Shown piece after piece: positions 1 through 64,000 of a DNA stretch of 64,000 nucleotides. Source of the stretch: Patescibacteria group bacterium (lineage in GTDB: Bacteria > Patescibacteriota > Patescibacteriia > UBA9934 > GWF2-40-263); contig DATDUW010000038.1 in the NCBI GenBank assembly GCA_035290185.1, positions 233 to 64,232 of the forward strand, read 5' to 3'. The notes below the pieces were generated by a model. The model was not told the origin of the DNA. It did no database searches and saw only the letters and a list, made by a program, of their open reading frames with translations. Position 1 is the first letter of the stretch, and each line of letters opens with the position of its first letter. The translations under genes were made by a program, and so were the position numbers.

Positions 1-3000
1 GGAGCGACCTTTTATCTGGACAATGTACAACTGAAGGCAGCGCAGGAAAACAGAACGCTTGTAAAGGATTCATGGACCACCCCTTCGGTTTGCGACCAGA
101 CGCCGGCTGGAACGGCGGCACCGCAGTATTATCTTGGTTGTGAAGCCTATACAGATGAAACAAGGACCCAAACCCCCCTCTATCAGTTCCGCCAGCTTTG
201 TTCCGAATCCAAGGTGGGATGTTCGGCTTTTTTTGCAACGCAAAACGACGGGACGCCCCACGAACGGGTCTTCAATGCCACCTGTTCTCTTGGTGCGGAC
301 GTCGTCACAACTCCGACGCCCTGTGTTGTTAACGCCATTTCGGTTTGTACCGTTCCGTCGGGTAGTAATCGCTGTCTTTTCTCCTGGGATGCGCCTTTGT
401 CGCGGCCCTTGCCGGCTCAGGTGACCTTTGGTCCTGAAACAGTTGTGGTATCCGCAGATCAGGCCGTGTATCTGGTTGCGAATGAGTCGGCTTCCTGTTC
501 ACAGGGCGAAGCAGGATGTACGGAACTCGGAACGCCAGTTTTTTCTCAGGATCAAAGCGTTGTGACGGATTTTACTTCCGCTTCATTTTTGAACCTTCCG
601 GATACCTATGGAACAATTCTGTGTTCGGACGAGGACCTTTTTTGTGCTGCTTGGGCTTCGACCCAGGACGGGACGTTCTATTTTAAAGACCCGAAAGATC
701 GGACGTGCGAATACAGAACAGGAGTAAGTTTGGGCGGCAAGACCTATTCCGGATGGTTTCAGAACGGTACAACGGATTTTTGTTATGGGTCGGGAACCTG
801 TTCGGAAGACGCAAGTGTTGTCTGTACTGATGATGCTGTCTGTGTTGAGGCCGGAGCCGGATCGTGCACGGTTGCATCCGGGACCTATTTGCGCAATGGA
901 AATGAGTCCGGTCTTTGGCACAATGGCGATGCGGCGTACGCTGGTTGGGCTGGTGCCTGTCCGGAACAAGCTGATCTGTGTACGGAATTTTCGGATCCTC
1001 TCGATACAGCCGGAGGGGAGCGCGCAGAAGGGAACGCCTATTTTTATCTGGACAATGAAAAATCTTCCGGACAGAAGTCTTTGACTTCCGGCACGTCCGT
1101 TTCTTGCGGGGGTGCGGTCAGTCTCCGTGAAGGGTGCGTTCTCTTTGAGGATCACTCGAATCCGTCACTCCTGTACGCGTCTTCGCCAAGCCTGCTCGTT
1201 TCTGAGCGCGCGGACCGCCTGTTCGGAGGCGTTCCAGGTTCGCTTCAGACTCCTGTCTCCTGTCCGGACGGAGGAAGGCTTCGATTGGCAGATCAGACCG
1301 TGGTCGACGTCTGTACAAGTCGCTGTGCGTATGCGGTTTCGTCCGGGACGTCCCTGTCTGATGTCTCGCTTGCGGTCGGGCCTGTGAAAGCGGGAATCGC
1401 TACCTATTACGGCCGTGCCTGTCTTGAAAACCGTGAATGTCCTTCCGTTGTCACGGCCGCGGGAACGGAAACATCTGGTACGTGCGAGACGGTCGATTCT
1501 GCCTATGCTTTCCAGAATGACACGAATCGAATTCTGCGTATTTCTCGGGACCGGACCTGTGCAGAATGGCTTGCGTGTGACAGTCTCCAGCACGCGTGGG
1601 ATGAAACAAGGGCGAATTGGCGAACCGTCTGCGAATCCGTCCAGACCTGCAACGCCTACGCCACTTCAAGCGAAAATGGTTTCTGTTCTAGTTGGGTGGA
1701 AAAGGAACCGGTCATTTTGAATGCCAGCGTTTATTCGGCCCGCGACGTTTCCTGGTATGGATTGGAATCTTCTGGATACGCGATTCCGAATCAGCTGCCC
1801 ATTCCATTCTACCGTCAGGTGAATATTCATCCATCCACGGCGTGCGTTCAGAAAGACGGAACGCCTATTTTGGACGGAGAAACTGGCGACCTGGTTCCCT
1901 GTGACGCAAACAACGACTGCTCAGGAGACGGCGGAACCTGTTCGGAAGTGGCAGGAGATTATCGGTTGGCGTACGTGGCCGGGTCGTGCAGTGGGGAAAA
2001 TGGCGCGGCGTGCCGCGTCGGATTCTGTACGGAAAGCGGCCGTCTTTGCAACGGAACGTTTGACTGCGAAGAAGGGGAAAAATGTACGGTTGGATTTTGC
2101 GAAACGACCAAGCCGGATTCTTTTTGCGAGATATCGGATGATTGTGGCAACGGCTTCAATGAGTGCCACAACGGCGTTTGTGTGGATACAAAGACAAGTA
2201 AGGACGATACGCTCGAAACATGCACGGAAGATGCTGATTGTACGCTGGCGGACCTGGATGGAGATGGTGAAGCGGATCCGGAATATACCTCCTGCATTCC
2301 TGGCGCTCTGGCTAAAAGCGGTGTTTGCTATAACAGTAGTTGTCTTACGGGGATTGATGGTAATCCTCTCAACCTCGACGCAGCCGAGGGTGAATCCTGC
2401 CGCGGGTACCCAGATGCCCTTGCGCCTTTCCCAACACAGATCGTAAAAACATGGACAGATCCGTCAAGCGGCAGCGGTGCCTCAACGCCTTCGCTGACGG
2501 CTTCGGATATCAATACAACGGATGAATTGGACGCCATTCCATCCGAGTACATTTCCGGTTTCCCAGAGGTGCCCACCTGCAGTCCTGTTTTGGAAGGTTC
2601 CGGTGCTGCCTTGACCGACGGCTGTGTCTGTTCTTATGACAAGGCGGAATACGGCAAGGGTGCACAGGTTCGCTATTATCCTCCTGGGACATCGAAAGAC
2701 AAGATTCTTCCCGGCATTTGTATAGGTGGGAGTGCAGAGGGTCAAAAATGTGAAAACAACGCCCAGTGTCAGGATGCGGATGGCGCGGGAACCGATGGAA
2801 CCTGTGGAACACTGACAGGGAAAGACCGCTTTATTGGCTGGAAAGGATTCTGTATTGAACGGGACACCTCTATTCAGCTTTTTGGAAGTCCAAATGAGGA
2901 GGATCGTGCCTGCCTTACCTGGCTTCCTGTAGATCAGTTGAAGGGTTCCACGGACATGTATGCGAAGAGCGTGGAGGCGGGTTATCCGCTTGCAGACACT

Positions 3001-5391
3001 TATTATTGCACGGAGGTCGGTTATTACGCCGATCTCTATCCAACGGGGACGCAGTTTGATGCGGAAACCGGCTTGCCCAAGGATAATATTGATTTCGCCT
3101 GTGCCGCAACCGATGCGTCAGGATGCGATTGGCCGGAATATGGAAGTTGTGAAAAAAATGTCTATTGTCCAAAAGGCTATACGGCAGTTGTGGGATCCTG
3201 CGATAACGGAAGTCTAGGAAATGCGGAAAAAAATCCCACGGACAGTTATTGTGATTCTGGAGATCAGTTGGAGGATCAGGTTGTTGCTTCCGGAAAAACG
3301 ATGTTTCTCTATGAAGGAAAAGGGAGATCGGATGATTGTCCTTACTTCTGTATTCCAGACGGGAGCAGACACTTGGAGGGAGATGATGCGGGGAAGAGCT
3401 GTCTTGGAGATCTTCCAGGCTTTGGTTTGACCAATACCAACGGAACCGTTTACTACAAAGTCGGTGATTTGAGTGCGTATCAGGACGGGCTTTCCTATGC
3501 GCAAAAATTTAGAGACTGCATTGTGCGAGGCGTGCCTCTTGCCGGACAGAGCGAATTTGCCACGGATTGGATGAGCGGGGATGTTTTTGATGGTTTTAGC
3601 AGCGGGGGTTATGGCTATAAGATTCTTGAGGATTCAAATTCCCCAGGAGAGCACTATGCTTTTGGTCTTGCCCATCGTTCTGTTGGCTCGCTCATTGGAA
3701 GGTGTACGTCCTTTTCTAGCAAATACCCTGGAATTCCAAGTTCTGAAGGAATAGAAGGAACACCATGTCAGTCTTCCCAAGATTGTCCTTACAAAGATTC
3801 CTGTACGGATCCGAATGATAGTGGTTGTGCGTTTACCACCTGCAACAAGGAACGGGCGGCCAGCGGTTCCCTCCAGGTCTATCTCGGGTGCTACGAAGCA
3901 GCCAAGGTTGCGAGTCTTGACGGGGAAATGGATCCAAACAAAGCCTGGACCAATCGGCTCTGGGAAAATCCAAACCCAGACCCTTCGGATCCGACCACAA
4001 CGCTTTCCTATCGGACATCGACCGCAACGGATTTCAGTGATGAAAAGACAAGTTACATTTATCGTCCGTCTTCCTATGCCACGCCGGACGGACGGTCTCT
4101 GTTTGAGTATTTTTCCAATGGGAAAATGGCTGGGTTTGAAAAGGATTCCTGGCCGCTTCCCGTGGAGGCATGCAAACGCGATTCCACGACCCAAGGAATG
4201 ATCGGCCTTGAAACAGCCCCGCCAGGATCCTGTTCCTTGTCTATGTATTCCTCGTATCCTTTGTCAGCCCAGTACGTCCAGGAGGGATCGACGCGTTCGA
4301 TCCTTAATGCGGAAGAAGCGCCCTATTCCTATGCTCTGGCGTTTCCGTATGAAGACATCAGTACGGAGGATGAGAAAAAAGCCATGGTCGGAGAAATAGG
4401 GTCGCAGGATGAATTCGGCAGGAGCTCGAACAAGAATCCGCGCGGCATCAAAGAGCTCCTCAACCAGCTTTTTGCCAAGGTGTACGACGTGTGGCAATTC
4501 AGTTGGAACAAAGAAGGAGGTTCCTATGTTTCGATGAAGGATGAAGGGACGTACGGCGCTGTTATCGGTCTCTCCAACGGCTCTAATCTTACATCAACGG
4601 GTGATGCACATTATGACGCTTCCGGAGATGGAACGCCTGACCCGCCCACCGTTGTTTCGGTCGGCTCCTGTTATGGGACACAGTGTTTGGAAGGGAACGA
4701 AGGCAAATTTACCGTCAATAACGTTGATGGCGATATTCTTGAGGGAACAGGCAGCCTCCATACGGTTGTGAAGTTTTATGCCTGGGCCAATCCTAACCAG
4801 ATGCCGCTCAAGAACGTGATAGTAAACTGGGGCGATGGGGATCGCGTCAACAGCGGCCCCTACACGGGCTGGGCTTGGCCAGCCGACAGTTATACGGGGA
4901 GCATTGCACCTGATAATTTTTACAAGAATCACCGTGGGCTGAAATCTCCGGGCGAATCCCAGTGTGACAACACAGACTGGGGCCGCACCAGCGCGGCCTG
5001 TGAAACAGCTTACTTCAGCTTTGAGCACACGTACCGCTGCTCGAATGATTTGCTGGAGTCCCTCCCTGAATGTCGGCTTGCCGATGATGGAACAAAACGA
5101 TTGTTAAATTCTCCTTGTACCGGAGGTGTTGTCATGGGAGGGGAAGGAGAATGTGTCTTCCAGCCGCGTGTGTTTGTGAAGGATAACTGGGGATGGTGTA
5201 CGGGGTACTGTAACTCGAATTCTGAGGACAATACGGAACAGTGTTATGGAATGTATGAATGTTCTCCGCAGTATTGTCCGAGTACAGGGACGGATGGAAA
5301 TACTAAATCGGGAAAGTGTGGGGACGGAGATTCTGGAGGAATTTCAAATCCTTGGGTAAATTTTGACGGTTATATTCTTGTAGAAAAATAG
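1..5391 (+). CDS. giant cysteine-rich secreted/surface protein, 5' end upstream of window (1796 codons visible)
   Basis: Frame 1 is open from nt 1 to the TAG at 5389-5391, so the Met at 214 is internal. Cys spacing is very dense (e.g. CRVGFCTESGRLCNGTFDCEEGEKCTVGFCETT). There are DGDG-type acidic stretches and a C-terminal VNWGDGD PKD-like segment. A hairpin terminator follows. Confidence 0.8.
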   Translation, partial: GATFYLDNVQLKAAQENRTLVKDSWTTPSVCDQTPAGTAAPQYYLGCEAYTDETRTQTPLYQFRQLCSESKVGCSAFFATQNDGTPHERVFNATCSLGADVVTTPTPCVVNAISVCTVPSGSNRCLFSWDAPLSRPLPAQVTFGPETVVVSADQAVYLVANESASCSQGEAGCTELGTPVFSQDQSVVTDFTSASFLNLPDTYGTILCSDEDLFCAAWASTQDGTFYFKDPKDRTCEYRTGVSLGGKTYSGWFQNGTTDFCYGSGTCSEDASVVCTDDAVCVEAGAGSCTVASGTYLRNGNESGLWHNGDAAYAGWAGACPEQADLCTEFSDPLDTAGGERAEGNAYFYLDNEKSSGQKSLTSGTSVSCGGAVSLREGCVLFEDHSNPSLLYASSPSLLVSERADRLFGGVPGSLQTPVSCPDGGRLRLADQTVVDVCTSRCAYAVSSGTSLSDVSLAVGPVKAGIATYYGRACLENRECPSVVTAAGTETSGTCETVDSAYAFQNDTNRILRISRDRTCAEWLACDSLQHAWDETRANWRTVCESVQTCNAYATSSENGFCSSWVEKEPVILNASVYSARDVSWYGLESSGYAIPNQLPIPFYRQVNIHPSTACVQKDGTPILDGETGDLVPCDANNDCSGDGGTCSEVAGDYRLAYVAGSCSGENGAACRVGFCTESGRLCNGTFDCEEGEKCTVGFCETTKPDSFCEISDDCGNGFNECHNGVCVDTKTSKDDTLETCTEDADCTLADLDGDGEADPEYTSCIPGALAKSGVCYNSSCLTGIDGNPLNLDAAEGESCRGYPDALAPFPTQIVKTWTDPSSGSGASTPSLTASDINTTDELDAIPSEYISGFPEVPTCSPVLEGSGAALTDGCVCSYDKAEYGKGAQVRYYPPGTSKDKILPGICIGGSAEGQKCENNAQCQDADGAGTDGTCGTLTGKDRFIGWKGFCIERDTSIQLFGSPNEEDRACLTWLPVDQLKGSTDMYAKSVEAGYPLADTYYCTEVGYYADLYPTGTQFDAETGLPKDNIDFACAATDASGCDWPEYGSCEKNVYCPKGYTAVVGSCDNGSLGNAEKNPTDSYCDSGDQLEDQVVASGKTMFLYEGKGRSDDCPYFCIPDGSRHLEGDDAGKSCLGDLPGFGLTNTNGTVYYKVGDLSAYQDGLSYAQKFRDCIVRGVPLAGQSEFATDWMSGDVFDGFSSGGYGYKILEDSNSPGEHYAFGLAHRSVGSLIGRCTSFSSKYPGIPSSEGIEGTPCQSSQDCPYKDSCTDPNDSGCAFTTCNKERAASGSLQVYLGCYEAAKVASLDGEMDPNKAWTNRLWENPNPDPSDPTTTLSYRTSTATDFSDEKTSYIYRPSSYATPDGRSLFEYFSNGKMAGFEKDSWPLPVEACKRDSTTQGMIGLETAPPGSCSLSMYSSYPLSAQYVQEGSTRSILNAEEAPYSYALAFPYEDISTEDEKKAMVGEIGSQDEFGRSSNKNPRGIKELLNQLFAKVYDVWQFSWNKEGGSYVSMKDEGTYGAVIGLSNGSNLTSTGDAHYDASGDGTPDPPTVVSVGSCYGTQCLEGNEGKFTVNNVDGDILEGTGSLHTVVKFYAWANPNQMPLKNVIVNWGDGDRVNSGPYTGWAWPADSYTGSIAPDNFYKNHRGLKSPGESQCDNTDWGRTSAACETAYFSFEHTYRCSNDLLESLPECRLADDGTKRLLNSPCTGGVVMGGEGECVFQPRVFVKDNWGWCTGYCNSNSEDNTEQCYGMYECSPQYCPSTGTDGNTKSGKCGDGDSGGISNPWVNFDGYILVEK

Positions 5392-5411
5392 GATTTAAAA
5401 ATCGAGAATTT

Positions 5412-5445
5412 AAAAGCGGCGTTTCGAGTCAGAAACGCCGCTTTA
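5412..5445. terminator. bidirectional hairpin terminator between convergent genes
   Basis: AAAAGCGGCGTTTC-GAGTCA-GAAACGCCGCTTT. An 11-bp stem is flanked by an A-run and a T-run, between the stop at 5391 (+) and the stop at 5463 (-). Confidence 0.6.
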
Positions 5446-5462
5446 CGTAGTTCTTCACCTCC

Positions 5463-6113
5463 TCAGCATGGGCCCGAGAAGGTATAAGTGAGGTCTTCTC
5501 CGAGTGTGGAGATGTAATGGACCGTCTTCACCACCCCACCCTCCATCTCCAGAACAGCAGAGAAAGAATCCCCATTCCCCAGTTGCCCGGAGACGATATC
5601 ATACGTAATCTTGGATGGTTTTGAAGAGAGACCATTCAGGATTACGTCGTTTATCCCGTCTCCGTCTGTGTCGTCTTCAGAAGTAGAGAGGCAAACCCCC
5701 CAACCAGTCTGGTCGACGAAATAACCTGAGGGGGCCATCCCGACATCGTCGAGTTCGGTCGAATATGTGCCGGCCGCGGAGACGGTGACTGTGCGTGAAG
5801 CCACTTCGAAACCGTACAGTTTACCATCGATGCGGTAACTGCCCGCTGCCTCGACGGTGATTTCGCACGTTTTCGTAGCCTCGCAATCGGCCGAGATGTC
5901 ATCCCTTACGAATTCATCCAGAGCCATAGAGGCTCTGGCCGTAATGAGGGCCTCGAACCCAGGCTTCGGTGTGGGTGTTGGGGTCGGATTGGCCCCGTCG
6001 TCATCGCCGGCAATGTCATCGTCGCCGGGATTAGTGTTGCTGGGATCCTCTCCGCAGCAGCCCGTCGCAAGCGCGAGGGCCAGCAGGGCGAAAAACGCCA
6101 TCTTGGTCATCAT
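5463..6113 (-). CDS. lipoprotein, acidic/Pro-Thr linker, unknown function
   Basis: GGAGGAG lies 6-7 nt upstream of the ATG at 6113. The N-terminus MMTKMAFFALLALALATGC has a signal peptide plus lipobox (LATGC), then DDDIAGDDDGANPTPTPTPKP. The longer ORF-track start (6230) lacks these features. Codons are visibly G/C-ending. Confidence 0.7.
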   Translation of the reverse strand: MMTKMAFFALLALALATGCCGEDPSNTNPGDDDIAGDDDGANPTPTPTPKPGFEALITARASMALDEFVRDDISADCEATKTCEITVEAAGSYRIDGKLYGFEVASRTVTVSAAGTYSTELDDVGMAPSGYFVDQTGWGVCLSTSEDDTDGDGINDVILNGLSSKPSKITYDIVSGQLGNGDSFSAVLEMEGGVVKTVHYISTLGEDLTYTFSGPC

Positions 6114-6203
6114 GGTGATCTCCTCCGGGGACGGGTTGGAAACCCATCCCTGCTGCATGGCCCGGCCCAACTGGGCACGGGCTTTTTTGGTTTTACGATT
6201 GGA

Positions 6204-6262
6204 ACTATTCCCGCATAGAACTTTGGCCAACTTTTTTTAAAAAATTGGCATGCGGGAATAGT
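6204..6262. repeat. composite perfect palindrome (13-bp outer arms, inner GCCAA/TTGGC arms)
   Basis: ACTATTCCCGCAT (6204-6216) is the exact reverse complement of ATGCGGGAATAGT (6250-6262). The spacer contains GCCAAC-T7/A6-TTGGC. It lies about 90 nt upstream of the lipoprotein start. Confidence 0.5.
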
Positions 6263-6752
6263 CCCAGGGAAAACCTACGTAAGAAAAAAACAAAAATTGT
6301 GAAAGAACGATTCCCAAAAAGTTCTTTTTCTCCCTAAAAAAGACCCTTGAGGGATAAAATGGACATCTTTATCATGATGGTCTTTGCCTGTTGTTGTCAA
6401 CAGAACTTGGTTTCCTAACGTAAAAAAGAAGTTTTGTCAAGAGGATGGGTGTGGATAAGAAGGCCTTTGCAATTTAAGAAAAAAAGAGGATAAAGATGAG
6501 TTTAGATAAGCCAAAAGAAGCTTTCACCCGTGGTTTTCTCAAAACCAAGATGCCTCCCTGGACGAGTCTATCGACAAAAGCCTTCGAAAAATCCAATGGT
6601 TTAAGACTGTTGGAAAGGCAAGGCGACAACAGCCATTTTGTTCGATGGATTCATTGAAGATTCGAGGGACATAACTCTTAGGAAAGGAGTAAAGCCCTCG
6701 CGACGGGAAAAGGATAAGATCCCGTTTGCCATCGTACGGAAAGGAGAAAACC

Positions 6753-6977
6753 ATGGAAACGAAAGCAACGTATATCGGGACAGACCTTTTGGCGAATCTG
6801 AATGACCTGCGGAACGGATTTTGTTGCGGTTATGGCGGGCTGAGTGCCCCTAAACCGCCAGTTCCCATTTTCCTCGATGGGGAGCCACCAATTCCTTGGA
6901 AGAAAGGGAACAGGTCCGCGCGGTTTCTGAATGGGACAGGAGCCGTGTACGCCCTGGAAAGGAGGGTCGCGCGCTAG
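6753..6977 (+). CDS. small hypothetical protein (74 aa), doubtful
   Basis: AAAGGAGAAAACC precedes the ATG at 6753. The product is METKATYIGTDLLANLNDLRNGFCCGYGG... There are no recognisable motifs. Hairpins follow at 7073-7141. Confidence 0.3.
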   Translation: METKATYIGTDLLANLNDLRNGFCCGYGGLSAPKPPVPIFLDGEPPIPWKKGNRSARFLNGTGAVYALERRVAR

Positions 6978-7072
6978 TGGGCTCCGTGGGCATTCAAGTC
7001 AAGGCGTCTTGGTTTTTTGGAGAGGCATCAGGGTAAGGGTCCCTGCTCTGTTGTTTCTTCATGACCTCTCGG

Positions 7073-7141
7073 CGACGGCGCGGTTTGCTTCGCGCCGTCG
7101 TTCTTTCAAACGGAGCCGATCCTGTAACAGGGTCGGTTTTT
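7073..7141 (+). terminator. tandem hairpins, the second with a T-run (intrinsic terminator)
   Basis: CGACGGCGCG-N8-CGCGCCGTCG (7073-7100), then CCGATCCTG-TAA-CAGGGTCGG-TTTTT (7116-7141). Confidence 0.5.
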
Positions 7142-7283
7142 AGTTTTAAACGGATCTTTCAAAACGTTATCCCCATTTGATTGTTTAAACAGATGGATGA
7201 AAAAAAGTCGGCTTGTGTTGGTTTTTGAATGTCTCTGTTTATTTTACAAAACACTTTTTAGGTCTTAAATTTGATGTTTTAAC

Positions 7284-7311
7284 TTGACAAATTTATTATT
7301 TTCGCTATTCT
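7284..7311 (+). promoter_or_regulatory. sigma70-like promoter
   Basis: TTGACA (7284-7289), 16 nt, TATTCT (7306-7311), in an A/T-rich stretch. The same hexamer pair recurs at 31294-31322. Confidence 0.5.
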
Positions 7312-7319
7312 TAGCATAG

Positions 7320-7739
7320 ATGGTGATTGAACCATCCGCAGACCGATTCACGGTTGCGTCCTTTTCAGCCGCAAAAGAGAGTTCCTCAAGGAGGAACGAA
7401 TGCGGCAAGAGAGGAAAAGCCTTGGTTTATAAAGTGACTTGGCCGCGCGGGACGCAGGGGCACCGGATGGAGGAAAAAAGAACCCTTGGTCGCGGCGGTT
7501 TCGGTCCTGAAATCACGTTCTTCCGGTATCCGGGGGGAGACGGAAGAGCAGGATTCCACCCTTTCCAAAGGGCGGAACGGGCACGGCAGACGGGCGGTTT
7601 TCTTCAGGGAGTTGCAGGAAGCCGCTCGATTTTGCCAACGGAAACGGATGATTCTCGTTTCCATCATCAGAGGAGGGGATTGGGATTTTCCATCCTTTCT
7701 TCCAGGAGTTCCCTGTTCTTTTTTTCAAGGAGATATCTC
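7320..7739 (+). other. long GC-rich 5' leader / candidate structured RNA upstream of the M23 gene
   Basis: It lies between the promoter at 7284 and the RBS-backed start at 7740. The in-frame translation is Arg/Gly-rich nonsense. There are mutually exclusive pairings (GGAAACG/CGTTTCC versus GATGAT/ATCATC at about 7640-7668) and a T-run at about 7718-7727. Confidence 0.35.
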
Positions 7740-9953
7740 ATGACGTTTCTTTCAGGTCGGCTTTCTTCCTGTCTGTTTCTGGTTTTTCTTGGCTGCGAAT
7801 CAACGTTTAGCGGAGATTATGGCGGGGAAGGCCCGGTCTTGCATCTGCCTGTTCCTGCGGGAAAAACCCTTTTGTGTTCGCAGGGCGTGGGGGGTTCCTA
7901 CAGCCACACGGGAACTTCGACTTTCTACGACATTGATTTTGACACGGACAACGGTTCGGACGAAGAGGTTTTTGCGCCGGTCAGCGGTGTGGCACGTGTC
8001 CATACGGAAAGTGCAACCGCGAATTTTGGCTACCACATCAACATCGATCTCGGAGACGGAACGTATGTCGTGACCGCCCATCTGAAGCAGATCTTTGTGA
8101 CAGATGGGTCGGAAGTAGCGGCGGGGACGCTTCTCGGGTATGAGGGCTGCACCGGCCTGTGTACTGGTGATCACCTTCACATCGGGCGCCACCGCGGGGA
8201 CGCGGCTCTCACAGCCGAAAAGGGTGAATCCATTGAAGCGTTCTATCTTCTATCTGATGCGACGTCTGGGGAATCCGAAGCCAAAATTCTTTCGGGAACG
8301 GCATTGGTTTGCGGTATCTCTGCTTCGGGAGACGCCATCGATGGTCACCGTTACGAATCGTCACTTACGGTTACTGCCTGGCACCCGGACGGAACGTTGG
8401 TCAAAACCCCCTCCAGTTCATCGGTCTTCCTTTTGGAGGACGGAGCCTTGCGGTGGTTTACGGACGAGGAAGCCTTTTGGAGTCGTGGCTACGCGTTTTC
8501 CGAAGTCACGCTCCTTTCCAAAGACGAATATGTCTGCTACAACCGCGGTCCAGATCTGTTCGGGATCGGATTAGTGGATGCTGCTTACGATGCCACGGGA
8601 CAGCTTTGGCTTGTGGTCGGCACACAGGAGGATCCGGATCGCTTCCGCAAGCTTGTTGGTTCCGAAGCTCAAGAAGCCGTGCTGGCCTCTTGGGGATTGG
8701 ATTTCGGATCTGATCATCCGCCGACGTCCTATCCTCCTTCCCATCCCTATTTTACGTCCTGGCCCGTTTCCGGAGGTTTCGCGGAATTTCGGGAAGGTTC
8801 GCTGATGAAAGAAGATGGAGATTCCGCAGTCTATGTGATCAGTCACGGTGCAGCTATCCCCATTTTCCAATGGGATGTCTACTTGTTGCTCGGGTGGTTT
8901 GAACGGTCAATTTTTTCCGTCCCAGGGCAAGCCATTGCTACAATCCAGGGAGAGGTTGGCTCCTGTTCAACAGATCTCTGGTGTCTTGACAAAGAGGCGG
9001 CCGCCGTCTGTGGGGAAGGAATAAAATTGGGATCAGGTGGAAGCTACGAGCAGGATGCCTGGCTTGATCCAACCCCTTCGGATTCGACGTCTGTTCCGTT
9101 ATCTTCTGGTTGTACGGACAAGGATGGCGATGGTTTTTGCAACGAAGCAACCGGCGGTTCGGATTGTTGGGACTCCAACACGGATGTTTTTCCTGGGCGT
9201 CCTGAAATTTGTGGGGACGGCATTGATCAGGATTGCAGTGGGACGGATGAAATGTGTGAGGACACCCAAACAGATGTGGATGGCGACGGCATTTTCGATG
9301 GTGCAGACGATTGTCCTTTTCATGACAACACCGATCAGTCGGATGCAGACGGTGACGGGGTGGGAGACGCTTGTGACGCGGACAGGGATGGCGACGGTAC
9401 CTCGAACGGTTCTGATTGTGAAGCGGACAATCCGTCCGTGAGTTCCTGTCATCCTGTTGATTCTCCGACACCAACTCCTGTGAATTCGCAGGATGTCTTT
9501 GATCCGACCCCCGTTGATTTACAAGACCTGTTCAATCCAGTACCGATTTCGGACTCTTCGACTTCGGAAACAACGGATGACGACATTCAGTCTCTCTCTA
9601 TTTCATGGACAACACCCTTCGACTGGGAGTCGGCTTACGTTTCCCTTTCTGGAGCGTATCTTTTTGCCAATGGAACGTATGGATTCACCTGGCGTGAACT
9701 AGTGACAACGTTGGGTGAAAGCTTCGTCGACTATGAAATAATCGGATCCGGGATGGGTCCTGGAGATTTCTTCCGGTTTTCCATTGAGTATATCGATGAT
9801 CTCGGCAATACGAGTTGGTCGTGCATCGGCCCCTATCCCCCTGGAATTCTCCAGGGAACGCCATATGCAGAAGCCGACGGTCTTCCCCTTCCGGTCGAGA
9901 TTGCGGACGATCCGGAATCAGATGGCTGTGGCCTGATCGTAGAATTGATTTGA
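7740..9953 (+). CDS. M23 family metallopeptidase lipoprotein with Cys/Asp-rich and thrombospondin-type-3-like Ca-binding repeats
   Basis: AAGGAGATATCTC precedes the ATG at 7740. The signal peptide plus lipobox is MTFLSGRLSSCLFLVFLGC. M23 motifs are SHTG..YDIDF and GDHLHIG. Repeats include DVDGDGIFDGADDCPFHDNTDQSDADGDGVGDACDADRDGDG. There is also a DCWD..PGRPEICGDGIDQDCSG motif. Confidence 0.85.
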   Translation: MTFLSGRLSSCLFLVFLGCESTFSGDYGGEGPVLHLPVPAGKTLLCSQGVGGSYSHTGTSTFYDIDFDTDNGSDEEVFAPVSGVARVHTESATANFGYHINIDLGDGTYVVTAHLKQIFVTDGSEVAAGTLLGYEGCTGLCTGDHLHIGRHRGDAALTAEKGESIEAFYLLSDATSGESEAKILSGTALVCGISASGDAIDGHRYESSLTVTAWHPDGTLVKTPSSSSVFLLEDGALRWFTDEEAFWSRGYAFSEVTLLSKDEYVCYNRGPDLFGIGLVDAAYDATGQLWLVVGTQEDPDRFRKLVGSEAQEAVLASWGLDFGSDHPPTSYPPSHPYFTSWPVSGGFAEFREGSLMKEDGDSAVYVISHGAAIPIFQWDVYLLLGWFERSIFSVPGQAIATIQGEVGSCSTDLWCLDKEAAAVCGEGIKLGSGGSYEQDAWLDPTPSDSTSVPLSSGCTDKDGDGFCNEATGGSDCWDSNTDVFPGRPEICGDGIDQDCSGTDEMCEDTQTDVDGDGIFDGADDCPFHDNTDQSDADGDGVGDACDADRDGDGTSNGSDCEADNPSVSSCHPVDSPTPTPVNSQDVFDPTPVDLQDLFNPVPISDSSTSETTDDDIQSLSISWTTPFDWESAYVSLSGAYLFANGTYGFTWRELVTTLGESFVDYEIIGSGMGPGDFFRFSIEYIDDLGNTSWSCIGPYPPGILQGTPYAEADGLPLPVEIADDPESDGCGLIVELI

Positions 9954-9969
9954 ACCCTTGCTCTTTCTC

Positions 9970-9995
9970 GCTTCCGGTCATTTTTGGCCGGAAGC
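9970..9995 (+). terminator. hairpin (possible attenuator) between the M23 gene and the T4SS-like operon
   Basis: GCTTCCGG-N10-CCGGAAGC, followed by a T-rich tract (ctttctcgttctttt). Confidence 0.35.
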
Positions 9996-10072
9996 CTTTC
10001 TCGTTCTTTTGTACGGGTAGAACCACCGTTGAGTGCAAGAGGGAGATGGGCTGTGCTATACTGGAGGCGTTT

Positions 10073-13000
10073 ATGAAATGGTGGGCGGTACAGCTTCGTT
10101 CCGCCGGATCGCGCTTTTTGGAAAAGGCACGCCGGCTTTTTGCGTTCCCAACACAAAAGACTTCCTTATTGATTTTATTTTTGGTTCTCGGCCTGGGGGC
10201 AGCAGCAATGGTCCATGCCCAGGCAACGGGTCAGACGAACGCAAGTTTGGACACGAGCGAATGGATTCTTTTGAACATTGCCAAGGGATTCGTGTGGACG
10301 GCTCAGGTGGCAGGCAAGGTGATCGTTGCTCTCATCGGGTTGGCAGCGGTCCCACTCATGCAATACAACAATTTTGCCACCTCTCCCGTTATCAGTCTCG
10401 GATGGTCGCTCACACGCGACGTCGTAAACCTGTTTTTTGTGATCGTTTTTATTGCGATCGCCGTGGGGACGATGTTCGGAGTCGAAAAGTTCAAGTGGCA
10501 ACAGCAGGTGCCTCGGCTGCTTATCATGGCCGTAGTGATCAATTTTAGCCGGACCTTGGCCGGCCTTATGATTGATGCAAGCCAGGTCGTTATGCTGACG
10601 TTTGTTAATGCCCTGAAGGATATTGCTGGGGGCAATTTTATTGCCATGTTCCAACTGGATGCGATCCTGAATGTGAACCCGACGACAGATATTCAGACTG
10701 GAGCTGTTTCGCCCCAGGGCATGACCGTGTTTGATATTTTTGCTGCGTCGTTCATTGCTCTCATCATGATGGGAATTGTCCTGGTGGCCATGACGTTTTT
10801 GGTGCTCATCTTGGCCTATCGGATCGTGGTCTTGTGGGTCTTGGTGGCTATAGCTCCTTTGGCTTGGTTTTTTAAGACGACGCAAGGGATGATTAAGGCT
10901 GATCCCTATGGCGATTGGTGGAAAAAATTTCTTTGCATGCTCCAGGTGGGGCCGGTTCTCACGTTCTTCCTGTGGTTGTCCTTAGCTGTGGCTGGCAATG
11001 GCACGATCGGAGCCGACCAATTTCCCTCCAGTGGTCTGAATGAGGTGAATATCGATTCTGTTCTCGGCGCCATGGATCAGAGTCGGCTGCTTAGTTTTGT
11101 GATTGGAATCATCCTGTTATTTGCGGGGTTTGAAGCAGCGGAACAGTCCTGCGGGGGTGCGGACGGCATGACAAAAGCCCTTATGGGGAAGATGAAGGGG
11201 TATTCCACCTCTCTTGCCAAGCTGCCTGTGGCTGGAGCTGGCTTGGCTGGTGCTTTGACGATTGCTGGTGGACGGAAGGGTTTACGCGGCCTTGGAGCGT
11301 TGGGTGGCGGTCTCTATAACACAACCGTTGGTCGTGGCACGCGAGCGGTGGGCGACTGGTGGACCAATAAAAAAGTCAATTGGGGAAAGGTTCCCGAAGG
11401 GAAAGAGGGCGGATTTTTTTCTCGAACCGTGAAATCGCGTCTGGCGAATTCTGGTCAAAAAGGTTTGGCAAAGCGCGCGGCACGGACGGATGCGGCAAAG
11501 GGGAAAAAGGAATGGTCAAAGGAAGCGCTTCTTACGCGCCTTGCGTCTGCTCCCCCCACACGGGCGATTCCCAAATTTTTTGATGCGGCTTTGGCTGAAA
11601 CGAAAGATGCCATGATGGATCCAAAAATGCTTGAGGAACACCCAGAACTCTTAAAGAAGAGGTTGGAGACGAAGTACGGGGACAAGACCTTCCTGCAAAT
11701 AATGGAAGAGCGTTTTAAAGGCGATCCGAAATTTCAAAAAAATCTGGAGGGTCTCAGAGTAAAGACCCCGTCGCTTCTTGGAGAAACGGGTGCGAAAGCC
11801 GCCTTGCAGGAGAATGTCAAAGACATTGAAGGCGTGAAAAAGTTGGACGAGGGCGAGTTCAAGGACAAGACGGTTCGTGGGCATGTTTCTTCCCTGGCAA
11901 CGCCTTTTAAGGACAAAGATGGCAAAGAAATTCTCATGGGTACGGCTGTTCTCCAGGGTCTGCTGGGCGACAAGACAAAGAGCGCGTGGATTGAAGGGGC
12001 GAAGAAGACCGGGGAATTCAATACGCCAGAAATTTTGGCTTATGCCCCGCCGGAAGAAGTGGCAATAAAAGACGTCCAGGCAGAGAGCCTGACGCCCGAA
12101 GTCCTTGCGAATTTTGCTGCCAATGGCTCAAAGGATTTTGCCAAGGAACTGAAGAAGACAAAGAATCTTGAAGCAAAAATGGAAGAATATAAAAATGATC
12201 CAACAAAGTTGGACGGGCTTCTCAAGAAAGGGTTGGATCGTTTTGGGAAGGACAAGGAAAAACGACAGTCCATGTTGGGAAACCTTGCTCGATTGGGATT
12301 TGATCCAAAGATCCTGTTCCGGTTCGACGAAGGCGTCGGCGATTTTGCGGATAAAGAATGGAAAGATGATTTCAAAGAAACCGTTGGAAAGGATAAAGAC
12401 CTTATTTTGGAATCCACGAATAGCACGAATGCCGGGTTTGCCAAGGCTGCGGCCGGAGCCATAGACGACCGATCTGTCTCTGGTCTCATGCGTGATCTAA
12501 GCGAGTTGGTAGAAGATCCGTCGAAGACTCCGAAGGAAAAAGAAGAGAAAGCCGGTCAGATCGAGAAGCTCTTCGCGTCCGTCCAACGTCAAATTGAAGA
12601 GATTGATACGGAAGAAAAAGAAGAGGAAAATCATGGCGGAAAACTTTCCGATGAAGAAAAGAACAGACGCAAAGGACTGAGACGTATTTTGAAGTTTGAG
12701 ACGCAACTTCAACGACTGAAGAAAAAGATGACCGGCGAAGAGGGTCTTGAAGAACTTGCGTTGGATGAGGAGCCATCTCTTGATGAAAAGGATGATCGTG
12801 TGAAGGAAACCGTTACCTTGCAACGCCGTTTGGAAGATCTACGGACAAAAGGAACCTTGCAGGAAAAAGAAGCCGCAGAATTGCAGGCAGGAGTTCAACG
12901 GCTGAGCCAGCTGGAAAGCGAGGTAGATACGGCCCTTAAGAAGGCTCAGGCGGATCTTAAAACCCGAGAGACGGAAGTGAAAGAAAAGAAAGCGGAATAT

Positions 13001-13120
13001 GACAAGGCTCCTGTGGAAGGAAGGCGCGCGTTGGAAGGAACTATTGAGACCGCCGAAAAGGCCGTTTCAAAATTGCGTGACCAGATCAAGCGTTTGACCA
13101 TGCCGACCGAGCCATCTTGA
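10073..13120 (+). CDS. polytopic membrane protein, VirB6/TrbL-like candidate, with a long Lys/Glu-rich coiled-coil tail
   Basis: GGAGG lies 5 nt before the ATG at 10073. There is a signal-like N-terminus. Roughly 400 aa carry many hydrophobic helices (e.g. FFVIVFIAIAVG, IALIMMGIVLVAMTFLVLILAYRIVVLWVLVAIAPLAWF). The remaining 550 aa or so are K/E-rich. The gene sits directly upstream of PrgI/VirB4 genes. The family call rests on topology and context only. Confidence 0.55.
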   Translation: MKWWAVQLRSAGSRFLEKARRLFAFPTQKTSLLILFLVLGLGAAAMVHAQATGQTNASLDTSEWILLNIAKGFVWTAQVAGKVIVALIGLAAVPLMQYNNFATSPVISLGWSLTRDVVNLFFVIVFIAIAVGTMFGVEKFKWQQQVPRLLIMAVVINFSRTLAGLMIDASQVVMLTFVNALKDIAGGNFIAMFQLDAILNVNPTTDIQTGAVSPQGMTVFDIFAASFIALIMMGIVLVAMTFLVLILAYRIVVLWVLVAIAPLAWFFKTTQGMIKADPYGDWWKKFLCMLQVGPVLTFFLWLSLAVAGNGTIGADQFPSSGLNEVNIDSVLGAMDQSRLLSFVIGIILLFAGFEAAEQSCGGADGMTKALMGKMKGYSTSLAKLPVAGAGLAGALTIAGGRKGLRGLGALGGGLYNTTVGRGTRAVGDWWTNKKVNWGKVPEGKEGGFFSRTVKSRLANSGQKGLAKRAARTDAAKGKKEWSKEALLTRLASAPPTRAIPKFFDAALAETKDAMMDPKMLEEHPELLKKRLETKYGDKTFLQIMEERFKGDPKFQKNLEGLRVKTPSLLGETGAKAALQENVKDIEGVKKLDEGEFKDKTVRGHVSSLATPFKDKDGKEILMGTAVLQGLLGDKTKSAWIEGAKKTGEFNTPEILAYAPPEEVAIKDVQAESLTPEVLANFAANGSKDFAKELKKTKNLEAKMEEYKNDPTKLDGLLKKGLDRFGKDKEKRQSMLGNLARLGFDPKILFRFDEGVGDFADKEWKDDFKETVGKDKDLILESTNSTNAGFAKAAAGAIDDRSVSGLMRDLSELVEDPSKTPKEKEEKAGQIEKLFASVQRQIEEIDTEEKEEENHGGKLSDEEKNRRKGLRRILKFETQLQRLKKKMTGEEGLEELALDEEPSLDEKDDRVKETVTLQRRLEDLRTKGTLQEKEAAELQAGVQRLSQLESEVDTALKKAQADLKTRETEVKEKKAEYDKAPVEGRRALEGTIETAEKAVSKLRDQIKRLTMPTEPS

Positions 13121-13139
13121 AAAGGAAAGAAAGACGTCT

Positions 13140-14825
13140 ATGGGGGAAGAGAAGAAACCGCCCGTGTTATTGAAAGATCTTCCTGAAGAGATCCAGGATT
13201 TTCTTTGGAGCGCAGATGTTTTTGATGTGTTAGATCGTCTTCGGGAAAAATATCTTTTTGAAGAAAAAGCAGAGGCGGAGTTGTTGGGCCTGTTGGAAGA
13301 CGTGACTGTTGGAAGAGCCGCATGGACCGGGTTGCCCGGACTTTTAGAGGAGCGGATTGGGATCCGTGGGGAATTCTCAACGCGAATGGCCATTGATCTG
13401 GCCGGTTATCGCTTGCTTCCGCTTTCGGATTTTTTGGGAGACGTGGCCGGACAGATCAGGGTCTGGGGTGGGGATCCAGCCGTGTTTCGGAGCGTTCAAA
13501 AAGTAGAAATTCGGGCATTTCAACCAGAACAGATGACCAAAGAAATACTGAAAGATCTTCGGGTCCATCTGACAGATGCTGTTTCAGAACATCGGTTAGA
13601 GACGATTTTTGCATCGTTCGTCCGTCGTGAAAAAGGCCAGGAGGAAATCGCAGAAGCCCTCTGTCACCCTGTCAAACTTGGTGGCCTTGCTTTGTCACCG
13701 GGAGCCGCAGGAAAATTGGTTGCGGCTTTTTTTGAGCGGCTTGAAAAAAATCCATGGTGGAAGGCAAGCCGCATCAGCCCCGTTGTCCCAGTCGTGGCCG
13801 TTCCCCCTCGTGCCTTGCCGACAGAAGATAAACAGAAAAGAGAAAAAAAGGAAGACGAGGAAGAGATGTTTCGCTTCGTCGAGATGTTGAAAAAGACCGA
13901 TGTCGCACGCGGCCTTCCGTTGGACGAAGCTGTCGCGGAGATTCAAAAGCAGGCGTCTCTTGTGCTTGAAACGGAGGCGATTTCTCGATTTCGAGCTGCG
14001 GTCGAGGCACGTTTGCGAGAGGTCCGAACCCCGGTTCAGACGCGTGAGCAACTCGAAAAATCACGTGGTTCTGGGGGTGTCGGTTTGACTGGTACGGTGT
14101 TGGCCCAAACCATGGAGGCTTTAGAACAGGTCTTCGAGGCGTGGCAGCGCGTTGAAACGGAGCGCCTTGCCAAGGGACGGCGAACACGGACGGAAGAAAT
14201 TGCCAGAACGCGAGAGGAACGGGACGCTTTTGTCAAAAAGGAAGAGGCATTGCTTTCCCGCCGGTTTGCGGAACGGACCGGAACGATTCCAAAGGAGTCT
14301 GTTTCTCCAGCTGCCCCTTCACTTGCCCGCGTTACGGCCTCGCACAACATCAAAGAAGAACTGAAACGTCAGGAAGCGAATATTGACAGTGTACGTGTTA
14401 AGCAAGCGGTTGTTCAGGCGTCGGCTCGTCCGGAGTCGGCACCTCCCCCCATTTCGAAGGTTTCATTACCCAATCGCATGGAAGATGTCCGAACGATCCG
14501 TCGTCCTTTAGCCGGCCCCATGGAGGAAATAGGGAGGATGACGCTCACGGAGTTCCGGCGGCTGTCAGGTGATCCGGCAGAGGCCTCCCTCAAGGTAAAA
14601 GACAAGATTGATCTCCTCTCAGAGGAGGGTTACCAGAAGCGTGTGGAAGCAGTTCAGGCCTGGCGGGCCTCCCCCTTGTATACGGCCTATCGCCGGGTAG
14701 TTGAACGCTCGCTATCAGAAGGTGTTTCTTTGGAAAAAGCAGCGGAAAAATTTGATGTGCCGGACATGCCAACGCCAGCGGAAGTCCGTTGTCTAGCATC
14801 CCTCAACGCTTCGCTGCGGTTCTGA
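13140..14825 (+). CDS. hypothetical soluble protein (561 aa), Glu/Arg-rich
   Basis: The ATG lies 19 nt after the previous stop, in the operon. No TM segments or catalytic motifs were recognised. Confidence 0.7.
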   Translation: MGEEKKPPVLLKDLPEEIQDFLWSADVFDVLDRLREKYLFEEKAEAELLGLLEDVTVGRAAWTGLPGLLEERIGIRGEFSTRMAIDLAGYRLLPLSDFLGDVAGQIRVWGGDPAVFRSVQKVEIRAFQPEQMTKEILKDLRVHLTDAVSEHRLETIFASFVRREKGQEEIAEALCHPVKLGGLALSPGAAGKLVAAFFERLEKNPWWKASRISPVVPVVAVPPRALPTEDKQKREKKEDEEEMFRFVEMLKKTDVARGLPLDEAVAEIQKQASLVLETEAISRFRAAVEARLREVRTPVQTREQLEKSRGSGGVGLTGTVLAQTMEALEQVFEAWQRVETERLAKGRRTRTEEIARTREERDAFVKKEEALLSRRFAERTGTIPKESVSPAAPSLARVTASHNIKEELKRQEANIDSVRVKQAVVQASARPESAPPPISKVSLPNRMEDVRTIRRPLAGPMEEIGRMTLTEFRRLSGDPAEASLKVKDKIDLLSEEGYQKRVEAVQAWRASPLYTAYRRVVERSLSEGVSLEKAAEKFDVPDMPTPAEVRCLASLNASLRF

Positions 14826-14845
14826 TATGATAGAGAGAGAACCAT

Positions 14846-15289
14846 GTGCCTGATCAATTCGTTGTTCCCCAATTTATCGAGGTTGAAGATAAAATTCTCG
14901 GATCCCTTTCGGTCCGCCAGTTTTTGATTCTTCTGGTGGGCTGTCTGCTCACGGCCGTGCTCTATAAACTTTTGAGTTTTGCTTTTTTCCTCGCAGCGGC
15001 CATTCCCCTTCTGGCGGCCAGCGGTGTCCTTGCTCTTTTGAAAGTGAACGGGATGCCCTTTCATTTTTTTCTTTTAAATCTCCTCCAATCCATGCGTCGG
15101 CCGGCGCGGCGCGTTTGGAACAAGGAATGGACTGAGGAAGAGCTGCGAGCGGCTCTGCAGGAAACTCCCCACGCATCCGCCCCCACGCCTTTTCATAAGA
15201 CCGCGCCCGCAGGCACGCGTCTCCAAGAGCTGGCGCTTGTCGTGAACACCGGCGGTGTCTATCGCCCGGAGGAAGAAACGGAATCTTGA
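14846..15289 (+). CDS. PrgI family protein (VirB3-like T4SS membrane component)
   Basis: GTG start. The N-terminus PDQFVVPQFIEVEDKILGSLSVRQFLILLVG, followed by two hydrophobic helices, is the characteristic PrgI pattern. Confidence 0.8.
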   Translation: MPDQFVVPQFIEVEDKILGSLSVRQFLILLVGCLLTAVLYKLLSFAFFLAAAIPLLAASGVLALLKVNGMPFHFFLLNLLQSMRRPARRVWNKEWTEEELRAALQETPHASAPTPFHKTAPAGTRLQELALVVNTGGVYRPEEETES

Positions 15290-15293
15290 ACCT

Positions 15294-15977
15294 ATGCCAA
15301 AAAAGACGTCTCCTCAAACCGTTGTCCGTCCGCAAACGCAGCGTTATTTGGAAATTGCGGAAATGCGCGACGATGTCGTGACGCTCAAAGATGGAACCAT
15401 TCGGGCTGTTTTAGCGGTTTCGAGTTTGAATTTTGCGTTGAAGTCCGATGAAGAGCAAGAAGCGATCATCCAGGCTTATGTTTCCTTTTTAAACGGGTTG
15501 GAAGAACCGATCCAGATTGTGATTCAATCTCGTAAGATGAACATCGACGGTTATCTTGAAGACTTGGGTATTCAGGAGCGCCGTACGGCCAATCCTCTTT
15601 TGAAATCACAGATGGAAGATTACCGGCAGTTCGTGCAGGAATTGGTGCAGATGGGAGAAATTATGCAGAAGCGTTTTTATCTTGTTGTTCTCCATGAGGA
15701 GGGGGAAAAAAAGAAGCGTAAGTCATTCTGGGTTAGGCTTTCCGAGGCAATTTCGCCGTCCGCGGCCGTGCGTTTGCGCGAAGAGGATTTTCAAGGGCGG
15801 CGCGAGGATTTGTTCAAACGTGTTTCTATCCTCCAATCCCAGTTGGGAAGTATGGGTCTTGGAAGCGCTGTCTTAGACACCCAGGGGCTTATTGAACTGT
15901 TTTACGGCTGCTACAACCCCGATCTTTATGAAACGCAAAAGATGGCGGATCTTTCCAAGGTGCGCCTAGAAACGTGA
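15294..15977 (+). CDS. VirB4 N-terminal-domain-like protein (stand-alone)
   Basis: The ATG lies 4 nt after the PrgI stop. The pattern LEIAEMRDDVVTLKDGTIRAVLAVSSLNFALKSDEEQEAIIQAYVSFLNGL..PIQIVIQS resembles the N-domain logic also seen at the start of the next ORF. Its stop overlaps the next start (GTGA). Confidence 0.5.
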   Translation: MPKKTSPQTVVRPQTQRYLEIAEMRDDVVTLKDGTIRAVLAVSSLNFALKSDEEQEAIIQAYVSFLNGLEEPIQIVIQSRKMNIDGYLEDLGIQERRTANPLLKSQMEDYRQFVQELVQMGEIMQKRFYLVVLHEEGEKKKRKSFWVRLSEAISPSAAVRLREEDFQGRREDLFKRVSILQSQLGSMGLGSAVLDTQGLIELFYGCYNPDLYETQKMADLSKVRLET

Positions 15978-18040
15978 AATCTATGGCTATTGAACAGGAA
16001 GCGTTTGCCGTTTCTTCCAGGGCGTCCGTTCCCGCGGCAACACCCCCTTTAAACCCTGAGATGCGTCGGACGCAGGCGGAGCGTCAAGCTCTCGAAGAGG
16101 AGCGTATTTATCGGCGTGGTGTCGTGACCGTGCGGGATCTCATCTCGCCGGCGGCGTTTGAAGTGAAACCGAGTCATCTTGTCCTTTCTGGCGTCTACGT
16201 CCGGACACTTTTCGTTATTACCTATCCCCGGTATATCGGTTTGGGATGGTCCGCGTCGCTCATCAACCTTAACAAGACACTGGACGTTGCCATGTATTTT
16301 TATCCCGTGAAAGCGAATATTATTCTGAAGCAGCTTCAGAAGCGCGTGGGATATCTTGAAGCCGGCATTGTGGCCGATGCAGAAAAGGGGAAACCGCGGG
16401 ATCCACTGCGGGAAACGGCCTTGCGCGATATCGAGGGCTTGCGCGACGCGCTGACCCAGGGGGTGGAGCATTTTTTTCAGTTTGCTTTTTACATAACGCT
16501 TTTTGCAAAAAGCACCGAAGAGCTCGATAAGCTGACCGAAGAAGTCGAAGCCATGTTTGGGAGCAAGCTTATTTTTTCCAAAAAGGGATTCTATCAGTCC
16601 GAACAAGGTTTCAATTCCACGCTGCCGCTGGCCAACGATCAGCTCATGATTACCTACAACATGAATACATCGCCCATTGCGGCATCGTTCCCCTTCATTT
16701 CTTCCGATCTGACCTCTGATCACGGCATTCTCTACGGCATTAATCGTCACAACAATTCGCTCATTCTTTTTGACCGGTTCAGTCTTCAGAACGCAAATTC
16801 CGTCGTATTTGCCATGGCCGGATCCGGAAAATCTTATGCCGTGAAACTTGAAATTCTGCGTAGTCTGATGATGGGAGTTGATGTGATTGTTATCGATCCG
16901 GAAATGGAATACAAAAATTTATGTGAGGCCGTGGGAGGAACGTATGTGAATGTTTCGCTTGCCAGCCAATCGAAAGTAAATCCATTCGATCTTCCGCGGG
17001 CCAAGGGAGAAGAGGTGCGTACCGAAGACATTATCCGGAGCAGCGTGATTATTCTCAAAGGACTCTTGCGTATCATGATCGGGAAGCCGCAGGGCGGAGT
17101 CGGGGTGGTCGGTTTTACGCCGGAAGAAGATTCCATGTTAGACCGCGCCCTGATTGAGACGTATGCGAAGAAGGATATTACGGCCGATACCGCCGACCTT
17201 TCTGTGGTGGAAACACCCGTTCTTTCAGATTTTCAGGACGTGTTGGAAGGGATCGAGGGAGCCGAAGACCTTGTGGCGCGCCTGCACAAATATACGGAAG
17301 GGACCTTTGCTGGTCTGCTCAATTCTCCTACGACCGTGGAGATGAAGAATCAGCTGGTTGTTTTTTCTGTCCGAGACCTTGAGGATGAATTGCGCCCCAC
17401 GGGCATCTATACGATCGTCAATTATATTTGGAACGTTGTCCGTTCCGAGCGCAAGAAACGCATCCTCGTTATCGATGAAGCCTGGTGGCTCATGCAGTAT
17501 GAGGATTCGGCTAAATTCATCTATGGTCTCGTCAAGCGTTGCCGCAAATACTATCTGGGCGTTACGACGATTACTCAGGACGTCAATGATTTTTTGCGTT
17601 CTCCTTATGGTCAGTCCATTGTCACGAATTCCGCCATTCAGCTTCTGTTGAAGCAGTCTCCAGCCGGTGTTGATATGGTCCAGAAGACGTTTAATCTGAC
17701 GGATGGGGAAAAATATCTCCTGCTTGAGTCAGGACAAGGGGAGGGGCTCTTTTTTGCCGGGCAGAAACATGTGGCCATTAAGGTTGTTGCTTCCTATACG
17801 GAGGACCGGCTAGTGACCTCCAATCCCCAGCAACTTTTGGAAATGGAGCAGGCACAGGAAGAGGTCGAACAGCAGTTAACAGAACAGGAAAAAGAGGAAC
17901 AGACGGAATCGTCCTCAGAAGGGACCGGGGAACAAACCGAACCGTTGACAGGGGCACAGGATGCGGTAGAGGCGTTCCTTTCTTCCGAACAAGCCGGGGA
18001 AGCCGAGGCCCAGCGCATTCGCGGAAATCTTGCAAACTGA
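15974..18040 (+). CDS. virB4: VirB4/TrbE-like T4SS ATPase
   Basis: Walker A is FAMAGSGKSYAVK and Walker B is RILVIDEAWWLM. The N-domain reads YVRTLFVITYPRYIGLGW. The C-terminus is acidic. The start is either the GTG at 15974 or the ATG at 15983. Confidence 0.85.
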   Translation: MKSMAIEQEAFAVSSRASVPAATPPLNPEMRRTQAERQALEEERIYRRGVVTVRDLISPAAFEVKPSHLVLSGVYVRTLFVITYPRYIGLGWSASLINLNKTLDVAMYFYPVKANIILKQLQKRVGYLEAGIVADAEKGKPRDPLRETALRDIEGLRDALTQGVEHFFQFAFYITLFAKSTEELDKLTEEVEAMFGSKLIFSKKGFYQSEQGFNSTLPLANDQLMITYNMNTSPIAASFPFISSDLTSDHGILYGINRHNNSLILFDRFSLQNANSVVFAMAGSGKSYAVKLEILRSLMMGVDVIVIDPEMEYKNLCEAVGGTYVNVSLASQSKVNPFDLPRAKGEEVRTEDIIRSSVIILKGLLRIMIGKPQGGVGVVGFTPEEDSMLDRALIETYAKKDITADTADLSVVETPVLSDFQDVLEGIEGAEDLVARLHKYTEGTFAGLLNSPTTVEMKNQLVVFSVRDLEDELRPTGIYTIVNYIWNVVRSERKKRILVIDEAWWLMQYEDSAKFIYGLVKRCRKYYLGVTTITQDVNDFLRSPYGQSIVTNSAIQLLLKQSPAGVDMVQKTFNLTDGEKYLLLESGQGEGLFFAGQKHVAIKVVASYTEDRLVTSNPQQLLEMEQAQEEVEQQLTEQEKEEQTESSSEGTGEQTEPLTGAQDAVEAFLSSEQAGEAEAQRIRGNLAN

Positions 18041-18048
18041 TTGCGCTT

Positions 18049-18621
18049 ATGACTCGACGCAAAATAGGGTTTCTTTCCATTGTTGTTTTTCTTTTCCTCC
18101 TGTTGGCAGGATGGATCGGAGGGAGACAGTTGAACCGCCGGACTAGGGAGTTAGTCCGGCCGTCCACGTCGGATTCTTCCGAAGGAAAACTCGAAGAAAA
18201 ATCCGTGCAGGTTCTTCCTCCTCTTTCAGAACAGGACATTCAGAAAATGGAAATTCAAGCCCCGCTTCAGGCACTGGCAAAGACGTTTGCGGAACGGTAT
18301 GGAAGTTATTCCAACGAAAGTGCCTTTGCCAATCTAACAGATGTCTTGCCCCTCATGTCGCAACGGTTTCGGGCGGAGACGGAAAAAATGTTGGCGACGT
18401 CGATACCCTCCACGGCTTTTTACGGCGTGACCACCCGTGTGCTCGCTGTTTCTATTGAAACGATGGACGACTCATCTGGGATCGCTCAGACGTCTATTCA
18501 CACACAACGAGAGGAGACAACGGGAACGGTGCAGAATGTCGTGACGATCTATCAGATTCTCACATTGGATTTTGTAAAAGAAAACAGCACATGGAAAGTC
18601 GACAGGGCCCGATGGCAGTAG
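18049..18621 (+). CDS. bitopic membrane protein, VirB8/PrgL-like candidate
   Basis: There is one N-terminal TM (FLSIVVFLFLLLAGWIGG), then a domain of about 130 aa ending ..LDFVKENSTWKVDRARW (NTF2-like flavour). The position after VirB4 fits. The assignment is inferential. Confidence 0.45.
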   Translation: MTRRKIGFLSIVVFLFLLLAGWIGGRQLNRRTRELVRPSTSDSSEGKLEEKSVQVLPPLSEQDIQKMEIQAPLQALAKTFAERYGSYSNESAFANLTDVLPLMSQRFRAETEKMLATSIPSTAFYGVTTRVLAVSIETMDDSSGIAQTSIHTQREETTGTVQNVVTIYQILTLDFVKENSTWKVDRARWQ

Positions 18622-19313
18622 TGTTTTCGTGGATTCGCAACGCCTTGTTTCCACGGTTTTGCGCTAGCTGCGGGGAAGAAGGGGATTGGCTGTGCCCTTC
18701 CTGCGGGCTTTCGGATGCGGAAATAGAACCAGGAGAAACGGTTTGTTTGGGTTGTGCGACAGTGTCGAGAGACGGCTCTCTTTGCCAGAGTTGTTACCAC
18801 CATTTTTTTCTCGATGGTTGCCTTTCCGGTAGTTCTTATCACGACGCTCGGCTGCGAGAGGCGATTCGCCAGTGGAAGTACGAGGGAAACGGGGAGGCCT
18901 GGAAATGGATTCAAGCCCGATTGGCCCCACGGATTGTTCCGGGTCTGTTTCGGAAGGTGGCCTGGTCCGTTTGTCCGGTTCCCCTTCATGCGGCGCGGCG
19001 GCGTGAGCGCGGATTCGACCAGGCCGAGGAGGTGGCTCATTTTGTGGTGGAACAAACGGGATTTCCATTTGTCTCTCTTCTGGATCGATCTGTCTGGACC
19101 GATCCGCAGGCACAACGGAGTGCGGAAGATCGTCGGGCAGGAGATCTGGATGGAGCCTTTTCTCTCGTTCCTGGCGTTTCCGTTCCTTCGGCCGTCCTGT
19201 TGTGCGATGACGTGGTTACCAGCGGAGCAACGCTGGATGCTGCAGCCAAGGCTCTCAAAGAAGCCGGGGTTGAAACGGTTTGGGCCTGGACGCTGGCGCG
19301 CGGCGGATCGTAG
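18612..19313 (+). CDS. comFC: ComF family protein (ComFC-type phosphoribosyltransferase with zinc ribbon)
   Basis: Motifs are CASCG..CPSCG and C..C..C..C, RERGFDQAE, and the PRT motif VLLCDDVVTSGATL. The ATG at 18612 overlaps the previous stop (18619-18621). Confidence 0.85.
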   Translation: MAVVFSWIRNALFPRFCASCGEEGDWLCPSCGLSDAEIEPGETVCLGCATVSRDGSLCQSCYHHFFLDGCLSGSSYHDARLREAIRQWKYEGNGEAWKWIQARLAPRIVPGLFRKVAWSVCPVPLHAARRRERGFDQAEEVAHFVVEQTGFPFVSLLDRSVWTDPQAQRSAEDRRAGDLDGAFSLVPGVSVPSAVLLCDDVVTSGATLDAAAKALKEAGVETVWAWTLARGGS

Positions 19314-19441
19314 TCATTTTTTTGGTCAATGATTTGAGTTGAGTCAAGAAAGGTCTTAAACGAAAAGCGCACCCAGGAGACGGTCAGGCGCAGGGGGCGC
19401 TTCCGTCTCGCATGGGTGTGCGAGAAAAGGGTGGGGGTTTC

Positions 19442-19864
19442 TTAGAGACAAACACGATTTGTCCTGCGTTGTTTTGCCCAGGTTTCGACGGCGGTCTTGC
19501 TTCTGTTCGCCCAGATCAGAAAATGAATTTCCCGTCCCCCCTTTTCGTCGTCGGTAATAGCAAAGGAGAGCTGACCGCTGGCTGCCAGATGGAAGGTGAC
19601 ACGTCCGTCGTTGAAGAGGTATCGGACGTTGATCACCTCTCCATTCGTGGTTGAGATGCGCAGACCGAAGGCGGTGGATGGGCACTCTTTTGAAATTCCA
19701 CGCACCACTACATCGGATCCGTTGTCGATCGCGATGAAGACGTCTGCCGTCAGAGTTGCGAGTTCGTTGAACACCTCCAGGAGTCGTTTGCCTAGGTTCC
19801 TCTTGTCTTCCAACCCGCTCTGAATTTGAGCGATTTCCGTTCTCTTTTTTTCGATGTCGTCCAT
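19442..19864 (-). CDS. hypothetical protein (140 aa)
   Basis: GGAGGAAGAAATTG precedes the ATG. The start overlaps the stop of the upstream small ORF (TGATG). The longer 218-aa ORF-track frame has an implausible N-terminus. Confidence 0.6.
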   Translation of the reverse strand: MDDIEKKRTEIAQIQSGLEDKRNLGKRLLEVFNELATLTADVFIAIDNGSDVVVRGISKECPSTAFGLRISTTNGEVINVRYLFNDGRVTFHLAASGQLSFAITDDEKGGREIHFLIWANRSKTAVETWAKQRRTNRVCL

Positions 19865-20064
19865 CAATTTCTTCCTCCAAGTTGTTTCAGACCTTTCCAG
19901 TAGTAGCCCACGGCCACCAACTGGAGAAGAACGGCTGCTCCCATAAGGAGCGCTGCAAAAAAGTTTCCGTCCCGAATCAACAGGACGGTTGCGACAGAAC
20001 CAAGGAGGATCCCCACCAAGGTTCCGACCAAAGCTCTCTTGAGATATCCTATTCTGTTTTGCAT
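19864..20064 (-). CDS. small membrane protein (66 aa, two hydrophobic helices)
   Basis: AAGGAG lies 4-5 nt upstream of the ATG at 20064. The product is LVGTLVGILLGSVATVLLI..AALLMGAAVLLQLVAVGYYW. Confidence 0.6.
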   Translation of the reverse strand: MQNRIGYLKRALVGTLVGILLGSVATVLLIRDGNFFAALLMGAAVLLQLVAVGYYWKGLKQLGGRN

Positions 20065-20148
20065 GCGTCTCCTTCATTGTGAAATGTCCATAAACCACCG
20101 GTCTCCCAGCGGTTTTCCTCTTGTCTCAAAAAACTAAAGAGACAGTGC

Positions 20149-20176
20149 ATCGTAGCCGAAATTGAGATTTTGTCAA
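20149..20176 (-). promoter_or_regulatory. sigma70-like promoter for the minus-strand two-gene unit
   Basis: On the minus strand: TTGACA, 16 nt, TACGAT. Confidence 0.45.
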
Positions 20177-20244
20177 TGGTTTTGGGATGAGTTTTTTAAA
20201 GACCCCCCACCAGCGTCTTTTGTTTATTTTTAAGTTGAAGAAAA

Positions 20245-20273
20245 TTGACATTTTTTGATTTTTCTGTTAAAAT
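20245..20273 (+). promoter_or_regulatory. sigma70-like promoter
   Basis: TTGACA (20245-20250), 17 nt, TAAAAT (20268-20273). The hairpin CCACGCG-AAAA-CGCGTGG (20314-20331) lies in the leader, just before the RBS. Confidence 0.55.
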
Positions 20274-20350
20274 AAAACCACGAATCATTTTGGACCTTGC
20301 AAAACGCAATAACCCACGCGAAAACGCGTGGTATCAGGAGAAAAGAGAAA

Positions 20351-21328
20351 ATGAAATTTCGCAACGGAACCCGTCCGGACCAGGTCCTGCAGCAGGCGCA
20401 GGGCTTCGCACATCGCAAAAAAAGTCTGGAACGAAAGAACATGCTTGCTGCCAAAAGGGAAGAAATTTATTCCCAACGAGACTATGAATCTTTCTTTTGG
20501 TGGGAAATCGTGGGCGCGATCTGTTTTCTTGCGAGCGTGATCTGTCTAATCTCCTCGTCTCTCGCAGGATCATGGAGTTTCTTTTTCTGGGGATTCGTCC
20601 TATCGGCTTTCGCTGGAAGTTTCTTTTTCTGGGGAGTCGTTAGGTTGATGGCTCGGCTGGACGTCAACTTCGAATCGCCGAAGCCGGAAGAGCTCCTCCC
20701 CACCCGCATCGTTCCAGAGTTCCTCTCCTCGCAGATTGAAACTCTTGGGAACGAGCTGGTCGGAGAGGGAAGCCGGTATGCCAGCACCTGTAGGCAGGTC
20801 GAAGAAGTAAACCGCCGAGCGCGGCTGGTAACGGAACGACTCGGGATTCGTCTGCGTCAAAACGAAGCTTCGTATCTCCGTACGAGCTTGGAACAAGCGC
20901 AGGAAGTCGTCGCGAGGACCGATCGTGTTCTGGAAGGACTGAAGGGTTTTCGTGGCAAGGTCGAGGGATTCCTGGCCGAATGTCGCGGGGCCGTTGAGGC
21001 GCTTTCCGGACCGCTTCGCGATCTCGAGCTCATTCGCGAAGTTCAGGAGTTGGCCGGCCAGACACAGCGCCTTGAAGATCAGGCGCAGCAGGTCGTGGTC
21101 GATACGGTTGCAAAACTACAGACGCGCATTGCCGTCATCCGCGGCGATGTACACAAGCGTTTCGAGGACATCGGCGTCCATCTCGCTCTGGAAGCCTCCT
21201 CCACAGGTGATGCGGCGAGGGATTTAGAGACGCTTGAGAGGATTATCGCCGGATTCGTCCCGGCAAATCTGATCTCGGATGCCAGGGTCCAGGTCCTCCG
21301 CAATGAGGTCACTGGCTTGGGGATGTAA
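20351..21328 (+). CDS. membrane-anchored coiled-coil protein, unknown function
   Basis: AGGAG lies upstream of the ATG at 20351. There are two TM helices (WWEIVGAICFLASVICLI, FFFWGFVLSAFAGSFFFWGVV), then about 220 aa of helical, Arg/Glu/Leu-rich sequence. Confidence 0.65.
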   Translation: MKFRNGTRPDQVLQQAQGFAHRKKSLERKNMLAAKREEIYSQRDYESFFWWEIVGAICFLASVICLISSSLAGSWSFFFWGFVLSAFAGSFFFWGVVRLMARLDVNFESPKPEELLPTRIVPEFLSSQIETLGNELVGEGSRYASTCRQVEEVNRRARLVTERLGIRLRQNEASYLRTSLEQAQEVVARTDRVLEGLKGFRGKVEGFLAECRGAVEALSGPLRDLELIREVQELAGQTQRLEDQAQQVVVDTVAKLQTRIAVIRGDVHKRFEDIGVHLALEASSTGDAARDLETLERIIAGFVPANLISDARVQVLRNEVTGLGM

Positions 21329-21509
21329 AACACACACTCCGCGCACCCGCGCGGGACGAGAAGGCACACTCAGCGGATCCTCCGCTGGCCCTCGTCCGTT
21401 GGGTGCGCTTTTTTGTTTCTTCGAAAAAATGGAATTAACAAAAACACCGCTGGGCCGCAGCGATGTTTGCAAATAGGAGAGAGGGATTCTCGTCTTCGTC
21501 GAGTAAAAC

Positions 21510-21746
21510 TTACAGAAGATGCCGTTTGGCAAAAGCCCTGCCGGATCCGGTCTTCAAATACTTTTCAAACCGCGCAGCTGCCTCTTTCGTCGGAAATACG
21601 CAATGCCACTTCAAATGAAGGAGGCGACCTTTTGTCATAGGAGTAAGTCCTTGCTCGTGTTCTACCATTCGACGATCAAGATCATGGGTAAGCCCCGTAT
21701 AGTGGAAATCCTTTGTTTCATTTTCCAAAAGGTACACGTAGTACAT
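21510..21746 (-). CDS. small GIY-YIG nuclease-family protein (78 aa)
   Basis: YYVYLL..YTGLTHDLDRRMVEHEQG..EKYLKTGSGRAFAKRHL. GGAGAGG lies upstream. The gene is 111 nt downstream of tRNA-Ser(GCU) on the same strand. Confidence 0.85.
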   Translation of the reverse strand: MYYVYLLENETKDFHYTGLTHDLDRRMVEHEQGLTPMTKGRLLHLKWHCVFPTKEAAARFEKYLKTGSGRAFAKRHLL

Positions 21747-21857
21747 ATCCTCTCCAGGAGATCCGACTCAAAAATATACCTTTTTATGGTATCGTCCTGC
21801 CTTGTTTTTTCGTCTAGTCGTTTACACACCGAAGCCCCATCCTATGGGGCGAAGGTG

Positions 21858-21951
21858 TGGCGGAGAGAGAGGGATTCGAACCCTCGCGCCGGGAAAACCC
21901 CGACCTAGGAGATTAGCAATCTCCCCCCTTCAGCCTCTTGGGTACCTCTCC
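21858..21951 (-). tRNA. tRNA-Ser (anticodon GCU), CCA encoded
   Basis: Hand-folded cloverleaf: acceptor GGAGAGG/TCTCTCC, anticodon arm GGAGA-TTGCTAA-TCTCC, long variable arm, T-arm GAGGG-TTCGAAT-CCCTC, G-CCA. Confidence 0.9.
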
Positions 21952-22099
21952 ATAAATACGGATTCATTTTTTTGGCTTCCCGCATCTTACTCAAATCTTT
22001 CAGATTGAGCAAGGCCGCCTTTTGAGGTATTTTGAGGTTTTCGATTTTTTGGCTGGATGATGGGGAAAGAGATAAAATGAAGTCTATCTTTTCCAAACT

Positions 22100-22531
22100 A
22101 TGCACCACATTGCGATCATGAAAAAATCCTGGGGTCTTATTCCTAAGATTTTGTCCGGAGAAAAGACGGTTGAGTCGCGCTGGTATCAAACCCGGCGTGC
22201 GCCTTGGGATAAGATTCAGGAGGGAGACGTGATTTTTTTCAAGAATTCCGGAGAGCTCGTGACGGCCCAAGCAATGGTTTCTCATGTTTTGCAATTCACG
22301 TTGAATGGTCTTTCGGATGTGCGAGAGATCGTAAAAAAGTATGGAAAGGAGATTTGCCTCCTGAATGCGGATCCGGAAACGTGGGACAGCGTTCCAAAGT
22401 ACTGCATCCTTGTCCGCCTGAAGAATCCGAAGCCCGTAAAGGCGCCATTTGCGATCGACAAAGCCGGTTTCGGGAGTGCCGCGGCATGGATGACGGTTGG
22501 AAATATTCGGGACATTGTTGCTAGCCGATGA
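22100..22531 (+). CDS. ASCH (PUA-like) domain protein
   Basis: IMKKSWGLIPKILSGEKTVESRWY...GDVIFFK is the typical ASCH N-terminal pattern. An alternative start is at 22118. Confidence 0.65.
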   Translation: MHHIAIMKKSWGLIPKILSGEKTVESRWYQTRRAPWDKIQEGDVIFFKNSGELVTAQAMVSHVLQFTLNGLSDVREIVKKYGKEICLLNADPETWDSVPKYCILVRLKNPKPVKAPFAIDKAGFGSAAAWMTVGNIRDIVASR

Positions 22532-22624
22532 ACGTCTCTCAACAGAAAAGATCGTCGGTCTATAGTGAGTGGTGAAGGAAAAACCTGACAAAATCAGGCT
22601 TTTTTGTTACGCTGTGGCCGGTTT

Positions 22625-22712
22625 GGAGAGGTGTCCGAGTGGTTTAAGGAGCCAGTCTTGAAAACTGGTATACCGCAAGGTATCAAGGGTTCGAATCCCT
22701 TTCTCTCCGCCA
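22625..22712 (+). tRNA. tRNA-Ser (anticodon UGA), CCA encoded
   Basis: Acceptor GGAGAGG/TCTCTCC, anticodon arm CCAGT-CTTGAAA-ACTGG, long variable arm, T-arm AAGGG-TTCGAAT-CCCTT, G-CCA. Confidence 0.9.
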
Positions 22713-22803
22713 TCGGTCCGCTGAAGCGGACCTACGACGTGACGAATCCGCATGTGTGGTCCGCGAAAGCGACCGGTGACTCCGTCGTGTATGGTTAAAT
22801 TCT

Positions 22804-23037
22804 ATGCATTATGTCTACAGTTTGAAGTGTCGGGACGGATGGTACATAGGGTGTACAAACGATTTGAAGGACCGACTTCAAAGACATGAAAGAGGAGATG
22901 TTCCGGCGACAAAAGGTCGTCTACCGGTAAAGCTGGAATTTTATTTTGGGATAGAAGATAAAATCAAAGCCTTTCAATTTGAAAAATATCTGAAATCCGG
23001 ATCTGGAAGGGCCTTCATAAACAAGCATTTAGCTTAA
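22804..23037 (+). CDS. small GIY-YIG nuclease-family protein (77 aa)
   Basis: HYVYSL..YIGCTNDLKDRLQRHERG..EKYLKSGSGRAFINKHL. It is a paralogue of 21510..21746 and lies 91 nt downstream of tRNA-Ser(UGA). Confidence 0.85.
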   Translation: MHYVYSLKCRDGWYIGCTNDLKDRLQRHERGDVPATKGRLPVKLEFYFGIEDKIKAFQFEKYLKSGSGRAFINKHLA

Positions 23038-23047
23038 ACGGTCCTCT

Positions 23048-23452
23048 ATGGAAAAAACAATTATAGACAAATTAGCGTTTATTGAAATCCGTGATCGAAA
23101 AGTCTTAGAAACTTGCAGTTACGGAAAAGATAAATGGTATATCCCTGGCGGCAAGCGAGATGGTAATGAGACTGATCAGGAAGCACTTATTCGTGAAGTG
23201 AAAGAAGAGCTTCTTGTTGATTTGATTTCTGAGACTATCCAGCATTACGGAACCTTTGAAGCACAGGCACATGGTAAACCGGAAGGCACTGTGGTGCGTA
23301 TGACATGCTACACAGCAAAATATAACGGCGAACCGAAGCCTAACGCTGAAGTAGAAAAAATGGACTGGTTTGATTACTCACAGAGAGGTGATACCTCTCC
23401 TGTAGACCAACTCATTTTTGACGATTTAAAGGCAAAAAATCTGATTGACTAG
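23048..23452 (+). CDS. NUDIX hydrolase
   Basis: The Nudix box is GGKRDGNETDQEALIREVKEELLV. The gene is A/T-rich: I count 17 G/C in its first 60 nt. Confidence 0.85.
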   Translation: MEKTIIDKLAFIEIRDRKVLETCSYGKDKWYIPGGKRDGNETDQEALIREVKEELLVDLISETIQHYGTFEAQAHGKPEGTVVRMTCYTAKYNGEPKPNAEVEKMDWFDYSQRGDTSPVDQLIFDDLKAKNLID

Positions 23453-23593
23453 AAGCTGTCCTATTGGTTCAAAGTTCCGGGCATTGTCCACCCCGCCAAC
23501 GGTTTTGAAAAACGAGCAATGAATAACCCTTATTTTATCGCCTAGTTTAAGTGTGAGAATAAATGTTCTTAGCCGAGATAATTGAGGACTTTT

Positions 23594-24091
23594 ATGAGTT
23601 ACTACATTGTTATTCACGGCACACTAGGAACCGGAAAATCTACGATGGCGAATGAGCTTGCTGTGAAGCTGGACGCGGAACAGATACGACTCGATGACGT
23701 TTTATCAGAACACAAGCTTGATCTGCATGAGGATGGTGAAACCTCTATTTCCGCTTTCACTTTCATAAAAGGGCTTGATTTCGTTTTACCCCATGCAAGG
23801 GAGGTGTTGGATCGTCGGAAGGTGGTCATTTTTGACGGATGTTTTTACCATAAAGAGGTTATGGATTACCTCCTGGACCATCTCGCCTACCCGCATGTTC
23901 TCTTCACGTTAAAAGCTCCGTTGGATGTTTGTATCCAACGCGACAGGAATCGTCCTAAAACGATTGGTGAAGATGTTGCAAAAGCCGTTTATGAACTCAC
24001 GGAAGGATTGAATTTTGGCGAGATCATTGATACAACGGAACCGTTGAAGGATTCGGTTGAAAAACTGTTGTCCCATCTGCCAAAATTTTGA
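23594..24091 (+). CDS. P-loop NTPase/kinase-like protein
   Basis: Walker A is IVIHGTLGTGKST, at the extreme N-terminus. The size is about 165 aa and a DRNR motif is present. The substrate is unknown. Confidence 0.65.
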   Translation: MSYYIVIHGTLGTGKSTMANELAVKLDAEQIRLDDVLSEHKLDLHEDGETSISAFTFIKGLDFVLPHAREVLDRRKVVIFDGCFYHKEVMDYLLDHLAYPHVLFTLKAPLDVCIQRDRNRPKTIGEDVAKAVYELTEGLNFGEIIDTTEPLKDSVEKLLSHLPKF

Positions 24092-24108
24092 TTCGTGTTT
24101 TTCCCCTT

Positions 24109-24528
24109 ATGTTCAAGATGCTCGGAATTGTCCTCACCGTTCTTTTGCTCGGCGCCGGCTGCACGGGATCTGGAATCGTCTCCGCTCCTACATCGGAACC
24201 CCCGTGGAAAACGTACCAAGCAGAAGGATATTTAATTTCGCATCCAGAGAATTTTGTGGTGATTCCAGCGACCGATCGCATTCGCTGGACAACGATCAAA
24301 TTTCCAGAAAATTCTTCCCAAAGAGGATCCATTGAAATTTGGAGTGTAAAAGATCTTCCGGAGCGCCCGCTTGGAAATGAGACTGGCACGGCACTTTTTC
24401 CAGCCCTCGAAGGTCAGGTTGGTATTGGGAAAGAAAACCAACAGATGGTGCGCGTGTGGAACTATTCCGGGGATCAAGAAATAACGAAGATCCTCATGGA
24501 GATTTTGGCATCCATGAAAATTAAGTAG
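24109..24528 (+). CDS. lipoprotein, unknown function
   Basis: MFKMLGIVLTVLLLGAGCTGSG has a signal peptide plus lipobox. The start is ambiguous (24088, 24109 or 24118). Confidence 0.6.
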   Translation: MFKMLGIVLTVLLLGAGCTGSGIVSAPTSEPPWKTYQAEGYLISHPENFVVIPATDRIRWTTIKFPENSSQRGSIEIWSVKDLPERPLGNETGTALFPALEGQVGIGKENQQMVRVWNYSGDQEITKILMEILASMKIK

Positions 24529-24659
24529 GAACTCGTGAAATAGGTGTCCGAACAATTTTTGTCTCGGCTCACGGGAGGCAATCTCACGCGCGAGGAAGGT
24601 TCCGAGAGTCATTTTTGCGTTTTCCCCCATACGATTTTTCATCAAAAGGATAAAATAGT

Positions 24660-25079
24660 ATGCGTATCGGCGTCATCGGCAGTATGCAGTACACGGAAAA
24701 GATGATGGAGGCTCGGGATGAGCTCATCCGTCGCGGACACGATGCGTTCGTGACGAATCTTGCCGCCCCATTCGTCGGAAAAACTGACGAGGAAAAAGAG
24801 AAAATCAAGATTGAACAGAAGAAGAACCAGGATGCCATTCGGGAATTCTGGAGGCTGATGCAGGGCGCCGATGCTGTGCTCGTCATGAACCTCGATAAGC
24901 ACGGGATTGCCAATTACATCGGCGGTAATACGCTCATGGAGATCGGCTTTGCGCACGTTTTGGGTCAGAAGATTTTTCTCCTCAATCCGGTCCCGGACAT
25001 TCCTTTTTATCAGTCGGAAATCGAGGCTGTAAAGCCGGTGGTGATCAATGGGGATTACGATTTAATTAGGGAGGAATAA
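24660..25079 (+). CDS. nucleoside 2-deoxyribosyltransferase-like (Rossmann-like) protein, tentative
   Basis: MRIGVIGSMQ..., ADAVLVMN, GGNTLMEIGFA. The pattern recalls the NDT-like fold, but this is unverified. Confidence 0.4.
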   Translation: MRIGVIGSMQYTEKMMEARDELIRRGHDAFVTNLAAPFVGKTDEEKEKIKIEQKKNQDAIREFWRLMQGADAVLVMNLDKHGIANYIGGNTLMEIGFAHVLGQKIFLLNPVPDIPFYQSEIEAVKPVVINGDYDLIREE

Positions 25080-25089
25080 AATTAAAATT

Positions 25090-25572
25090 ATGGCTGTTGA
25101 TCTAGAAACCATTGCTTCTTTTCTCGCCGAAGCCAATCGTGCCGGTTATGCTTCGGGCCGAGAGAGTGCTTGGAAAAAGGAGGCGGACGGATCGACAACG
25201 ATCATCTATGAAAACGGCTCGTGGAAATTCCACGATAATTATTTCGGCGGGGAACCGTATGGAGGCAGGGAGGTCATTTTTTCTCATGGTAAGGCAGTTT
25301 TCATGATGGTCTATCACGGGCGCATCAGTGATAGATCGTTGGATCGCCAGATGATTTATGGATTTTTACGGAAAGCCCTGGCCCTCTTTCCAGAAGAAAT
25401 GCCTTTGCGCGGTCCGGAATATTTTGAAGAAATTCAAGGAGGGAAGAAAATGGAGTATCATAACCGCTGGGAGGGCGATCTAAGTTTTTTTGCCGGGGAA
25501 GAGCAAATTCTGTCTGACGGCAAGGAAATTTACGAAGCCACCTACGCCGGCGGGTTGGTGGATCAGGATTAA
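25090..25572 (+). CDS. DUF5680-like protein, tentative
   Basis: FLAEANRAGYASG...DGS..I.YENGSWKFHDNYFGGEPYGGREVI matches my recollection of that family. Needs an HMM check. Confidence 0.4.
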   Translation: MAVDLETIASFLAEANRAGYASGRESAWKKEADGSTTIIYENGSWKFHDNYFGGEPYGGREVIFSHGKAVFMMVYHGRISDRSLDRQMIYGFLRKALALFPEEMPLRGPEYFEEIQGGKKMEYHNRWEGDLSFFAGEEQILSDGKEIYEATYAGGLVDQD

Positions 25573-25649
25573 GGTGAGCTTGAAATAGAGGTGATTTTGG
25601 GTATTTCTGACCAGGGTTTTTTCCTGTATACTTGTTAAAACGATGTTTT

Positions 25650-26162
25650 ATGTCCTCTCGGGAAGAGGCCCAGACGGCTGTAGTTTATCCCTACGGCCGG
25701 CCTATTACGACCTGGCAGATCGATGAATATCCCGCTCACCAGCGGTCACGTTTTTGGTATATCGGATGGGGGACGATCGGTTTCATCCTGCTTGTTTACG
25801 CCATTGCCACAGCCAATTTTTTATTTGCCGTCATCCTTCTCATGGGCGCGGTGGTTACGCTTTTATCTTCCTTCCGTCCGCCTGGAAAGCTTGACGTGGC
25901 TGTGACGACCGCAGGCATTCTTGTCGGGGGAGGATTCTATGCCTATCCCTCGATCAAGCGGTTTTCTCTCGTTTACAATCCCCCGGAGGTCAAGCTCCTG
26001 TATTTGGATTTTGAAAAGCCGTGGCTGCCATTGCTTTCCATCCCCCTTGAAGAAGTCGATCCTAACCGCGTTCGCGAGGCTTTGTTACCGTTTTGTGTGG
26101 AAGATCTGGAACGGACCGATGAATCCTTGACGGACGTCTTGCGGAGAGTGTATAAATTGTAA
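25650..26162 (+). CDS. membrane protein, unknown function
   Basis: There are two adjacent hydrophobic helices (FWYIGWGTIGFILLVYAIATANFLFAVILLMGAVVTLL). The ATG is at 25650. Confidence 0.6.
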   Translation: MSSREEAQTAVVYPYGRPITTWQIDEYPAHQRSRFWYIGWGTIGFILLVYAIATANFLFAVILLMGAVVTLLSSFRPPGKLDVAVTTAGILVGGGFYAYPSIKRFSLVYNPPEVKLLYLDFEKPWLPLLSIPLEEVDPNRVREALLPFCVEDLERTDESLTDVLRRVYKL

Positions 26163-26171
26163 GGATTTTAT

Positions 26172-26248
26172 GCGCCCGTAGCTCAGTTGGATAGAGCATC
26201 AGCTTGCGGAGCTGAGGGTCGCACGTTCGAATCGTGCCGGGCGCACCA
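26172..26248 (+). tRNA. tRNA-Arg (anticodon GCG), CCA encoded
   Basis: Acceptor GCGCCCG/CGGGCGC, D-arm GCTC-AGTTGGATA-GAGC, anticodon arm TCAGC-TTGCGGA-GCTGA, T-arm GCACG-TTCGAAT-CGTGC, A-CCA. Confidence 0.9.
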
Positions 26249-26255
26249 TAAAATA

Positions 26256-26281
26256 AGCCGTGAAAGACGGTTTCTTTTTTT
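26256..26281 (+). terminator. short hairpin plus T-run after the tRNA
   Basis: AGCCGT-GAAAG-ACGGTT, then TCTTTTTTT. Confidence 0.45.
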
Positions 26282-26523
26282 CTCCAGGTGTTTCTGAAAG
26301 AGATAAAAGCGTCAGAATGGAATCAAAAACGTCTCTTTTTTAAAGAATGTGTGTAAAAACGGTTGGTGCTCTTTTTCCATCTTCCTGTGCATCCCTTGAT
26401 TTTCTGAAAACGTTATTTGAAAAATCTTGATATTGAGAGGATTTTCCTCCTTTGGATGCAGAACGAGGAGAAATCGAGGCTTTTTGTGAGTCGTGATCGT
26501 TAAGGAATTGAGATGGGGGTCTC

Positions 26524-26579
26524 CTCCCCTTAAGTAAGGGGAGGTTGGGAGGGGTCTGACCTGCCTACCGACAGGCAGG
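26524..26579. repeat. pair of short GC-rich hairpins (REP-like)
   Basis: CTCCCCTTA-AG-TAAGGGGAG (26524-26543) and CCTGCCT-ACCGAC-AGGCAGG (26560-26579), in a 430-nt non-coding stretch. Confidence 0.35.
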
Positions 26580-26684
26580 CAAAGTTATGCGCCGAAGGAG
26601 AAAATCCTAGTTGAAAGAAAGAGGGCTTGAAGATTGTAGGAAGGAATAGAGAAAGGTCGAAAGAAAATTTAACGTTATCCTCCT

Positions 26685-27101
26685 ATGACCATCAAAAGAC
26701 TTTCCGCTTTTTCGGTTGCCCTTGGAAGTGCTGTTTTTATGGGTCTCCAGGCTTTTCCCGTTTCTGCGGCTGAAACGCAACCACTCCCTTTGGCACAGAC
26801 GGTCCGAAACGGGATGACTGGAATCCATGCTCAAGCCCTTGGGATGACCAAAGACGCGTTCGTCGAGGCCATGAAAGGTGGGTCCTCCATCCGCGGGTTG
26901 GCCAAGGAACAGGGTCTGACATTCAACCAGTACGAGACCAATCTCTCTCACGCCAGAGTTTCTGCTGTTCAAAAAATGGAAAAGGACGGCCTGATAACAT
27001 CGGCTCAGGCAGATCGGTGGACGTCCCACCTGACGCGCCGCCTGGATCTTCGCTTGGCCCGTGCGAATTGGTACAAGCAGATGACCCTGCAGAATAAATA
27101 A
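26685..27101 (+). CDS. secreted small protein (138 aa), unknown function
   Basis: The signal peptide is MTIKRLSAFSVALGSAVFMGLQAFPVSAAE. A strong terminator follows. Confidence 0.6.
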   Translation: MTIKRLSAFSVALGSAVFMGLQAFPVSAAETQPLPLAQTVRNGMTGIHAQALGMTKDAFVEAMKGGSSIRGLAKEQGLTFNQYETNLSHARVSAVQKMEKDGLITSAQADRWTSHLTRRLDLRLARANWYKQMTLQNK

Positions 27102-27111
27102 GTTTCGAGGC

Positions 27112-27141
27112 AAAAAAGACGGACACGTGTCCGTCTTTTTT
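27112..27141. terminator. perfect palindromic bidirectional terminator
   Basis: AAAAAAGACGGACAC/GTGTCCGTCTTTTTT, between convergent genes. Confidence 0.75.
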
Positions 27142-27150
27142 GGATATTTT

Positions 27151-29301
27151 TCAGCCGGAGAGGATGTTTACGATTTGCTCAACCACAGCATCCCAGGAAT
27201 AGCGTTCTAGGTTTTTTCTTCCATTGGCGACAAGGCGTTCGCATAAATCCTTTTCATCTGCGAGGCGCGTCATGCTGGCAGCGAGAGCTTCTGGGTCGTT
27301 TGGATCTGCAAAGAGGGCGGCGTCTTCTCCGATTTCCTTGAGAGTCGGGATGGAAGAGGCAAGCACGGGAACGTGTGCACGGAACGCTTCAAGCATGGGA
27401 AAAGCGAAGCCTTCCTCGTAGGAAACAAGGGCAAGCATGGACGCTTGGGACAGAAGCTCGGCTTTCTTTTCCTGACTGACATAGCCGAGCTCTTCGACGC
27501 CGGGCTGGCGTAAGAGCGGCACAATCTTCTCGAATCCATAGCCTGGTTTTCCAGCCAAGACCAGTCGCCAGGTCGGATGTGTTTCACGGAAGAGGGAAAA
27601 GGCGCGGAGGAGATTTACAACATTTTTCTTTTCCTCCATGCGGCCGATGAAAAGGACGAATGGCGTTGTTGGAGCATCGGGAGAAAAATTTGGAGGAGGT
27701 TCTTCGTCTGGAATTCCCCATCCGGTTACAGCGATTTTTCCTTCCGGCCATCGCAGGAGGGCTACGAGGTCTTTTTTCACCGCCTGGGTTGGGACGATGA
27801 CACACGTACAAAGACGTTTTGCTCGCCACAGGTCCAAACGCATGTAAAGACGTTCACGCAAACGATAGGCCTGTGGGGTGCGGAGAAAGGAAACGTCGTG
27901 AATGGCGCGCACGGTTTTTTGGGGACAGAAAAAAGGAAGGGTGTGTACGGGAACGAATAAGGCGTCCGGCCGGTCGCGAAGCAGGGCGTGTGAGAGGCCG
28001 ATGAGCGTCCAGAAGCGGGGGAGGGAAATGACGCGCTGGGCATTTTTGGGGAGCCAAGGAATTTCTCTTGGAGTATAAAAAAGAGGAGAAAGTGTTGCGG
28101 TTTGTCCGCAAGACAGGCGGGAAAGAAGCGCATCGCTGACGACTTCCACGCCTGTTTTTTGTACGCCGTCTACGCTGCGGGACGCATCAATAGCAAGCCG
28201 AAGTTTTTTTTCGAGGATGGTCCCTTTTAACGCCTGTTCAAAACGTTCGATGGAAAACCGCTGGGCCTGCACTTCGCAGGCGGCCCGCATCTCCCGTGTG
28301 CGAGCAGGCGTCAACGTTTGCACGGCTTCAACGAGATCTTCCACTCGATAAATTTTGGGAACGAGAAGACCCGTTTCATTTGGAATAATGCTTTCTGGTA
28401 GGCCGCCTTCATCCACGCCAATGCACGGTTTTCCCGCAGCCATTCCTTCCACAGGCGTCATACCAAAGTCTTCGTCCACGGGGATGTACAGAGTAGCTAT
28501 GCACGTTCCGACCAGGCGTTTTAATGTGGCATCGTCGACCCAGCCGAGACAGGTGATGTTTGGAGATCCCTTGGCAAGTTCGGCGATCCGTTCGGCCTCC
28601 TCTCCTCCGGAGGCAATGACAAGTTTCTTGTCAGGCATTTTTTGAAAGGCGCGCACAATGTCATCCACGCGTTTGAGACCATCGAGGCGCCCGTAAGACA
28701 GGTAAAAATCCTCCTGTCCTTCCCAGACGAATCGTTCGGTGTGGATGGGCGGATAGACCACGCGGGATTCCCGGCGACAAAAGCGCCACAGGCGGTCGTG
28801 GACGTTTTTTGAATTCGTCATGATCGTTTGCATGCGAGAAAGCCCGAGACGGTAAAGGAAACGGATGCCCCATTTTCCAAGGTCGTAATAAACCAGACGT
28901 TTTAAAAAAGAAGGTTCAGCGGCCCGGCGCAAGGGAAGCAGATCATAAACGTACCGGACGGGCGAATGACAATAATAGACTGTTTGCTTTCCTTTGAGGG
29001 GGCGAAGGGCAGCGGAAAGACCGTTGTTTCCGGAGAAGATGATTGTGTCGTAATTTTTGAGGAGCTTGCGGGTCTTCCACCAGAAATTCCATTGAGCACG
29101 GAAGTAACGGAAGACCATGGCGTGCGGTTCGCCCTTGTCTAGAATGACAAGCCCGTGCGGAACGTCCGATTTTGGATAGGTTTCCTCTGTCCAAAACTCC
29201 GTGACAATGTCCGCTTTGAGGATTCTGGCCAAATCCAACACCAAGCGCTCGGCCCCGCCGCGGAACTGGAACCGGTCATGAATAATGAGGATTTTTTTCA
29301 T
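27151..29301 (-). CDS. fused double GT4-family glycosyltransferase
   Basis: The start is MKKILIIHDRFQFRGGAERL at 29301. There are two GT-B/GT4 signatures: EDFGMTPVEGMAAGKPCIGV, and in the second half EGFAFPMLEAFRAHVPVLAS. Confidence 0.85.
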   Translation of the reverse strand: MKKILIIHDRFQFRGGAERLVLDLARILKADIVTEFWTEETYPKSDVPHGLVILDKGEPHAMVFRYFRAQWNFWWKTRKLLKNYDTIIFSGNNGLSAALRPLKGKQTVYYCHSPVRYVYDLLPLRRAAEPSFLKRLVYYDLGKWGIRFLYRLGLSRMQTIMTNSKNVHDRLWRFCRRESRVVYPPIHTERFVWEGQEDFYLSYGRLDGLKRVDDIVRAFQKMPDKKLVIASGGEEAERIAELAKGSPNITCLGWVDDATLKRLVGTCIATLYIPVDEDFGMTPVEGMAAGKPCIGVDEGGLPESIIPNETGLLVPKIYRVEDLVEAVQTLTPARTREMRAACEVQAQRFSIERFEQALKGTILEKKLRLAIDASRSVDGVQKTGVEVVSDALLSRLSCGQTATLSPLFYTPREIPWLPKNAQRVISLPRFWTLIGLSHALLRDRPDALFVPVHTLPFFCPQKTVRAIHDVSFLRTPQAYRLRERLYMRLDLWRAKRLCTCVIVPTQAVKKDLVALLRWPEGKIAVTGWGIPDEEPPPNFSPDAPTTPFVLFIGRMEEKKNVVNLLRAFSLFRETHPTWRLVLAGKPGYGFEKIVPLLRQPGVEELGYVSQEKKAELLSQASMLALVSYEEGFAFPMLEAFRAHVPVLASSIPTLKEIGEDAALFADPNDPEALAASMTRLADEKDLCERLVANGRKNLERYSWDAVVEQIVNILSG

Positions 29302-29386
29302 AGGTGACCCAAGCATAGCAATGGCTTTTTCGTCTGTAAAACGTTTCCTTTCTTTTTGCAAGTGAGATAGGTAGAATTCCGTCCGT

Positions 29387-31159
29387 ATGCGTCCGCTCCT
29401 CGAGGCAGCAAATTTGGAAAAGGCCTATGGCCGGCAGATCGTTCTACAGGGGCTTTCTTTTATCGTTCCTGAAGATGCTCATATTGCGCTTATTGGTCGC
29501 AACGGTTCGGGAAAAACAACGCTTTTACGCCTCATGGCTGGCGATGAAGAAGCGGACCGTGGGATGGTCCGGCCTATGTCCTGGACGCGACTGGGGGTTC
29601 TCAGACAACAGGAAGAACTGCCCAATGATCGGATGACGGTTGATTATCTTTCCCAGGATAGCGGAAAGCCGCCATGGGAATGTGCCAAACTTGCAGCACG
29701 GTTCGGATTGCATCCAACGGATTTGGCCCTGGCGCCAGCTGCGCTTTCCGGCGGGTATCAGATGCGCGTGAAGCTCGTTCGTGTCTTGCTTGAAGATCCA
29801 ACCCTTCTTCTTTTGGACGAGCCTGTAAACTATTTGGATCTTCCAACCCTTCTTCTTCTCGAAGCCTTTCTCAAGGAGTATGCCGGATCCTTCGTGATGA
29901 CGTCCCACGACCGTGAGATTCTCCAAAACGTTTGTACGACGACATGGGATCTTTCGAAAGGCAAATTGATAACATTCCCAGGCGATGTCGAAACGTATTT
30001 GGATTGGAAAGAGGAGCAGGCCGAATATGCGCGACGGACAAATAAACGTCTGCGCAAGGAAATGGCGGATGCTCAGGCCTTTGCCGATCGTTTTCGCGCC
30101 AAAGCCAGTCAGGCCACGCGGGCCCAGAGCAAACTTAAACACATTACCAAGCTGCGGGCACGGTTGCGTTCGTTGGACGATGATCTCCCGACCGTTGCCT
30201 TTCGTATCCCGTGTCCGTTGGTTATTCCCGGAACAGCTTTGCGCTGTGAGGGGCTTGGTGTTGGATACGGAGATAAAATAGTCGCACAGAATATTTCGTT
30301 GGAGGTTCCGCGTGGCGCCAAGGTCGCGATCGTGGGCGAAAACGGTCGCGGCAAATCAACGTTACTTCGGACCCTTGCGGGTGTTCTTCCGTCGTTAGAG
30401 GGAACCATGAAGTGGTGGCATCGAGCAGACATTGGATATTTTTCGCAGCAGGATAATGAAACGCTGTCAGGCCAGGAAACGGTTCTTCAAGCGCTCACAA
30501 AAGCTGCTCCACCAGATGCTTCGGCGGAACGGATTCTTGCCGCGGCCGGTGCCTTCCTGTTCCACGGCGATGATCTGGAAAAATCCTGTTCTGTTCTTTC
30601 CGGAGGGGAACGGGCACGCGTGCGTTTGGCTCGTTTGGTTTTGCGTCAGCACAACGTCCTTCTCCTCGATGAGCCCACAAACCACTTGGATGCGGAAACC
30701 GTAGAAATTTTGGCTCGAGCCCTGAAGGAGTATTCTGGAACCGTTTTCGTTGTCTCTCACGCCCGAACCTTTATGAATGCGCTGGCAGAGCGTATTTACG
30801 AAGTGCGAAACGGATCGGTTCGACACTTTCTTGGCACGTACGAGGAATACGTCTGCGAACTCACGGAATTTACCGAACAGTCTACGCATGAGCCAGTGGT
30901 CGTCTCAAGCTCGGCGGACATAGATCGTCGCGAACACTTTCTTCGCAATCGTGAACGTCGGCGGTTGCAGAAAAAGTTGGAGGAAAAAATAGATCGGTTG
31001 GAAAAGGAGAAGAGTGGAATTCTCGCGTATTTTTTCGAGAACCCGACCGACTATGCACCGGAAAAATCCATTCGGCTGGATGAAATCGGGGAAGCGTTGG
31101 ATGCGTTGGAAAAAGAGTGGTTGGGGTTGGAAGAAATGAATGACTCCACAGTACAGTAA
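29387..31159 (+). CDS. ABC-F family ATPase (two ABC domains, no TM domain)
   Basis: GRNGSGKTTLL, LSGGYQMRV and LLLDEP in the first domain. GENGRGKSTLL, LSGGERARV and LLLDEP in the second. The C-terminal tail is coiled-coil. Confidence 0.9.
   Translation: MRPLLEAANLEKAYGRQIVLQGLSFIVPEDAHIALIGRNGSGKTTLLRLMAGDEEADRGMVRPMSWTRLGVLRQQEELPNDRMTVDYLSQDSGKPPWECAKLAARFGLHPTDLALAPAALSGGYQMRVKLVRVLLEDPTLLLLDEPVNYLDLPTLLLLEAFLKEYAGSFVMTSHDREILQNVCTTTWDLSKGKLITFPGDVETYLDWKEEQAEYARRTNKRLRKEMADAQAFADRFRAKASQATRAQSKLKHITKLRARLRSLDDDLPTVAFRIPCPLVIPGTALRCEGLGVGYGDKIVAQNISLEVPRGAKVAIVGENGRGKSTLLRTLAGVLPSLEGTMKWWHRADIGYFSQQDNETLSGQETVLQALTKAAPPDASAERILAAAGAFLFHGDDLEKSCSVLSGGERARVRLARLVLRQHNVLLLDEPTNHLDAETVEILARALKEYSGTVFVVSHARTFMNALAERIYEVRNGSVRHFLGTYEEYVCELTEFTEQSTHEPVVVSSSADIDRREHFLRNRERRRLQKKLEEKIDRLEKEKSGILAYFFENPTDYAPEKSIRLDEIGEALDALEKEWLGLEEMNDSTVQ
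31064..31122 (+). repeat. 59-bp direct repeat, copy 1 (inside the ABC-F 3' end)
   Basis: AAATCCATTCGGCTGGATGAAATCGGGGAAGCGTTGGATGCGTTGGAAAAAGAGTGGTT is identical to 36221-36279. Confidence 0.95.
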
Positions 31160-31271
31160 AAAATTAACAACACCCTGGATTTAACGCATTGTCATTCTGA
31201 AGGAGTCTGTTTTCTTGCGACGACTGAAGAATCTTTTTTTGAACCAGGAATCCTTAGAAGGTAAAGCTAAA

Positions 31272-31322
31272 AAAATATTGTCAACTAAATAGGTTGACAA
31301 TATTTTAATTTTGTGGTATTCT
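31272..31322 (+). promoter_or_regulatory. promoter with overlapping 14-bp perfect inverted repeat (operator-like)
   Basis: AAAATATTGTCAAC (31272-31285), 7 nt, GTTGACAATATTTT (31293-31306). TTGACA (31294-31299), 17 nt, TATTCT (31317-31322), with a TGG extended -10. Confidence 0.55.
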
Positions 31323-31367
31323 TTTTTTAGTTCTTTTCAAAAAGGCCTTTAAGTTCTGGAGGTTGCA

Positions 31368-31706
31368 ATGCAGCAGCTTACGTCTGGACAAACGATCGCC
31401 GTGACACCGATTGCCAATCCCTCCAAGGGAGTTGAGTATAAGGCAGTTCAGTGCGGCAATCGCGCCCTCCTTATGGAGGGAGGGGGGTTTGTCTGTGCTT
31501 GTTGTTTGGATAGGTGTCGAACGGAGCGAGCTGAAATTGCCGAACAGCTCGCCAGAAGCGGTATCACCGAGTGTGCACTGACGTGCGCGCGGCATTGGAA
31601 CGAAGACCCTGAGGCCTCCAGGCTCGTAAGAGCCGTGGAGGAGTCTCAATGGGGACAAGCGATCGGTCCCACGTTGTGGTTGGTGGGGCTGGTGGAGGAG
31701 AAGTGA
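31368..31706 (+). CDS. small Cys-rich protein (112 aa), unknown function
   Basis: GGAGG lies 6 nt before the ATG. It has its own promoter and terminator. Codon first positions are G-rich, unlike the antisense 170-aa ORF. Cys motifs are CGN..FVCACCLDRC..C..C. Confidence 0.55.
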   Translation: MQQLTSGQTIAVTPIANPSKGVEYKAVQCGNRALLMEGGGFVCACCLDRCRTERAEIAEQLARSGITECALTCARHWNEDPEASRLVRAVEESQWGQAIGPTLWLVGLVEEK

Positions 31707-31739
31707 GCCGTTCGCGCACTCGGACGGCTTCTCAAAAGC

Positions 31740-31765
31740 GTACCGTTTCGGCGGTACGTTTTTTA
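31740..31765 (+). terminator. intrinsic terminator
   Basis: CGTACCG-TTTCGG-CGGTACG-TTTTTT. It is preceded by a second hairpin, GCCGTTCG..CGGACGGC. Confidence 0.7.
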
Positions 31766-31795
31766 ATGGGGTGTTCGGATTTTGTGTTGTTGAAG

Positions 31796-32554
31796 CTATC
31801 GTTTCCCCATTCGCCACAAGCTTTCAAAAAGTTGTTGGTATCCTTTCACCAATGTTTCGTGCCTTATTTTAATGGCTGTCACGGGCGTTGTATCGTCCGA
31901 ATAGATAATATTCAAAACAACGCCTGCTTCCGGGTAAATATGAATACCGGATGGGTTTTCAATTTCTGATGGCAAATACCGGACGTTATAGACTCCTTCC
32001 GCCTCAAGTTCGGCGGTCATAGTCATCCGTTGTGGCTCGTAGGCAAGCATGCGGATTTTCAATTTTTGCGCATGGGCGACGCGATGATATTCCTTCCAGA
32101 TGGGACGCATGGTGTTTGCCATGAATGTTTCGTCTCCTGTTCCCAGCACGTATTTTGTTGCCCCTTTCGGTAGGGTTTTGATAATGCTGGTAAGGAGGGC
32201 TAAATATTCCTCATTACCTTGGTGAACGGTAATTTCCTGTATGCCCTTGGCCAGCATCCGTCCGATGGTTTCTGACGTTTCTGACGCAAGATGAAATTTC
32301 TTTTCGTATTCTTCCGCCAAGGCGTTCGGTGCCGTTGCGGTAAAATGCTTGCGTCCCCGCATGACTTTTTCGCTCACCAGTTTTCTGAAAACTAAATGGT
32401 CCAAAGAGGTGTACACGACATTTCGATGTAGTCCGGTTGCTGTAATTAAAGGGCCAGCGGTGCATGGTCCCTTTTCAAGAAGGGCGGTATAGACCACGGC
32501 GTCGTGGGGCGGAAAGTCCAGCTCACGCAGATTTTTCTGTAAAGATTCGTTCAT
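31796..32554 (-). CDS. TrmB-like transcriptional regulator
   Basis: The N-terminal wHTH reads LRELDFPPHDAVVYTALLEKGPCTAGPLITATGLHRNVVYTSLDHLVFRKLV. The start is probably MNESLQ at 32554; the ORF extends to 32614. Confidence 0.65.
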   Translation of the reverse strand: MNESLQKNLRELDFPPHDAVVYTALLEKGPCTAGPLITATGLHRNVVYTSLDHLVFRKLVSEKVMRGRKHFTATAPNALAEEYEKKFHLASETSETIGRMLAKGIQEITVHQGNEEYLALLTSIIKTLPKGATKYVLGTGDETFMANTMRPIWKEYHRVAHAQKLKIRMLAYEPQRMTMTAELEAEGVYNVRYLPSEIENPSGIHIYPEAGVVLNIIYSDDTTPVTAIKIRHETLVKGYQQLFESLWRMGKR

Positions 32555-32623
32555 AATTAAATCGTTTTTATTCCCAATCGATATTCCACGGTCTTGGCGC
32601 GGGAAGGGGTTCATTTAAAATTT

Positions 32624-33637
32624 TTACACCTTTCGAACCACCACGTCCTTCAAGTACTGATTCTTAAAATCCGTCTTCTCTCCGATTTTCGCCTTTCCGT
32701 CTGAAACAAATCGAACGGCCAACGGTTTTTTATACTTATTGCTTAGATGCTGGACAAGGCAGAGAATTTCGATAATACGATCCTTGTTCTGGTCGATTCC
32801 CATCGGATACGTGTCAATCCCAAGGCCCGAGTGCAGGCTCAAGAAAATATTCCGTTCAATATCGAAGTTTCCGCGCTCGTATTCGTCCGCGAGTTCGAAG
32901 TCTTCCAGACAGGGAAGCATGAGGCCGCACAATCCTATGGGCCGGGGATTATGTTTTTTGATGAATTCCGTGATTTTCGTATAAACGTCCGTTGTGGCTG
33001 ATCGGCTGAAATCCATTCCGAGCCTTTTGATAAAGTTTACCAAACTGCTTTTTCCTTCAAATAGCGGCGCAATGGAGGAATCAATGCCGAGATATCCTTC
33101 CGTATTTTTCAAAATTTCATCGATCTCCTTCCAAACCGTTTCCATCCGTGTGAACCACTCTTCCAATGTTGAACAGCCTTCCGATAAATCCGTTGACTGC
33201 AATCCAATACTGAAACCTTTGTATCCGAATTTAGCAGAAGGGAAGTAGGGGCTGGAGTCGGGTAAATTAAATCCGTATGTGAAACGGAACGTGTTATCCG
33301 GTTTGTTTCGGATGATTTCAAAAAGAGTATCGACGTGGTCGAAAGTGATTGGCTCATTCGTCAGATCAACGTTTGTCGCTTTATTGTCGGAGGAAAGAAA
33401 ATCATCGAAGACCTTTTGAAATTCGGTAAAAGACAGGCTGCCGGCTCCCAGAAGAATTCCACTTTCCGTCAGAGCGGCCTGGTCCGCCTGATCGTGATAA
33501 TCCGAGAGGCAGATTCTTTTGGTTTGGATGACGAACTGCCTTTCTGAAAGAAGATGGGATATTTCTTCGAGCCGTTGAATTTCTTCGAACCCGGCTTGAT
33601 TCGAAAAGAGACAGATCGTGCGAATGATTTTGTTCAT
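32624..33637 (-). CDS. DUF711 (UPF0210)-like protein, tentative
   Basis: MNKIIRTICLF... and GLCGLMLPCLEDFELA recall UPF0210 motifs. It is shorter than typical members. Confidence 0.45.
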   Translation of the reverse strand: MNKIIRTICLFSNQAGFEEIQRLEEISHLLSERQFVIQTKRICLSDYHDQADQAALTESGILLGAGSLSFTEFQKVFDDFLSSDNKATNVDLTNEPITFDHVDTLFEIIRNKPDNTFRFTYGFNLPDSSPYFPSAKFGYKGFSIGLQSTDLSEGCSTLEEWFTRMETVWKEIDEILKNTEGYLGIDSSIAPLFEGKSSLVNFIKRLGMDFSRSATTDVYTKITEFIKKHNPRPIGLCGLMLPCLEDFELADEYERGNFDIERNIFLSLHSGLGIDTYPMGIDQNKDRIIEILCLVQHLSNKYKKPLAVRFVSDGKAKIGEKTDFKNQYLKDVVVRKV

Positions 33638-33838
33638 ACGAGGAAATTTCCTCCATTCTATCAGTATTTTTCGGCTTTTGTAGATGGTTGTTCGATCGTT
33701 TCAAGGAAAATTCTTCTGTTGTAGATTTCTATTCTACAATAAGAAATGATATTTCATTGCTAAAATTGAATAATTGTTTTAGACTTACAGTCTTAAGTTT
33801 AAATTTATTGGACGATTTATCCCTTCTCTTTTACCGTT

Positions 33839-34618
33839 ATGGATGCCTTACGAGATCTCAAAGAGGCCTTGGAATCCTTGGGAGCGACGCCTAATGCGGT
33901 TGCTTTCTATCTTCAAAGTTACAAAGACGGTAAATCAACGGTCGGAAAAGTTGCCGCGGCTTGCGGGATGGATCGCTCCTCCGCCTACTTGGCATGTGGT
34001 CAACTTCAAACGCTGGGATTGGTTGAGGAAGGACATGAGTCAGGAGGAAAGATTATCTGGGCCAAGTCTCCGAAAGCGATTTTGGGGAGACTGCGCGCGG
34101 AAATGCGACGGTTGCGGAAGCGGTACGACGATGTTGAGGTGGCTCTTCCGGAACTTCTGGCTGGTTACAGCGCCGAAGCTGCCAAACCCGTCCTCCAGTT
34201 CTTTTCGGGAAAGGAAGGATTACATCGGATCACGGAAGACGTCCTCGAACACGCGCAAGGCGAAATCTTGCTGCTGACGAACCAGTTCACGGAAAAGAAC
34301 GTCTTCAGCGAATCGGACCATCAGGAATTTATTTCCGAACGTCTGCGTCGAAGCTTGGAGATTCGTGTATTGGCTGCGGATACGCCGGAAGCGCGCGAGC
34401 TTCAGAAATGCGATAAAGAGTGCCTGCGGGAAACCTGTCTCGTGAAAGGCGAACCGTTTACGAGTGAAACTTATATCTATGGCGACAAGGTGGCCATGCT
34501 TGATTTCGATCACGAGGTGGTTGGCTTCATTGTCCGGTCGAAGGAATTCACCCGGGCCCAACGGTGGATGTTTGAACAGATCTGGAAAAAGAGCGGAGGG
34601 AAGAATCATGTTGACTGA
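33839..34618 (+). CDS. TrmB-like transcriptional regulator
   Basis: The N-terminal wHTH reads LESLGATPNAVAFYLQSYKDGKSTVGKVAAACGMDRSSAYLACGQLQTLGLV. It is divergent from the DUF711-like gene. Confidence 0.6.
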   Translation: MDALRDLKEALESLGATPNAVAFYLQSYKDGKSTVGKVAAACGMDRSSAYLACGQLQTLGLVEEGHESGGKIIWAKSPKAILGRLRAEMRRLRKRYDDVEVALPELLAGYSAEAAKPVLQFFSGKEGLHRITEDVLEHAQGEILLLTNQFTEKNVFSESDHQEFISERLRRSLEIRVLAADTPEARELQKCDKECLRETCLVKGEPFTSETYIYGDKVAMLDFDHEVVGFIVRSKEFTRAQRWMFEQIWKKSGGKNHVD

Positions 34619-35201
34619 ACCCGTCTTCGTTGCGCAAATCGAACCGAGGGAGAATGTTGAGAAGGAGGAAGAGAGAGCAGACTTGAATTGGAATGAAAAA
34701 GAGGCATGTCTGCCTCATTGGAACTGGTGTGGAATTTGTTGCGTACGAATGATCATCTTAGGCCTTGGCAGGGAGGCGCCGAGTCTGCCGGAAATGTATC
34801 AGGTGGCCTTTGACCGTTATGGAGTATTTCGGATGGTGGACGGTCATATCCAAGGCGCTTTCCATCGGCAGCTCGCCGAGTATATCCAAGGCGAATTCAA
34901 CCTGTCTGCCGTTGCCCGCCGCGGCCTGTCGCCGGACGATGTGGCCGCTTGGATCGCGCGCGGCCATTATGTTATCGCTTCAGTTTCCTCCGAAATTCGA
35001 GAGATGAGTGGTAAAGAACCAAAGCGCCGAAACGGGCATCTGGTTGTGGTTTACGACGTCCAGGAAACCGAAGAGGGGCGAACGTTCGTCCTTCATAATT
35101 CCGCCGGCTTCTTTCGTACCGGAACACAGGAGGCCGTTGTTGTCTCCGAAAAACGTTTTGCGCAATGCTTTTCGGGAAACGGGATTATCGTTTCTGTGTA
35201 A
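34608..35201 (+). CDS. C39-like (papain-fold) peptidase domain protein, tentative
   Basis: GGAGGGAAGAATC precedes an ATG that overlaps the previous stop. The candidate catalytic Cys is in HWNWCGICCVRMII and the candidate His is in NGHLVVVYD. Confidence 0.4.
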   Translation: MLTEPVFVAQIEPRENVEKEEERADLNWNEKEACLPHWNWCGICCVRMIILGLGREAPSLPEMYQVAFDRYGVFRMVDGHIQGAFHRQLAEYIQGEFNLSAVARRGLSPDDVAAWIARGHYVIASVSSEIREMSGKEPKRRNGHLVVVYDVQETEEGRTFVLHNSAGFFRTGTQEAVVVSEKRFAQCFSGNGIIVSV

Positions 35202-35221
35202 AAGTTATTTATCTTTCACGT

Positions 35222-36133
35222 ATGTCCGATCAAATCCGTGTTGCCATCCTAACCGGCGGGATAAGTTCCGAGCGCGAAATTGCCTTACAGTCTGCAGAAG
35301 GTGTGCGTCAGGCGCTGGGCTTGTATGACGACGTTGAAATGTTTGATCTTCCTTCACAGCTGGATCTTTTTTTGGAAAAACGCGGGGAGATCGACGTTGC
35401 CATCCCGATTTTCCATGGAAAGGGAGGGGAAGACGGTTCCATTCAGGGATTTCTAAATACGTTGAATATTCCGTTTCTTTTTTCTGATACAGAAGCTCAT
35501 GCCATCGCCCTTAACAAAGTCATCACCAAAGAACTTGCGAGAAGCGCGGGAATTCATACCGCGCCTTTCGTTGTTTTGGAAAAGAAAAATAGAAACGAGG
35601 GAACCTATAAAAGACCGTGTGTTATTAAGCCTATTGATGGCGGAAGTTCCATTGGGATCACCTTGGCAATGGATCAAGAAAGTTTTGAAAAAGGTTTGGA
35701 CGAAGCATTCGCGCATGGTTTCACCCTTCTGATTGAAGACTCTATTCCAGGTGACGAATATACCGTTGCTGTCATTGAGGAGAACGATAAACCTGTCGCT
35801 CTTCCGGTTATTGCGATCAAATCCAAAAACGCGTTCTTTGATTTCGAGAGCAAGTATAATCCACACCTTGTCGAAGAAGTTTGTCCTGCGCCCATTGAAG
35901 ATTCCCTACGAGAACGCCTTCAGGAAATGGCGATAAGGATTCATCAACTTATCGGGGCGCGGCATCTTACTCGTTCTGATTTTATCGTGGATAAGGAAGG
36001 GGTGATTTGGTTTTTGGAGATAAATACGATCCCGGGTCAGACGTTGAATTCGCTTGTTCCAAAAGCTATTCGTGCCTCAGGGCGAAAAATAGAGGACGTG
36101 TTCACTGAATGGATTTGTGACGTTCTTCATTGA
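35222..36133 (+). CDS. ddl: D-alanine--D-alanine ligase
   Basis: IRVAILTGGISSEREIALQSA, FHGKGGEDGSIQGFL, ATP-grasp motifs, and the C-terminal EINTIPGQT. Confidence 0.9.
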   Translation: MSDQIRVAILTGGISSEREIALQSAEGVRQALGLYDDVEMFDLPSQLDLFLEKRGEIDVAIPIFHGKGGEDGSIQGFLNTLNIPFLFSDTEAHAIALNKVITKELARSAGIHTAPFVVLEKKNRNEGTYKRPCVIKPIDGGSSIGITLAMDQESFEKGLDEAFAHGFTLLIEDSIPGDEYTVAVIEENDKPVALPVIAIKSKNAFFDFESKYNPHLVEEVCPAPIEDSLRERLQEMAIRIHQLIGARHLTRSDFIVDKEGVIWFLEINTIPGQTLNSLVPKAIRASGRKIEDVFTEWICDVLH

Positions 36134-36171
36134 AAGATCTGTTATGGCCCATACCTACGTTAAGGCCTTTT

Positions 36172-36312
36172 TCGGCGACGCGGTTTTTCCGATTTGTCGG
36201 AAGAACGGACTACACGCTGCAGAAATCCATTCGGCTGGATGAAATCGGGGAAGCGTTGGATGCGTTGGAAAAAGAGTGGTTAAAATTAGAAGAAGGTGTT
36301 GAATCAATTTGA
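36172..36312 (+). pseudogene. relic 3' end of an ABC-F gene (contains repeat copy 2 at 36221-36279)
   Basis: It translates to ..RTDYTLQKSIRLDEIGEALDALEKEWLKLEEGVESI*, versus the ABC-F C-terminus ..PTDYAPEKSIRLDEIGEALDALEKEWLGLEEMNDSTVQ*. No ABC domains lie upstream. Confidence 0.7.
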
Positions 36313-36388
36313 CAAAAAGAGAAAAATCTTCTAGGGTTGCTCAAGTTGATAAATGATTGGTTTTTCAAAAAGAAAGAGAGGAAGGGGA

Positions 36389-37054
36389 ATGAAGAAAACA
36401 AATAAGCTGCTTTCTGTAGCAGCAATGATGGTTCTTTTCACGGTCGGAAGCAGTGTGGAGGCACAGGTCGCCGATTTGTCCCAATGCCCGCTCCAGGCGT
36501 TCAGGGATGCGGACGGTGACGAATATGGCGATCAGACAGAGACCATCTGCCTCCGGATTAGCGGTGGAATGGGAGTGGTGCTGGCGGTGGATGGGTATGT
36601 TCTGGACGACGACAGTGCCAACAACGACTGCGATGACGCCAAGGCCGCGGTTCATCCCGGCGTTGTTGAGACCGCCAATGCCATTGATGACAACTGCGAC
36701 GGGCAGGTGGACGAAGGAATCCGTGTGACCGCCACCCCGAAGGCTTTGCCACCAGTGGCAAAGAAGGTCGTGAAGCGAATGCCGGAGAACACCGACGCCC
36801 GTTGCATGGACCGCATCGACAACGACGGAGATGGCAAAAGAGATCGAGACGATCCCGATTGTTACATTTCGGTTGTCCGAGAGGTCAAGAATCTTGGTGG
36901 GGAGAAGGCTTTCTCTGGGAAGGTAATGACGCACCTCATTGAATGTCGATATTATACTTTTGAGTATGAGGAGTGTGCATGCGAGGTGTGGGTAGGGTAC
37001 GAGTACCCGGATACACGCTGTGATACCTTGAAAAGGTATAAAGTCGACGATTGA
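36389..37054 (+). CDS. secreted Cys/Asp-rich protein with a DCDD..PG..E..DDNCDG..DE metal-binding-type motif
   Basis: There is an RBS plus MKKTNKLLSVAAMMVLFTVGSSVEAQ signal peptide. Motifs are NDCDDAKAAVHPGVVETANAIDDNCDGQVDEG and DNDGDGKRDRDDPDC. Confidence 0.7.
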   Translation: MKKTNKLLSVAAMMVLFTVGSSVEAQVADLSQCPLQAFRDADGDEYGDQTETICLRISGGMGVVLAVDGYVLDDDSANNDCDDAKAAVHPGVVETANAIDDNCDGQVDEGIRVTATPKALPPVAKKVVKRMPENTDARCMDRIDNDGDGKRDRDDPDCYISVVREVKNLGGEKAFSGKVMTHLIECRYYTFEYEECACEVWVGYEYPDTRCDTLKRYKVDD

Positions 37055-37082
37055 GGCCTACTATCGAGAGAAACGAAAACAA

Positions 37083-37111
37083 CCCGCGGGAGATCTTCCC
37101 GCGGGCTTTTT
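37083..37111 (+). terminator. intrinsic terminator
   Basis: CCCGCGGGA-GATC-TTCCCGCGGG-C-TTTTT. Confidence 0.7.
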
Positions 37112-37176
37112 AATTTTGTTTAAGGTTGTTTTCTTAAACGATAATTTGCCACGTAATCGACAGTAGCACGGAAAAT

Positions 37177-37214
37177 CAAAACCTCCCTCAGGATGAACCC
37201 GAGGGAGGTTTTTT
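37177..37214 (-). terminator. intrinsic terminator of csp (bidirectional architecture)
   Basis: CCTCCCTC-N11-GAGGGAGG, flanked by AAAA and TTTTTT. Confidence 0.65.
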
Positions 37215-37225
37215 GCTGAACGCGA

Positions 37226-37435
37226 TTAGGCATTCACGGAGACGCGCTGGACATTCACGGCGCGGGGACCCTTTGGAGAATCCTCGACCTCGAACGTAAC
37301 CGTGTCGCCGGTGCGCAGATCGTTGAAATCCATATCAACGAGGGCGGACATGTGAAAAAACACGTCCTTGTCCTGTCCGTCCGGGGTGATGAATCCAAAC
37401 CCCTTGTCGGTCAGGCGTGCGACTTTACCAGTCAT
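37226..37435 (-). CDS. cspA: cold-shock protein (CspA family)
   Basis: The motifs KGFGFI (RNP1) and VFFHMS (RNP2) are present. The protein is about 69 aa. Confidence 0.9.
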   Translation of the reverse strand: MTGKVARLTDKGFGFITPDGQDKDVFFHMSALVDMDFNDLRTGDTVTFEVEDSPKGPRAVNVQRVSVNA

Positions 37436-37611
37436 AGGCACTGCTGTTAGAGTGAATAATCTGCAAATTCCTGCCTCTTCGCGGAAATTCGACAGATCTC
37501 CACTCCGAGCGTCCTTTGCTTACTCTACCCTAGCATCTTTATTGAAAAAAGGCAAGGGGGAGAGGGTGAACTGTCAAGAGAATTCAGAGCGTGCTATAAA
37601 AGGGAAAAACT

Positions 37612-38859
37612 ATGACCATTGCCGTTCTTGGCGGGGGAGCTGCCGGACTTATGGCTGCAGCAACGATTCTGGAGATGGATCCGGAGGCGCGGATTCTTCT
37701 CGTTGAGCGCAATGATCGTCTTGGAAAAAAAGTCCTGATGACAGGCGGCGGAAGGTGCAACGTGACAACGGGGCTTGACGACATCCAGGCAATCCTTTCC
37801 CGCTATCCCCGCGGAGGAAAATTTTTTGCATCGGCTCTGCGTCGGTTTCCACCCGAAGCCGTCCGTGCGTGGTTTGAAATGCACGGGGTTCCTCTTAAGA
37901 TCGAGAAGGACGGGCGCGTGTTTCCGAAATCAGACAGAGGAGGGGACGTGGTTCGTGTCTTTGAACGTCTTTTTGAAAGTTCCCGCATCCGTCTTTTTCT
38001 CAACACCTCTGTTTCTCGCGTTAAAAAACAGGGAGGCATCTTTAGGATTTTTTTTGAGGAGCAGCAGGAACCGCTGCAGGCGGATAAACTTATTCTTGTT
38101 ACAGGCGGACAGGCCTATCGTCATACGGGTTCAACCGGTGATGGTTATGCGTTTGCTGATTCGTTGGGACACACAATTACGAAGCTTGCTCCCAGCCTCA
38201 GCGCTCTTTTAACGCGGGAAACATGGCCGACATCCATTTCTGGTCTCTCCTTTCCAAAGGTGCGACTCATGGCGCGCGACAATAAGTCCCTTTCCTCCAT
38301 CGGTCCTTTTCTCTTCACACATAAGGGCATCAGTGGTCCGGCAGTTTTTGCCCTGTCTTCTTTGACGGCATTTGAAACTTATAGCGCTCGACAACCCATG
38401 AAAGTTTCCATTGATTTTTTTCCGGATTTCTCTCAAGAAAAAATTCGTGAAGAGATTCAAAAAAACATCACTTTTAATCCTAAACGGAGTTTTGTGAACG
38501 CTTTGGCTGGAATTGTTCCAAAGTCTCTCTCAGAAATTTGTCTGCGGGAAGTGGCTCTGCCCGGCGATCGACATGCAGGCGAGATTGGAAAAAAAGAGAT
38601 GGCGCGCTGTGCCACCTGGTTGAAAGGTGCTCTATTGTCTGTTGTCGGTCGCGTGGCCGGTGACGAATTTGTCACAGCCGGAGGGGTAGATCTTAAGGAA
38701 ATAAATCCGATCACGATGGAGTCAAAAATTTGTTCAGGACTGTTTATTGCCGGCGAGCTGTTGGATATAGATGGGTTTACTGGTGGGTTCAATCTTCAGG
38801 CCTGTTGGGCAACAGGACGGGCAGCAGGAGGGGGCGCTGTTCTCAATCAAAAAAAGTAG
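37612..38859 (+). CDS. HI0933/BaiN-like NAD(P)/FAD-dependent oxidoreductase
   Basis: IAVLGGGAAGLMAA dinucleotide motif, GGGRCN, FTHKGISGPAV, and the C-terminal GELLDIDGFTGGFNLQ. Confidence 0.85.
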   Translation: MTIAVLGGGAAGLMAAATILEMDPEARILLVERNDRLGKKVLMTGGGRCNVTTGLDDIQAILSRYPRGGKFFASALRRFPPEAVRAWFEMHGVPLKIEKDGRVFPKSDRGGDVVRVFERLFESSRIRLFLNTSVSRVKKQGGIFRIFFEEQQEPLQADKLILVTGGQAYRHTGSTGDGYAFADSLGHTITKLAPSLSALLTRETWPTSISGLSFPKVRLMARDNKSLSSIGPFLFTHKGISGPAVFALSSLTAFETYSARQPMKVSIDFFPDFSQEKIREEIQKNITFNPKRSFVNALAGIVPKSLSEICLREVALPGDRHAGEIGKKEMARCATWLKGALLSVVGRVAGDEFVTAGGVDLKEINPITMESKICSGLFIAGELLDIDGFTGGFNLQACWATGRAAGGGAVLNQKK

Positions 38860-38899
38860 ACGGATTGTGGGTTATTTTCCTTGTTTTTTTGGATGATCC

Positions 38900-39832
38900 G
38901 TGCTTAAAATGACCTGTCTTTATTCTTTATTTTTTCCTCTTCTGGACGGAATTTTAAAACGTATGGGAGAAAGTTTTTTCAGAGGTGAAGAGCAGGCCGA
39001 TTTCTCCAAAATAGAGGGTGAATTGCAAGCAGAAGGATTGGAACCGACTCCGGACGAGTTTGCTATTCTGGCGGCAGGTAAGTCAAAGAAAGAGACACCA
39101 ATACCGTCAAGAGAAAGTGTCTTTGATTTTTTGAAGGACACAAAGGGTCTTCAGGAATATTGTAAACGCAAACGGGAGGTTCGGAGGGCATTTAAGAAGT
39201 TTTTGGATATTCCGGATCATTTGGATTTTAAAGGAGGAGATGTTGGTCATGCTGGTTTCTGGACAGCGACGGCAAAAGCGTTCGGACACGAATCTCCCCA
39301 AGAACTCTCTTTGGAAGAAAGGACAGCAACCCTCCTCTTATTTACCATGGCTGTTGAGCGGTGGAAAGCATGGGCACAGCACGGCAATTGGGATCTAGAA
39401 AAAGACATCCCCCTGCTTTCCGAGGCCGTCAATCATCCGGAGACCGATGAACAAGAACCGGGGACCGTGAACCTTTTTCGCCAAGAAATAAATCCCGTGA
39501 TTCATTGGAGCACGTTGCAAACGGACACGTTTCGTCTTGATGATACTTCTTTGTGGTTTCCCCAGGCGGTTCGGGCTTTCTTAACCGACGAGCGGACAAA
39601 GGGGTTTTTTCCGACATTACCTGCAGAGAATTTTGATAAGAAAATGGAAGAGATTGGAGCTCTTGTCAGAGAGGATACCTATGTTCCTTCAACGCTTGGA
39701 ACAGGTGTGTCAAAAAAGACGGCTGATCTTCAAACGTCCCTTGGAAAAGAAGTGACAAAGCGGGTCCGGGAGGTCATCATTCCGCGGTTTCTTGTTTCTT
39801 TGGAAACAAAGAAACAAGTGCCTCAAACGTGA
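38900..39832 (+). CDS. hypothetical protein; start uncertain (38900 GTG, 38909 or 38963 ATG)
   Basis: It is a long ORF with a coding-like composition. No motifs were recognised. Confidence 0.5.
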   Translation: MLKMTCLYSLFFPLLDGILKRMGESFFRGEEQADFSKIEGELQAEGLEPTPDEFAILAAGKSKKETPIPSRESVFDFLKDTKGLQEYCKRKREVRRAFKKFLDIPDHLDFKGGDVGHAGFWTATAKAFGHESPQELSLEERTATLLLFTMAVERWKAWAQHGNWDLEKDIPLLSEAVNHPETDEQEPGTVNLFRQEINPVIHWSTLQTDTFRLDDTSLWFPQAVRAFLTDERTKGFFPTLPAENFDKKMEEIGALVREDTYVPSTLGTGVSKKTADLQTSLGKEVTKRVREVIIPRFLVSLETKKQVPQT

Positions 39833-39874
39833 TTCAAAGTTTTTTGTCTCCTTTTACCTACCATAGGGGTAGAT

Positions 39875-40378
39875 ATGCGTCTCCCAACTAGGCGATCTGA
39901 ACAAGCTCAACTCCTCAAGAGGCAAGACGATCCGTATCTGACACCTTCTGCCATTCAAAGCATGAAGGATGAGCTTCAGGATTTGGAAAAACGCCAGCGC
40001 CAGCGCGCGATTCTGGAGGTTCAGCGAACGGCCGAAATGGGGGATTTTTCCGAAAACGCGGCTTATCAAATGGCCAAGGGACGATTGCGTGGCATGAACG
40101 CCCGCATTACTACTCTGCAAGAACAGCTAAAGACCGCTGTCCCAATCGAAGCCGGGACAGGCGGCCGTATCCGCATCGGTTCAAAAGTGAGCGTCCGCGT
40201 CAATGGAAAGGATACCGAGTTTGAAATTGTGGGATCCCAGGAGACGAATCCGTCGTTGGGACGCATTTCATATTCTTCCCCGCTTGGGATGGCCCTTTTG
40301 GGTCATGTCTTGGGGGAGATGGTTCCGATTCGCCTGGGGAAGGGAGAGGTTTTTTATGAAATTTTAAACGTGATCTAG
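39875..40378 (+). CDS. greA: transcription elongation factor GreA
   Basis: The N-terminal coiled coil carries EMGDFSENAAY. The C-terminal domain reads GSKVSV....EFEIVGSQETNP..GRISYSSPLGMALLG. Confidence 0.85.
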   Translation: MRLPTRRSEQAQLLKRQDDPYLTPSAIQSMKDELQDLEKRQRQRAILEVQRTAEMGDFSENAAYQMAKGRLRGMNARITTLQEQLKTAVPIEAGTGGRIRIGSKVSVRVNGKDTEFEIVGSQETNPSLGRISYSSPLGMALLGHVLGEMVPIRLGKGEVFYEILNVI

Positions 40379-40384
40379 TTCCCT

Positions 40385-41089
40385 ATGGGAAGCCCTGAAC
40401 GCGCTTTTCTTCCGTCTGATGATGAGCCACCTTTATGGGAGCCTCCTCCTGAGAGAGCAAAAGGGCTCCGAATGGGACGCATTTTGGAATTTCATTCAAA
40501 GGGAGAAGCATCCGCGCGGAGTTCTGAATCCGCGGAAAAAGAAATGGTCGCGCAACAGGCTTCTGCGCGCGAGGAAGCTCGACGTACTTCAGACAGAGTT
40601 TTGAAAGAGGAGCGAAGGGATCTTGCTAAACGATCGCATGACGCGTTTCACGTAAAGATAATGCCGCTTTTGGCTGAAAAAAAGAAGTTGGAAAAAGAGA
40701 ATTCAGGTTTTTTACATCGTTGGTTCGGACGTGGGGAAAGAAGAGTGAAACTTCGGGAAATTGAGGAAAGGCTTGGACAGTTGCAACCCAGGTTTGAGCA
40801 GGCAAAAAAAGAAATGGAGAGCGGAGAGGCAAGAGACAGCGCCTTTGTTTCGGAAAAGGATTCGAGGACCGCCCGTATCGAAACGCTTAAATCCGCCATC
40901 CGGTCTTTGGAAAAAACCATGGAGGCTTCCTTGACCCAGGGCGATCGTTCTAAAGCCTATGGATCGGCAAGTGCCACGTTTACGGATTTGTATCATTTGC
41001 GCCATGAGTTGGCGCAGTTACAGGCGCAAGGAGCCATTCGTGGAGCCGAAACGGCAGGTAATGATGAACACCATCGAAAAGCAGCTTAA
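40385..41089 (+). CDS. hypothetical coiled-coil protein
   Basis: The 234-aa ORF starts 6 nt after the greA stop. It is Glu/Arg/Lys-rich and helical. Confidence 0.55.
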   Translation: MGSPERAFLPSDDEPPLWEPPPERAKGLRMGRILEFHSKGEASARSSESAEKEMVAQQASAREEARRTSDRVLKEERRDLAKRSHDAFHVKIMPLLAEKKKLEKENSGFLHRWFGRGERRVKLREIEERLGQLQPRFEQAKKEMESGEARDSAFVSEKDSRTARIETLKSAIRSLEKTMEASLTQGDRSKAYGSASATFTDLYHLRHELAQLQAQGAIRGAETAGNDEHHRKAA

Positions 41090-41112
41090 TTTTTTTTCAG
41101 ATTCTTTTAAAG

Positions 41113-41141
41113 AAAAAACCGTCCTTCGTGGACGGTTTTTT
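41113..41141. terminator. bidirectional terminator
   Basis: AAAAAA-CCGTCC-TTCGT-GGACGG-TTTTTT, between convergent genes. Confidence 0.7.
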
Positions 41142-41155
41142 CAGAGGCGGAAAGA

Positions 41156-41425
41156 CTAGTCTCGATCGGCAATTATGTCTACAAGGTCTATGGCGGGTTG
41201 AAGATAAAATCCACCACTCTTTTTTAATTCCACCATTTTTTGTAATTTTTCGACATCCTCAGGCGTGGCCTTTTTCAACAGTTCGATTCTACAGCTAGCC
41301 TGATCAAAAAAATCTCTGATGTGTTGCATCTCTTCCGGAGTAAACCTGGTGTCATTAAATGTTTCAAGAGGGGTTGGTCCGCTTTCTCCAGCCATAGAGG
41401 AAAGATTAATTTTTGTCATTGACAC
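41156..41425 (-). CDS. small acidic hypothetical protein (89 aa)
   Basis: The ORF is bounded by the terminator at 41113-41141. No motifs were recognised. Confidence 0.5.
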   Translation of the reverse strand: MSMTKINLSSMAGESGPTPLETFNDTRFTPEEMQHIRDFFDQASCRIELLKKATPEDVEKLQKMVELKKSGGFYLQPAIDLVDIIADRD

Positions 41426-41568
41426 CTTAACATTTTTTTGAATTTTTGCAAGGGGGAGAGAAGAAAACTTTCATTTTCAAAAAGAACAAAACCGGGTGTC
41501 GCAAGGAGCGCGACAGCCCGGCTTTGAGATGGTTTTCCTGCAGAGAGGGTCCGAGCCCGCGAGGGGGT

Positions 41569-42138
41569 CTAGCGGTCGGAGTCGCCTTCGAGGCTGTCTT
41601 CTTCCTCGGACTCCGGCCCCTCACGCAGGTATTCCTCCAGCGTGATGGGCCGGCAGATGCCGAGCAGACGCCCAACGTCTTTTACCGTGCCACCTGGCTG
41701 GAGGTTGGCCCAGGAGATCGGGCACAGAGTTCCCCACACGCTCTCGCCCTGGTAGCTGGCCGAGGACTTCTCGGAGAGCATGAGCCCTTGCCTCGTGGCG
41801 AAGAGCCTAAAGTCATACGATCTCGTCCCTGAATCACCAGAGCCCTCGTGGGCGGTTGCTATCTCGATCCCCTCCACCACGACTTCTTTCATGGTGTTGC
41901 CGTTTTCGAAACCAGTGATTGAGGAGAACGTGATTCTTCCGACCTCGACCTCGAATTGGTCGAGCTTGGCATTTTCGAGTAGGCTGATGTCGGAAATGAC
42001 GCAGCCGTGCTTTCCGAGTGCCTTGACGAGGTCTGCTGGCGTGATCACATCACCGGAGGTGTTATTCAACGTGACACTCAAACCACGCCGAGCCAACTCG
42101 GCGATCAGATCGGACACCGACATTTCGTTGAGTTCCAT
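41569..42138 (-). CDS. hypothetical protein (189 aa), compositionally atypical (G/C-ending codons)
   Basis: It has a clean ORF and an acidic C-terminal tail. In its last 59 codons I count 46 ending in G/C, against 9 of the first 20 codons of pheT. Confidence 0.6.
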   Translation of the reverse strand: MELNEMSVSDLIAELARRGLSVTLNNTSGDVITPADLVKALGKHGCVISDISLLENAKLDQFEVEVGRITFSSITGFENGNTMKEVVVEGIEIATAHEGSGDSGTRSYDFRLFATRQGLMLSEKSSASYQGESVWGTLCPISWANLQPGGTVKDVGRLLGICRPITLEEYLREGPESEEEDSLEGDSDR

Positions 42139-42313
42139 TTTTTTCCCTCGAATTGCGCGAGTTTTACACCGCCCATCTGGATTATTCCCGATAAACTGGT
42201 TTTTTCTCGTGCCGAATTTTCATTGGTAATTTTGAACGGACTGGAGAAAGATTATGCTATTTTCTTGATTTTGTCAAGTTTAAATAACAAAGAAAGAACG
42301 TGGAGGCTGGAAA

Positions 42314-43108
42314 TTAAGGTTTTTGAAATTTTGGGATAGGGATCAAAGCCGTATCAACCTGGCGAGTCGCGGCGTGCTCACCCACGGCGAAAATTTCTCG
42401 CGGTTGGTCCGGGCTCCAGAAAAGGCTTGCTGTAACAAATGGGAGAGGAGGGGCGACCACTGTTTGAAAACCTTTTTCACGAACCAGACGCGCAAGATCT
42501 TCGCGTTTTTTCTGCTGTTCATTTTCCGCATAACCCCAATAGGAAGGCATGGGTTCCCCTCCTTCGTTTCCAAGGAAGAGAAGGGTGGTTTTCTTTGGGT
42601 CGGCTTGGACGGATTCAAGGGCGGATGCAATCGTTTCAGCCGCATGGTTTCGACGATCTGGTCCCCACTGATCATCGTCTCTTTTATGTCGGTAATTCCC
42701 CCAGGAAATTTGTGAGGACGGCGTAAGATGGATCAATCCGGAAAGAGGCCGACCTTCTCTATCTTCACCAAAGACAAAACAAGCAAGACAGCCGGTTAAT
42801 TCATGCGTGAGTATTTCTCGCGTTCCTTCCAGGACAGCACCTCCGTCTGTAGGAATTTCAAGAATGCCTTCGCCAGTTCCTTTGAAAATTTCTATGCGTC
42901 CGACAGCGGTTCTTTGAACCAACAGTCGTTCGCCCTGTGAATTCTTGAGTTCCCTGACAAAGGGGAGTGAACCGGAACGGAGGCCTTCGGTAAAAGCCGA
43001 AACCAATGCCGCTCTGATTATGGCGGTTCTTTTTTCCGAAGGGGGTTCCTGGTCGGGTTTCTGGGAAGGATGGAAGAATATTTCCCGTTCGTTTTCCGGT
43101 GATCGCAT
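42314..43108 (-). CDS. hypothetical protein (264 aa)
   Basis: It is a long ORF. The segment LTGCLACFVFGEDREGRPLSGLIHLTP is only faintly reminiscent of Cys/His hydrolase cores, so no call is made. Confidence 0.55.
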   Translation of the reverse strand: MRSPENEREIFFHPSQKPDQEPPSEKRTAIIRAALVSAFTEGLRSGSLPFVRELKNSQGERLLVQRTAVGRIEIFKGTGEGILEIPTDGGAVLEGTREILTHELTGCLACFVFGEDREGRPLSGLIHLTPSSQISWGNYRHKRDDDQWGPDRRNHAAETIASALESVQADPKKTTLLFLGNEGGEPMPSYWGYAENEQQKKREDLARLVREKGFQTVVAPPLPFVTASLFWSPDQPREIFAVGEHAATRQVDTALIPIPKFQKP

Positions 43109-43215
43109 AGGGAGAAATGAGAGGTAGTGAGATTCTTTTAAAACGCTATGTTACCATAGTGTCTGAAGGAGAATGAGAAGGCAAGAAGGGTAAAAATGTC
43201 ATACAGAAAGGGTTT

Positions 43216-45270
43216 ATGGCCATCCATTTAGGGACGTCCGTTCAAGATCTGCCAGGCATTGGGATTTCGGCAGCCAAGGATTTACAAAGGCTTGGCATCA
43301 GCAGCGTGCGCGACCTGCTCTGGCACGTTCCTTTTCGGTATGATGATTTTTCGCACACGAAACCGATTCCCTTGCTTCGACACGGCGATGTTGTGACACT
43401 TACGGGAATCATCAAAGAAATTGGAACACATCTGAGTCGTAACGGTCGCGTAAAGTTGACGGAGGCGATTTTTGAAAACGAAACTGGTGTTTTGCGCGTG
43501 ACCTGGTTCAACCAGCCATACCTTGAGAAAACCGTTCCGGCGGGCACACGCCTATCTTTGGCCGGGCGTGTGGACCGACGATTCGGGTCGGCCACGCTTG
43601 TTAATCCTGTTCGTGAGGTGTCAGGGAAAGGACTCCAGACTGGCAGATTGGTTCCCGTTTACGGATTGGCGGGTTCTTTAACCCAGTTCAAAATGCGACA
43701 AGCCATCTCTTCGTCTTTGCCGGCGCTGCGGGAGGTCACGGAATGGCTACCGGATGAAATCCTTGCATCCGAAAATCTTCCGACTCTTTCTCACACGCTT
43801 GCGTTGATGCATACACCAGACCGCATGACGGAAACAGAAGATGGTTTACGTCGTCTCGCGTTTGAAGAGCTATTTCTGCACCAGCTCCTATTTGCACAGG
43901 TGAAGCGCCAACGATCCACGTGTTCAGCGTGTTCGATTCCAACGGATGTAGAGGCGTTGCGTGCCTTCGTGGCTGCTCTTCCGTTCACTTTGACAAAAGG
44001 GCAACGGGTTGCGGCTTGGGAAATCGTCCAAGATTTGGCCAAGGAGGTTCCTATGAACCGGCTGCTCCAGGGTGATGTTGGATCCGGAAAAACCGTGGTG
44101 GCATTGTTGGCGGCACGGGCCGTGCTTGCGGCCGGGCACCGATTTGCCTATCTGGCCCCGACGGCTCTTTTGGCAGAGCAGCACTATCGGACCTGCCGCT
44201 TTTTGATTCCACATGTTTCCTGTGCGCTTCTGACATCGGCTCACGCGATGTTGGACGGAGAAGAAATGGATCGGAAAAAATTTTTTGAATGCGTGCGTGC
44301 CGGCGAAATTTCTTCCCTTGTAGGAACGCACGCCCTTTTGCAGGAAGGAGTGGAGTTGCCTGAACTTTCTTTCCTTGTGATTGATGAACAGCATCGGTTC
44401 GGCGTGGAGCAACGTCATGCGCTGCTCAAAATCGTGGACCGCCCGGTTCCGCACCTGCTTTCCATGACAGCCACGCCTATTCCGCGTTCCCTTGCCCTCA
44501 CCTTTTACGGTGATCTAGAAGTTTCGACACTGCGAGAGCGTCCAACGGGGCGTCTTCCCGTGCGTACGGAATTCATCGGTCCAGGTCAGGAACAGATCGT
44601 GTGGAAAACCGTACAGGAAGAGGTTGAGTCCGGGAATCAGGCCTTCGTCATCTGCCCGCTTATTGATTTTTCTGACACGTTTGATACTGCGTCCGTTCTC
44701 GAGACAGCGAAGCGATTGAGGCAGGGGCCGTTTAAGGGATTGCGTGTGTCGGTCCTGCATGGCCAGATGCCATCTGCGGAAAAGGAATCCGTTTTGTTCG
44801 ATTTTGCAAAGGGAAAAGCCGACGTCCTTGTATCAACCACGGTCGTGGAAGTTGGTATCGACGTTTCGAACGCTACCGTCATGGTTGTCCTCGGGGCTGA
44901 TCGATTTGGGTTGGCACAACTTCATCAGCTGCGCGGGCGCGTGGGGCGTTCTGATAAACCGTCCGTTTGTTTCCTGTGTCCGTCTTCGTTAGGCCAGGGG
45001 GCGCGGGAGCGATTGGAGGCCGTGGTTCAGTGTCAGGACGGGTTTGTCTTAGCAGAAAAAGATCTGGAACTGCGCGGAGCTGGAAATCTTCTGGGGTTGA
45101 ATCAGTCCGGGTTTGCGGACTTTCGTTTTGCAACCCTGGCTGATGTGGATCTTATGAAAAAAGCCCGTAATTGGGCTGAAAAGATCCTATCAAAGGATCC
45201 AGAATTGCTGGCATATCCGTTTCTACGCGAACGCACCCGTAGGGCCCTTGAAGAAGTTCATTTGGAGTGA
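43216..45270 (+). CDS. recG: ATP-dependent DNA helicase RecG
   Basis: The N-terminal wedge domain is followed by GDVGSGKTVVALLA, DEQHRFGV, TATPIPRSL and QLHQLRGRVGR. Confidence 0.9.
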   Translation: MAIHLGTSVQDLPGIGISAAKDLQRLGISSVRDLLWHVPFRYDDFSHTKPIPLLRHGDVVTLTGIIKEIGTHLSRNGRVKLTEAIFENETGVLRVTWFNQPYLEKTVPAGTRLSLAGRVDRRFGSATLVNPVREVSGKGLQTGRLVPVYGLAGSLTQFKMRQAISSSLPALREVTEWLPDEILASENLPTLSHTLALMHTPDRMTETEDGLRRLAFEELFLHQLLFAQVKRQRSTCSACSIPTDVEALRAFVAALPFTLTKGQRVAAWEIVQDLAKEVPMNRLLQGDVGSGKTVVALLAARAVLAAGHRFAYLAPTALLAEQHYRTCRFLIPHVSCALLTSAHAMLDGEEMDRKKFFECVRAGEISSLVGTHALLQEGVELPELSFLVIDEQHRFGVEQRHALLKIVDRPVPHLLSMTATPIPRSLALTFYGDLEVSTLRERPTGRLPVRTEFIGPGQEQIVWKTVQEEVESGNQAFVICPLIDFSDTFDTASVLETAKRLRQGPFKGLRVSVLHGQMPSAEKESVLFDFAKGKADVLVSTTVVEVGIDVSNATVMVVLGADRFGLAQLHQLRGRVGRSDKPSVCFLCPSSLGQGARERLEAVVQCQDGFVLAEKDLELRGAGNLLGLNQSGFADFRFATLADVDLMKKARNWAEKILSKDPELLAYPFLRERTRRALEEVHLE

Positions 45271-45331
45271 GAGGATAGGCAGGAAATAAGATCGGTTGAT
45301 TGGGGTCGAGGAAGCAAAAAAAGGAGGACAC

Positions 45332-45547
45332 ATGAGTGCGAAACGGGAAACCCCTCCAGAAATGAAAGGGGATGAGAGTTCTTTACAACCGCTGCTCTTT
45401 CCGGGGTTTGAAAGGGATATCAGCGGTAATCCACGGGACACGGGGGGATCAATGGGGACTTCGTCCGGAGATGAGAGTCAAATTCCGCTTCCAATTTTTT
45501 GCGGTGGGAGGCGGCGTTTTGAGACGACCCCGGACACTCACCAGTAA
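45332..45547 (+). CDS. small hypothetical protein (71 aa)
   Basis: A strong AGGAGG lies 5 nt before the ATG at 45332. A terminator hairpin lies downstream. There are no motifs. Confidence 0.4.
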   Translation: MSAKRETPPEMKGDESSLQPLLFPGFERDISGNPRDTGGSMGTSSGDESQIPLPIFCGGRRRFETTPDTHQ

Positions 45548-45585
45548 TCTCGACAGGCCCACATACGGGGCGGGGTCAGACTCAA

Positions 45586-45618
45586 GGGCCGCTGTGCTCT
45601 CAAACAGCGGTCCTTTTT
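45586..45618. terminator. hairpin plus T-run overlapping the radA stop codon
   Basis: GGGCCGCTGT-N8-ACAGCGGTCC-TTTTT. The radA TGA (45600-45602) lies in the loop. Confidence 0.55.
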
Positions 45619-46925
45619 AATTGGGAGAGGGTTTGGATGCCTTCACTAACAAGACCTTTCATCGGTTTAGAACTATTTCGTTTTGGGAGAACAGCTTTTT
45701 GGATGCCCATGCGTGCGGCCTCAGAAAGGCGGCGGTCGCAGGCTGGGACGGAACGCACCTCGCCTCCTAGCCCCACTTCACCAATATAGATGGTTGGTTC
45801 TGTCATTGAGATGCCGGAAATTGCGGAAAGGATGGCCGCACATACGGCTAAATCCGCTGCTGGTTCTTCGAGTCGCATGCCACCAACCACATTGATGTAA
45901 ACATCCTGGTCACCTAGGTGTACACCCAAGCGTTTTGAAAGAATGGCACAGAGCATTTGCAAACGGTTTGCATCGAATCCGGATGCACGTCGGATTGGAG
46001 TGGCATAGGAACTTTTTTCAACCAGAGCTTGTACTTCGATTAGAAAAACTCGTGACCCCTCAAGTGCGGCTGTGATGATCGATCCTGGCGTTGCGACCCG
46101 TTCGGCAAGGAAACGTTCTGACGGGTTGGGAACGGGAATGAGCCCCGCGCCTCCCATTTCAAAGACACCCACTTCCTCCGTGGATCCGAACCGATTTTTG
46201 GTCGCGCGCAGAATTCGGAAAGCGTGCATGGGATCTCCCTCAAGCGAGAGAACTGTGTCCACGAGATGTTCCATGGTTTTTGGTCCTGCGACGGTTCCAT
46301 CTTTTGTTACCTGTCCGATGAGGAGGATGGGAATTCCGGTTCGTTTTGCTGTCTGAAGCAGGAGATTGGCTGCGTAGCGGACGAGTCCTGGGCTTCCCGG
46401 CGTCCCCTCCACCGCAACGGACCCGAGCGTTTGAACGGAATCGATAATGGCGAGTAATGGTTTTTCTTTTTCGATCGTCGCTGCCAGGCTTTCCACATCC
46501 CCGGTTTCCAGATAGCGGACTTTTTCAAAGGGTTTTCCCAACCGTTCAAACCGTCCGGAAAGCTGATCCGCGGATTCCTCTCCGGAAGCGTAGAGGACCG
46601 TTCCAGATCCAGGAAGGGAAACGGCTAGCGATGCGACGAGGGTAGATTTGCCAATTCCGGGTTCGCCGGAAAGCAGTAGAAGGCTTCCGGGAACAATACC
46701 ACCGCCTAGCACGCGGTCGTATTCGGTATTTTTTGTGACAATTCTCCGCTCTGATCCTGCACGTTCAAGGGGCTTGGAAAGACGTGGGAGGGCTTGAAAC
46801 GTAGAGGGGCCGACGGATCCCTGGTGTTGCTGGGCCGTTTCCTTGATGGTTCCCCATGCCTGACACTCGGGGCAACGACCGGACCATTTGGGGAACTGGG
46901 TATCACATTTTTCGCAGACGTACAT
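45600..46925 (-). CDS. radA: DNA repair protein RadA/Sms
   Basis: N-terminal zinc ribbon CEKC..CPEC, Walker A GEPGIGKST, KNRFG motif, and a Lon-like C-terminal domain. Confidence 0.9.
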   Translation of the reverse strand: MYVCEKCDTQFPKWSGRCPECQAWGTIKETAQQHQGSVGPSTFQALPRLSKPLERAGSERRIVTKNTEYDRVLGGGIVPGSLLLLSGEPGIGKSTLVASLAVSLPGSGTVLYASGEESADQLSGRFERLGKPFEKVRYLETGDVESLAATIEKEKPLLAIIDSVQTLGSVAVEGTPGSPGLVRYAANLLLQTAKRTGIPILLIGQVTKDGTVAGPKTMEHLVDTVLSLEGDPMHAFRILRATKNRFGSTEEVGVFEMGGAGLIPVPNPSERFLAERVATPGSIITAALEGSRVFLIEVQALVEKSSYATPIRRASGFDANRLQMLCAILSKRLGVHLGDQDVYINVVGGMRLEEPAADLAVCAAILSAISGISMTEPTIYIGEVGLGGEVRSVPACDRRLSEAARMGIQKAVLPKRNSSKPMKGLVSEGIQTLSQLKRTAV

Positions 46926-46949
46926 AGCAAAGGATAGGGGGCGACGTTT

Positions 46950-48041
46950 TTAACGATCAACGAAGCGCAAGGGATAGGTCTGACAGGTGGACTTGAGTTT
47001 TTGAATGGCGATGGCTTTTCCAGAAGAGCGTCCTTTTCCATGGCTGTTAATAAGATCTCCATTTCCGATAAACATCCAAACGTGACCGAACGACGATGAT
47101 TTTGGATAATCACCCGCTTTGAATCCGACGAGGTCACCGGGTGTGAGGGTAAAGGTTCCCACCTTCGTCGTAACGGTTGTGTCCGTACAGGAGATGATTT
47201 GGGGGGCGTTTCCGAAAAGAGCGGCGGTTCCGCCGGACTCGCCTTTTGGCGACAGACCGGCACACTCCGCTACCAATCCAACAAAACCGGAACAATCCAA
47301 GCAGACCGTCCCGGAAGGACAGAAGTCTTTGCAGGGTTTTCCGTCGCATGTTTTGGTATCGGCGGGATAAGGAGGATCCCCACCTTTTCCTCCCATGCGG
47401 TAGCTGGTTTTTCCCAGGAACGATCTTGCGATGGAAGCCGGATCTCCCGAACCGTTGCAGGTAATACCGACACTGGAGAGTGTGTCTTTTGTCACGGAAC
47501 CGACCACATCTCCCGAATCTTCGATATATTTGACCGGATCGATAATTTGAAGGTTGAGGCTGTTAAAAACCGTCAATGCTGGATTAACGAGGTAGAGAAT
47601 GGCGGAAACGGAAAAGAGAAGAGCTAGGCCGGTCAGGGCGTTTCTTATACGATCCTTGGCTTTTTGAACATCTTTGCCTTTCGCATAGGCCACGTACTCC
47701 ATGCCGGCGATCATGACCATGATGATGGCGACGGTGACCATGGTTCCCAACAGGAATTTGTACATGCCCGTGACGTATTCCCCCAGCCAGTTGGCTTGCA
47801 GGTATCCCCCTTGATTTATGGCATTGGAAAAAGAGATGGTCGGAATTCCGATATTGAGAAGGGGGGCCGGATAGGTTTTTTCTTCCGTTGTCTGCGCCCC
47901 TGAGGAAGGGGCGGCCAAAACAGTAAGAGGACGTGCGGCTGGAAAAAAGAAAAAAGAGCCGATGATGAGAAAACCAGCAACAAGGAAGAAGCGGATTAAG
48001 AACAGCCGCATACGAAAATAGAGAAGCTTACAGGCGAGCAT
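46950..48041 (-). CDS. T4SS-pilin-like (VirB2/TrbC-type) membrane module fused to an NlpC/P60 (C40) peptidoglycan hydrolase
   Basis: There is a signal/TM, then two hydrophobic helices split by a charged loop (FLLGTMVTVAIIMVMIAGMEYVAYAKGKDVQKAKDRIRNALTGLALLFSVSAILYL). The C-terminus carries a catalytic-type Cys (CLDCSGFVG) and His (FGHVWMFIG). The start is 48041 or 48011. Confidence 0.7.
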   Translation of the reverse strand: MLACKLLYFRMRLFLIRFFLVAGFLIIGSFFFFPAARPLTVLAAPSSGAQTTEEKTYPAPLLNIGIPTISFSNAINQGGYLQANWLGEYVTGMYKFLLGTMVTVAIIMVMIAGMEYVAYAKGKDVQKAKDRIRNALTGLALLFSVSAILYLVNPALTVFNSLNLQIIDPVKYIEDSGDVVGSVTKDTLSSVGITCNGSGDPASIARSFLGKTSYRMGGKGGDPPYPADTKTCDGKPCKDFCPSGTVCLDCSGFVGLVAECAGLSPKGESGGTAALFGNAPQIISCTDTTVTTKVGTFTLTPGDLVGFKAGDYPKSSSFGHVWMFIGNGDLINSHGKGRSSGKAIAIQKLKSTCQTYPLRFVDR

Positions 48042-48693
48042 TTCGTGCCCGTGCCACTGCCGCGGTCAATGCGTCAAGGCTGAGGGCACCCACAAAACGG
48101 TCTTCGCCGATGAAGATGGCTGGTGTAGCCGCAATGCGCAAGGCAAGAGCTTCTTCCAAATCTTTTTCCACTAGAGGAAGCGTTTCTTTTTCCTGGAAAC
48201 AGCGCTGGAATTTGGTAGTGTCAAGTTTTAAGGTGTCGGCAAGGGAAGCCAGGCTTGTTTCCGTGAGGAGGGCCTGTTGTTCAAAGAGCGCGTCATGATA
48301 CTCCCAGAATTTTCCTTGCTGTCCCGCGCAATGGGCGGCCACAGCCGCGGAAACGGCTAAGGGATGAGAGGTTTCATTCGGCATGTTTTTCCACGCAATT
48401 CGGACGTCAGGCACTGTTTGGAGAAGAGTATTTAGGGTGTTTGCCAGTTCCTTGCAGGCCTGACATTGGAAATCCGAAAAGACAACAAGAACGATGGCAT
48501 CGACATCGGCAGAACCTTTTTTGGGATTGAGAAAATTGACCAGGGGTAAGACGGATTTTTCTTCGAGTGTTTGTGAAGAGGCTTCCAAAGGTGAAACGGG
48601 TCGGGCCACTGGGCGCAGGCGGATCGAAAAAAGAAAGAAGACAACGACGGAGAGAAAACCGATCGTTAGAAGGGCAAGCCAACGGTGAGTCAT
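48028..48693 (-). CDS. DsbA-like thiol:disulfide oxidoreductase (membrane-anchored)
   Basis: There is an N-terminal TM. The CxxC motif is in FSDFQCQACKE, and the fold is thioredoxin-like. The start overlaps the upstream stop (ATGA). Confidence 0.8.
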   Translation of the reverse strand: MTHRWLALLTIGFLSVVVFFLFSIRLRPVARPVSPLEASSQTLEEKSVLPLVNFLNPKKGSADVDAIVLVVFSDFQCQACKELANTLNTLLQTVPDVRIAWKNMPNETSHPLAVSAAVAAHCAGQQGKFWEYHDALFEQQALLTETSLASLADTLKLDTTKFQRCFQEKETLPLVEKDLEEALALRIAATPAIFIGEDRFVGALSLDALTAAVARARNARL

Positions 48694-49922
48694 ATTCCCT
48701 CTTTTAATTTCAACCGTTCTAATCGTCCTGTCAGGGCATTGGTGAAAAAGAGTGAGGTTCCATCTTGGGAGAGAACAAGACCCATTATGGACGCGCCGTC
48801 AGCTGGTCTTGCCACAAGGGAAAGGCGCCCAGACGTAAGGTCAATCTTATAGACGTCGTCCGGAAGGGAGGCAGCAACCGCTGGTTGAATCCCGGAACCC
48901 GAGGGAAGTGCTTGCGGAACCGCGCAGTAGACAGTTGTCGGTCCCGCGAAGGTACATTTGTCCGCCCAGGTAAAAACATTGAGGCTTCGACGCTCTTCTC
49001 CAAGACGGTTGGGTGTTCCGTTCACGGTCCATAGCTGCGGGCGATAGTCGCTTGTTTCCCCAGCAACGGAATAGAGCAGGAGAGATCCGGAAGGATTCCA
49101 AACAGATCGAAAATCCACACCTTCCACGATCAGGCCCTTGAGATTTTCATGATTCATCCCGATGGGAAGAATCATTTTCCTCCCCAGTCCGGATTGAACA
49201 TCTCCCGTATCGGAGAAAGCGACGATTTGGCGGTTGGGAGAAGGACGGATGAAGACGCGTCCTGCATTTTCCCCTAGGTCCTGGATGGATTTTACCTGGG
49301 AACCGTCCGGATTGGAGACAATTAAACTGCGATTTCCCGGATCCACTCCCATGTTTTTGGCAAAAAGATCGTCGGAAACCGGAGAAAAAGAAAAGGCTTG
49401 CCAGTGGGAGGGAAGGGTCACTTGGTGTTCCGTTTCAAAGTCATAGACAACATTGGAACCATCTGGAAATTCAAGGACCGCCTTGGCTTTTTCTTTGTTC
49501 CACGCCACGGACTGGACCGCGGGGAAAGAGCGATCGGAAAGGGATGTGACGGTTCCATCGGCCTTGACGGCATAGAAACGACCGTCAGCTGGGTCATAGT
49601 AATTCATCCCATTGCCATCTGCGGACGAGCTCGAAGCCTGGACAGACGATGCGGTAAGCGTTTGTGTTTTCGTGAGACCACCTTCGGCTATTTCGCTGGC
49701 CTCCGGGAGTTGTTGTGTTGCAGACGGTTCGGATGCCCCTTGCCGTGGATTTCCTGTTTCTGAAAGAGGAAAACTTCCATCATATTCTTGTTCGATCTCT
49801 CCCTCCGTAGTTTTTAAAGAAGGAGGAGGAGCGAAAAAGAGAAAATAGAGCATGGTGCCAATCCCAATGGTTGAGAAAAGAAAAAAGGCGATGAGGAGGA
49901 ATTTTTTAAGACGTTCGGACAT
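48690..49922 (-). CDS. membrane-anchored TolB-like (PD40/WD40-like) beta-propeller protein
   Basis: An N-terminal TM is followed by repeated SP(D/N)G-type blades (SPNRQIVAFS, NPSGSLLLYS, SQDGTSLFFT). Confidence 0.6.
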   Translation of the reverse strand: MSERLKKFLLIAFFLFSTIGIGTMLYFLFFAPPPSLKTTEGEIEQEYDGSFPLSETGNPRQGASEPSATQQLPEASEIAEGGLTKTQTLTASSVQASSSSADGNGMNYYDPADGRFYAVKADGTVTSLSDRSFPAVQSVAWNKEKAKAVLEFPDGSNVVYDFETEHQVTLPSHWQAFSFSPVSDDLFAKNMGVDPGNRSLIVSNPDGSQVKSIQDLGENAGRVFIRPSPNRQIVAFSDTGDVQSGLGRKMILPIGMNHENLKGLIVEGVDFRSVWNPSGSLLLYSVAGETSDYRPQLWTVNGTPNRLGEERRSLNVFTWADKCTFAGPTTVYCAVPQALPSGSGIQPAVAASLPDDVYKIDLTSGRLSLVARPADGASIMGLVLSQDGTSLFFTNALTGRLERLKLKEGI

Positions 49923-49937
49923 ACGCCACCCATTTTC

Positions 49938-51362
49938 CTACAATCCAGGCATTTGGGAAAGACCGCTTGGAAGAAGATCGGTCATCCAACCAACAATGGA
50001 CTCCGGGAGATATTGGCTGAGAACGGTTCGCATGAGGATGAAGGGAAGAAAGAGGGCTTGGAAAAGTCCGTAAAGGAGGAGAAGATCAAAACCCACGATC
50101 AGAAAAGTCAGCAGGGAAGTCGGAAGAAGGTTGAGACCTCTTCCAAGGGGAAGGATCTTTCCGTGGGGAAGCACGTGGTTCCAATCAAGGCGTGGAATAA
50201 AGGGGTCTTCTTTGGTCTTTCCGTCTTGGCGTCCTTTCCATGAGCGAACCATTTGAAGATTCAAAGCAATGGGATAAACCCACCAGGTGTCTTTTAGGGC
50301 TAGATCAAACAGCTGCCATCCCGGAGGTTCTCCGCCCAAAATTCCTCCTGCTGTTGTTGCGCCTGGGGTCGATGCAGCCTGAGCCATTTCTGCCTCTTGC
50401 ATTTGGCGCTGGGCTATGCGCCGTCGTTGTTGGTTTTCGTAAAGAGTGGAGACGGGATCATTCTGATTGTCTTCCACGTCAGGGGTCGTATAGGTTTCGT
50501 TCGTTGAGGGGTCAGCTTCTCCCCGATTGTAAGGAAGGGAAGGAGGGGGTTGAGGTTTTGAGAAGGAAGAAGGGGAAAAAGCAATATTTTTTCCGTGACG
50601 TTTGGCAGCGTTACTCCTTGTGCGCGATTCGTCTAAGAAACGTTTGCGTTCCGTTTCCGACGGAGAAGAAGGCGGGGTCCCTTCCAGTATTTTTGTCGAA
50701 GAGGAGGGGTTAGGTCGTTTTTTTTCTTTGCTAAACAAGCGTTTTCCCGCTTTGAAGATGTCTTCTGATGTTATCTTGGGAATATTTTTTTTTAGGGCGG
50801 AACTCACCAGGAGAATAGGGGCGGTCATGGTTCCTCCGGTTGAGGCCAAGGCAAGGGCGGTTCCCGCTGCCACGGCTATGCGGGCAAGATCCAATTTTTT
50901 TAGGATGTCTGGGAGAGAGCGGAGATGCCGGAGACTTTCTAAATCTTTTTCGTCAACGGCACCACCGGTATACGAAGAAATGGCATTGGTGCATACGGCC
51001 CTTAGGGTCTGTTTCAAGGTCCCGGCATAATCCCCCACCTTTATTTTTTTTATCATGTCCTGAATATCCCCAACACCCAGGAGATCATTCGTCGCTTCAG
51101 AGACAAGATAGTTGGCCCCCTTTTTTGCCAAATGAATACCAACCTGCCACGAGGCTGTTCGTAGAGTTTGACGCGTGAGAAGGGAGGCCACGCCGTGTTC
51201 GTGGAATTTTTTGAGGAAAGCCTGTAGATCGACCTTCCCAATTTTTTCCGTACCCAAAACACGCTGTGTTACCTCGGTGGCTCCACTAAGAAGATAACTC
51301 TGCATCGTGTCTGTCCGCGCGGACATAGACCGTTTTTTTTGGAATCGGTGGAAATCAGGCAT
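49938..51362 (-). CDS. hypothetical protein with C-terminal membrane helices
   Basis: The ATG at 51362 overlaps the upstream stop (TGATG). The middle is low-complexity and Pro/Ser-rich. The C-terminus has TLLTFLIVGFDLLLLYGLFQALFLPFIL. Confidence 0.6.
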   Translation of the reverse strand: MPDFHRFQKKRSMSARTDTMQSYLLSGATEVTQRVLGTEKIGKVDLQAFLKKFHEHGVASLLTRQTLRTASWQVGIHLAKKGANYLVSEATNDLLGVGDIQDMIKKIKVGDYAGTLKQTLRAVCTNAISSYTGGAVDEKDLESLRHLRSLPDILKKLDLARIAVAAGTALALASTGGTMTAPILLVSSALKKNIPKITSEDIFKAGKRLFSKEKKRPNPSSSTKILEGTPPSSPSETERKRFLDESRTRSNAAKRHGKNIAFSPSSFSKPQPPPSLPYNRGEADPSTNETYTTPDVEDNQNDPVSTLYENQQRRRIAQRQMQEAEMAQAASTPGATTAGGILGGEPPGWQLFDLALKDTWWVYPIALNLQMVRSWKGRQDGKTKEDPFIPRLDWNHVLPHGKILPLGRGLNLLPTSLLTFLIVGFDLLLLYGLFQALFLPFILMRTVLSQYLPESIVGWMTDLLPSGLSQMPGL

Positions 51363-51691
51363 CAAGATTGGGCTGATGACGGGGTGGTTGCCTCATCGAT
51401 GGAAACAGCCAACAGAATCAGATCCTCTTTGTATTGATCCTTGAGGGCTTGTGTCTGCGTCTGATATTCCTGTTCGTCCATGGAGGCTTTCGTTTTTTCC
51501 AACGCTTGATTCAAGAGAACGTATTTTTGCGTGATAAGTTCGACCGCGCGTTTATATTCGATTTTTAGGAAAGTGACATTCCTTTTTTTTTCAACGAGAT
51601 CATAAATGCGATCCAGCTGTTCTTGAATGGATCGTTCGACGTCGCGATAGGTGGTTTGAAGCTCGGTTTCGTTTGGAGGGATGGAAAACAT
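51362..51691 (-). CDS. small coiled-coil protein (109 aa); start uncertain
   Basis: The ORF lies downstream of the clpC stop (51726). No RBS was seen. Confidence 0.45.
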   Translation of the reverse strand: MFSIPPNETELQTTYRDVERSIQEQLDRIYDLVEKKRNVTFLKIEYKRAVELITQKYVLLNQALEKTKASMDEQEYQTQTQALKDQYKEDLILLAVSIDEATTPSSAQS

Positions 51692-51725
51692 AGCGTCACG
51701 GTTAGTTTTTCTCAAAAGAGGTTTT

Positions 51726-54266
51726 TTACTCACGAAGGGTTTCAATGCAAAATTCCGTTTTTCCAAACTTAAGGCGCAGGCGACTAGCAGACGAAGTTTC
51801 CAACAGCACTTCCGCCAGCCTTGGTTCAATTTCTGCCTGGATCACGCGCCGGATTTCCCGCGCTCCCAGAGGGCTTTTTTCCGCACGTCGCGCGATTTCA
51901 CTGGAGACGTTTCGACCAACGGAAAGTTCCGCGCGACGGTCCCGCAGGCGGGCGATAAGTTCTTCCAGACGTAGCTCGGCAATGGCACGCAGCGCTGTTT
52001 GATCCAGGGGGTTGAAAACACAAATGCCATCCAGGCGATTGACGAGCTCCGGGCGGAACGTTTCCTCCAGCTCGCGCCTCAGCTGTTCGTCATCTGCCAT
52101 CTGTCGGCTCCCTGCGTCGGAAGTAAATCCAAGGCTTGATCCTCGTAAACGCTCCCACCCTGCATTGGTTGTGAGTACAATGACTGTTTGACAAAAGTTA
52201 ACAGGGCGTCCGCTTGCATCAGAAAGTTCTCCTTCTTCCAGAATTTGGAGGAGGAGACCTTGGACGTCGGGGTGGGCTTTCTCCAGTTCGTCAAAGACAA
52301 GAATACAGGAGGGCCGTTGTCGGACCTGATCGGCCAGGCGCGCGGGTTCGCGGTAACCGATATAACCGGCCGGCGACCCTAAGAGTTTTGAAACAGAGTG
52401 CGGCTCGGCAAATTCCGACATGTCCAGTCGGAGGAGCGCGCGCGGGTCTTCAAAAACAGCTTCGGCCATGGCGCGGGCGAGTTCGGTTTTTCCAACGCCG
52501 GACGGCCCCACGAAGAGGAAAGAGGCGAGCGGGCGTCCCGGGTGGGAGATCCCTGTTAAGGATCGACGTATGGCGTCAGCAACGGTCTTTACGGCGTGGG
52601 ATTGACCCTTGATTTTTAATGTTAAACGTTTTTCCAAAGAATGCAGGAAGGCGTGTTCACCGCGCGCTGCTGCCTCGCCAACGGGAAGACGGGCCGTGCG
52701 TGCGACAACGTCGAGGACATCGCTTTCGGAAAGAATGGAACAGGGCACATCTTGAGGCGGCGGAAGAAGGGTCGCTAAAGTTTCTTGCAGCTGTCGCTCT
52801 TCTTCTTTGAGGGCAAGGGCCTCCTGATACCGTTCTTCGGAAACCATGCGTTGTTTGGTTTCATGGAGAGTGCGTAACTGGTCTTCGATCAGACGGAGGC
52901 GGTCGGCCTGCGAAGGGTGTGGGGCGCGTACACGGACAGCAGCCGCGGTTTCGTCCAGGAGGTCAATGGCCTTGTCCGGGAGTCGACGGTCTGGAAAATA
53001 ACGAACGGAAAGGCGGACGATGGTTTCCAGCACCTCATCCGAGACGCGAACGTGGTGAAATTGTTCATAGCCTTCCCGAACACCCTTCAAGATGGCCAGC
53101 GTTTCTTCACGTGTCGGCTCTTCTACCCAAACCGGCTGGAATCGTCGTTCCAAAGCCGCATCCGCTTCCAGATGTTTTTTATATTCAGCCGGCGTGGTGG
53201 CTCCAATACAGCGCAGTTCTCCCCGCGCGAGGGCCGGCTTGAGCAGGTTAGCTGCATCCATGGAACCAGAGGCAGAGCCTGCTCCAACAAGCAGGTGGGC
53301 TTCATCGATAAAAAGGATAACGTCATCACGCCGTTTTGTTTCTTCCACCAGTTGGCGCAAGCGCGCCTCGAATTCACCGCGATACATGGTACCGGCTACA
53401 AGCAGGGCAAGATCGATGGCAACGATACGTTTGCCGCGCAGGGGGATGGGAACGTCTCCATGAGCCAGGCGACGGGCTAGCCCTTCGACGATCGCTGTTT
53501 TGCCCACGCCAGGTTCTCCAAGCAAGAGCGGATTATTTTTTGTGCGTCTGGAAAGGATTTCAATGACACGCCGGACTTCACGATCCCGACCTACAAGAGG
53601 ATCCGAATGTTTTGCATTCCTTTCTGCGGCCGTGAGGTCGCGGCCGAAATAGTCCAAGGCTGGTGTCCCTTCCTGTTCTGGGTGGTCTGGACGCGGTTCC
53701 TCATTGAGAGAAAGGAGAAGAGGGGTGTTTCCTTCCGCGCGGTCACGGCCGAGGAGACCCTTTGTCGGTTCGGTTCGTACGCTCGCGGCCAAATCCGGGA
53801 ACCGAGACGTACTTTTCAGAACAGCAAGGACATGCTGGTGGAGGATGGGGAGCGGAATTTTTTGGGAGGCGAAAATTTCACGCAGATCTTCTCCATTGAT
53901 TTGAAGTAGGCCCGCCAGTAAGTGTTCGGTTCCAACATACGGGTGACGATACGTGCTGGCCGCCAGGACGGCTTTTTCCATCGCACGTCTTGCCTCCGTG
54001 GTAAAAGGAGGGATGGTTCCTTTTTTTTCGGTTGAGGCAGAGAAGGTCTCTTTGGAGGCTTTTTCAAATTGAAGGGCAAGTTTTTTGGCGTCTAAACGCA
54101 CGTGCTGGAGAATTTCTGCCCCAATGGACCCTTTTTCCATCCCGAGCGCCCAAAGCAAGTGAGCTGGCCGGATGGCTGGCTGTCCGGATTCTACAACAAG
54201 ACACAGCGCTCGTGTGAGGGCATTTTTTAGATGGGTTGTAAATTTGTCGACAATAGGAAGATCCAT
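51726..54266 (-). CDS. clpC: Clp/Hsp100 AAA+ chaperone, ClpC-type
   Basis: The Clp_N repeats come first. The two AAA modules carry [15 protein letters not shown] and [15 protein letters not shown]. The linker between the AAA modules is short and UVR-like. The start is taken at MDLPIV (54266); the ORF extends to 54320. Confidence 0.9.
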
Positions 54267-54279
54267 AGTTTTGTCTGGC

Positions 54280-55182
54280 TTATTTCCCCATCTTTCGCAG
54301 TTTGGCAATGCGGTCTTCAATGGGAGGATGGGTGCTGAACCACTGTTCGAATTTTTTGGTTACATGCGGATCAAAGGGGTTGGCAAGAAAGAGGTGGGAT
54401 GTCGCGTGGTTGGCGCGCGCAAGCGGTCGGTCGTAGGCAGCGATTTTTTCCAGGGCGCGCGCCAGGCCTTCGGGGTAGCGCGTGAGCAGTGCACCCGACG
54501 CGTCTGCAAGATATTCGCGTCTTCGGCTGATAGCAAGTTTAATGAGCTCGGCAAGCAGGGGAGAAAGGATGCCGGAGGCAAGGCCCACGATGAGCAGCAC
54601 AAGGCCCAGCTGGCCGGATTCCCGATCGCTTCGGCGTCCACCAAAAAGAGAGGTCCGCAGCATCCAATCGGAAAGCAGCAGGACAGAACCGACCAGGACT
54701 ACCACGATCGTCATCATGCGGATGTCATAGTTTTTCACGTGGGAGAGCTCGTGGGCCAAGACCCCTTCTAACTCCGTTTGATCCATCATTTGTAGGAGGC
54801 CGGTTGTGACGGCCACGGAAGCATGCTGGGGATCGCGGCCCGTGGCAAAGGCATTGGGAGACGGATCGGAAATGAGATAGATGCGTGGCGTCGGAAGCCC
54901 TCCGGCAATGGTCAGGTTTTCAACGGTTGCATACAACGCTGGAGCGTCACGCCGTTCGACAGGTTTGGCTCCGGACGTTGCCAGGGCTACGGCATCGCCT
55001 TTATAGTATCCCAGGATCGTGACGAAAAAAGAGACGACTGCAGCCGCAAGAATCCCCGTGGAGGGGGATCCGAAACTTAGTCCAAACGCCCAGCCGAGGA
55101 AGAGTAAAATGACGACAACCAAGGCAATGAGAAAAGAGGTCTTTCGTTTATTCGAAGTGATTTCAGAGTACATGCGAAACAC
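54280..55182 (-). CDS. htpX: M48 family zinc metalloprotease HtpX
   Basis: HELSHVKNYD (HExxH), four TM segments, and the typical lemA-htpX pairing. Confidence 0.9.
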   Translation of the reverse strand: MFRMYSEITSNKRKTSFLIALVVVILLFLGWAFGLSFGSPSTGILAAAVVSFFVTILGYYKGDAVALATSGAKPVERRDAPALYATVENLTIAGGLPTPRIYLISDPSPNAFATGRDPQHASVAVTTGLLQMMDQTELEGVLAHELSHVKNYDIRMMTIVVVLVGSVLLLSDWMLRTSLFGGRRSDRESGQLGLVLLIVGLASGILSPLLAELIKLAISRRREYLADASGALLTRYPEGLARALEKIAAYDRPLARANHATSHLFLANPFDPHVTKKFEQWFSTHPPIEDRIAKLRKMGK

Positions 55183-55746
55183 TTAGGAAAAAGAAACAGC
55201 GGGCGTTTCATACGCGATATCCGGTGCGTCATAGAAATCGCGTTTAGCAAAGCTGAACAGGTTGGCAAGCAGGGAGCTTGGGAATTGCTGCACGGCCGTG
55301 TTGTAATCGCGCACCATGCCGTTGTAGAATCGGCGAGAAGCCTGAATTTTATCTTCCGCATCCCTGAGGTTAGATTGAAGATCCAGGAAGCTTTCGACAG
55401 CGCGTAGCTGCGGATAAGCCTCGGCAACCGCAAACAGGGATTTAAGTGTTTGACTCAGGGCATTTTCGGCTTGGGCGTGCTCCGCGGGTGTTTTGGCAGA
55501 CATGGCCGCAGACCGGGCTTCGGCCACTTGGGAAAAGACGTGTTCCTCGTGTCCGGCATAACCCTTGACCGTGTTCACGAGGTTGGGAATGAGATCATAC
55601 CGCCGTTTGAGCTGGACTTCGATGTCAGACCAGGCTTCTTCCGCACGGTTGCGCAAGGCGATGAAACGGTTGTAGGTCAAGAGGAACCAGACCGCCAGCA
55701 GGACAACGACGCCGAGCAGAATCCAAAGGATCGTGGGCATATCCAT
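55183..55746 (-). CDS. lemA: LemA family protein
   Basis: An N-terminal TM is followed by YNRFIALRNRAEEAWSDIEVQLKRRYDLIPNLV. Confidence 0.9.
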   Translation of the reverse strand: MDMPTILWILLGVVVLLAVWFLLTYNRFIALRNRAEEAWSDIEVQLKRRYDLIPNLVNTVKGYAGHEEHVFSQVAEARSAAMSAKTPAEHAQAENALSQTLKSLFAVAEAYPQLRAVESFLDLQSNLRDAEDKIQASRRFYNGMVRDYNTAVQQFPSSLLANLFSFAKRDFYDAPDIAYETPAVSFS

Positions 55747-55819
55747 AGTAAATAAGGGAATTTACCGTTCTTTTTTCTCCCCTCATTCTAATTTTTTTTC
55801 TTCTCGTCGTCAATTTTTT

Positions 55820-57208
55820 ATGGAGATTTTACGATCGATTTTTCGTGGGTATGACATTCGGGGATTTGCCGATACGGAGTTGACGTTGGATTTTGCCCGT
55901 GGCGTTGGCAGAGCATTCGCGACCTTGCGGTCGCATGAGTGTGCGGGCAAACATCTGACGTTCGTGGTCGGACGCGATATGCGGCCAAGCTCCGAAGCTC
56001 TTCAGGAAGGACTTATAGAAGGATTAATCCAGAGTGGGGTCGACGTCTTGGACGTTGGGCTCATTTCCACGCCAGATTTTTATTTTAGTATCGGGGCGTT
56101 GGGGGCCGATGGAGGCGTTATCGTCACGGCTTCTCATAATCCAGCCGTTTATAATGGTTTCAAATTTACACGGGAAAAAGCCATAGCTGTGGGCGGATCA
56201 TCGGGTCTCCAGACCATCGCGGACCTCATGGAAAAGGAAACATTTGTGAAAGCCACCTCTGAAGGGAAGAGACAACAAAGAGAGGGGATGACCCAGCGTT
56301 CCTTCGAGGCCCAGCGTGCTTTCTACGGTGCCGATTCTGTAAAACCTCTGCGTGTGGTTGCGGATTCAGCCAATGGGATGGGTGCTCTTTATTTGGATGC
56401 CTTTTTTGAGAAGAGTCCCCATGAGGTCATCCGACAGTGTTGGGAGTTGGACGGGACCTTTCCTAACCATGAAGCCGACCCTAAAAAAGAGAAGAATCTT
56501 GAAGACCTGTGTCGGCGCGTTGTGGAGGAAAAGGCGGATCTTGGCATTGCCACGGATGGGGATGGGGATCGGATTTTTCTTGTGGATGAAAAAGGAAAAA
56601 TTATTCCAGGACACATTTTGCGCGGTTTACTCACCCGCGTGATGTTGCGCCAACATCCGGGAGCGACGATCTGTTATGAGGTACGTCCCGGAAGGATTGT
56701 GGAAGACATCATTCGGGAAATGGGGGGGGTGCCCACGGTCAGTATGGCTGGCTATGCCGCTCTCAAAGAGCATATGCAGCGAACCGGAGCCATTTTTGGG
56801 GGAGAACTTTCCGGACATTTTCACTATGCCTTTCCTCATGGCATCTATGAGGGGCCCATCGTGACGCTGGTTTACGTTCTTCAGGAGCTTACTCGTGCAG
56901 GCGTCCCTCTTTCTGCATTGGTTCGTCCTTATGAAAAGTACGTCCACTCTGGCGAAATCAATTTCTGTATCACGGATAAGGACGCAGCTATGGAACGTGT
57001 GAAAAATCGTTTTGCAGACGGAGCGTTGAATCTGCTGGACGGCGTGTCGATTACCTACCCAGATTTTTGGTTTAATGTTCGTGCTTCAAACACGGAACCA
57101 GTCCTTCGGCTCAACCTGGAAGCCGTGGATCGACGAACAATGGAGGAACGACGGGATGAACTTTCCGTGGTTATTACGGGCGGTCTTTCCGCATCGGTTG
57201 CGTCCTGA
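55820..57208 (+). CDS. phosphoglucomutase/phosphomannomutase family protein
   Basis: The start is MEILRSIFRGYDIRG at 55820. The active-site loop is TASHNPAVYNGFKF, and DGDGDR binds the metal. Confidence 0.85.
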   Translation: MEILRSIFRGYDIRGFADTELTLDFARGVGRAFATLRSHECAGKHLTFVVGRDMRPSSEALQEGLIEGLIQSGVDVLDVGLISTPDFYFSIGALGADGGVIVTASHNPAVYNGFKFTREKAIAVGGSSGLQTIADLMEKETFVKATSEGKRQQREGMTQRSFEAQRAFYGADSVKPLRVVADSANGMGALYLDAFFEKSPHEVIRQCWELDGTFPNHEADPKKEKNLEDLCRRVVEEKADLGIATDGDGDRIFLVDEKGKIIPGHILRGLLTRVMLRQHPGATICYEVRPGRIVEDIIREMGGVPTVSMAGYAALKEHMQRTGAIFGGELSGHFHYAFPHGIYEGPIVTLVYVLQELTRAGVPLSALVRPYEKYVHSGEINFCITDKDAAMERVKNRFADGALNLLDGVSITYPDFWFNVRASNTEPVLRLNLEAVDRRTMEERRDELSVVITGGLSASVAS

Positions 57209-57234
57209 GGCGGCATTGCCTAGAATAGCCGGGT

Positions 57235-58350
57235 ATGGTGACTCTGCTTCTTTTTCTCGCTGTTCTTTCCTTGCTTGTTTTTGCTCATGAATTGGGACAT
57301 TTTTTTACGGCCCGCCGCTTGGGTATGACCGTGGAAGAGTTTGGATTCGGTTTTCCTCCGCGGCTTTTCGGGTTCAAACGCGGAGAAACGGTCTATTCTG
57401 TCAATGCGATTCCCATGGGAGGGTTCGTAAAAATTAAGGGAGAGACTGGCACGGCTTCCGCGGAACCTGATAGTTTCCAATCCCAATCGGCCTGGAAGCG
57501 TGCCATTGTCCTCGCCGCCGGGGTTTTCATGAATGTTGTCCTCGCCGCCGTCCTTCTTTCCATTGGATTTTTGATTGGTCTTCCCACGGCTGTGGACGGT
57601 CCATTGCCGCCCTCTGCCCATTTTTCCGATCAGGCCATCCAGATTGTTTCGGTTCTGCCAGGCAGTCCGGCTGCCAGTGTTCATCTTCGTCCAGGTGACA
57701 AACTTCTTTCCATTGGTGGCCAGAATTTTGAGACAACGGACGAAGCTCGCGTGTTCATTCAGGATCATTCCCAAGAAACGTTGGATCTTGTTCTCGGTCG
57801 CGGAAAAGGGGAGACATTTTCCGTCTCTGTCCGTCCTGCTTTGCTTTCGGGGACACAAACGGTTGGTCTGGGTGTGGGGCTTGTGAAAACAGCTCTGGTC
57901 TCCTATCCCTTTCCCTTGGCTCTTTGGAAAGGGGGGGTGGCGACCGTGCGATCCGTGGGAGACGTGGTGGTCGGGTTCGGCCAGGTCCTTCGGAATCTCG
58001 TGACACGCGGGGGTCTTTCCAGCGATCTTTCCGGGCCTGTGGGCATTGCGGTTATGACCGGCGAAGCCGCGTCGCTTGGCCTTCGGTATCTGCTCCAATT
58101 TACGGCGCTTCTTTCAATCAATCTGGCCGTGATCAATCTGGTTCCTTTTCCCGCGCTCGATGGGGGGCGTCTTCTCTTCCTAGCATTGGAAAAAGGACGG
58201 CGTCGGCCCGTCAGCCCCAGGCTGGAAGCATGGGTCCATCAGGCCGGGTTTCTCTTTCTTCTGGTCGTCGTTCTCCTTGTCACCTTTCGCGATCTGGCCC
58301 GTTTCGGCGGAACGATCGTCGGGGCTTTGCGAAATTTGGTGGGAGCGTAG
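57235..58350 (+). CDS. rseP: RIP site-2 metalloprotease RseP (M50)
   Basis: HELGHF near the N-terminus, a PDZ region, and NLVPFPALDGG. Confidence 0.85.
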   Translation: MVTLLLFLAVLSLLVFAHELGHFFTARRLGMTVEEFGFGFPPRLFGFKRGETVYSVNAIPMGGFVKIKGETGTASAEPDSFQSQSAWKRAIVLAAGVFMNVVLAAVLLSIGFLIGLPTAVDGPLPPSAHFSDQAIQIVSVLPGSPAASVHLRPGDKLLSIGGQNFETTDEARVFIQDHSQETLDLVLGRGKGETFSVSVRPALLSGTQTVGLGVGLVKTALVSYPFPLALWKGGVATVRSVGDVVVGFGQVLRNLVTRGGLSSDLSGPVGIAVMTGEAASLGLRYLLQFTALLSINLAVINLVPFPALDGGRLLFLALEKGRRRPVSPRLEAWVHQAGFLFLLVVVLLVTFRDLARFGGTIVGALRNLVGA

Positions 58351-58404
58351 ACGAGTTGCGGTGTCGGGACCCCTCCTGCCTTCCTATCATCCTGAACTTA
58401 TTGT

Positions 58405-59451
58405 ATGAAATCCCAATTTGAATCTGTTAAACAAGACTTCCTTTCTCTTCTTTCGACCGTTCAGCAGGCCGAGGATTTGGAGCAGGTTCGAACGGAGTTT
58501 TTAGGACGCAAAGGAAAACTTGCTGAGCTTATGGCAGGCCTTAAGGAATTACCTCCCGAAGAGAAGGCAGAAATTGGCAAGGTGGCAAACGAGGTGAAGC
58601 GTGCCATGGAGGAAGCGTATGAACGGGCGTGTCGAACCCTGGAGGCTTATGTTGTTGCAGAGAAAGAATGGATCGATGTAACAGCACCGGGGCAGTTTCC
58701 TCCTGCTGGTCACCTTCATCCTGTGAGTCAAGCTATTGCAGAAATTACGGACATTTTTGCACGCCTTGGGTTTACCCGCGTTCCGGTTCCCGAAGTGGAT
58801 TGGGATTGGTATGCGTTTGAGGCGCTGAACATGCCGAAAGATCATCCGGCTCGTGATAATTGGGAGACATTTTTTATTGATGCTCCGGAAGGAAAGCGCG
58901 GTAAGCTGGTTGCCGTCCCCCATATTTCTAACCTGCAAGTTCGAGGAATGGAACAATTCGCTCTGCCGTTTCGCATGCTCTACATCGGCAAGGCTTATCG
59001 TCGTCAGAATGATGCCTCCCATCTTCCAATTCATCATCAGTTCGAGGTTCTCATGGTTGACCGGGACGTTACTCTTGCTCATCTGAAGGGCGTTATTGAA
59101 TATTTTGTTCACGAGTATTTTGGACACGATCGGGTTGTCCGTTTTCGGCCGCATCATTTCCGATTTACAGAACCAAGTTTTGAGATAGATATCAGTTGCG
59201 ATATTTGTCAGGGAACGGGAAAAACAGCTAGCGGTCTCTGTCGTCTCTGTAAGGAAGGATGGCTTGAACTTGCGGGGGCGGGCATGACGCATCCCAATGT
59301 TTTGAAAGCGGGAGGTATCGATCCAGAAGCGTACTCCGCTCTCGCCTTTGCTTTTGGTATCGAACGCACCATGATGATGCGGGAAGGGATGAAGGTTCCT
59401 GATATTCGTGTTCTCTATGGAAACGACCTAAACTTCGTGACGCAGTTTTAA
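58405..59451 (+). CDS. pheS: phenylalanine--tRNA ligase alpha subunit
   Basis: Class II motifs are present, including FRPHHFRFTEPSFEIDI and GAGMTHPNVL. Confidence 0.92.
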   Translation: MKSQFESVKQDFLSLLSTVQQAEDLEQVRTEFLGRKGKLAELMAGLKELPPEEKAEIGKVANEVKRAMEEAYERACRTLEAYVVAEKEWIDVTAPGQFPPAGHLHPVSQAIAEITDIFARLGFTRVPVPEVDWDWYAFEALNMPKDHPARDNWETFFIDAPEGKRGKLVAVPHISNLQVRGMEQFALPFRMLYIGKAYRRQNDASHLPIHHQFEVLMVDRDVTLAHLKGVIEYFVHEYFGHDRVVRFRPHHFRFTEPSFEIDISCDICQGTGKTASGLCRLCKEGWLELAGAGMTHPNVLKAGGIDPEAYSALAFAFGIERTMMMREGMKVPDIRVLYGNDLNFVTQF

Positions 59452-59454
59452 GCT

Positions 59455-61863
59455 ATGAATATTCTTATCTCCTCTCATTGGATCAGAGAGTATCTTCAGA
59501 CGGATGTTTCCATTGATGAGTTTGCACGGCTTACGACAAAAATTGGCAACAGCGTCGAGCGCACGCATCGCTTTTCGGAAAGGTTTCAAAACATGGTAGT
59601 TGGTGTTGTACAAAAGATTGAGGCACATCCGCAAGCCGACCGTTTACGAGTGGTCAAAACAGACATCGGGGGTTCGGTTGTTGATATTGTTTGCGGGGGG
59701 ATCAATCTGACCGAGGGACAAAAAGTGGCCGTAGCCCTTCCGGGTGCCTGCGTGCGTTGGCATGGGGAAGGGGAGTTGGTGACTCTTGAAGAGACGACGA
59801 TTCGTGGCGTGAAGAGCTGTGGCATGATTTGTGCGGCAGACGAAATTGGATTTGAACATCTCTCGCAGCCGGCAGGGGCTTCCATTTGGGATATTTCAGG
59901 GCTTACAGACGCTGTTCCTGGTACGTCTTTAACAGAGGCGTTGGATTTAGAGGATGTTATTTTTGATATCGAGGTTACAACCAACCGCCCTGATTGCATG
60001 AGTATTGTTGGGCAGGCCCGTGAGGGTTCCGCAGCGGTTGGAGGAACCTTTGTTTGGAACCCTCCTCTTCTTTCAAAAACAGACGCCGCGCCGGTTTCCG
60101 TGAAAGTTGAAGACCCAAAGTTATGTCCGCGATACCAAGCTATTCGCATTGAGGGAGTAAAAGTTGGTCCTTCTCCCTGGTGGCTTCAGAAACGTCTCCT
60201 TTTGGCTGGATACCGACCTATCAACAACGTGGTCGATGTAACCAATTACGTTTTGCACGAATACGGCCACCCGCTTCATACTTTCGATGCAGATAAACTT
60301 GTGGGCGGGAAAATTTTTGTCCGCCACGCAAAACTCGGAGAGCGACTAATGGCCCTCGATGGCAAGGAATACGTTCTTGATGCCCCTATGCTTGTCATTG
60401 CCGATGAAGCGGGTCCTGCCGCTCTTGCGGGCATTATGGGTGGTGTTCGCACGGGCACGACAGAAGAGACAGTAAATATTATTCTTGAATCTGCTGTATT
60501 TGATGCTGTATCTATTCGCACCACCTCTCGGAATTTGAATCTCGCCTCTGATGCTTCCAAGTTATTTGAAAAGGCACTTTCGACCGAGGCAACGGAATCG
60601 GCTCTTGCTCGGGCCGTCGAACTTGTCTTACAACTTGCCGGCGGTCGTGTGGCCTCTGATGTAGCGGATGTGTGCGCTGCCGCGTATCAACCCCTCCATT
60701 TTTCGTTTGATTCGTCGCGGGTTCAAAAACTCATCGGTGTTGAAATTCCTGAAAAAATCATGACGGATATTTTGGAACGGCTTGGGTTCCGGTTTGTTAA
60801 ATTAGGAGGGGCGTTAGGCGTTTACGAGGTGACTGTTCCTTATTGGCGCGATCACGACATTGAAGCTTCCGTTGATTTCGTGGAGGAAATTGCCCGCGTT
60901 TATGGGTATGATAAATTACCGTCTATCCTTCCGTCTGGACAGCTTCATTTCATCCCGAAAGATCCCGGTCTTATTTGGGAACGTCGGATCAAAGAATGGT
61001 TGCGTGGTGCTGGGTTTACGGAGGCCTATAGTTATTCCTTTGTTTCGAAAAAACAGATGGAAGACTACGGAATGAACGTCTCACAAGTGATTCGTTTGGC
61101 AAATCCCCTCAGCTTGGATCAGGAATACATGCGTCCTTCCTTGATTCCTTCCTTGTTGACCGTTCTCGAATCCAACCAGCGTTCATTTTCGTCCATGCGA
61201 TTATTTGAATTGGCTTCTGTTTACTCCTTTGCTGCAGAGAAGGGAGGGCTTCCTGACCAGCGTCTGCGCTTGCTTTTAGCTGTGAGTCGATCCGATGGGG
61301 GACAGGCTTTTTTGGAGGCTAAGGGAGCGCTTGAACGCCTTTTTGTTGAAACAGGCATTCACAACGGGAGACTTAAAAGAGATACCCAAGATTCTTCACT
61401 CTGGCATCCGGGCAGGGTGGCTTCCATCCTTGTCCAAGATGCTGTAATAGGGACCATTGGTGAGATCTCTCCTGAAAAGGCTAAAAATTTTGGGTTGGAA
61501 GGACGTGTAGTCTTGGTTGATCTGGATTTTGAAAATCTATTACCGTTTTTTTCGACGACAAAAACTTATGAACCCATGCCTGACTATCCAGAGGTGAAGC
61601 GGGATATTGCCTTCGTAGTTGATCGGCTTATTGAATACGAAAAAATTAAAAACGTTTTAACAACATCTAGTGTCTTGTTAAAAAAGATTGACCTCTTCGA
61701 TGTCTACGTTGGTTCTGGCATTCCGGAAGGGAAGAAGTCAATGGCGTTTCATCTTTCGTTCCGCGATCCGACTCGCACGCTTTCTTCTGAGGAAGTGGAT
61801 GTGTGTATGGCAAAGGTGCGAAAAGCGGTCGAGGAGGAATTCGGGGCCGTGATACGGGCATGA
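59455..61863 (+). CDS. pheT: phenylalanine--tRNA ligase beta subunit
   Basis: The tRNA-binding domain (VVGVVQKIEAHPQADRLRVVKTDIGG) and the B3/4, B5 and FDX-ACB regions are present. The gene lies 3 nt after pheS. Confidence 0.92.
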   Translation: MNILISSHWIREYLQTDVSIDEFARLTTKIGNSVERTHRFSERFQNMVVGVVQKIEAHPQADRLRVVKTDIGGSVVDIVCGGINLTEGQKVAVALPGACVRWHGEGELVTLEETTIRGVKSCGMICAADEIGFEHLSQPAGASIWDISGLTDAVPGTSLTEALDLEDVIFDIEVTTNRPDCMSIVGQAREGSAAVGGTFVWNPPLLSKTDAAPVSVKVEDPKLCPRYQAIRIEGVKVGPSPWWLQKRLLLAGYRPINNVVDVTNYVLHEYGHPLHTFDADKLVGGKIFVRHAKLGERLMALDGKEYVLDAPMLVIADEAGPAALAGIMGGVRTGTTEETVNIILESAVFDAVSIRTTSRNLNLASDASKLFEKALSTEATESALARAVELVLQLAGGRVASDVADVCAAAYQPLHFSFDSSRVQKLIGVEIPEKIMTDILERLGFRFVKLGGALGVYEVTVPYWRDHDIEASVDFVEEIARVYGYDKLPSILPSGQLHFIPKDPGLIWERRIKEWLRGAGFTEAYSYSFVSKKQMEDYGMNVSQVIRLANPLSLDQEYMRPSLIPSLLTVLESNQRSFSSMRLFELASVYSFAAEKGGLPDQRLRLLLAVSRSDGGQAFLEAKGALERLFVETGIHNGRLKRDTQDSSLWHPGRVASILVQDAVIGTIGEISPEKAKNFGLEGRVVLVDLDFENLLPFFSTTKTYEPMPDYPEVKRDIAFVVDRLIEYEKIKNVLTTSSVLLKKIDLFDVYVGSGIPEGKKSMAFHLSFRDPTRTLSSEEVDVCMAKVRKAVEEEFGAVIRA

Positions 61864-61946
61864 CAGAAAAAATTGACAGATCAAAAAATCGTCTGTAAAA
61901 CAACGTTGGGTTTTTGGGATAAAATCTTTTCTAGCTGGAGGGAGAA

Positions 61947-62720
61947 ATGATACTTGTAAGGGCAAGACTGTATAAGGGAGTTGGCGTCGGCGACGAACAG
62001 CCTGATGTGGGTCAAGCTGTCGTTGTCGTGGATGGAAAGGGATTGTCCATTTCCTATTTTCAAGGGAGGATTTTTGCTTTCTTGGGGGAGGAGATGATAA
62101 ATGTAGAGATTTGGCGTCGGTGCAGCGCCGAGTCCTTCGGGTTCGTGAACCTTCCGGAATCGGCCGAGCTGACATTGGATGAAAATGCGGTGGCCGTTCC
62201 TTATCGAGGGGAGGAGGGTTTGGCAAGCGCGGTTGTGAAAGGAATGGTTCTCTTGACTCAGAGGAATGCGGCGGCCAAAAAGAAGGGGGGACCCGTCGCG
62301 GTTGGGGTTGGAAAAGAGGTAGAATTTCTTGGCGTGGGGCAGGAGTTTTTGCCAGACGGGGGTCGGACGGGAGATGTCATCGTCCTCGTTCGTTCTTTCT
62401 GTCTTCATTATTATTCCACCACCGTTGGCTTCCTCCACGGAGAGACGGTGTGGAATCTTTCCACAGGGTCGATGAAGATCAAGGCTAGGACATGGTTTTC
62501 TTTGGCGGATGGTATGAGTCTTCTGTTAAAGGAAACCCCCATTTCTTTGGAAGACGTGGGGTTTCTGAAGCACTGGCTCAACACTCCGGCTTCTGTGGTT
62601 GCGATTCCCGACACTCCGGTCGGGCGTGTCCTGGTTGCTCTTCTCCTTCAAGAGAAGGGTTTTACAGAGTGGAAAGTCCAGGACGCGACGCGGAACGCGA
62701 GGAGTTTATGGGGTCGCTAG
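61947..62720 (+). CDS. hypothetical protein (257 aa)
   Basis: GGAGGGAGAA precedes the ATG. G enrichment at codon position 1 is strong (gtt ggc gtc ggc gac gaa...), favouring this strand over the overlapping 185-aa minus ORF. A terminator follows. Confidence 0.5.
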   Translation: MILVRARLYKGVGVGDEQPDVGQAVVVVDGKGLSISYFQGRIFAFLGEEMINVEIWRRCSAESFGFVNLPESAELTLDENAVAVPYRGEEGLASAVVKGMVLLTQRNAAAKKKGGPVAVGVGKEVEFLGVGQEFLPDGGRTGDVIVLVRSFCLHYYSTTVGFLHGETVWNLSTGSMKIKARTWFSLADGMSLLLKETPISLEDVGFLKHWLNTPASVVAIPDTPVGRVLVALLLQEKGFTEWKVQDATRNARSLWGR

Positions 62721-62742
62721 AGAGATCAGAGGAGGAACCTTG

Positions 62743-62779
62743 GCTCGGGAATCGTGATGGTTTCCCGGGCCGTTTTTTG
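62743..62779 (+). terminator. intrinsic terminator
   Basis: GGCTCGGGAA-N10-TTCCCGGGCC-G-TTTTTT. Confidence 0.65.
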
Positions 62780-62948
62780 TTTATCCGTTGGATTTTGTGT
62801 TTGTAGAGCGATTTCGTGGTAGGATTTGAACGAAGAAGTTTTAGTCGGGGACAAGATTCTTTTTCAGGACAATAACGATCCGAATCACGCCGTGTGTGTG
62901 AAGGTGGTTGATATTGAAATTGTTCCGACGTTTGATAATTCCCCCTTT

Positions 62949-63011
62949 CGTCATTGCGAGGAGGGGTCCACCTTTGTAAAAGTTGTCGGTGGACGACAAC
63001 AAAGCAATCTC
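62949..63011. repeat. left flank repeats A and B of the GIY-YIG cassette
   Basis: A is CGTCATTGCGAGG (62949-62961). B is GACGACAACAAAGCAATCTC (62992-63011). Their inverted partners lie at 63315-63360. Confidence 0.7.
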
Positions 63012-63015
63012 TTTT

Positions 63016-63306
63016 ATGTCTCGTACTTTCTGGGTTTACATTTTGACCAATCAAACTCATTCTGTTCTTTATACGGGGATGACGGGGAATTTACCGAGGC
63101 GTGTTTACGAGCACAAAGAAAAATTAGTTCCTGGATTTACAGCTAAGTATCAAGCCACGGAGTTGGTTCATGCCGAGCCGTATAATACAGCCACAGAAGC
63201 CATTGCCAGAGAGAAACAGATTAAGGGGGGTTCGCGAGCGAAGAAGATAGTGTTGATTCAAGAAAATAATCCAGAGTGGAAGGATTTATCGTTTGATTTT
63301 GTTTGA
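63016..63306 (+). CDS. GIY-YIG nuclease-family protein (UPF0213-like, 96 aa)
   Basis: FWVYILTNQTHSVLYTGMTGNLPRRVYEHKEK...AIAREKQIKGGSRAKK. Confidence 0.85.
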   Translation: MSRTFWVYILTNQTHSVLYTGMTGNLPRRVYEHKEKLVPGFTAKYQATELVHAEPYNTATEAIAREKQIKGGSRAKKIVLIQENNPEWKDLSFDFV

Positions 63307-63314
63307 AAAGACGA

Positions 63315-63360
63315 GAGATTGCTTCGTCGCCGCAGAGTGACGAGCGTCTTCGCAATGACG
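63315..63360. repeat. right flank repeats B' and A' of the GIY-YIG cassette
   Basis: B' is GAGATTGCTTCGTC (63315-63328), the reverse complement of B minus a 6-nt insert. A' is CTTCGCAATGACG (63348-63360), the reverse complement of A at 12 of 13 positions. Confidence 0.7.
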
Positions 63361-63381
63361 AGTTTTTATAAATAAATTTGT

Positions 63382-63945
63382 ATGAAAACCGCCTATCTGA
63401 TCCATGGCTGGGGATGCAAACCAGAAGCAGGATTCCGTCCATGGCTGAAAGAACAGCTCGAAGCCTGTGGATACAACGTCGTCCTACCGGTCATGCCGGA
63501 TCCGAATGTTCCACTTTTTGAAACCTGGATTTCATATCTGCAATTCGTGATTGCTGATCTGGATGAAGAAACCGTTCTTGTGGGCCACAGTTTGGGAGGC
63601 CTGGCCATTTTGCATTTCCTCCAGCGTCTGTCCGAAGGCGTCCGTGTTGGGAAGGTCGTTCTTGTCGCGCCCGTCATAGATGAAATTATGGGTTTATCCG
63701 AGGAAGAAAAATCATTAGCCAAACCCTGGCTCGAAATGCCGATTGACGCTGAAAAAATTAGGCGGTCGGCAAAGGAGATTATCGGATTTTTTTCCGACAA
63801 TGATCCATGGATTCCCCTCCGAAGCGAGCAGGTATTCAGGGAACGGTATGGCGCAAAGACGTTTGTCGAGCATGATAAAAAACATTGGGGAGATCATGAC
63901 GGAGTAACGGAAGTGCGAAGCGTGCTGGAGGCGATTTTTGGTTAG
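63382..63945 (+). CDS. alpha/beta-fold serine hydrolase (YdeN/RBBP9-like)
   Basis: AYLIHGWG, the nucleophile elbow GHSLGG, a C-terminal D and H (DNDPWIP, HDKKHWG), and a length of about 187 aa. Confidence 0.8.
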   Translation: MKTAYLIHGWGCKPEAGFRPWLKEQLEACGYNVVLPVMPDPNVPLFETWISYLQFVIADLDEETVLVGHSLGGLAILHFLQRLSEGVRVGKVVLVAPVIDEIMGLSEEEKSLAKPWLEMPIDAEKIRRSAKEIIGFFSDNDPWIPLRSEQVFRERYGAKTFVEHDKKHWGDHDGVTEVRSVLEAIFG

Positions 63946-63959
63946 GGAACATTTTTAAA

Positions 63960-63988
63960 AGCCGCGGGGAGAATAGCCCGCGGCTTTG
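63960..63988 (+). terminator. hairpin terminator (weak T-run)
   Basis: AGCCGCGGG-N8-CCCGCGGCT-TTT. Confidence 0.45.
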
Positions 63989-64000
63989 GTGTGTAGCATG

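What the first reader, a model, noticed from the sequence alone, without database searches (positions are those of the whole stretch)
21510..23037. Mirror-image pair of tRNA-Ser genes, each followed by a hairpin and a small GIY-YIG gene
**What the sequence shows.**
- tRNA-Ser(GCU) is on the minus strand at 21858-21951, and tRNA-Ser(UGA) is on the plus strand at 22625-22712. They point away from each other around an ASCH gene.
- Each is followed on its own strand by a stable hairpin. On the minus strand this is CACACC-TTC-GCCCCAT-AGG-ATGGGGC-TTC-GGTGTG. On the plus strand it is GGTCCGC-TGAA-GCGGACC.
- About 90-110 nt after each tRNA lies a 77-78-aa GIY-YIG ORF.
- The two proteins are paralogues, sharing YVY..., ..DL..R...HE.G and EKYLK.GSGRAF..KHL. 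They are clearly diverged, not a recent duplication.

**Inference.** There are two readings. The GIY-YIG minimal nucleases may be selfish elements that home to tRNA-Ser 3' flanks. Alternatively, they may be domesticated and co-transcribed with the tRNAs. Such a consistent tRNA-hairpin-GIY-YIG module is not a described operon type, to my knowledge.
Basis: partly seen in the sequence, partly recalled or inferred. Interest (0 to 1): 0.6.

Follow-up and report, generated by a model that had tools for sequence, protein, structure and literature searches.

The report
Tiny nuclease cassettes inserted behind tRNAs
The two small GIY-YIG genes behind the tRNA-Ser genes belong to a large, apparently undescribed family of ~350-bp cassettes (one 78-aa nuclease gene plus special hairpins) that sit just after tRNA and tmRNA genes in many bacterial phyla and carry the marks of insertion into the tRNA's 3' end.

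Summary
In detail: two tRNA-Ser genes, each followed on its own strand by a hairpin and, 111 or 91 nt later, a 78- or 77-aa GIY-YIG gene (49% identical). The module is general. In 80 species genomes, 66 of 70 evaluable family members lie 35-530 nt downstream, same strand, of a tRNA (58) or tmRNA (8); about 3.5% is expected. The hairpin is a conserved unit, X-TTC-(hairpin)-TWC-X', whose outer stem X pairs the tRNA's own 3' end with a co-varying partner. It is almost exclusive to these loci and uses almost only Watson-Crick pairs. Behind the gene there is often a 13-21-nt direct repeat of that tRNA's 3' end, starting at T-loop position 57/58 (22 of 31 loci in one clade; 13/65 vs 1/49 controls elsewhere). 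Close protein relatives sit behind different tRNAs, and some units carry only a tRNA 3' fragment. The protein is a minimal Slx1/UPF0213-type nuclease under strong purifying selection. Best reading (about 0.55): a selfish, promoterless cassette that targets the T-arm-to-CCA segment of tRNA-like genes, as phage T4 SegB does, and is copied in by repair. Main rival: a domesticated nuclease co-transcribed with tRNAs. No description was found in the literature searched.

The parts
21858..21951 (-). tRNA-Ser(GCU), with CCA encoded. This is the partner gene of cassette A.
   Evidence: ARAGORN; Rfam RF00005, 51.3 bits.
21825..21859 (-). F-type hairpin unit of cassette A: CACACC-TTC-GCCCCAT-AGG-ATGGGGC-TTC-GGTGTG. 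Its outer stem starts with the last two bases (CA) of the tRNA's CCA.
   Evidence: Sequence. Motif search: one of only two hits in the window. MFE structure. Same architecture as the covariation-supported unit.
21510..21746 (-). GIY-YIG gene A: 78 aa, a minimal Slx1/UPF0213-type nuclease domain.
   Evidence: Pfam PF01541, E 2.4e-12. Invariant Y5, Y16, G18, R26, H30, E61. AF2 pLDDT 95.6. Closest structures 1ZG2 and SLX1.
21476..21489 (-). Partial direct repeat of the tRNA-Ser(GCU) 3' end: GAATCCCTCTCTCC, against GAATCCCTCTCTCTCC in the tRNA. It starts at T-loop position G57 and lies 20 nt after the stop of gene A. Read as the displaced original tRNA end.
   Evidence: Longest-common-substring search: 13 nt exact, 0 of 200 shuffles as long. 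Sequence. Same feature in other loci.
21442..21468 (-). Intrinsic terminator-like hairpin plus T-run directly after the tRNA-end remnant. Read as the tRNA's original terminator, now ending the tRNA-GIY-YIG unit.
   Evidence: Terminator scan. No terminator-like site lies between the tRNA and gene A.
22625..22712 (+). tRNA-Ser(UGA), with CCA encoded. This is the partner gene of cassette B.
   Evidence: ARAGORN; Rfam, 57.4 bits.
22706..22775 (+). Structured spacer of cassette B. The tRNA's last bases TCCGCC (22706-22711) pair with GACGTGA (22736-22742), with one mismatch, enclosing ATC-H1 (GGTCCGC-TGAA-GCGGACC, 22715-22732)-TAC. Next comes a copy of the H1 5' arm followed by GAAAGCGACC. An inverted (R-orientation) unit spans 22718-22772.
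   Evidence: Alignment with 11 related spacers and the RNAalifold consensus, with compensatory changes in H1. Motif hit.
22804..23037 (+). GIY-YIG gene B: 77 aa, 49% identical to A. It belongs to the large tRNA-Ser-linked clade that spans several phyla.
   Evidence: Pfam, E 1.1e-11. BLASTP. Cluster analysis: nearest relative 75% identical, in another Patescibacteria genome.

Best explanation
Each tRNA-Ser + hairpin + GIY-YIG set is one copy of a small (about 350 bp) selfish cassette that lives at the 3' end of tRNA and tmRNA genes.

Shown:
- The cassette has one gene for a 77-80-aa nuclease of the Slx1/UPF0213 branch of the GIY-YIG superfamily.
- It is bounded by conserved TTC-bulged hairpins in inverted orientation.
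- The hairpin next to the tRNA uses the tRNA's own last bases as one strand of its stem.
- The cassette is often followed by a 13-21-nt second copy of the tRNA's 3' end, running from T-loop position 57/58 to the end.
- It always points the same way as the tRNA.

Inferred:
- The nuclease cuts DNA of tRNA-like genes somewhere in the T-arm-to-CCA segment, as the phage T4 GIY-YIG enzyme SegB is known to do.
- The cassette is then copied into the break by the host's repair machinery.
- The duplicated tRNA end keeps the tRNA intact. It may also serve as a portable right-hand homology arm, so the cassette can enter any genome, or any tRNA, with a similar 3' end.
- The gene has no promoter of its own and is read through from the tRNA promoter.
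- The hairpins are DNA structures recognised or cut by the structure-specific nuclease.
For: 1. Linkage. 58 of 70 evaluable family members in one-genome-per-species data have a same-strand tRNA ending 35-525 nt upstream (expected 3.5%, P about 1e-72). Another 8 have a tmRNA 89-247 nt upstream. tmRNA linkage also holds for protein P0053. Over all held sequence, 117 of 164 tRNA/tmRNA genes have a same-strand member downstream and none has one only on the opposite strand.
2. Target-derived duplication. An exact copy of >=11 nt of the tRNA/tmRNA 3' end lies within 250 nt after the stop in 13/65 loci against 1/49 matched controls. In an independent metagenome clade the figure is 22/31 loci with 16-21-nt repeats, starting at position 57 or 58 in 18 of 21, always matching the adjacent tRNA and directly preceded by the inverted hairpin. 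L124 is a clean example. The window's gene A has a 13/14-nt remnant followed by a terminator.
3. Relocation. Proteins 74-87% identical sit behind Arg, Lys, Glu and Tyr tRNAs. The Verrucomicrobia clade sits behind Ile, Ala, Gly and Met. One clade of 33 spans Patescibacteria and Bacteroidota yet has a Ser partner in 26.
4. Unit composition. Eight units carry only a degenerate tRNA 3' fragment, with no tRNA 5' half. Two haplotypes of one species share gene and downstream DNA (97%) but are unrelated from 12 nt upstream of the ATG.
5. Hairpin specificity. 54 hits in 697 kb, 48 of the 52 locus hits beside the gene, 1 in shuffles. TTCG occurs within 10 nt of the tRNA end in 45/58 linked against 5/49 other tRNAs.
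6. Hairpin covariation. All 6 outer-stem pairs show double changes. 93.8% of cells are paired, against 22-44% when slid. 77 compensatory cells against 20 expected, 0 of 500 shuffles.
7. DNA-like pairing. There are almost no G-U pairs, and sense and antisense fold equally well.
8. Protein. It is closest to UPF0213 and to SLX1, a structure-specific nuclease.
9. Precedent. SegB recognises GGTTCRANTCC...CCAR in tRNA genes and cuts right after CCAR (PMC2330249).
Against: - No empty and occupied alleles of the same site were found, so insertion has not been seen directly.
- The one apparent junction (L007) may be an assembly chimera.
- A 78-aa catalytic domain has no DNA-binding domain, unlike every characterised homing endonuclease, so sequence-specific cutting is hard to picture.
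- GIY-YIG enzymes cut but do not join DNA. A 16-21-bp target duplication at a new tRNA type is not explained by simple homing and needs staggered cuts or another route.
- The genes are under strong, long-term purifying selection (dN/dS 0.07, dS saturated). Nearest neighbours usually share a phylum (40 of 59). Both also fit a useful host gene.
- The Slx1 lineage was judged mostly vertically inherited (PMC1564403).
- Nuclease activity, target and expression are untested.
Confidence: 0.55

Rival explanations
1. A domesticated housekeeping nuclease of the tRNA operon. The gene is simply co-transcribed with tRNAs and tmRNA. Its product acts on RNA or DNA at these genes, for example trimming the structured 3' trailer that pairs with the tRNA's CCA end, or resolving structures at heavily transcribed tRNA genes. 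The hairpins would be RNA processing or stabilising signals. In a sharper version the cassette makes the tRNA dependent on it, an addiction-like arrangement.
For: - Absolute same-strand polarity, 117:0.
- No terminator between tRNA and gene in the window.
- Some genes lie between two tRNAs with gaps of only 5-14 nt.
- Strong purifying selection and invariant catalytic residues.
- Retention in tiny CPR genomes.
- The hairpin sequesters the tRNA 3' end.
- The occupied tRNA copy often lacks an encoded CCA.
- A TrmH fusion in the Slx1 lineage was read as a hint of RNA metabolism (PMC1564403).
Against: - It does not explain the direct repeats of the tRNA 3' end behind the gene.
- It does not explain units with only a tRNA 3' fragment.
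- It does not explain the changing tRNA partner among close relatives.
- In Bacteroidota a terminator-like hairpin with a T-run lies between the tRNA and the gene.
- Stems show almost no G-U pairs and no strand asymmetry, which is unusual for a functional RNA.
- Most tRNAs in a genome lack the gene, so it cannot be a general processing factor encoded in cis.
Confidence: 0.22
2. Passive cargo or a leftover of integrase-driven islands. Tyrosine integrases commonly insert elements into the T-loop-to-3' end of tRNA and tmRNA genes and leave exactly such direct repeats. The GIY-YIG cassette would be a mini-island, or the decayed attL end of larger islands, moved in trans.
For: - The repeat spans the T-loop to the 3' end, the classical integrase sublocation. 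An example is the Ms6 attB in the tRNA-Ala T-loop (PMC1762012, listed).
- tmRNA is also a classical integrase target.
- The region upstream of one tRNA/GIY-YIG locus varies between strains.
Against: - The repeats enclose only about 350 bp, holding one 78-aa gene and hairpins. No integrase lies inside, and none was seen in the annotated neighbourhoods examined.
- The same gene family with the same hairpins recurs in thousands of clusters across phyla, which argues that the gene is the active part and not random cargo.
- The family is almost absent from viral contigs.
Confidence: 0.1
3. No mobility at all. An old, vertically inherited gene happens to sit next to tRNAs. The repeats and hairpin arrays come from local slippage or duplication at repetitive, structured tRNA flanks.
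For: - Tandem duplications of hairpin units occur in several spacers: L018, L020, L024, L048, L091.
- Nearest protein neighbours mostly share a phylum.
- dS is saturated, so the events are old.
Against: - The repeat always begins at position 57/58 and always abuts the inverted hairpin. Slippage would not give such a fixed junction.
- The partner tRNA differs among close relatives, while the repeat always matches the new partner.
- Linkage to tmRNA as well as to many tRNAs across phyla needs repeated re-association.
Confidence: 0.05

Closest known systems
Phage T4 SegB, a free-standing GIY-YIG homing endonuclease in the T4 tRNA gene cluster (PMC2330249)
   Same: - A GIY-YIG nuclease gene that stands alone among tRNA genes.
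- SegB's 27-bp site is the T-arm motif GGTTCRANTCC through to CCAR, with the cut right after CCAR. This is the same tRNA-gene segment that is duplicated here, and the cut is at the same point where the insert begins.
- SegB cuts many different tRNA genes, which matches the broad partner range seen here.
   Different: - SegB is a much larger protein of the classical homing-endonuclease lineage, and it is phage-borne.
- The proteins here are 77-80 aa, the catalytic domain only, and of the Slx1/UPF0213 lineage.
- They are chromosomal, in many bacterial phyla, and nearly absent from viral contigs.
- SegB has no reported flanking TTC-bulged hairpins, no pairing with the tRNA end and no duplicated tRNA 3' end.
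Bacterial UPF0213 / stand-alone Slx1-like proteins (BH0048 1ZG2, EF2693 1YWL) and eukaryotic SLX1
   Same: - Best sequence and fold matches.
- The same minimal GIY-YIG core without auxiliary domains, and no conserved C-terminal Asn.
- SLX1 cuts branched and hairpin-like DNA, which fits a hairpin-bounded cassette.
   Different: - UPF0213 proteins have no assigned function. They were described as mostly vertically inherited, possibly repair or RNA-metabolism proteins (PMC1564403).
- No link to tRNA genes, hairpins or mobility has been reported for them.
- This subfamily has its own C-terminal motif, FEKYLKTGSGRAF, and matches no NCBIfam model.
Integrase-driven genomic islands and prophages that insert into tRNA/tmRNA genes (e.g. 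mycobacteriophage Ms6 in the tRNA-Ala T-loop, PMC1762012)
   Same: - The same targets: tRNA and tmRNA 3' ends, T-loop sublocation.
- The same outcome: an intact tRNA plus a direct repeat of its 3' end on the far side of the insert.
   Different: - Those elements are kilobases long and encode a tyrosine (or serine) integrase.
- Here the whole unit is about 350 bp and its only protein is a nuclease that cannot join DNA.
Hairpin-dependent mobile DNA: IS200/IS605 with TnpA, and REP/REPIN with RAYT
   Same: - Small elements whose ends are imperfect DNA hairpins.
- In IS608 the target is read by base pairing with an element-internal guide sequence, reminiscent of the X/X' pairing with the tRNA end.
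   Different: - Those use HUH (Y1) transposases, insert without long duplications, and spread genome-wide.
- Here there is no HUH protein. The hairpins occur almost only at tRNA/GIY-YIG loci, and a 16-21-bp duplication is present.

Membership tests
GIY-YIG nuclease superfamily (Pfam PF01541) | Profile match above the curated cut-off | tested here: met
   47.4 and 45.3 bits against a cut-off of 22.6.
GIY-YIG nuclease superfamily (Pfam PF01541) | Catalytic residues: Tyr of 'GIY', Tyr-x-Gly of 'YIG', Arg, His/Tyr and the metal-binding Glu | tested here: met
   Y5, Y16, G18, R26, H30 and E61 are invariant in 33 diverse members.
GIY-YIG nuclease superfamily (Pfam PF01541) | Beta-beta-alpha-beta-alpha fold | tested here: met
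   AF2 model pLDDT 95.6, elements E-E-H-E-H-H. Foldseek hits to 1ZG2, SLX1, I-TevI and UvrC.
GIY-YIG nuclease superfamily (Pfam PF01541) | Nuclease activity | not testable with these tools
   Needs purified protein.
Slx1 / UPF0213 lineage (stand-alone minimal GIY-YIG) | Closer to Slx1/UPF0213 than to the UvrC or homing-endonuclease lineage | tested here: met
   Profile against PDB: 1ZG2 1e-14, 1YWL 6e-7, SLX1 1e-6, I-TevI 0.009, UvrC 0.7. TM 0.58-0.70 against about 0.5.
Slx1 / UPF0213 lineage (stand-alone minimal GIY-YIG) | No conserved C-terminal Asn (the marker of the UvrC+ lineage, per PMC1564403) and no auxiliary domain | tested here: met
   No invariant Asn after E61. Proteins are 77-80 aa (criterion).
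Free-standing GIY-YIG homing endonuclease genes (Seg type) | Separate DNA-binding domain joined to the catalytic domain | tested here: not met
   The whole protein is one 78-aa catalytic domain.
Free-standing GIY-YIG homing endonuclease genes (Seg type) | Gene sits beside its own cleavage target, here a tRNA gene | tested here: inconclusive
   Position beside tRNA/tmRNA genes is shown. The cleavage target is only inferred, from repeats starting at position 57/58 and the SegB precedent.
Free-standing GIY-YIG homing endonuclease genes (Seg type) | Presence/absence polymorphism and preferential inheritance (homing) | tested here: inconclusive
   No empty allele was found. Partner switching and haplotype breakpoints are seen. 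Homing itself needs an experiment.
Integrase-mediated tRNA/tmRNA-integrating elements | Direct repeats of the tRNA 3' end flanking the insert | tested here: met
   13/65 against 1/49 controls, and 22/31 in one clade.
Integrase-mediated tRNA/tmRNA-integrating elements | An integrase gene within the repeats | tested here: not met
   The repeats enclose about 350 bp holding only the GIY-YIG gene.
DNA transposons / insertion sequences | Terminal inverted repeats and a target-site duplication | tested here: met
   F and R hairpin units in inverted orientation at the two ends, and a 16-21-bp duplication. Not every locus shows both.
DNA transposons / insertion sequences | A transposase of a known class (DDE, HUH, serine or tyrosine recombinase) | tested here: not met
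   The only protein is a GIY-YIG nuclease. There are no PADLOC hits for any of the GIY-YIG genes and no PHROG hit for genes A or B.
Known structured RNA families (Rfam 15), including ribozymes next to tRNAs | Covariance-model match in the spacers | tested here: not met
   Only the tRNAs match at gathering score. Nothing meaningful appears at E<=10.

The most novel reading that the evidence does not exclude
These cassettes are a new class of autonomous minimal mobile element. Its only protein is a 78-aa structure-specific Slx1-like nuclease. It recognises its own TTC-bulged DNA hairpins, and it recognises its target through base pairing between an element segment (X') and the 3' end of a tRNA-like gene. 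Insertion happens at T-loop position 57/58 with a 16-21-bp duplication. In effect this would be nucleic-acid-guided, structure-directed insertion by a nuclease family not known to mobilise DNA in cells. It would also give the long-unassigned UPF0213 family a first biological role.
Probability: 0.2. Interest if true: 0.9.

Novelty: new variant of a known kind. Interest (0 to 1): 0.75.

Why it matters
- **A role for an unassigned family.** Stand-alone UPF0213/Slx1-like GIY-YIG proteins are among the commonest small bacterial proteins with no known function. Here one large subfamily (about 4,900 clusters at 50% identity) gets a concrete, testable context: tRNA and tmRNA 3' ends, a defined hairpin substrate candidate and a defined insertion junction.
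- **If the selfish reading holds.** These would be among the smallest protein-coding mobile units known in cells. They would be a cellular counterpart of phage SegB, and a second, integrase-free way of exploiting tRNA genes as safe landing sites.
- **Other consequences.** They would also explain contig breaks and strain variation at tRNA loci in CPR and Bacteroidota assemblies. The co-varying pairing with the tRNA end could be of interest for programmable targeting.
- **If the domesticated reading holds.** It would point to an unrecognised step in handling tRNA 3' ends.

Tried and rejected
- **L007** (1.3-kb contig, coverage about 1). It carries the identical gene A, hairpin and tRNA 3' part joined to a different tRNA 5' part and a different upstream gene, which looked like an insertion junction. 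The join lies in a stretch conserved among tRNA-Ser genes and creates a U-U mismatch at pair 7-66, so an assembly chimera cannot be excluded. Not used as evidence.
- **L004** seemed to lack gene B. The gene is present, just not called.
- **P0053 loci** seemed to have three downstream contexts. They are one context with different gene calls.
- **Rfam** at gathering and at E<=10: no family for the spacers. The sX4 and plastid hits are the tRNAs themselves.
- **Libraries.** PADLOC gave nothing for any of the GIY-YIG genes. PHROGs gave nothing for genes A and B and only a weak hit (E 0.005) for the third copy. NCBIfam, tried on genes A and B, gave nothing.
- **Viral contigs:** 2 hits only, with no tRNA nearby.
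- **RNA versus DNA structure** by strand asymmetry: no asymmetry, which leans towards DNA but is not decisive.
- **MAFFT alignment of Ser-type spacers** shifts helix H1 by one column, so pair counts for H1 are underestimates.
- **Empty-site search:** not achievable. I used the metagenome scan for a clade survey instead.
- **Rejected ideas:** integron attC sites, self-cleaving ribozymes, retron-like or reverse-transcriptase-based routes, and REP/RAYT. The defining proteins or motifs are absent in each case.
Full report
**1. The observation**

ARAGORN and Rfam place tRNA-Ser(GCU) at 21858-21951 (-) and tRNA-Ser(UGA) at 22625-22712 (+). Both encode CCA. ORFs 21510-21746 (-, 78 aa) and 22804-23037 (+, 77 aa) match Pfam GIY-YIG well above the cut-off and are 49% identical. 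They fold more stably than shuffles, z = -2.2 and -3.2.

The gene between the tRNAs is only a sub-threshold ASCH match. A third, more distant GIY-YIG gene lies at 63016-63306 with no tRNA nearby. The window's third tRNA (Arg) has a plain terminator and no GIY-YIG.

The window matches metagenome contigs from groundwater samples. The exact protein is labelled Patescibacteria by its source.

**2. The module is general**

A search with protein A found hundreds of 77-80-aa relatives. A profile of 33 of them matches 4,888 clusters at E<=1e-10 among 1.84 billion representatives.

I fetched 80 loci from one-genome-per-species data. They come from Patescibacteria, Bacteroidota, Verrucomicrobiota, Acidobacteriota, Proteobacteria, Planctomycetota, Omnitrophota and others.

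- **tRNA partner.** 58 of 70 evaluable loci have a same-strand tRNA ending 35-525 nt upstream (median 110). The local background predicts 3.5% (P about 1e-72). Half of the partners are tRNA-Ser. The rest are Tyr, Ala, Ile, Met, Lys, Arg and others.
- **tmRNA partner.** Of the 12 loci without a tRNA, 8 have a tmRNA gene 89-247 nt upstream on the same strand. A further protein, P0053, is likewise tmRNA-linked.
- **Overall linkage.** That gives 66 of 70 evaluable loci. Several truncated contigs start inside a tRNA or tmRNA 3' end, and one locus keeps only a remnant of a tRNA 3' end.
- **Polarity.** Over all sequence held, 117 of 164 tRNA/tmRNA genes have a family member downstream on the same strand, and none has one only on the opposite strand. 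The sample is enriched by design; the polarity is not affected by that.

tmRNA shares only the acceptor, T-arm and CCA end with tRNAs. The common denominator is therefore the tRNA-like 3' end.

**3. The hairpin is a specific, conserved unit tied to the tRNA end**

Right after the tRNA end nearly every locus reads ...TTCG(C)..., and a partner ...CT(T/A)CGG... follows later. The unit is X-TTC-(GC-loop-GC, or a longer hairpin)-T(T/A)C-X'. It occurs in both orientations, which I call F and R.

- **Specificity.** A search for this architecture gives 54 hits in 697 kb. Of the 52 hits in fetched loci, 48 lie within 600 nt upstream or 400 nt downstream of the GIY-YIG gene. Shuffled sequence gives 1. 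In the window the only two hits are the two spacers.
- **Junction motif.** TTCG lies within 10 nt of the tRNA end in 45/58 linked tRNAs against 5/49 other tRNAs in the same loci.
- **Pairing with the tRNA end.** The outer stem X is made of the tRNA's own last bases, with or without CCA plus about 3 nt. X' co-varies with it: TCCGCC/GGCGGA for Ser, GCCCACC/GGTGGGC for Tyr and Met, then CCATCT/AGATGG, CCCTCT/AGAGGG, CACTCC/GGAGTG and TAAC/GTTA.
- **Pairing controls.** A complement of >=6 nt to the junction is found in 57% of linked loci. The figures are 12% for other tRNAs, 14% for shuffles and 22% for swapped partners.
- **Formal covariation.** I chose 49 units by their invariant core alone. All six outer-stem pairs show changes on both sides. 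93.8% of cells pair, against 22-44% when the partner is slid. There are 77 compensatory cells against 20 expected (0 of 500 shuffles), with only about three G-U pairs.
- **Window relatives.** RNAalifold on 12 tRNA-Ser spacers, including the window's B copy, recovers the same unit, with compensatory changes in the inner helix.
- **RNA or DNA.** Sense and antisense strands fold equally well. Rfam has nothing for these spacers. Watson-Crick-only pairing and strand symmetry lean towards a DNA-level structure but do not prove it.

**4. Marks of insertion**

Behind the stop codon there is often a second copy of the adjacent tRNA's 3' end.

- **Genome set.** An exact copy of >=11 nt lies within 250 nt in 13/65 loci against 1/49 matched control regions, Fisher p = 0.003.
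- **Metagenome clade.** In an independent sample of one clade (45 loci, 65-100% identical to the L025 protein), 22 of 31 evaluable loci have 16-21-nt exact repeats 0-74 nt after the stop. The repeat always matches the adjacent tRNA (Glu, Lys or Tyr). It is always directly preceded by an R-type hairpin. It starts at tRNA position 57 or 58 in 18 of 21 cases.
- **Clean example, L124.** ...GGGTTCG|AATCCCAGCCGGCTCAC|TAAC-TTTCGCTAAAGCTACAG-TTAG...gene...CGAAGCTTTAGCGAAGTGC|AATCCCAGCCGGCTCAC|CCAATG.
- **CCA.** In L025 and L124 the downstream copy keeps a CCA-like end while the copy in use does not.
- **The window.** Gene A is followed, 20 nt after its stop, by GAATCCCTCTCTCC (21476-21489). This is a decayed copy of the tRNA-Ser(GCU) end starting at G57. 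An intrinsic terminator follows (21442-21468), and no terminator lies between the tRNA and the gene. Gene B has no repeat; the next gene starts 10 nt after it.
- **Fragment-only units.** Eight clade members carry hairpin and gene behind only a degenerate tRNA 3' fragment, among ordinary genes.
- **Second gene or hairpin-only site.** Ten loci have a second, divergent GIY-YIG gene about 200-1,000 nt away; where the layout was checked it lies beyond the neighbouring tRNA. One genome has a hairpin-only tRNA-Ser.
- **Haplotypes.** Two haplotypes with the identical protein P0111 are 97% identical from 12 nt upstream of the ATG onward and unrelated before it.

**5. Relocation and selection**

- **Partner switching.** Proteins 74-87% identical sit behind tRNAs for different amino acids: Arg, Lys, Glu and Tyr. 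The Verrucomicrobia clade sits behind Ile, Ala, Gly and Met, and the Peribacteria clade behind Ile, Thr, Lys and Ala.
- **Cross-phylum clade.** The largest clade (33 members) spans Patescibacteria, Bacteroidota and others, yet has a Ser partner in 26. Cross-phylum identities of 65-74% are as high as those within phyla.
- **Mixed inheritance.** Nearest neighbours share a phylum in 40 of 59 cases (17 expected) and the partner amino acid in 31 (13 expected). Inheritance therefore looks largely within-lineage, with partner switches.
- **Selection.** The genes are under strong purifying selection: median dN/dS 0.07, with dS about 1.4 and so saturated. The two P0111 haplotypes differ by one synonymous change. 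These are working proteins, and the switches need not be recent.
- **Not phage-borne.** The family is nearly absent from viral contigs, 2 hits in 2.9 million. Proteins A and B match no defence or phage family.

**6. The protein**

The catalytic residues are invariant, and the AF2 model is confident at pLDDT 95.6. The closest sequences and folds are the UPF0213 proteins 1ZG2 and 1YWL, then SLX1. I-TevI and UvrC are more distant.

By the criteria of the 2006 phylogenomic survey (PMC1564403), this is the stand-alone minimal Slx1 lineage, which is structure-specific in eukaryotes. That survey does not mention any tRNA-gene linkage. It proposed vertical descent, and a possible RNA role based on a TrmH fusion.

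**7. How it most likely works**

Shown:
- a cassette of one nuclease gene plus inverted hairpins;
- fixed polarity behind tRNA-like genes;
- pairing of the first hairpin with the tRNA end;
- a target-derived duplication from position 57/58 to the 3' end;
- a changing partner among close relatives.

Inferred:
- The nuclease cuts the T-arm-to-CCA segment of tRNA-like genes.
- The cassette is copied in by host repair.
- The duplicated end keeps the tRNA whole and may act as a portable homology arm.
- Expression rides on the tRNA promoter.

The precedent is T4 SegB. Its site is GGTTCRANTCC...CCAR, it cuts right after CCAR, and it cleaves many tRNA genes (PMC2330249).

Weak points:
- No empty site has been seen.
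- The protein has no DNA-binding domain.
- How a 16-21-bp duplication forms at a new tRNA type is unexplained.

The main rival is a domesticated nuclease co-transcribed with tRNAs that acts on the trailer or on these genes. It explains polarity and selection but not the repeats, the fragment-only units or the partner switches. Integrase-driven mini-islands and purely local duplication are less likely: there is no integrase inside a 350-bp unit, and the junction is fixed.

**8. Novelty**

Ten full-text searches and three papers gave no description of bacterial GIY-YIG genes linked to tRNA or tmRNA genes, of these hairpins, or of such duplications. A 2026 paper on tRNA introns in Patescibacteria deals only with intron-encoded endonucleases. 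Subscription-only literature was not searchable.

I file this as a new variant of known kinds: free-standing GIY-YIG homing genes and tRNA-targeting insertions. There is a real chance that the mechanism is new.

Noticed in passing
window 62948-63361: The third GIY-YIG gene (63016-63306, 96 aa, canonical UPF0213 type, no tRNA nearby) is bracketed by two nested inverted-repeat pairs: TCGTCATTGCGAGGA / TCTTCGCAATGACGA (15 nt, 93%) and CGACAACAAAGCAATCTCT / AGAGATTGCTTCGTCGCCG (19 nt, 84%). This suggests that other UPF0213 genes may also be hairpin- or TIR-bounded units.
   Followed up: partly
L007 1-1297: A 1.3-kb, roughly 1x-coverage contig joins an AT-rich AdoHcyase gene and a different tRNA-Ser(GCU) 5' part to the window's exact tRNA 3' part, hairpin and gene A. 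The hybrid tRNA has a U-U mismatch at pair 7-66. It is either an assembly chimera or a real cross-genome junction.
   Followed up: partly
L070 337-800: In a Planctomycetia contig a different, canonical UPF0213-type GIY-YIG (MWYTYILRCKDNSLYTGIT...) starts about 130 nt downstream of tRNA-Lys(ttt). Living behind tRNAs may therefore extend beyond the FEKYLKTGSGRAF subfamily.
   Followed up: no
L091 2480-3000 (also L092, L094, L096): One haplotype of the P0111 locus has the TTCGC junction behind ...CACCGCC, but neither ARAGORN nor Rfam calls a tRNA or tmRNA there. The upstream DNA has a long inverted repeat (AAAACCAAAAATTTCC...GGAAAGTTTTTGGTTTT), and the spacer holds a tandem duplication of the hairpin block. 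Many contigs break about 290 nt upstream of the gene.
   Followed up: partly
L015, L023, L025, L029, L124 (3' ends of the GIY-YIG ORFs): In one clade the ORF runs on into the R-type hairpin, giving C-terminal tails such as ...VALAKD / VALSKD / IALEKD. These are simply the translated motif GTAGCTTTAGCGAAGGA, so database proteins with these tails are read-through of a DNA repeat.
   Followed up: partly
L020 4760-5000; L048 1010-1200; L018, L024 spacers: Some spacers contain tandem arrays: a ~130-nt block duplicated in L020, a ~21-nt unit repeated about 8 times in L048, and repeated hairpin blocks in L018 and L024. These may be traces of repeated insertion or of slippage at these sites.
   Followed up: no
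L025 4940-5340; L124 1440-1830: The tRNA copy in use lacks a complete encoded CCA (…CAC|TATC / …CAC|TAAC), whereas the displaced downstream copy keeps a CCA-like end (…GGGGTACCA, …CTCACCCA). The occupied tRNA would then depend on the CCA-adding enzyme after trailer removal.
   Followed up: no
window 14846-18040: Genes resembling a conjugation or type IV secretion set lie a few kb from the tRNA pair: PrgI-like, TraC-like and a TraG P-loop ATPase of 688 aa. There is no sign that they belong to the cassettes.
   Followed up: no
window 22100-22531: The gene between the two tRNA-Ser genes reaches only E 0.02 (16 bits, cut-off 21.2) against Pfam ASCH, plus a weak hit to a PHROG of unknown function. 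Its identity as ASCH is unconfirmed.
   Followed up: yes

Follow-up and report, generated by a model that had tools for sequence, protein, structure and literature searches.

An integrase-less six-gene block bracketed by mosaic copies of an ABC-F gene 3′-end in a groundwater bacterium of Candidatus Uhrbacteria

Introduction

Genomic islands, ICEs, IMEs and prophages that integrate at the 3′-end of a gene restore their target, which may be a tRNA gene or a protein-coding gene. To our knowledge, the classical integrases that recognize such 3′-ends do not require homology upstream of the core, and classical mobile elements are rare in ultra-small CPR bacteria. Integration without an element-encoded integrase is represented by the microcin H47 island of E. 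coli, whose imperfect direct repeats recombine within segments of identity to yield hybrid sites and for which excision and integration have been shown experimentally, the recombination functions being supplied by the host (PMC3191183, PMC5426353). In streptococci, CIMEs are cis-mobilizable elements that are bounded by att sites and carry neither recombination nor conjugation genes (PMC5704250; ICEberg, PMC6323972).

The locus described here lies in a 64-kb stretch of DNA (the window) from an uncultured groundwater bacterium of Candidatus Uhrbacteria. It consists of a block of ~5.2 kb (5,159 bp) containing six ordinary-looking genes, which is positioned between two copies of the 3′-end of an ABC-F gene (Table 1).

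Repeat geometry and gene content

The first-pass annotation had reported that the end of the ABC-F gene recurs downstream of ddl, and repeat search and blastn confirmed this as a single 90-nt direct repeat, identical at 78/90 positions, with a start-to-start spacing of 5159. The repeat contains a perfect 59-bp core at 31064–31122 and 36223–36281; the identity of the core had been described correctly, and its second occurrence had been placed 2 nt off, at 36221–36279. The peptide comparisons made across the two flanks (PTDYAPEK with RTDYTLQK, and EWLGLEEMNDSTVQ* with EWLKLEEGVESI*) were also correct. In copy 1, the core is preceded by a left arm at 31046–31063 (TDYAPE) and followed by a right arm at 31123–31135, and in copy 2, it is preceded by a left arm at 36205–36222 (TDYTLQ) and followed by a right arm that reaches a stop at 36310–36312. 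Copy 2 is an orphan that begins 72 nt past the ddl stop at 36133, and its match to ABC-F residues 550–583 (E = 3e-12) is, judged from the alignment, not due to chance. No further ABC-F-like fragment was detected by tblastn across the window, and beyond the 90 nt, gapped local alignments scored no higher than those of shuffled sequences.

The ABC-F product contains two Pfam ABC_tran domains, ABC_tran_Xtn and ABC_tran_CTD, matches the NCBIfam ABC-F family, and has orthologues with 78, 72 and 69% identity in Candidatus Uhrbacteria. A scan of genome contigs with patterns from the ABC-F alignment, which amount to the generic Walker-B/ABC signature, returned nearly exclusively unrelated phyla and one Uhrbacteria locus at 52%. 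The ABC-F reading frame is restored in that it continues across copy 1 and ends with a stop at 31157–31159, and the tail in use, GLEEMNDSTVQ*, is encoded by the last 11 codons and the stop (31123–31159).

Profile searches agreed with the gene content described previously (a Cys-rich protein, two TrmB-like regulators, and DUF711-like, C39-like and Ddl proteins), the order being orf112, TrmB-like, DUF711, TrmB-like, C39-like and ddl. No family match was obtained for orf112 in Pfam, NCBIfam or PHROGs. The first TrmB-like regulator matches TrmB of PDB entry 3qph (E = 0.004), is started by gene callers at 32554 (252 aa), and is a distant paralogue of the second, with 20% identity over the full length. 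The idea that these two proteins are hidden recombinases was rejected, as they match the TrmB/MarR winged-helix fold only. The DUF711 protein is ~70% identical to many Patescibacteria proteins encoded in unrelated contexts; an ancestral linkage to ABC-F, considered from a contig with DUF711 near CSD, ABC-F and HI0933 genes (L103), was rejected because the ABC-F of that contig, at 29% identity, is a paralogue. The assignment to Peptidase_C39_2 is weak, and the ddl product is a bona fide Ddl by NCBIfam score. The ddl gene is single-copy within the window and probably essential, and its nearest homologues are 60–63% identical and located in other contexts. A perfect palindrome at the block's left end overlaps a near-consensus promoter ahead of orf112 (TTGACA-17-TATTCT, 31294–31322) and probably serves as an operator, a bidirectional terminator or both. 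A search of the region against Rfam identified no structured RNA family.

Table 1. Positions of genes, repeat copies and other features at the ABC-F locus, in window coordinates
Feature	Position	Strand	Basis
ABC-F ATPase gene, 590 aa	29387..31159	+	Pfam, NCBIfam and orthologues
Repeat copy 1, attL-like	31046..31135	+	Repeat search, blastn, orthologue comparison
35-nt perfect palindrome, 15-bp stems	31272..31306	no strand	Sequence scan only
orf112, small protein with 7 Cys	31368..31706	+	Gene call in all contigs
TrmB-like winged-helix regulator 1	31796..32614	-	Pfam TrmB, 28.3 bits
DUF711/UPF0210 family protein, 337 aa	32624..33637	-	Pfam DUF711, 73.8 bits, 1.6e-20
TrmB-like regulator 2, weaker match	33839..34618	+	Profile and paralogue comparison
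Peptidase_C39_2-like protein, 197 aa as called	34608..35201	+	Pfam, ~24-25 bits against a cutoff of 24
ddl, D-alanine--D-alanine ligase, 303 aa	35222..36133	+	Pfam; NCBIfam PRK01372, 270 against a cutoff of 243
Repeat copy 2, attR-like orphan	36205..36294	+	Repeat search, blastn, orthologue-tail comparison
MopE-motif Cys-rich secreted protein	36389..37054	+	Flank, first gene past the right junction

Mosaic structure of the two copies

All 12 mismatches between the two copies are located within the outer 31 nt (p ~1.6e-5 under a uniform spread), so that copy 1 and copy 2 agree at 59/59 positions in the core, 11/18 in the left arm and 8/13 in the right arm. True orthologues show the reverse pattern, in which the left arm is conserved (14/18) and the core is variable (33–36/59). 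Selection to conserve the core therefore cannot account for its identity, and the two copies must be mosaics made by recombination, not a gene end and its decayed duplicate. The outer arms are nevertheless homologous in register: they retain TDY and L.LEE, differ by synonymous codons (for example, ACC/ACG, TAT/TAC and TTG/TTA), and show in-register similarity with binomial p values of ~0.002 (left arm, 11/18) and ~0.009.

The arms and tails also show the polarity of the insertion. The left arm of copy 1 is 14/18 identical to orthologues, which is the expectation for a resident gene, and is thus assigned as host-type, whereas the right arm of this copy, together with the GLEEMNDSTVQ* tail, appears to have been brought in with the block. 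In comparisons with 110 orthologue tails, the orphan tail KLEEGVESI* scores above the current tail in 99; it also has the orthologous length, and the six extra nucleotides of the current tail are absent from the orphan and from 2/3 of the aligned orthologues. These comparisons favor the earlier suggestion that the displaced original end of the gene lies at the far junction, and KLEEGVESI* is probably this original end; the left arm of copy 2 may be either incoming or decayed.

As a separate observation, the left arm is still homologous upstream of the core, a feature that classical integrases of gene 3′-ends do not need and that counts against the insertion model preferred below.

Assembly support and the empty site

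Assembly error does not account for the filled arrangement. Support across both copies of the repeat, on which the first-pass annotation had made its interpretation depend, comes from at least six to seven independent assemblies: the left junction was independently assembled in at least seven (ERZ27254852, L002, L003, L095, L118, L119 and L120) and the right junction in at least six (ERZ27254852, L094, L095, L111, L113 and L114), and most of these contigs, produced by several assemblers, are k141 contigs, with k exceeding the whole 90-nt repeat. SNPs segregate within the block at 32436 and 34705, indicating that it is not brand new.

The block is absent beside the ABC-F orthologues with 72 and 69% identity, the two informative relatives. 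In one relative lacking the block (L089), ABC-F is followed by a gene for HI0933 that is 61% identical to the HI0933 of the window, and in another (L090), it is followed by a hypothetical gene and GreA. No duplicated ABC-F end was found in four relative genomes, leaving the idea of a recurrent hotspot unsupported. The relatives available for dating the insertion are distant, with ABC-F identities of 78% or less.

A single scaffold (L004) joins window positions 28227–31122 directly to 36223–41648, which is the exact attB-type sequence; the MopE-motif gene follows ABC-F directly, and private SNPs are present at 28271 and 30899. This candidate empty site may be a collapse. The scaffold naming suggests that the assembly was built with metaSPAdes, the default largest k of which we take to be 55, below the length of the 59-bp core, and the scaffold is less trusted because the same assembly contains a demonstrable misjoin through a 21-nt repeat (L098 versus L115). 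L098, which is from the same sample, was considered as a second location of the block and rejected as an inter-organism chimera: its first 303 nt come from another organism (L115, GC 43.5%), where they are part of an SrkA/APH-type kinase gene, and the join passes through a 21-nt shared string.

Search for mobility functions

Pfam, NCBIfam and PHROGs searches covering the block and the sequence right beside it revealed neither an integrase nor a transposase or an excisionase, which bears out the previous remark that the block contains no recombinase, and a Pfam scan over larger ORFs of the window likewise identified none of the three. No match was obtained in IMG/VR with the core, TrmB-like regulator 2 or orf112, or by blastn of the whole block against plasmid and phage collections, and an exact search of metagenome contigs with a 40-nt piece of the core returned 0 matches. 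The search for a circular junction was negative among the contigs retrieved: no attP-type junction (ddl followed by orf112) was present, and 7/7 contigs with orf112 have ABC-F upstream. A 5160-bp Logan contig (L096) that spans 31093–36252, comprising the unique 5100 bp and 30 nt in each core, was considered as an excised circle and rejected; this span matches a contig break inside the cores if the Logan contigs were built with k = 31, as we presume.

The composition of the block is only mildly atypical, with a GC content of 47.1% versus 51.0% and a tetranucleotide distance that ranks 8th among 98 windows, and its cargo resembles ordinary chromosomal Patescibacteria genes whose closest homologues occur in unrelated contexts. 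A transposon or IS element is not indicated either, since no transposase was found, there are no terminal inverted repeats at the block ends, and the repeat, imperfect and 59–90 nt in size, is unlike a short target-site duplication. Overall, the proposal that the block entered by recombination at the ABC-F 3′-end is supported insofar as the mosaic repeats indicate insertion within the core, while its interpretation as a self-contained integrative element is at most tentative, given the lack of an integrase, of attP among the contigs and of phage, plasmid or viral relatives, and the mild compositional signal.

Origin of the block

We consider it somewhat probable, on balance, that DNA carrying a mimic of the ABC-F 3′-end was inserted by recombination into the end of the ABC-F gene in a Campbell-type manner. 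The incoming 5.16-kb DNA, of which a circle would be the simplest form, would have borne ~90 nt resembling the ABC-F 3′-end and exchanged with the resident gene inside the 59-bp identical stretch. Copy 1 would accordingly combine the resident gene with the incoming tail, so that ABC-F stays whole and ends in 11 new codons, and copy 2 would combine the incoming left arm with the original 9-codon tail of the resident, left untranslated as an orphan after ddl. Because the block carries no recombinase, the exchange would have been performed by host functions or by a recombinase encoded elsewhere, and a host route could use RecA-type or short-homology recombination on the 59 bp. The same repeats would render the block precisely deletable.

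An unlikely alternative, which involves neither a circle nor an att site, is natural transformation with DNA from a sister strain through one homologous anchor (homology-facilitated illegitimate recombination). A donor possessing an ABC-F gene with the GLEEMNDSTVQ tail followed by the block would have undergone homologous exchange within ABC-F, and its far end would have been joined by illegitimate microhomology just upstream of the recipient core, converting the recipient 3′-end into the orphan. The lack of a recombinase, the near host-like composition, and the ComFC-like competence gene (18591–19313), RadA and RecG encoded in the window are compatible with this route, and the similarity of the orphan left arm is patchy (ACNGACTA, then 4/9), much as at a microhomology joint; however, the source of the divergent donor tail is left unexplained, donor–recipient identity must end precisely where the core does on its right side, the in-register similarity of the left arm (p ~0.002) must be a coincidence, and the searches found no such donor arrangement.

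It is similarly improbable that the arrangement originated in situ, with the orphan being an old local duplication or the remnant of a tandem ABC-F paralogue beside a long-resident block, the 59 bp being homogenized by a later gene-conversion tract, and L004 being either misassembled or the product of a recent deletion between the repeats. Block genes typical of Patescibacteria with host-like GC3, the segregating SNPs, the absence of mobile-element hallmarks and the reliance of the dating on distant relatives are all consistent with long residence. On the other hand, the orthologue-like tail is found on the orphan rather than on the functional copy, and the clustering of the mismatches is not that of a uniformly decayed relic; homology breaks off abruptly ~18 nt before the core, and no other trace of ABC-F was detected beyond that point; conversion between arms of ~61% identity is mechanistically unlikely; and a duplicated ABC-F end occurs in 0/4 relative genomes examined. 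That the filled arrangement is an artefact in which a foreign 5-kb contig was spliced at the shared 59-mer is close to negligible in probability: the source is a metagenome assembly and chimeric contigs with this block do exist (L098 and L119), but both junctions are identical in at least six to seven samples and across several assemblers, including k141 contigs.

An extension of the preferred insertion model, which we regard as a long shot, is that CPR/Patescibacteria may swap chromosomal cassettes without a dedicated recombinase by means of gene-3′-end mimics and the 59-bp core; after uptake or circle excision, host recombination would plug the cassette in or out without damage to the target gene. 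Even the cell-wall gene ddl would then belong to a strain-variable, reversible module of a natural groundwater population. Should insertion and excision both be genuine, the locus would provide a clean sequence-level case of CPR chromosome remodelling via short gene-end homology, in which ddl, normally counted as a core gene, lies on a potentially removable segment; if L004 is misassembled, an ordinary fixed insertion scar remains. The filled and empty ABC-F sites would constitute a polymorphism that can be followed in time-series metagenomes from aquifers, the apparent source of the contigs.

Comparison with known systems

Repeat-mediated indels, whether RecA-dependent or slipped, share with this locus a direct repeat, here of 59 bp at a distance of 5.16 kb, and L004 is the exact deletion product that they predict; however, they explain loss only and not the look-alike of the ABC-F end after ddl. 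As in CIMEs, chromosomal DNA is bounded by att-type repeats and mobilization in trans is possible in principle, but CIMEs are defined by a cognate ICE with a site-recognizing integrase, and neither is known for this locus. In common with elements that integrate at 3′-ends, a direct repeat of the target end brackets the insert, the ORF is kept intact by an element-borne end, and the displaced original end is found at the far junction. Unlike these elements, the block has no tyrosine or serine recombinase, excisionase, transfer or phage genes, its homology extends upstream of the core, and a circular form was not seen among the contigs.

The microcin H47 island differs in several respects: its excised state was demonstrated, whereas that of the present block is represented by one possibly artefactual scaffold (L004); its repeats do not correspond to a coding gene's 3′-end, whereas those described here are the end of ABC-F; and its cargo is a microcin system, in contrast to the housekeeping-like cargo (ddl, DUF711 and regulators) found here in a CPR bacterium. 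Nevertheless, the best reading of the block is an integrase-less islet of this known kind, since, like the H47 island, it is small, has no recombinase of its own, and lies between long, imperfect direct repeats that contain segments of identity.

Structure of the duplicated ABC-F 3′ end

The window derives from metagenome assemblies and is part of the chromosome of an uncultured Candidatus Uhrbacteria (Patescibacteria/CPR). Its ABC-F protein is identical to NCBI HLD18185.1 and to a protein on ENA contig ERZ27254852 k141_195247 (106 kb), and its nearest orthologues are Uhrbacteria proteins with 78%, 72%, and 69% identity; the surrounding genes are ordinary (GT4 glycosyltransferase, RecG, RadA, ClpB, PheS/T, GreA, tRNAs, and a T4SS-like cluster). 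The first-pass annotation proposed that a duplicated ABC-F 3′ end brackets a six-gene block ending in ddl. This duplication was confirmed as a single direct repeat of 90 nt (78/90 identical, spacing 5159), and the peptides quoted for it were correct; the 59-bp length of its perfect core and the first core interval also stood, whereas the second interval was 2 nt off (Table, corrected). All mismatches (12/12) are confined to the outer 31 nt (chance p about 1.6e-5). No further ABC-F fragments were found in the 64-kb window, and gapped alignment revealed no homology outside the 90 nt.

Both repeat copies were aligned with the 3′ ends of three ABC-F orthologues. In true orthologues, the left arm (NPTDYAPEK) is best conserved (14/18 nt) and the core poorly conserved (33–36/59), whereas the orphan copy after ddl has the opposite pattern (left arm 11/18, core 59/59). 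Because of this reversal, protein-level selection cannot account for the core identity, and both copies are recombinant mosaics sharing a lineage-specific segment. The repeat arms are still homologous in register (p about 0.002 and 0.009), with TDY and L.LEE kept and codon differences synonymous. Orthologue tails resemble the orphan tail KLEEGVESI* more closely than the current tail GLEEMNDSTVQ* in 99/110 comparisons, and the same holds for 24 of the 30 nearest orthologues; the current tail also carries 6 extra nucleotides that are absent from the orphan tail and from that of two orthologues (78% and 69%). Since the orphan tail is the more orthologue-like, the orphan is probably the original end of ABC-F, and the gene now appears to use an imported end. 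The orphan lies within a 60-codon ORF, the TTG start of which overlaps the ddl stop (TTGA), and which could be translated by coupling to yield a short ABC_tran_CTD-like peptide.

Assembly support for the junctions

Among the contigs and scaffolds compared with the window (L-numbers), the left junction is identical in ERZ27254852, L002, L003, L095, L118, L119, and L120, and the right junction in ERZ27254852, L094, L095, L111, L113, and L114. Most of these are k141 contigs, for which k exceeds the whole repeat length. The filled arrangement is real, and the possibility that the duplication is an assembly artefact is excluded because both junctions are reproduced identically in independent assemblies. 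Logan contigs, which are built with k = 31, end within the cores; since no 31-mer spans the 59-bp core, these contigs cannot discriminate the filled from the empty form.

Contigs from many samples and assemblers terminate inside TrmB-like gene 1 (Table), for which reduced coverage, a breakpoint that varies between strains, or chimeras could be responsible; L119 extends past this break by 71 nt that match nothing among the contigs retrieved. Two SNPs within the block segregate among samples (32436 G/A in L095, L099, and L100; 34705 C/A in L095), and thus the block has been resident in the population long enough to have its own variation.

Locus history and a candidate empty site

At the locus of the 72% orthologue (L089), ABC-F is followed directly by a gene for an HI0933-like flavoprotein, 61% identical to that of the window, whereas at the locus of the 69% orthologue (L090) a hypothetical gene comes next, with GreA after it. 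Related ABC-F loci had been proposed as a check on the insertion, and the block is missing after ABC-F in both. Because these loci carry right after ABC-F the genes that the window places beyond the block (HI0933, hypothetical, GreA), the block, as well as the MopE and cold-shock genes, were added to an ancestral locus in which ABC-F was followed by HI0933, a hypothetical gene, and GreA. The MopE-motif and cold-shock genes, which lie between ABC-F and HI0933 in the window, are missing from that interval in the 72% and 69% relatives; therefore, the interval took more than one insertion. The locus is rearranged in the 78% relative, and the duplicated ABC-F end was found in 0/4 relative genomes.

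In scaffold L004 (ERZ28563657, BioSample SAMN03842443), window 28227–31122 runs seamlessly into 36223–41648, which is the exact attB-type (empty-site) product; its ABC-F (P0001, 588 aa) ends in ...PTDYAPEK...EWLKLEEGVESI*, and it carries private SNPs at 28271 and 30899. This form occurs in L004 only, among 8 places (9 contigs) with the downstream MopE gene. In L098, from the same assembly, block DNA (32096–34606) is fused to the SrkA/APH-type kinase gene of another organism (L115, GC 43.5%) at a 21-nt identical string; the intervals involved are L098 1–324, L115 2559–2882, and window 34586–34606. L098 is an inter-organism chimera, a warning for other contigs of the same assembly set, and L119, from a sister assembly, also has an unmatched tail. 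Scaffold naming suggests that the L004 assembly was made by a metaSPAdes pipeline, and the default largest k of metaSPAdes, 55, is shorter than the 59-bp core. Because of the single contig, the chimera, the L119 tail, and the assembler k relative to the core, the chances that L004 is a real empty site are considered about even.

Contents of the block

The gene list of the first-pass annotation was recovered: orf112 (7 Cys, no family), two TrmB-like regulators distantly related to one another, DUF711, a C39-like protein with a weak Peptidase_C39_2 match, and a genuine Ddl. As also noted at first pass for recombinases, no recombinase, transposase, or phage family was detected in the block. Its composition is mildly atypical (GC 47.1% vs 51.0%; tetranucleotide distance rank 8/98). 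Since the closest homologues of ddl (60–63%) and of DUF711 (about 70%) have unrelated neighbours, with none of the other block genes beside them, the block is a mosaic specific to this lineage rather than a conserved module. Just inside its left end, a 35-nt perfect palindrome (AAAATATTGTCAAC-TAAAT-AGGTTGACAATATTTT region) overlaps a near-consensus promoter, TTGACA-17-TATTCT, and may be an operator for the adjoining TrmB-like regulators or a bidirectional terminator.

Proposed acquisition of the block

The most economical account is that incoming DNA bearing an ABC-F-end look-alike integrated by recombination within the 59-bp identity, which would produce hybrid attL-like and attR-like repeats. 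An identity of 59 bp suffices for low-frequency homologous or short-homology recombination in E. coli and other bacteria, and a recombinase acting in trans may have been the agent. The insertion model proposed initially is partly supported, by the mosaic repeats, the orthologue-like orphan tail, and the block-free loci of the 72% and 69% orthologues. Acquisition from a sister strain, with one homologous end and an illegitimate far joint, and an old local duplication followed by gene conversion each fit fewer observations than look-alike integration.

Other features of the window

One predicted protein joins a T4SS-pilin-like segment to an NlpC/P60 peptidoglycan hydrolase domain and neighbours a DsbA-like thioredoxin and RadA; two small GIY-YIG-domain ORFs lie on either side of the Ser tRNAs.

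Table. Coordinates of the repeat, the block, and other features in the window
Feature	Position	Strand	Remark
T4SS-like region	214-20100
Very large ORF, no Pfam match	214-5391		1725 aa; T4SS-like region
Very large ORF, no Pfam match	9815-13120		1101 aa; T4SS-like region
Very large ORF, no Pfam match	13140-14825		T4SS-like region
VirB4/TraG-P-loop ATPase	15974-18040		T4SS-like region
ComFC-like protein	18591-19313		double zinc ribbon + PRTase
tRNA-Ser(GCT), tRNA-Ser(TGA), tRNA-Arg(GCG)	21500-23040 and 26172-26248
GIY-YIG-domain ORF	about 21510-21746	-
GIY-YIG-domain ORF	about 22804-23037	+
ABC-F gene	29387-31159	+
Repeat copy 1 (attL-like)	31046-31135		core 31064-31122
Palindrome	31272-31306		overlapping promoter 31294-31322
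Contig ends in TrmB-like gene 1	32015-32199		L002 32197; L094 32191; L097 32199; L098 and L102 32096; L101 32031; L118 32037
ORF containing the orphan	36130-36312
Repeat copy 2 (orphan, attR-like)	36205-36294		core 36223-36281
MopE-motif Cys-rich secreted protein	36389-37054
Cold-shock protein	37232-37441	-
RadA	45600-46925
Pilin-like/NlpC/P60 protein	46950-48041	-
DsbA-like thioredoxin	48028-48693

Comparison with known systems

The block bears a functional likeness to 3′-end-targeting genomic islands, but these are defined by an element-borne integrase, which the block lacks. Judged from sequence alone, it can be grouped with the more loosely defined integrase-less islets that have att-like repeats (H47-GI, CIME), of which the H47 island has imperfect repeats and recombines in segments of identity (PMC3191183, PMC5426353).

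Follow-up and report, generated by a model that had tools for sequence, protein, structure and literature searches.

A Patescibacteria locus with an Ssn-like GIY-YIG nuclease gene between two inverted hairpin repeats

Organization of the locus

The window, as we call the whole 64,000-nucleotide stretch of DNA that was analysed, includes a 412-bp module consisting of a small gene and the repeated sequences that surround it. The gene is an ORF located at nucleotides 63016-63306 of the + strand, with its stop codon TGA at 63304-63306, and encodes a 96-amino acid protein with a GIY-YIG domain. It is preceded by two short sequences on the + strand, A (CGTCATTGCGAGG, nucleotides 62949-62961) and B (GACGACAACAAAGCAATCTC, nucleotides 62992-63011), the second of which is separated by 4 nt from the ATG at 63016, and it is followed by B' (GAGATTGCTTCGTC, nucleotides 63315-63328), which starts 8 nt past the stop codon, and by A' (CTTCGCAATGACG, nucleotides 63348-63360), which is complementary to A at 12 of 13 positions. 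Re-reading of the window showed that the coordinates and repeat sequences recorded in an earlier note on this DNA are exact to the base, and that this is, as had been counted, the third GIY-YIG gene of the window, the others being located at 21510-21746 on the − strand and 22804-23037 on the + strand. Each of these other two small genes adjoins a tRNA-Ser gene, and no A or B motifs are found near either. The same note had described the arrangement as nested repeats, A-B-gene-B'-A'. Inverted repeats do bracket the gene, but A and B are not two families of repeats: A forms the 5' half and B the 3' half of a single hairpin unit, of which one copy lies on either side of the gene, the two being inverted relative to each other.

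The consensus of the unit is (C/T)GTC-ATTGC-GAG-[variable stem-loop]-CGAA-GCAAT-C-TC, where the variable part is often a GCGAAGC mini-hairpin. The left SRM-like unit (nucleotides 62949-63011, + strand), which was recognized by its sequence, by a structure-defined scan and by the covariance model R1 described below, reads CGTC-ATTGC-GAG...-GCAAT-C-TC, with the GTC at 62950-62952, the outer stem formed by 62953-62957 and 63004-63008, and the post-stem C at 63009. It is somewhat degenerate, with ACAAA in place of the consensus CGAA and an unusually long, lineage-specific insert that has a predicted 7-bp stem of its own (62966-62972 with 62988-62994). The right SRM-like unit (nucleotides 63315-63360, − strand), recognized by its sequence and by model R1, contains B' and A', reads CGTC-ATTGC-GAA-GACGCTCGTCACTCTGCGGCGAC-GAA-GCAAT-C-TC, and is more canonical than the left one. 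In + strand coordinates its GTC corresponds to the GAC at 63357-63359, its outer stem to 63352-63356 paired with 63318-63322, and its post-stem C to the G at 63317. A GTC directly 5' of the stem and a C directly 3' of it are thus present in both units. The structure-defined scan also detected a possible solitary unit of a different stem type, ATTCT, at nucleotides 31190-31233 of the + strand (covariance model match 31186-31238). This tentative unit, TGTC-ATTCT-GAA...GAAG-AGAAT-C, is intergenic, with an ORF ending at 31159 before it and a T run after it; with model R1 it is the third-best match in the window and a weak one (13.7 bits, E = 0.35). The window therefore holds two, perhaps three, units in 64 kb, and the repeat is not amplified there.

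Pfam analysis of the 96-amino acid protein showed that PF01541 (GIY-YIG) covers residues 5-77 (E = 6.9e-14), with no other family in the protein, and no model of NCBIfam matched it. A total of 3474 homologues were found, with lengths of 88-117 amino acids. A sequence search of the PDB yielded only marginal matches, to SLX1 and to the UPF0213 entries 1ywl and 1zg2 (E values 0.047-0.072), and no solved Ssn structure was found by that search. When gene calls of homologues are inspected, translations of the repeat (...RHCE..., ...EIASS...APRNDG...) can be seen to contaminate some of them, for example as an N-terminal extension of the homologue P0059.

The PheT protein of this genome shows at best 61% identity to known proteins; most of its named matches belong to Candidatus Uhrbacteria, which points to an Uhrbacteria-like member of the Patescibacteria as the host. 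The ORF fragment immediately upstream of the module (nucleotides 62826-62948) had been taken as a sign that the module may have inserted into a pre-existing gene. This idea was not borne out: an exhaustive search of 1.84 billion representative proteins with the 41-amino acid peptide returned no credible homologue, the only matches being to repetitive junk, and gene callers predicted no gene at the equivalent of 62826-62948 in related contigs. The upstream 257-amino acid ORF is an orphan for which no relatives were found.

The hairpin unit and its association with the gene in other genomes

The unit was examined in 80 genome loci holding 82 homologous genes which, together with the window, make up a set of 83 genes. 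The phyla sampled include Cyanobacteriota, Chloroflexota, Ignavibacteriota, Bacteroidota, Patescibacteria, several proteobacterial classes, Elusimicrobiota, Nitrospinota and others. The structure-defined scan, which required only a GTC, a 5-nt stem, the reverse complement of that stem and then a C, detected 531 units in 319 kb of loci as compared to about 160 in shuffled sequence. The excess over the shuffles is owed to a few stem types: ATTGC was found in 280 units, ATTCT in 40, ATGCT in 14, ATCCT in 12, ATTAC in 9, ATCGC in 7, ACCCT in 5 and ATTCC in 4. A literature search on the exact motif returned unrelated primer sequences only.

Covariation of the two halves of the stem was assessed by picking 5' halves by the pattern GTC-A[TC]NNN-GAR alone, which avoids circularity, and seeking the 3' half within 70 nt. 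The matching 3' half was found for 239 of 268 ATTGC stems, 35 of 35 ATTCT stems, 13 of 14 ATGCT stems, 11 of 17 ATCCT stems and 5 of 5 ACCCT stems. Non-matching 3' halves are rare in these five types, the largest off-diagonal class being ATTGC followed by GCGATC (24 of 268). As judged from these sequences, the stem is maintained by compensatory changes and the hairpin is real. This contingency table of 5' and 3' halves is a better test of covariation than the model-fitted alignment A5, which adds little with respect to the outer helix because its 150 best matches are almost all of one stem type.

The covariance model R1, built from 30 units of other genomes, was used to search the whole window with filters off. 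The best match was the right unit (29.3 bits, E = 5.7e-5) and the second was the left unit (14.8 bits), while beyond the top three all matches had scores of 8.5 bits or less. In a search of the loci plus the window (383 kb) the left unit reached 31.7 bits (E = 8.9e-5). At E ≤ 0.01 this 383-kb set included 309 matches, 307 of them in the loci of homologues and the other 2 being the flanks of the window gene. The outer helix is 100% paired in the aligned R1 matches, which represent 131 distinct units. Nearest-neighbour DNA folding gave z values of about −1.8 for the left unit (+ strand), 0.0 for the right unit (− strand) and +1.0 for the 31190 unit, none of them significant, versus −3.3 for the Neisseria NTS; the DNA fold of the right unit forms the outer stem, and the minimum free energy structure of the left unit is without it. 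Since the z-scores of the window units are not significant, the hairpin is supported by covariation and not by predicted stability.

The unit is closely linked to the gene. A strict unit lies within 150 nt of the gene in 78 of the 83 cases, and the commonest arrangement, found for 30 of the 83 genes, is that of the window, with an upstream unit in the + and a downstream unit in the − orientation. The other two-sided arrangements are ++ (10 genes), −− (7 genes) and −+ (7 genes). The end of the upstream unit is typically 6-30 nt from the start codon, and the downstream unit is often located a few nt past the stop codon. Arrays of units in alternating orientation are found at loci L006, L018, L047 and L065, and tandem copies of the gene at L006 and L053. 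About 15 kb of sequence from the two nearest PheT relatives, which have no ssnA, gave no R1 match. The type of stem also follows the protein: mean identity is 60.3% between proteins with the same stem type versus 56.6% between those with different types, a gap reached in none of 1000 permutations, and for 9 of the 13 ATTCT-type proteins the nearest neighbour is also of the ATTCT type. Host phylogeny, rather than co-evolution, could be the source of this link. The claim that the repeats belong with the GIY-YIG gene was in this way upheld, as the same half-motifs flank homologues in many phyla; the outcome that had been named as counting against it, motifs occurring only here or independently of GIY-YIG genes, is the opposite of what was found.

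Relationship to the Ssn/SRM system

The Ssn/SRM system, in which SRM stands for Ssn-related motif, the hairpin repeat known as NTS in Neisseria, was described by Chenal et al. (Nat Commun 2025;16:2388; PMC11893778). The N. meningitidis SsnA is a 94-amino acid single-domain GIY-YIG protein, classified in CDD as cd10448 (GIY-YIG_unchar_3), that binds the repeat named NTS, CGTCATTCCCGCGMAVGCGGGAATCYRG, as single-stranded DNA only and in one orientation only, does not bind RNA, and cuts a few nucleotides upstream of the NTS, within the variable flank (PMC11893778). The published form of the NTS is CGTCATTCCCGCG-MAV-GCGGGAATCYRG, in which the three bases before the palindrome are the most important for cleavage and the C after the palindrome is the most important for binding; cleavage is abolished by the substitutions Y6A, Y17A and E64A (PMC11893778). 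Cleavage that is orientation specific and restricted to single-stranded DNA has been shown for four homologues, and among genes considered homologous by a tblastn E value < 1e-10 versus SsnA, an SRM is found nearby in 71% and on both sides in 42% (PMC11893778). In Neisseria, SsnA lowers transformation by DNA carrying the repeat (PMC11893778).

The module of the window has the sequence characteristics of this family. Its protein consists of 96 amino acids with a GIY-YIG domain only. A tblastn search of 7.3 Gb of sequence revealed homology to the N. gonorrhoeae chromosome with 47.8% identity over residues 7-96 and an E value of 6e-21, to be compared with the limit of 1e-10, and pairwise BLASTP against the N. 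gonorrhoeae ssnA product showed 48% identity without gaps up to the last residue (E = 5e-31), the comparison being in both cases with the gonococcal orthologue and not with the N. meningitidis protein itself. The gonococcal ssnA region is itself surrounded by canonical NTS. Through the gap-free gonococcal alignment, the counterparts of Y6, Y17 and E64 in N. meningitidis SsnA are residues Y8, Y19 and E66 of the window protein; all of 30 homologues share Y19 and E66, and conservation of Y8 among them is at least 90%. The repeat is present on both sides of the gene as CGTC-ATTGC...GCAAT-C, with R1 scores of 29.3-31.7 bits, and its GTC and trailing C are the bases found to be critical for cleavage and binding in the NTS. 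Taken together, these sequence comparisons make it very probable that the locus is an Ssn/SRM module, in which the gene encodes a nuclease of the Ssn family and the repeats are its cognate hairpins. The locus is a fresh example of the published system and no new kind of element.

The likeness to Ssn/NTS thus includes a single-domain GIY-YIG protein of about 95 amino acids that keeps the catalytic Tyr, Tyr and Glu residues and is 48% identical to the Neisseria product, as well as an oriented hairpin on both sides, with GTC 5' and C 3' of the stem, that is tied to the gene across phyla. The differences concern the repeat and the host. In the window units the stem is ATTGC/GCAAT, the internal loop is GAG/CGAA and the variable insert is long, the distance between the GTC and the post-stem C being 43 nt in one unit and 60 nt in the other, whereas the Neisseria NTS unit measures about 28 nt and has a continuous ATTCCCGCG stem. 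Pathogenic Neisseria harbor hundreds of copies of the NTS, whereas the repeat of the window is not amplified, and the host belongs to uncultured Patescibacteria, a group absent from the paper of Chenal et al. (PMC11893778). The published SRM search pattern, HGTCWYN(0-2)YYVSBRHN(0-5)WNVSBRGN(0-2)RNCYNB, used as printed, matches the gonococcal NTS, but it matches neither unit of the window nor the common ATTGC and ATTCT units of the homologues. Since this pattern is a search heuristic derived from 29 genomes of 4 phyla (PMC11893778) and not a definition, the mismatch indicates a subclass of repeats and not exclusion from the family.

Other known systems share part of these features. REP/BIME elements and their RAYT proteins, which are IS200/IS605-like, also combine a nuclease gene in single copy with inverted hairpins on either side that its product recognizes, also form arrays of alternating orientation in some genomes, and the hairpin is likewise recognized on single-stranded DNA. 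The enzyme of the window differs in being a GIY-YIG nuclease and not an HUH/Y1 transposase (no tyrosine-transposase domain was detected by Pfam), and propagation of the repeat by Ssn proteins is hypothetical. Membership in REP/RAYT was rejected, as the protein matches the GIY-YIG family only. Homing endonucleases such as I-TevI and the Seg proteins have the GIY-YIG fold and can be encoded by small free-standing genes, but the window gene is located neither in an intron nor in a phage, its product, being 96 amino acids in all, has no C-terminal DNA-binding domain, and the characterized Ssn relatives cut only single-stranded DNA beside a hairpin. Assignment to this group was also rejected, given the single 96-amino acid domain, no phage match and only 4 loci in IMG/VR. 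Proteins of the UPF0213/YhbQ type (1ywl, 1zg2) are of similar size and belong to the same fold family, with marginal sequence similarity. They are not known to be associated with a hairpin repeat.

We propose a mechanism modelled on the characterized Neisseria and Wolbachia enzymes. When the DNA of the module becomes single-stranded, during uptake, replication, repair or recombination, each unit would fold as a hairpin, in which the outer stem ATTGC/GCAAT leads into an internal loop rich in G and A and then into a variable stem-loop. The protein would bind this hairpin in one orientation only, reading the stem and the C that follows it, and would cut the strand that carries the hairpin a few bases before the conserved GTC, on its 5' side. 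The cleavage zones predicted by this analogy are nucleotides 62940-62948 on the + strand for the left unit and 63361-63370 on the − strand for the right unit, so that the cuts would fall just outside both ends of the module and on opposite strands. We infer the nuclease activity of the window protein, the strand and site of cleavage and its cellular role from the same analogy. The module may, as in Neisseria, modulate recombination with incoming single-stranded DNA, a role that is plausible in a Patescibacteria host. As 64 kb hold no more than 2 or 3 units, a genome-wide role as in Neisseria is doubtful, and a local or relic function is equally possible.

Alternative explanations and implications

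An inverted repeat around a gene could be due to chance, or it could be a repetitive extragenic element of a generic kind that has nothing to do with the gene. When up to 2 mismatches are allowed, about 1.6 occurrences of a single 13-mer are expected per 64 kb, so the count of such 13-mers alone proves nothing. In the region 62700-63500, though, there are 6 registers of a 13-nt inverted repeat with at most one mismatch, whereas 60 dinucleotide shuffles averaged 0.2 and reached 3 at most, and elsewhere in the window the motif is found only as one weak unit. The evidence that we consider decisive comes from other genomes: the motif is conserved beside homologues in many phyla, and its halves appear beside them in dozens of unrelated genomes. 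The association with the gene, the covariation and the R1 results refute the chance or generic reading, to which we give practically no credit. A function in RNA has more in its favor. The arms would then pair in the transcript to enclose the mRNA, as the earlier note had also considered, or to stabilize it, or the units would act as RNA hairpins such as a 5' UTR regulator or a terminator. The left unit, which ends 4 nt before the ATG, probably belongs to the 5' UTR, a T run comes after the 31190 unit, and in the RNA fold of 62940-63370 (z = −2.7) A and A' are joined by about 16 bp. Such long-range pairing is automatic for any inverted repeat, and there was no match to an Rfam family in the region at either gathering or permissive thresholds and no terminator-like site in 62600-63500. 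Besides, the GTC and the trailing C lie outside the helix and match positions that are recognized by the protein on single-stranded DNA, the units occur in all four combinations of orientations, singly and in arrays away from the gene, and the characterized SsnA does not bind RNA (PMC11893778). These varied orientations, the solitary and arrayed units and the behavior of SsnA favor a DNA element, and a function of the repeats at the RNA level seems very unlikely.

A more serious alternative is that the module is an autonomous or recently active mobile cassette: a tiny IS-like element terminated by the two inverted hairpin units, with the GIY-YIG nuclease as a transposase or homing enzyme that cuts single-stranded DNA at either outer border. 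The authors of the Ssn family paper raised the hypothesis of mobility themselves, noting that 'NTS-ssnA-NTS' resembles an insertion sequence and likening it to REP/RAYT (PMC11893778). The inverted +/− arrangement, which is the commonest in homologous loci (30/83), the position of the predicted cuts just outside both ends and on opposite strands, the REP/BIME-like alternating arrays and the tandem gene copies mentioned above all agree with this possibility; the G+C content of the module, about 42% versus about 50% nearby, could also be taken in its favor but is weak evidence either way. The part of the 'tiny mobile cassette' idea that stands is the presence of IS-like terminal inverted repeats, while signs of movement in the form of additional copies, empty sites or target-site duplications were not found. 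The module occurs as a single copy in the 64-kb window. It is located at the same site and has the same neighbours in all 6 related contigs, each of which encodes an identical protein, so that the search for cassette-free alleles yielded none among them, and downstream of pheT the nearest PheT relatives (61% identity) carry other genes, with no empty site found. The homologue P0101 is present on 24 contigs in one genomic context, with the same neighbours throughout, and the Nostoc loci have upstream sequence in common, which is consistent with vertical descent. Comparison of the outer flanks of 29 loci showed no target-site duplication beyond chance: the longest shared substring averaged 3.41, versus 3.34 in controls, and 76 of the 200 controls equalled or exceeded the observed value. 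The arrangements ++, −− and −+, found for 24 of the 83 genes, are a poor fit to a fixed requirement for terminal inverted repeats, and the gene was found in none of 50,697 phage records and at only 4 loci in 2.9 million viral contigs (IMG/VR). We consider an active or recently mobile cassette improbable; the module has more the look of a resident locus in single copy than of an active transposon. The stronger claim, that SRM-ssnA-SRM is, or recently was, a self-mobilizing element of a new class with the 96-amino acid GIY-YIG nuclease as its sole 'transposase', is likewise unlikely. If it were true, a nuclease recognizing single-stranded hairpin ends would spread itself and solitary hairpins, in analogy to IS200/IS605 and REP/RAYT but with an unrelated catalytic fold, and this would explain why the sequence GTC-ATTGC...GCAAT-C is common to Patescibacteria, cyanobacteria and proteobacteria.

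With the Ssn/SRM module as the preferred reading, the locus itself is one more ordinary case of a system that was published in 2025, and the finding can for this reason be counted as explained. Its covarying stem and the way in which the stem type tracks the protein offer natural pairs of enzyme and site for tools that cut single-stranded DNA. The module is common in Patescibacteria, cyanobacteria, Chloroflexota, Ignavibacteria and other groups that the paper of Chenal et al. leaves undiscussed, and that are represented here mostly by metagenome-assembled genomes only. Dominant in those groups is one subclass of the repeat, whose stem is ATTGC, whose internal loop is GAG/CGAA and whose inner hairpin varies but is often the GCGAAGC mini-hairpin. 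As the published pattern misses this ATTGC subclass, counts of repeats based on that pattern will be too low for such genomes.

Small GIY-YIG genes and hairpins elsewhere in the window

Two further small GIY-YIG genes are found in the window, each adjoining a tRNA-Ser gene. One, encoding 78 amino acids on the minus strand (21510-21746; PF01541, E about 1e-12), adjoins the tRNA-Ser gene at 21858-21951 on the same strand, and the other, encoding 77 amino acids on the plus strand (22804-23037; PF01541, E about 1e-11), adjoins that at 22625-22712, also on the plus strand. Their kinship to the ssnA-like gene of the module is distant, with 38% identity over 72 amino acids, and they appear to belong to a different small GIY-YIG subfamily. 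Neither half-motifs of the Ssn-related motif (SRM) nor matches of R1, the covariance model built from 30 SRM units of other genomes, were found near the two genes. A hairpin lies directly 3′ of each tRNA-Ser gene, CACACC-GAAG-CCCCAT-CCT-ATGGGG-CGAA-GGTGTG at 21826-21860 and GGTCCGC-TGAA-GCGGACC at 22716-22733. The GAAG/CGAA internal loop of the former recalls the SRM loop. The GTC...C frame of the SRM is absent from both hairpins.

The gap 3′ of an ORF ending at 31159 contains, at 31190-31233 on the plus strand, a solitary SRM-like unit whose stem is of the ATTCT type (types are named by the 5′ outer-stem sequence). It reads TGTCATTCTGAAGGAGTC...GACGACTGAAGAATC followed by TTTTTTT, and with 13.7 bits (E = 0.35) it ranks third among the matches of R1 in the window.

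Neighbors of the module

Between pheT and the module there is a 257-amino acid ORF (61947-62720, plus strand) for which searches of Pfam and NCBIfam matched no family. Its sole match in 5.8 billion protein clusters is P0121, a 143-amino acid fragment with 98% identity that evidently comes from the same genome or a near-identical one. This ORF is an orphan gene or one specific to its lineage. It is followed by an inverted repeat that may be terminator-like (62742-62771), with a T run, TTTTTTG, directly after the repeat. In the related metagenome contig L083, a DDE_Tnp_1 transposase gene (2572-3744) was observed downstream of the module at a distance of about 1.4 kb, with a hydrolase gene and two short ORFs in between; this stretch of L083 is outside the coverage of the other related contigs.

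Motif counts and gene calls

The degenerate SRM pattern published in PMC11893778, when read literally, matched the Neisseria form of the repeat (NTS) and none of the ATTGC and ATTCT units, which are the dominant types around the homologues in 80 diverse genomes. Outside Proteobacteria, counts of the SRM obtained with this pattern are probably too low.

SRM translations pollute protein databases because gene callers fused them onto Ssn homologues, as seen at the N-terminus of P0059 (...RHCE...EIASS...APRNDG...) and in the C-terminal ...SSLRSSG extension of P0009. A 2.17-Mb Neisseria gonorrhoeae chromosome (NZ_CP119142.1) was found filed as a plasmid in a plasmid collection. In its segment L087 (1880219-1883488) the ssnA reading frame runs from 1501, the nearest upstream ATG (1494) is out of frame, and the start codon of the longest ORF is an internal TTG (1558). 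The ssnA gene of this strain may be disrupted or have a different start.

Arrays and paralogues in other genomes

Dense SRM arrays, with 14 to 25 units per 3-4 kb, surround ssnA homologues at four loci, L006 (uncultured Gammaproteobacteria), L018 (Balneolaceae), L047 (Anaerolineae) and L065, and resemble the BIME arrays around RAYT genes. The units of the L006 array clearly alternate in orientation with a regular spacing of 106 nt, and this locus includes two identical copies of the ssnA homologue. The Chloroflexota bin JALZHI01 harbors two ssnA paralogues in one genome whose flanking units differ in stem type, GTC-ATCCT...AGGAT-C at L033 and GTC-ATTCC...GGAAT-C at L034. This difference hints that separate enzyme/site pairs coexist in one cell.
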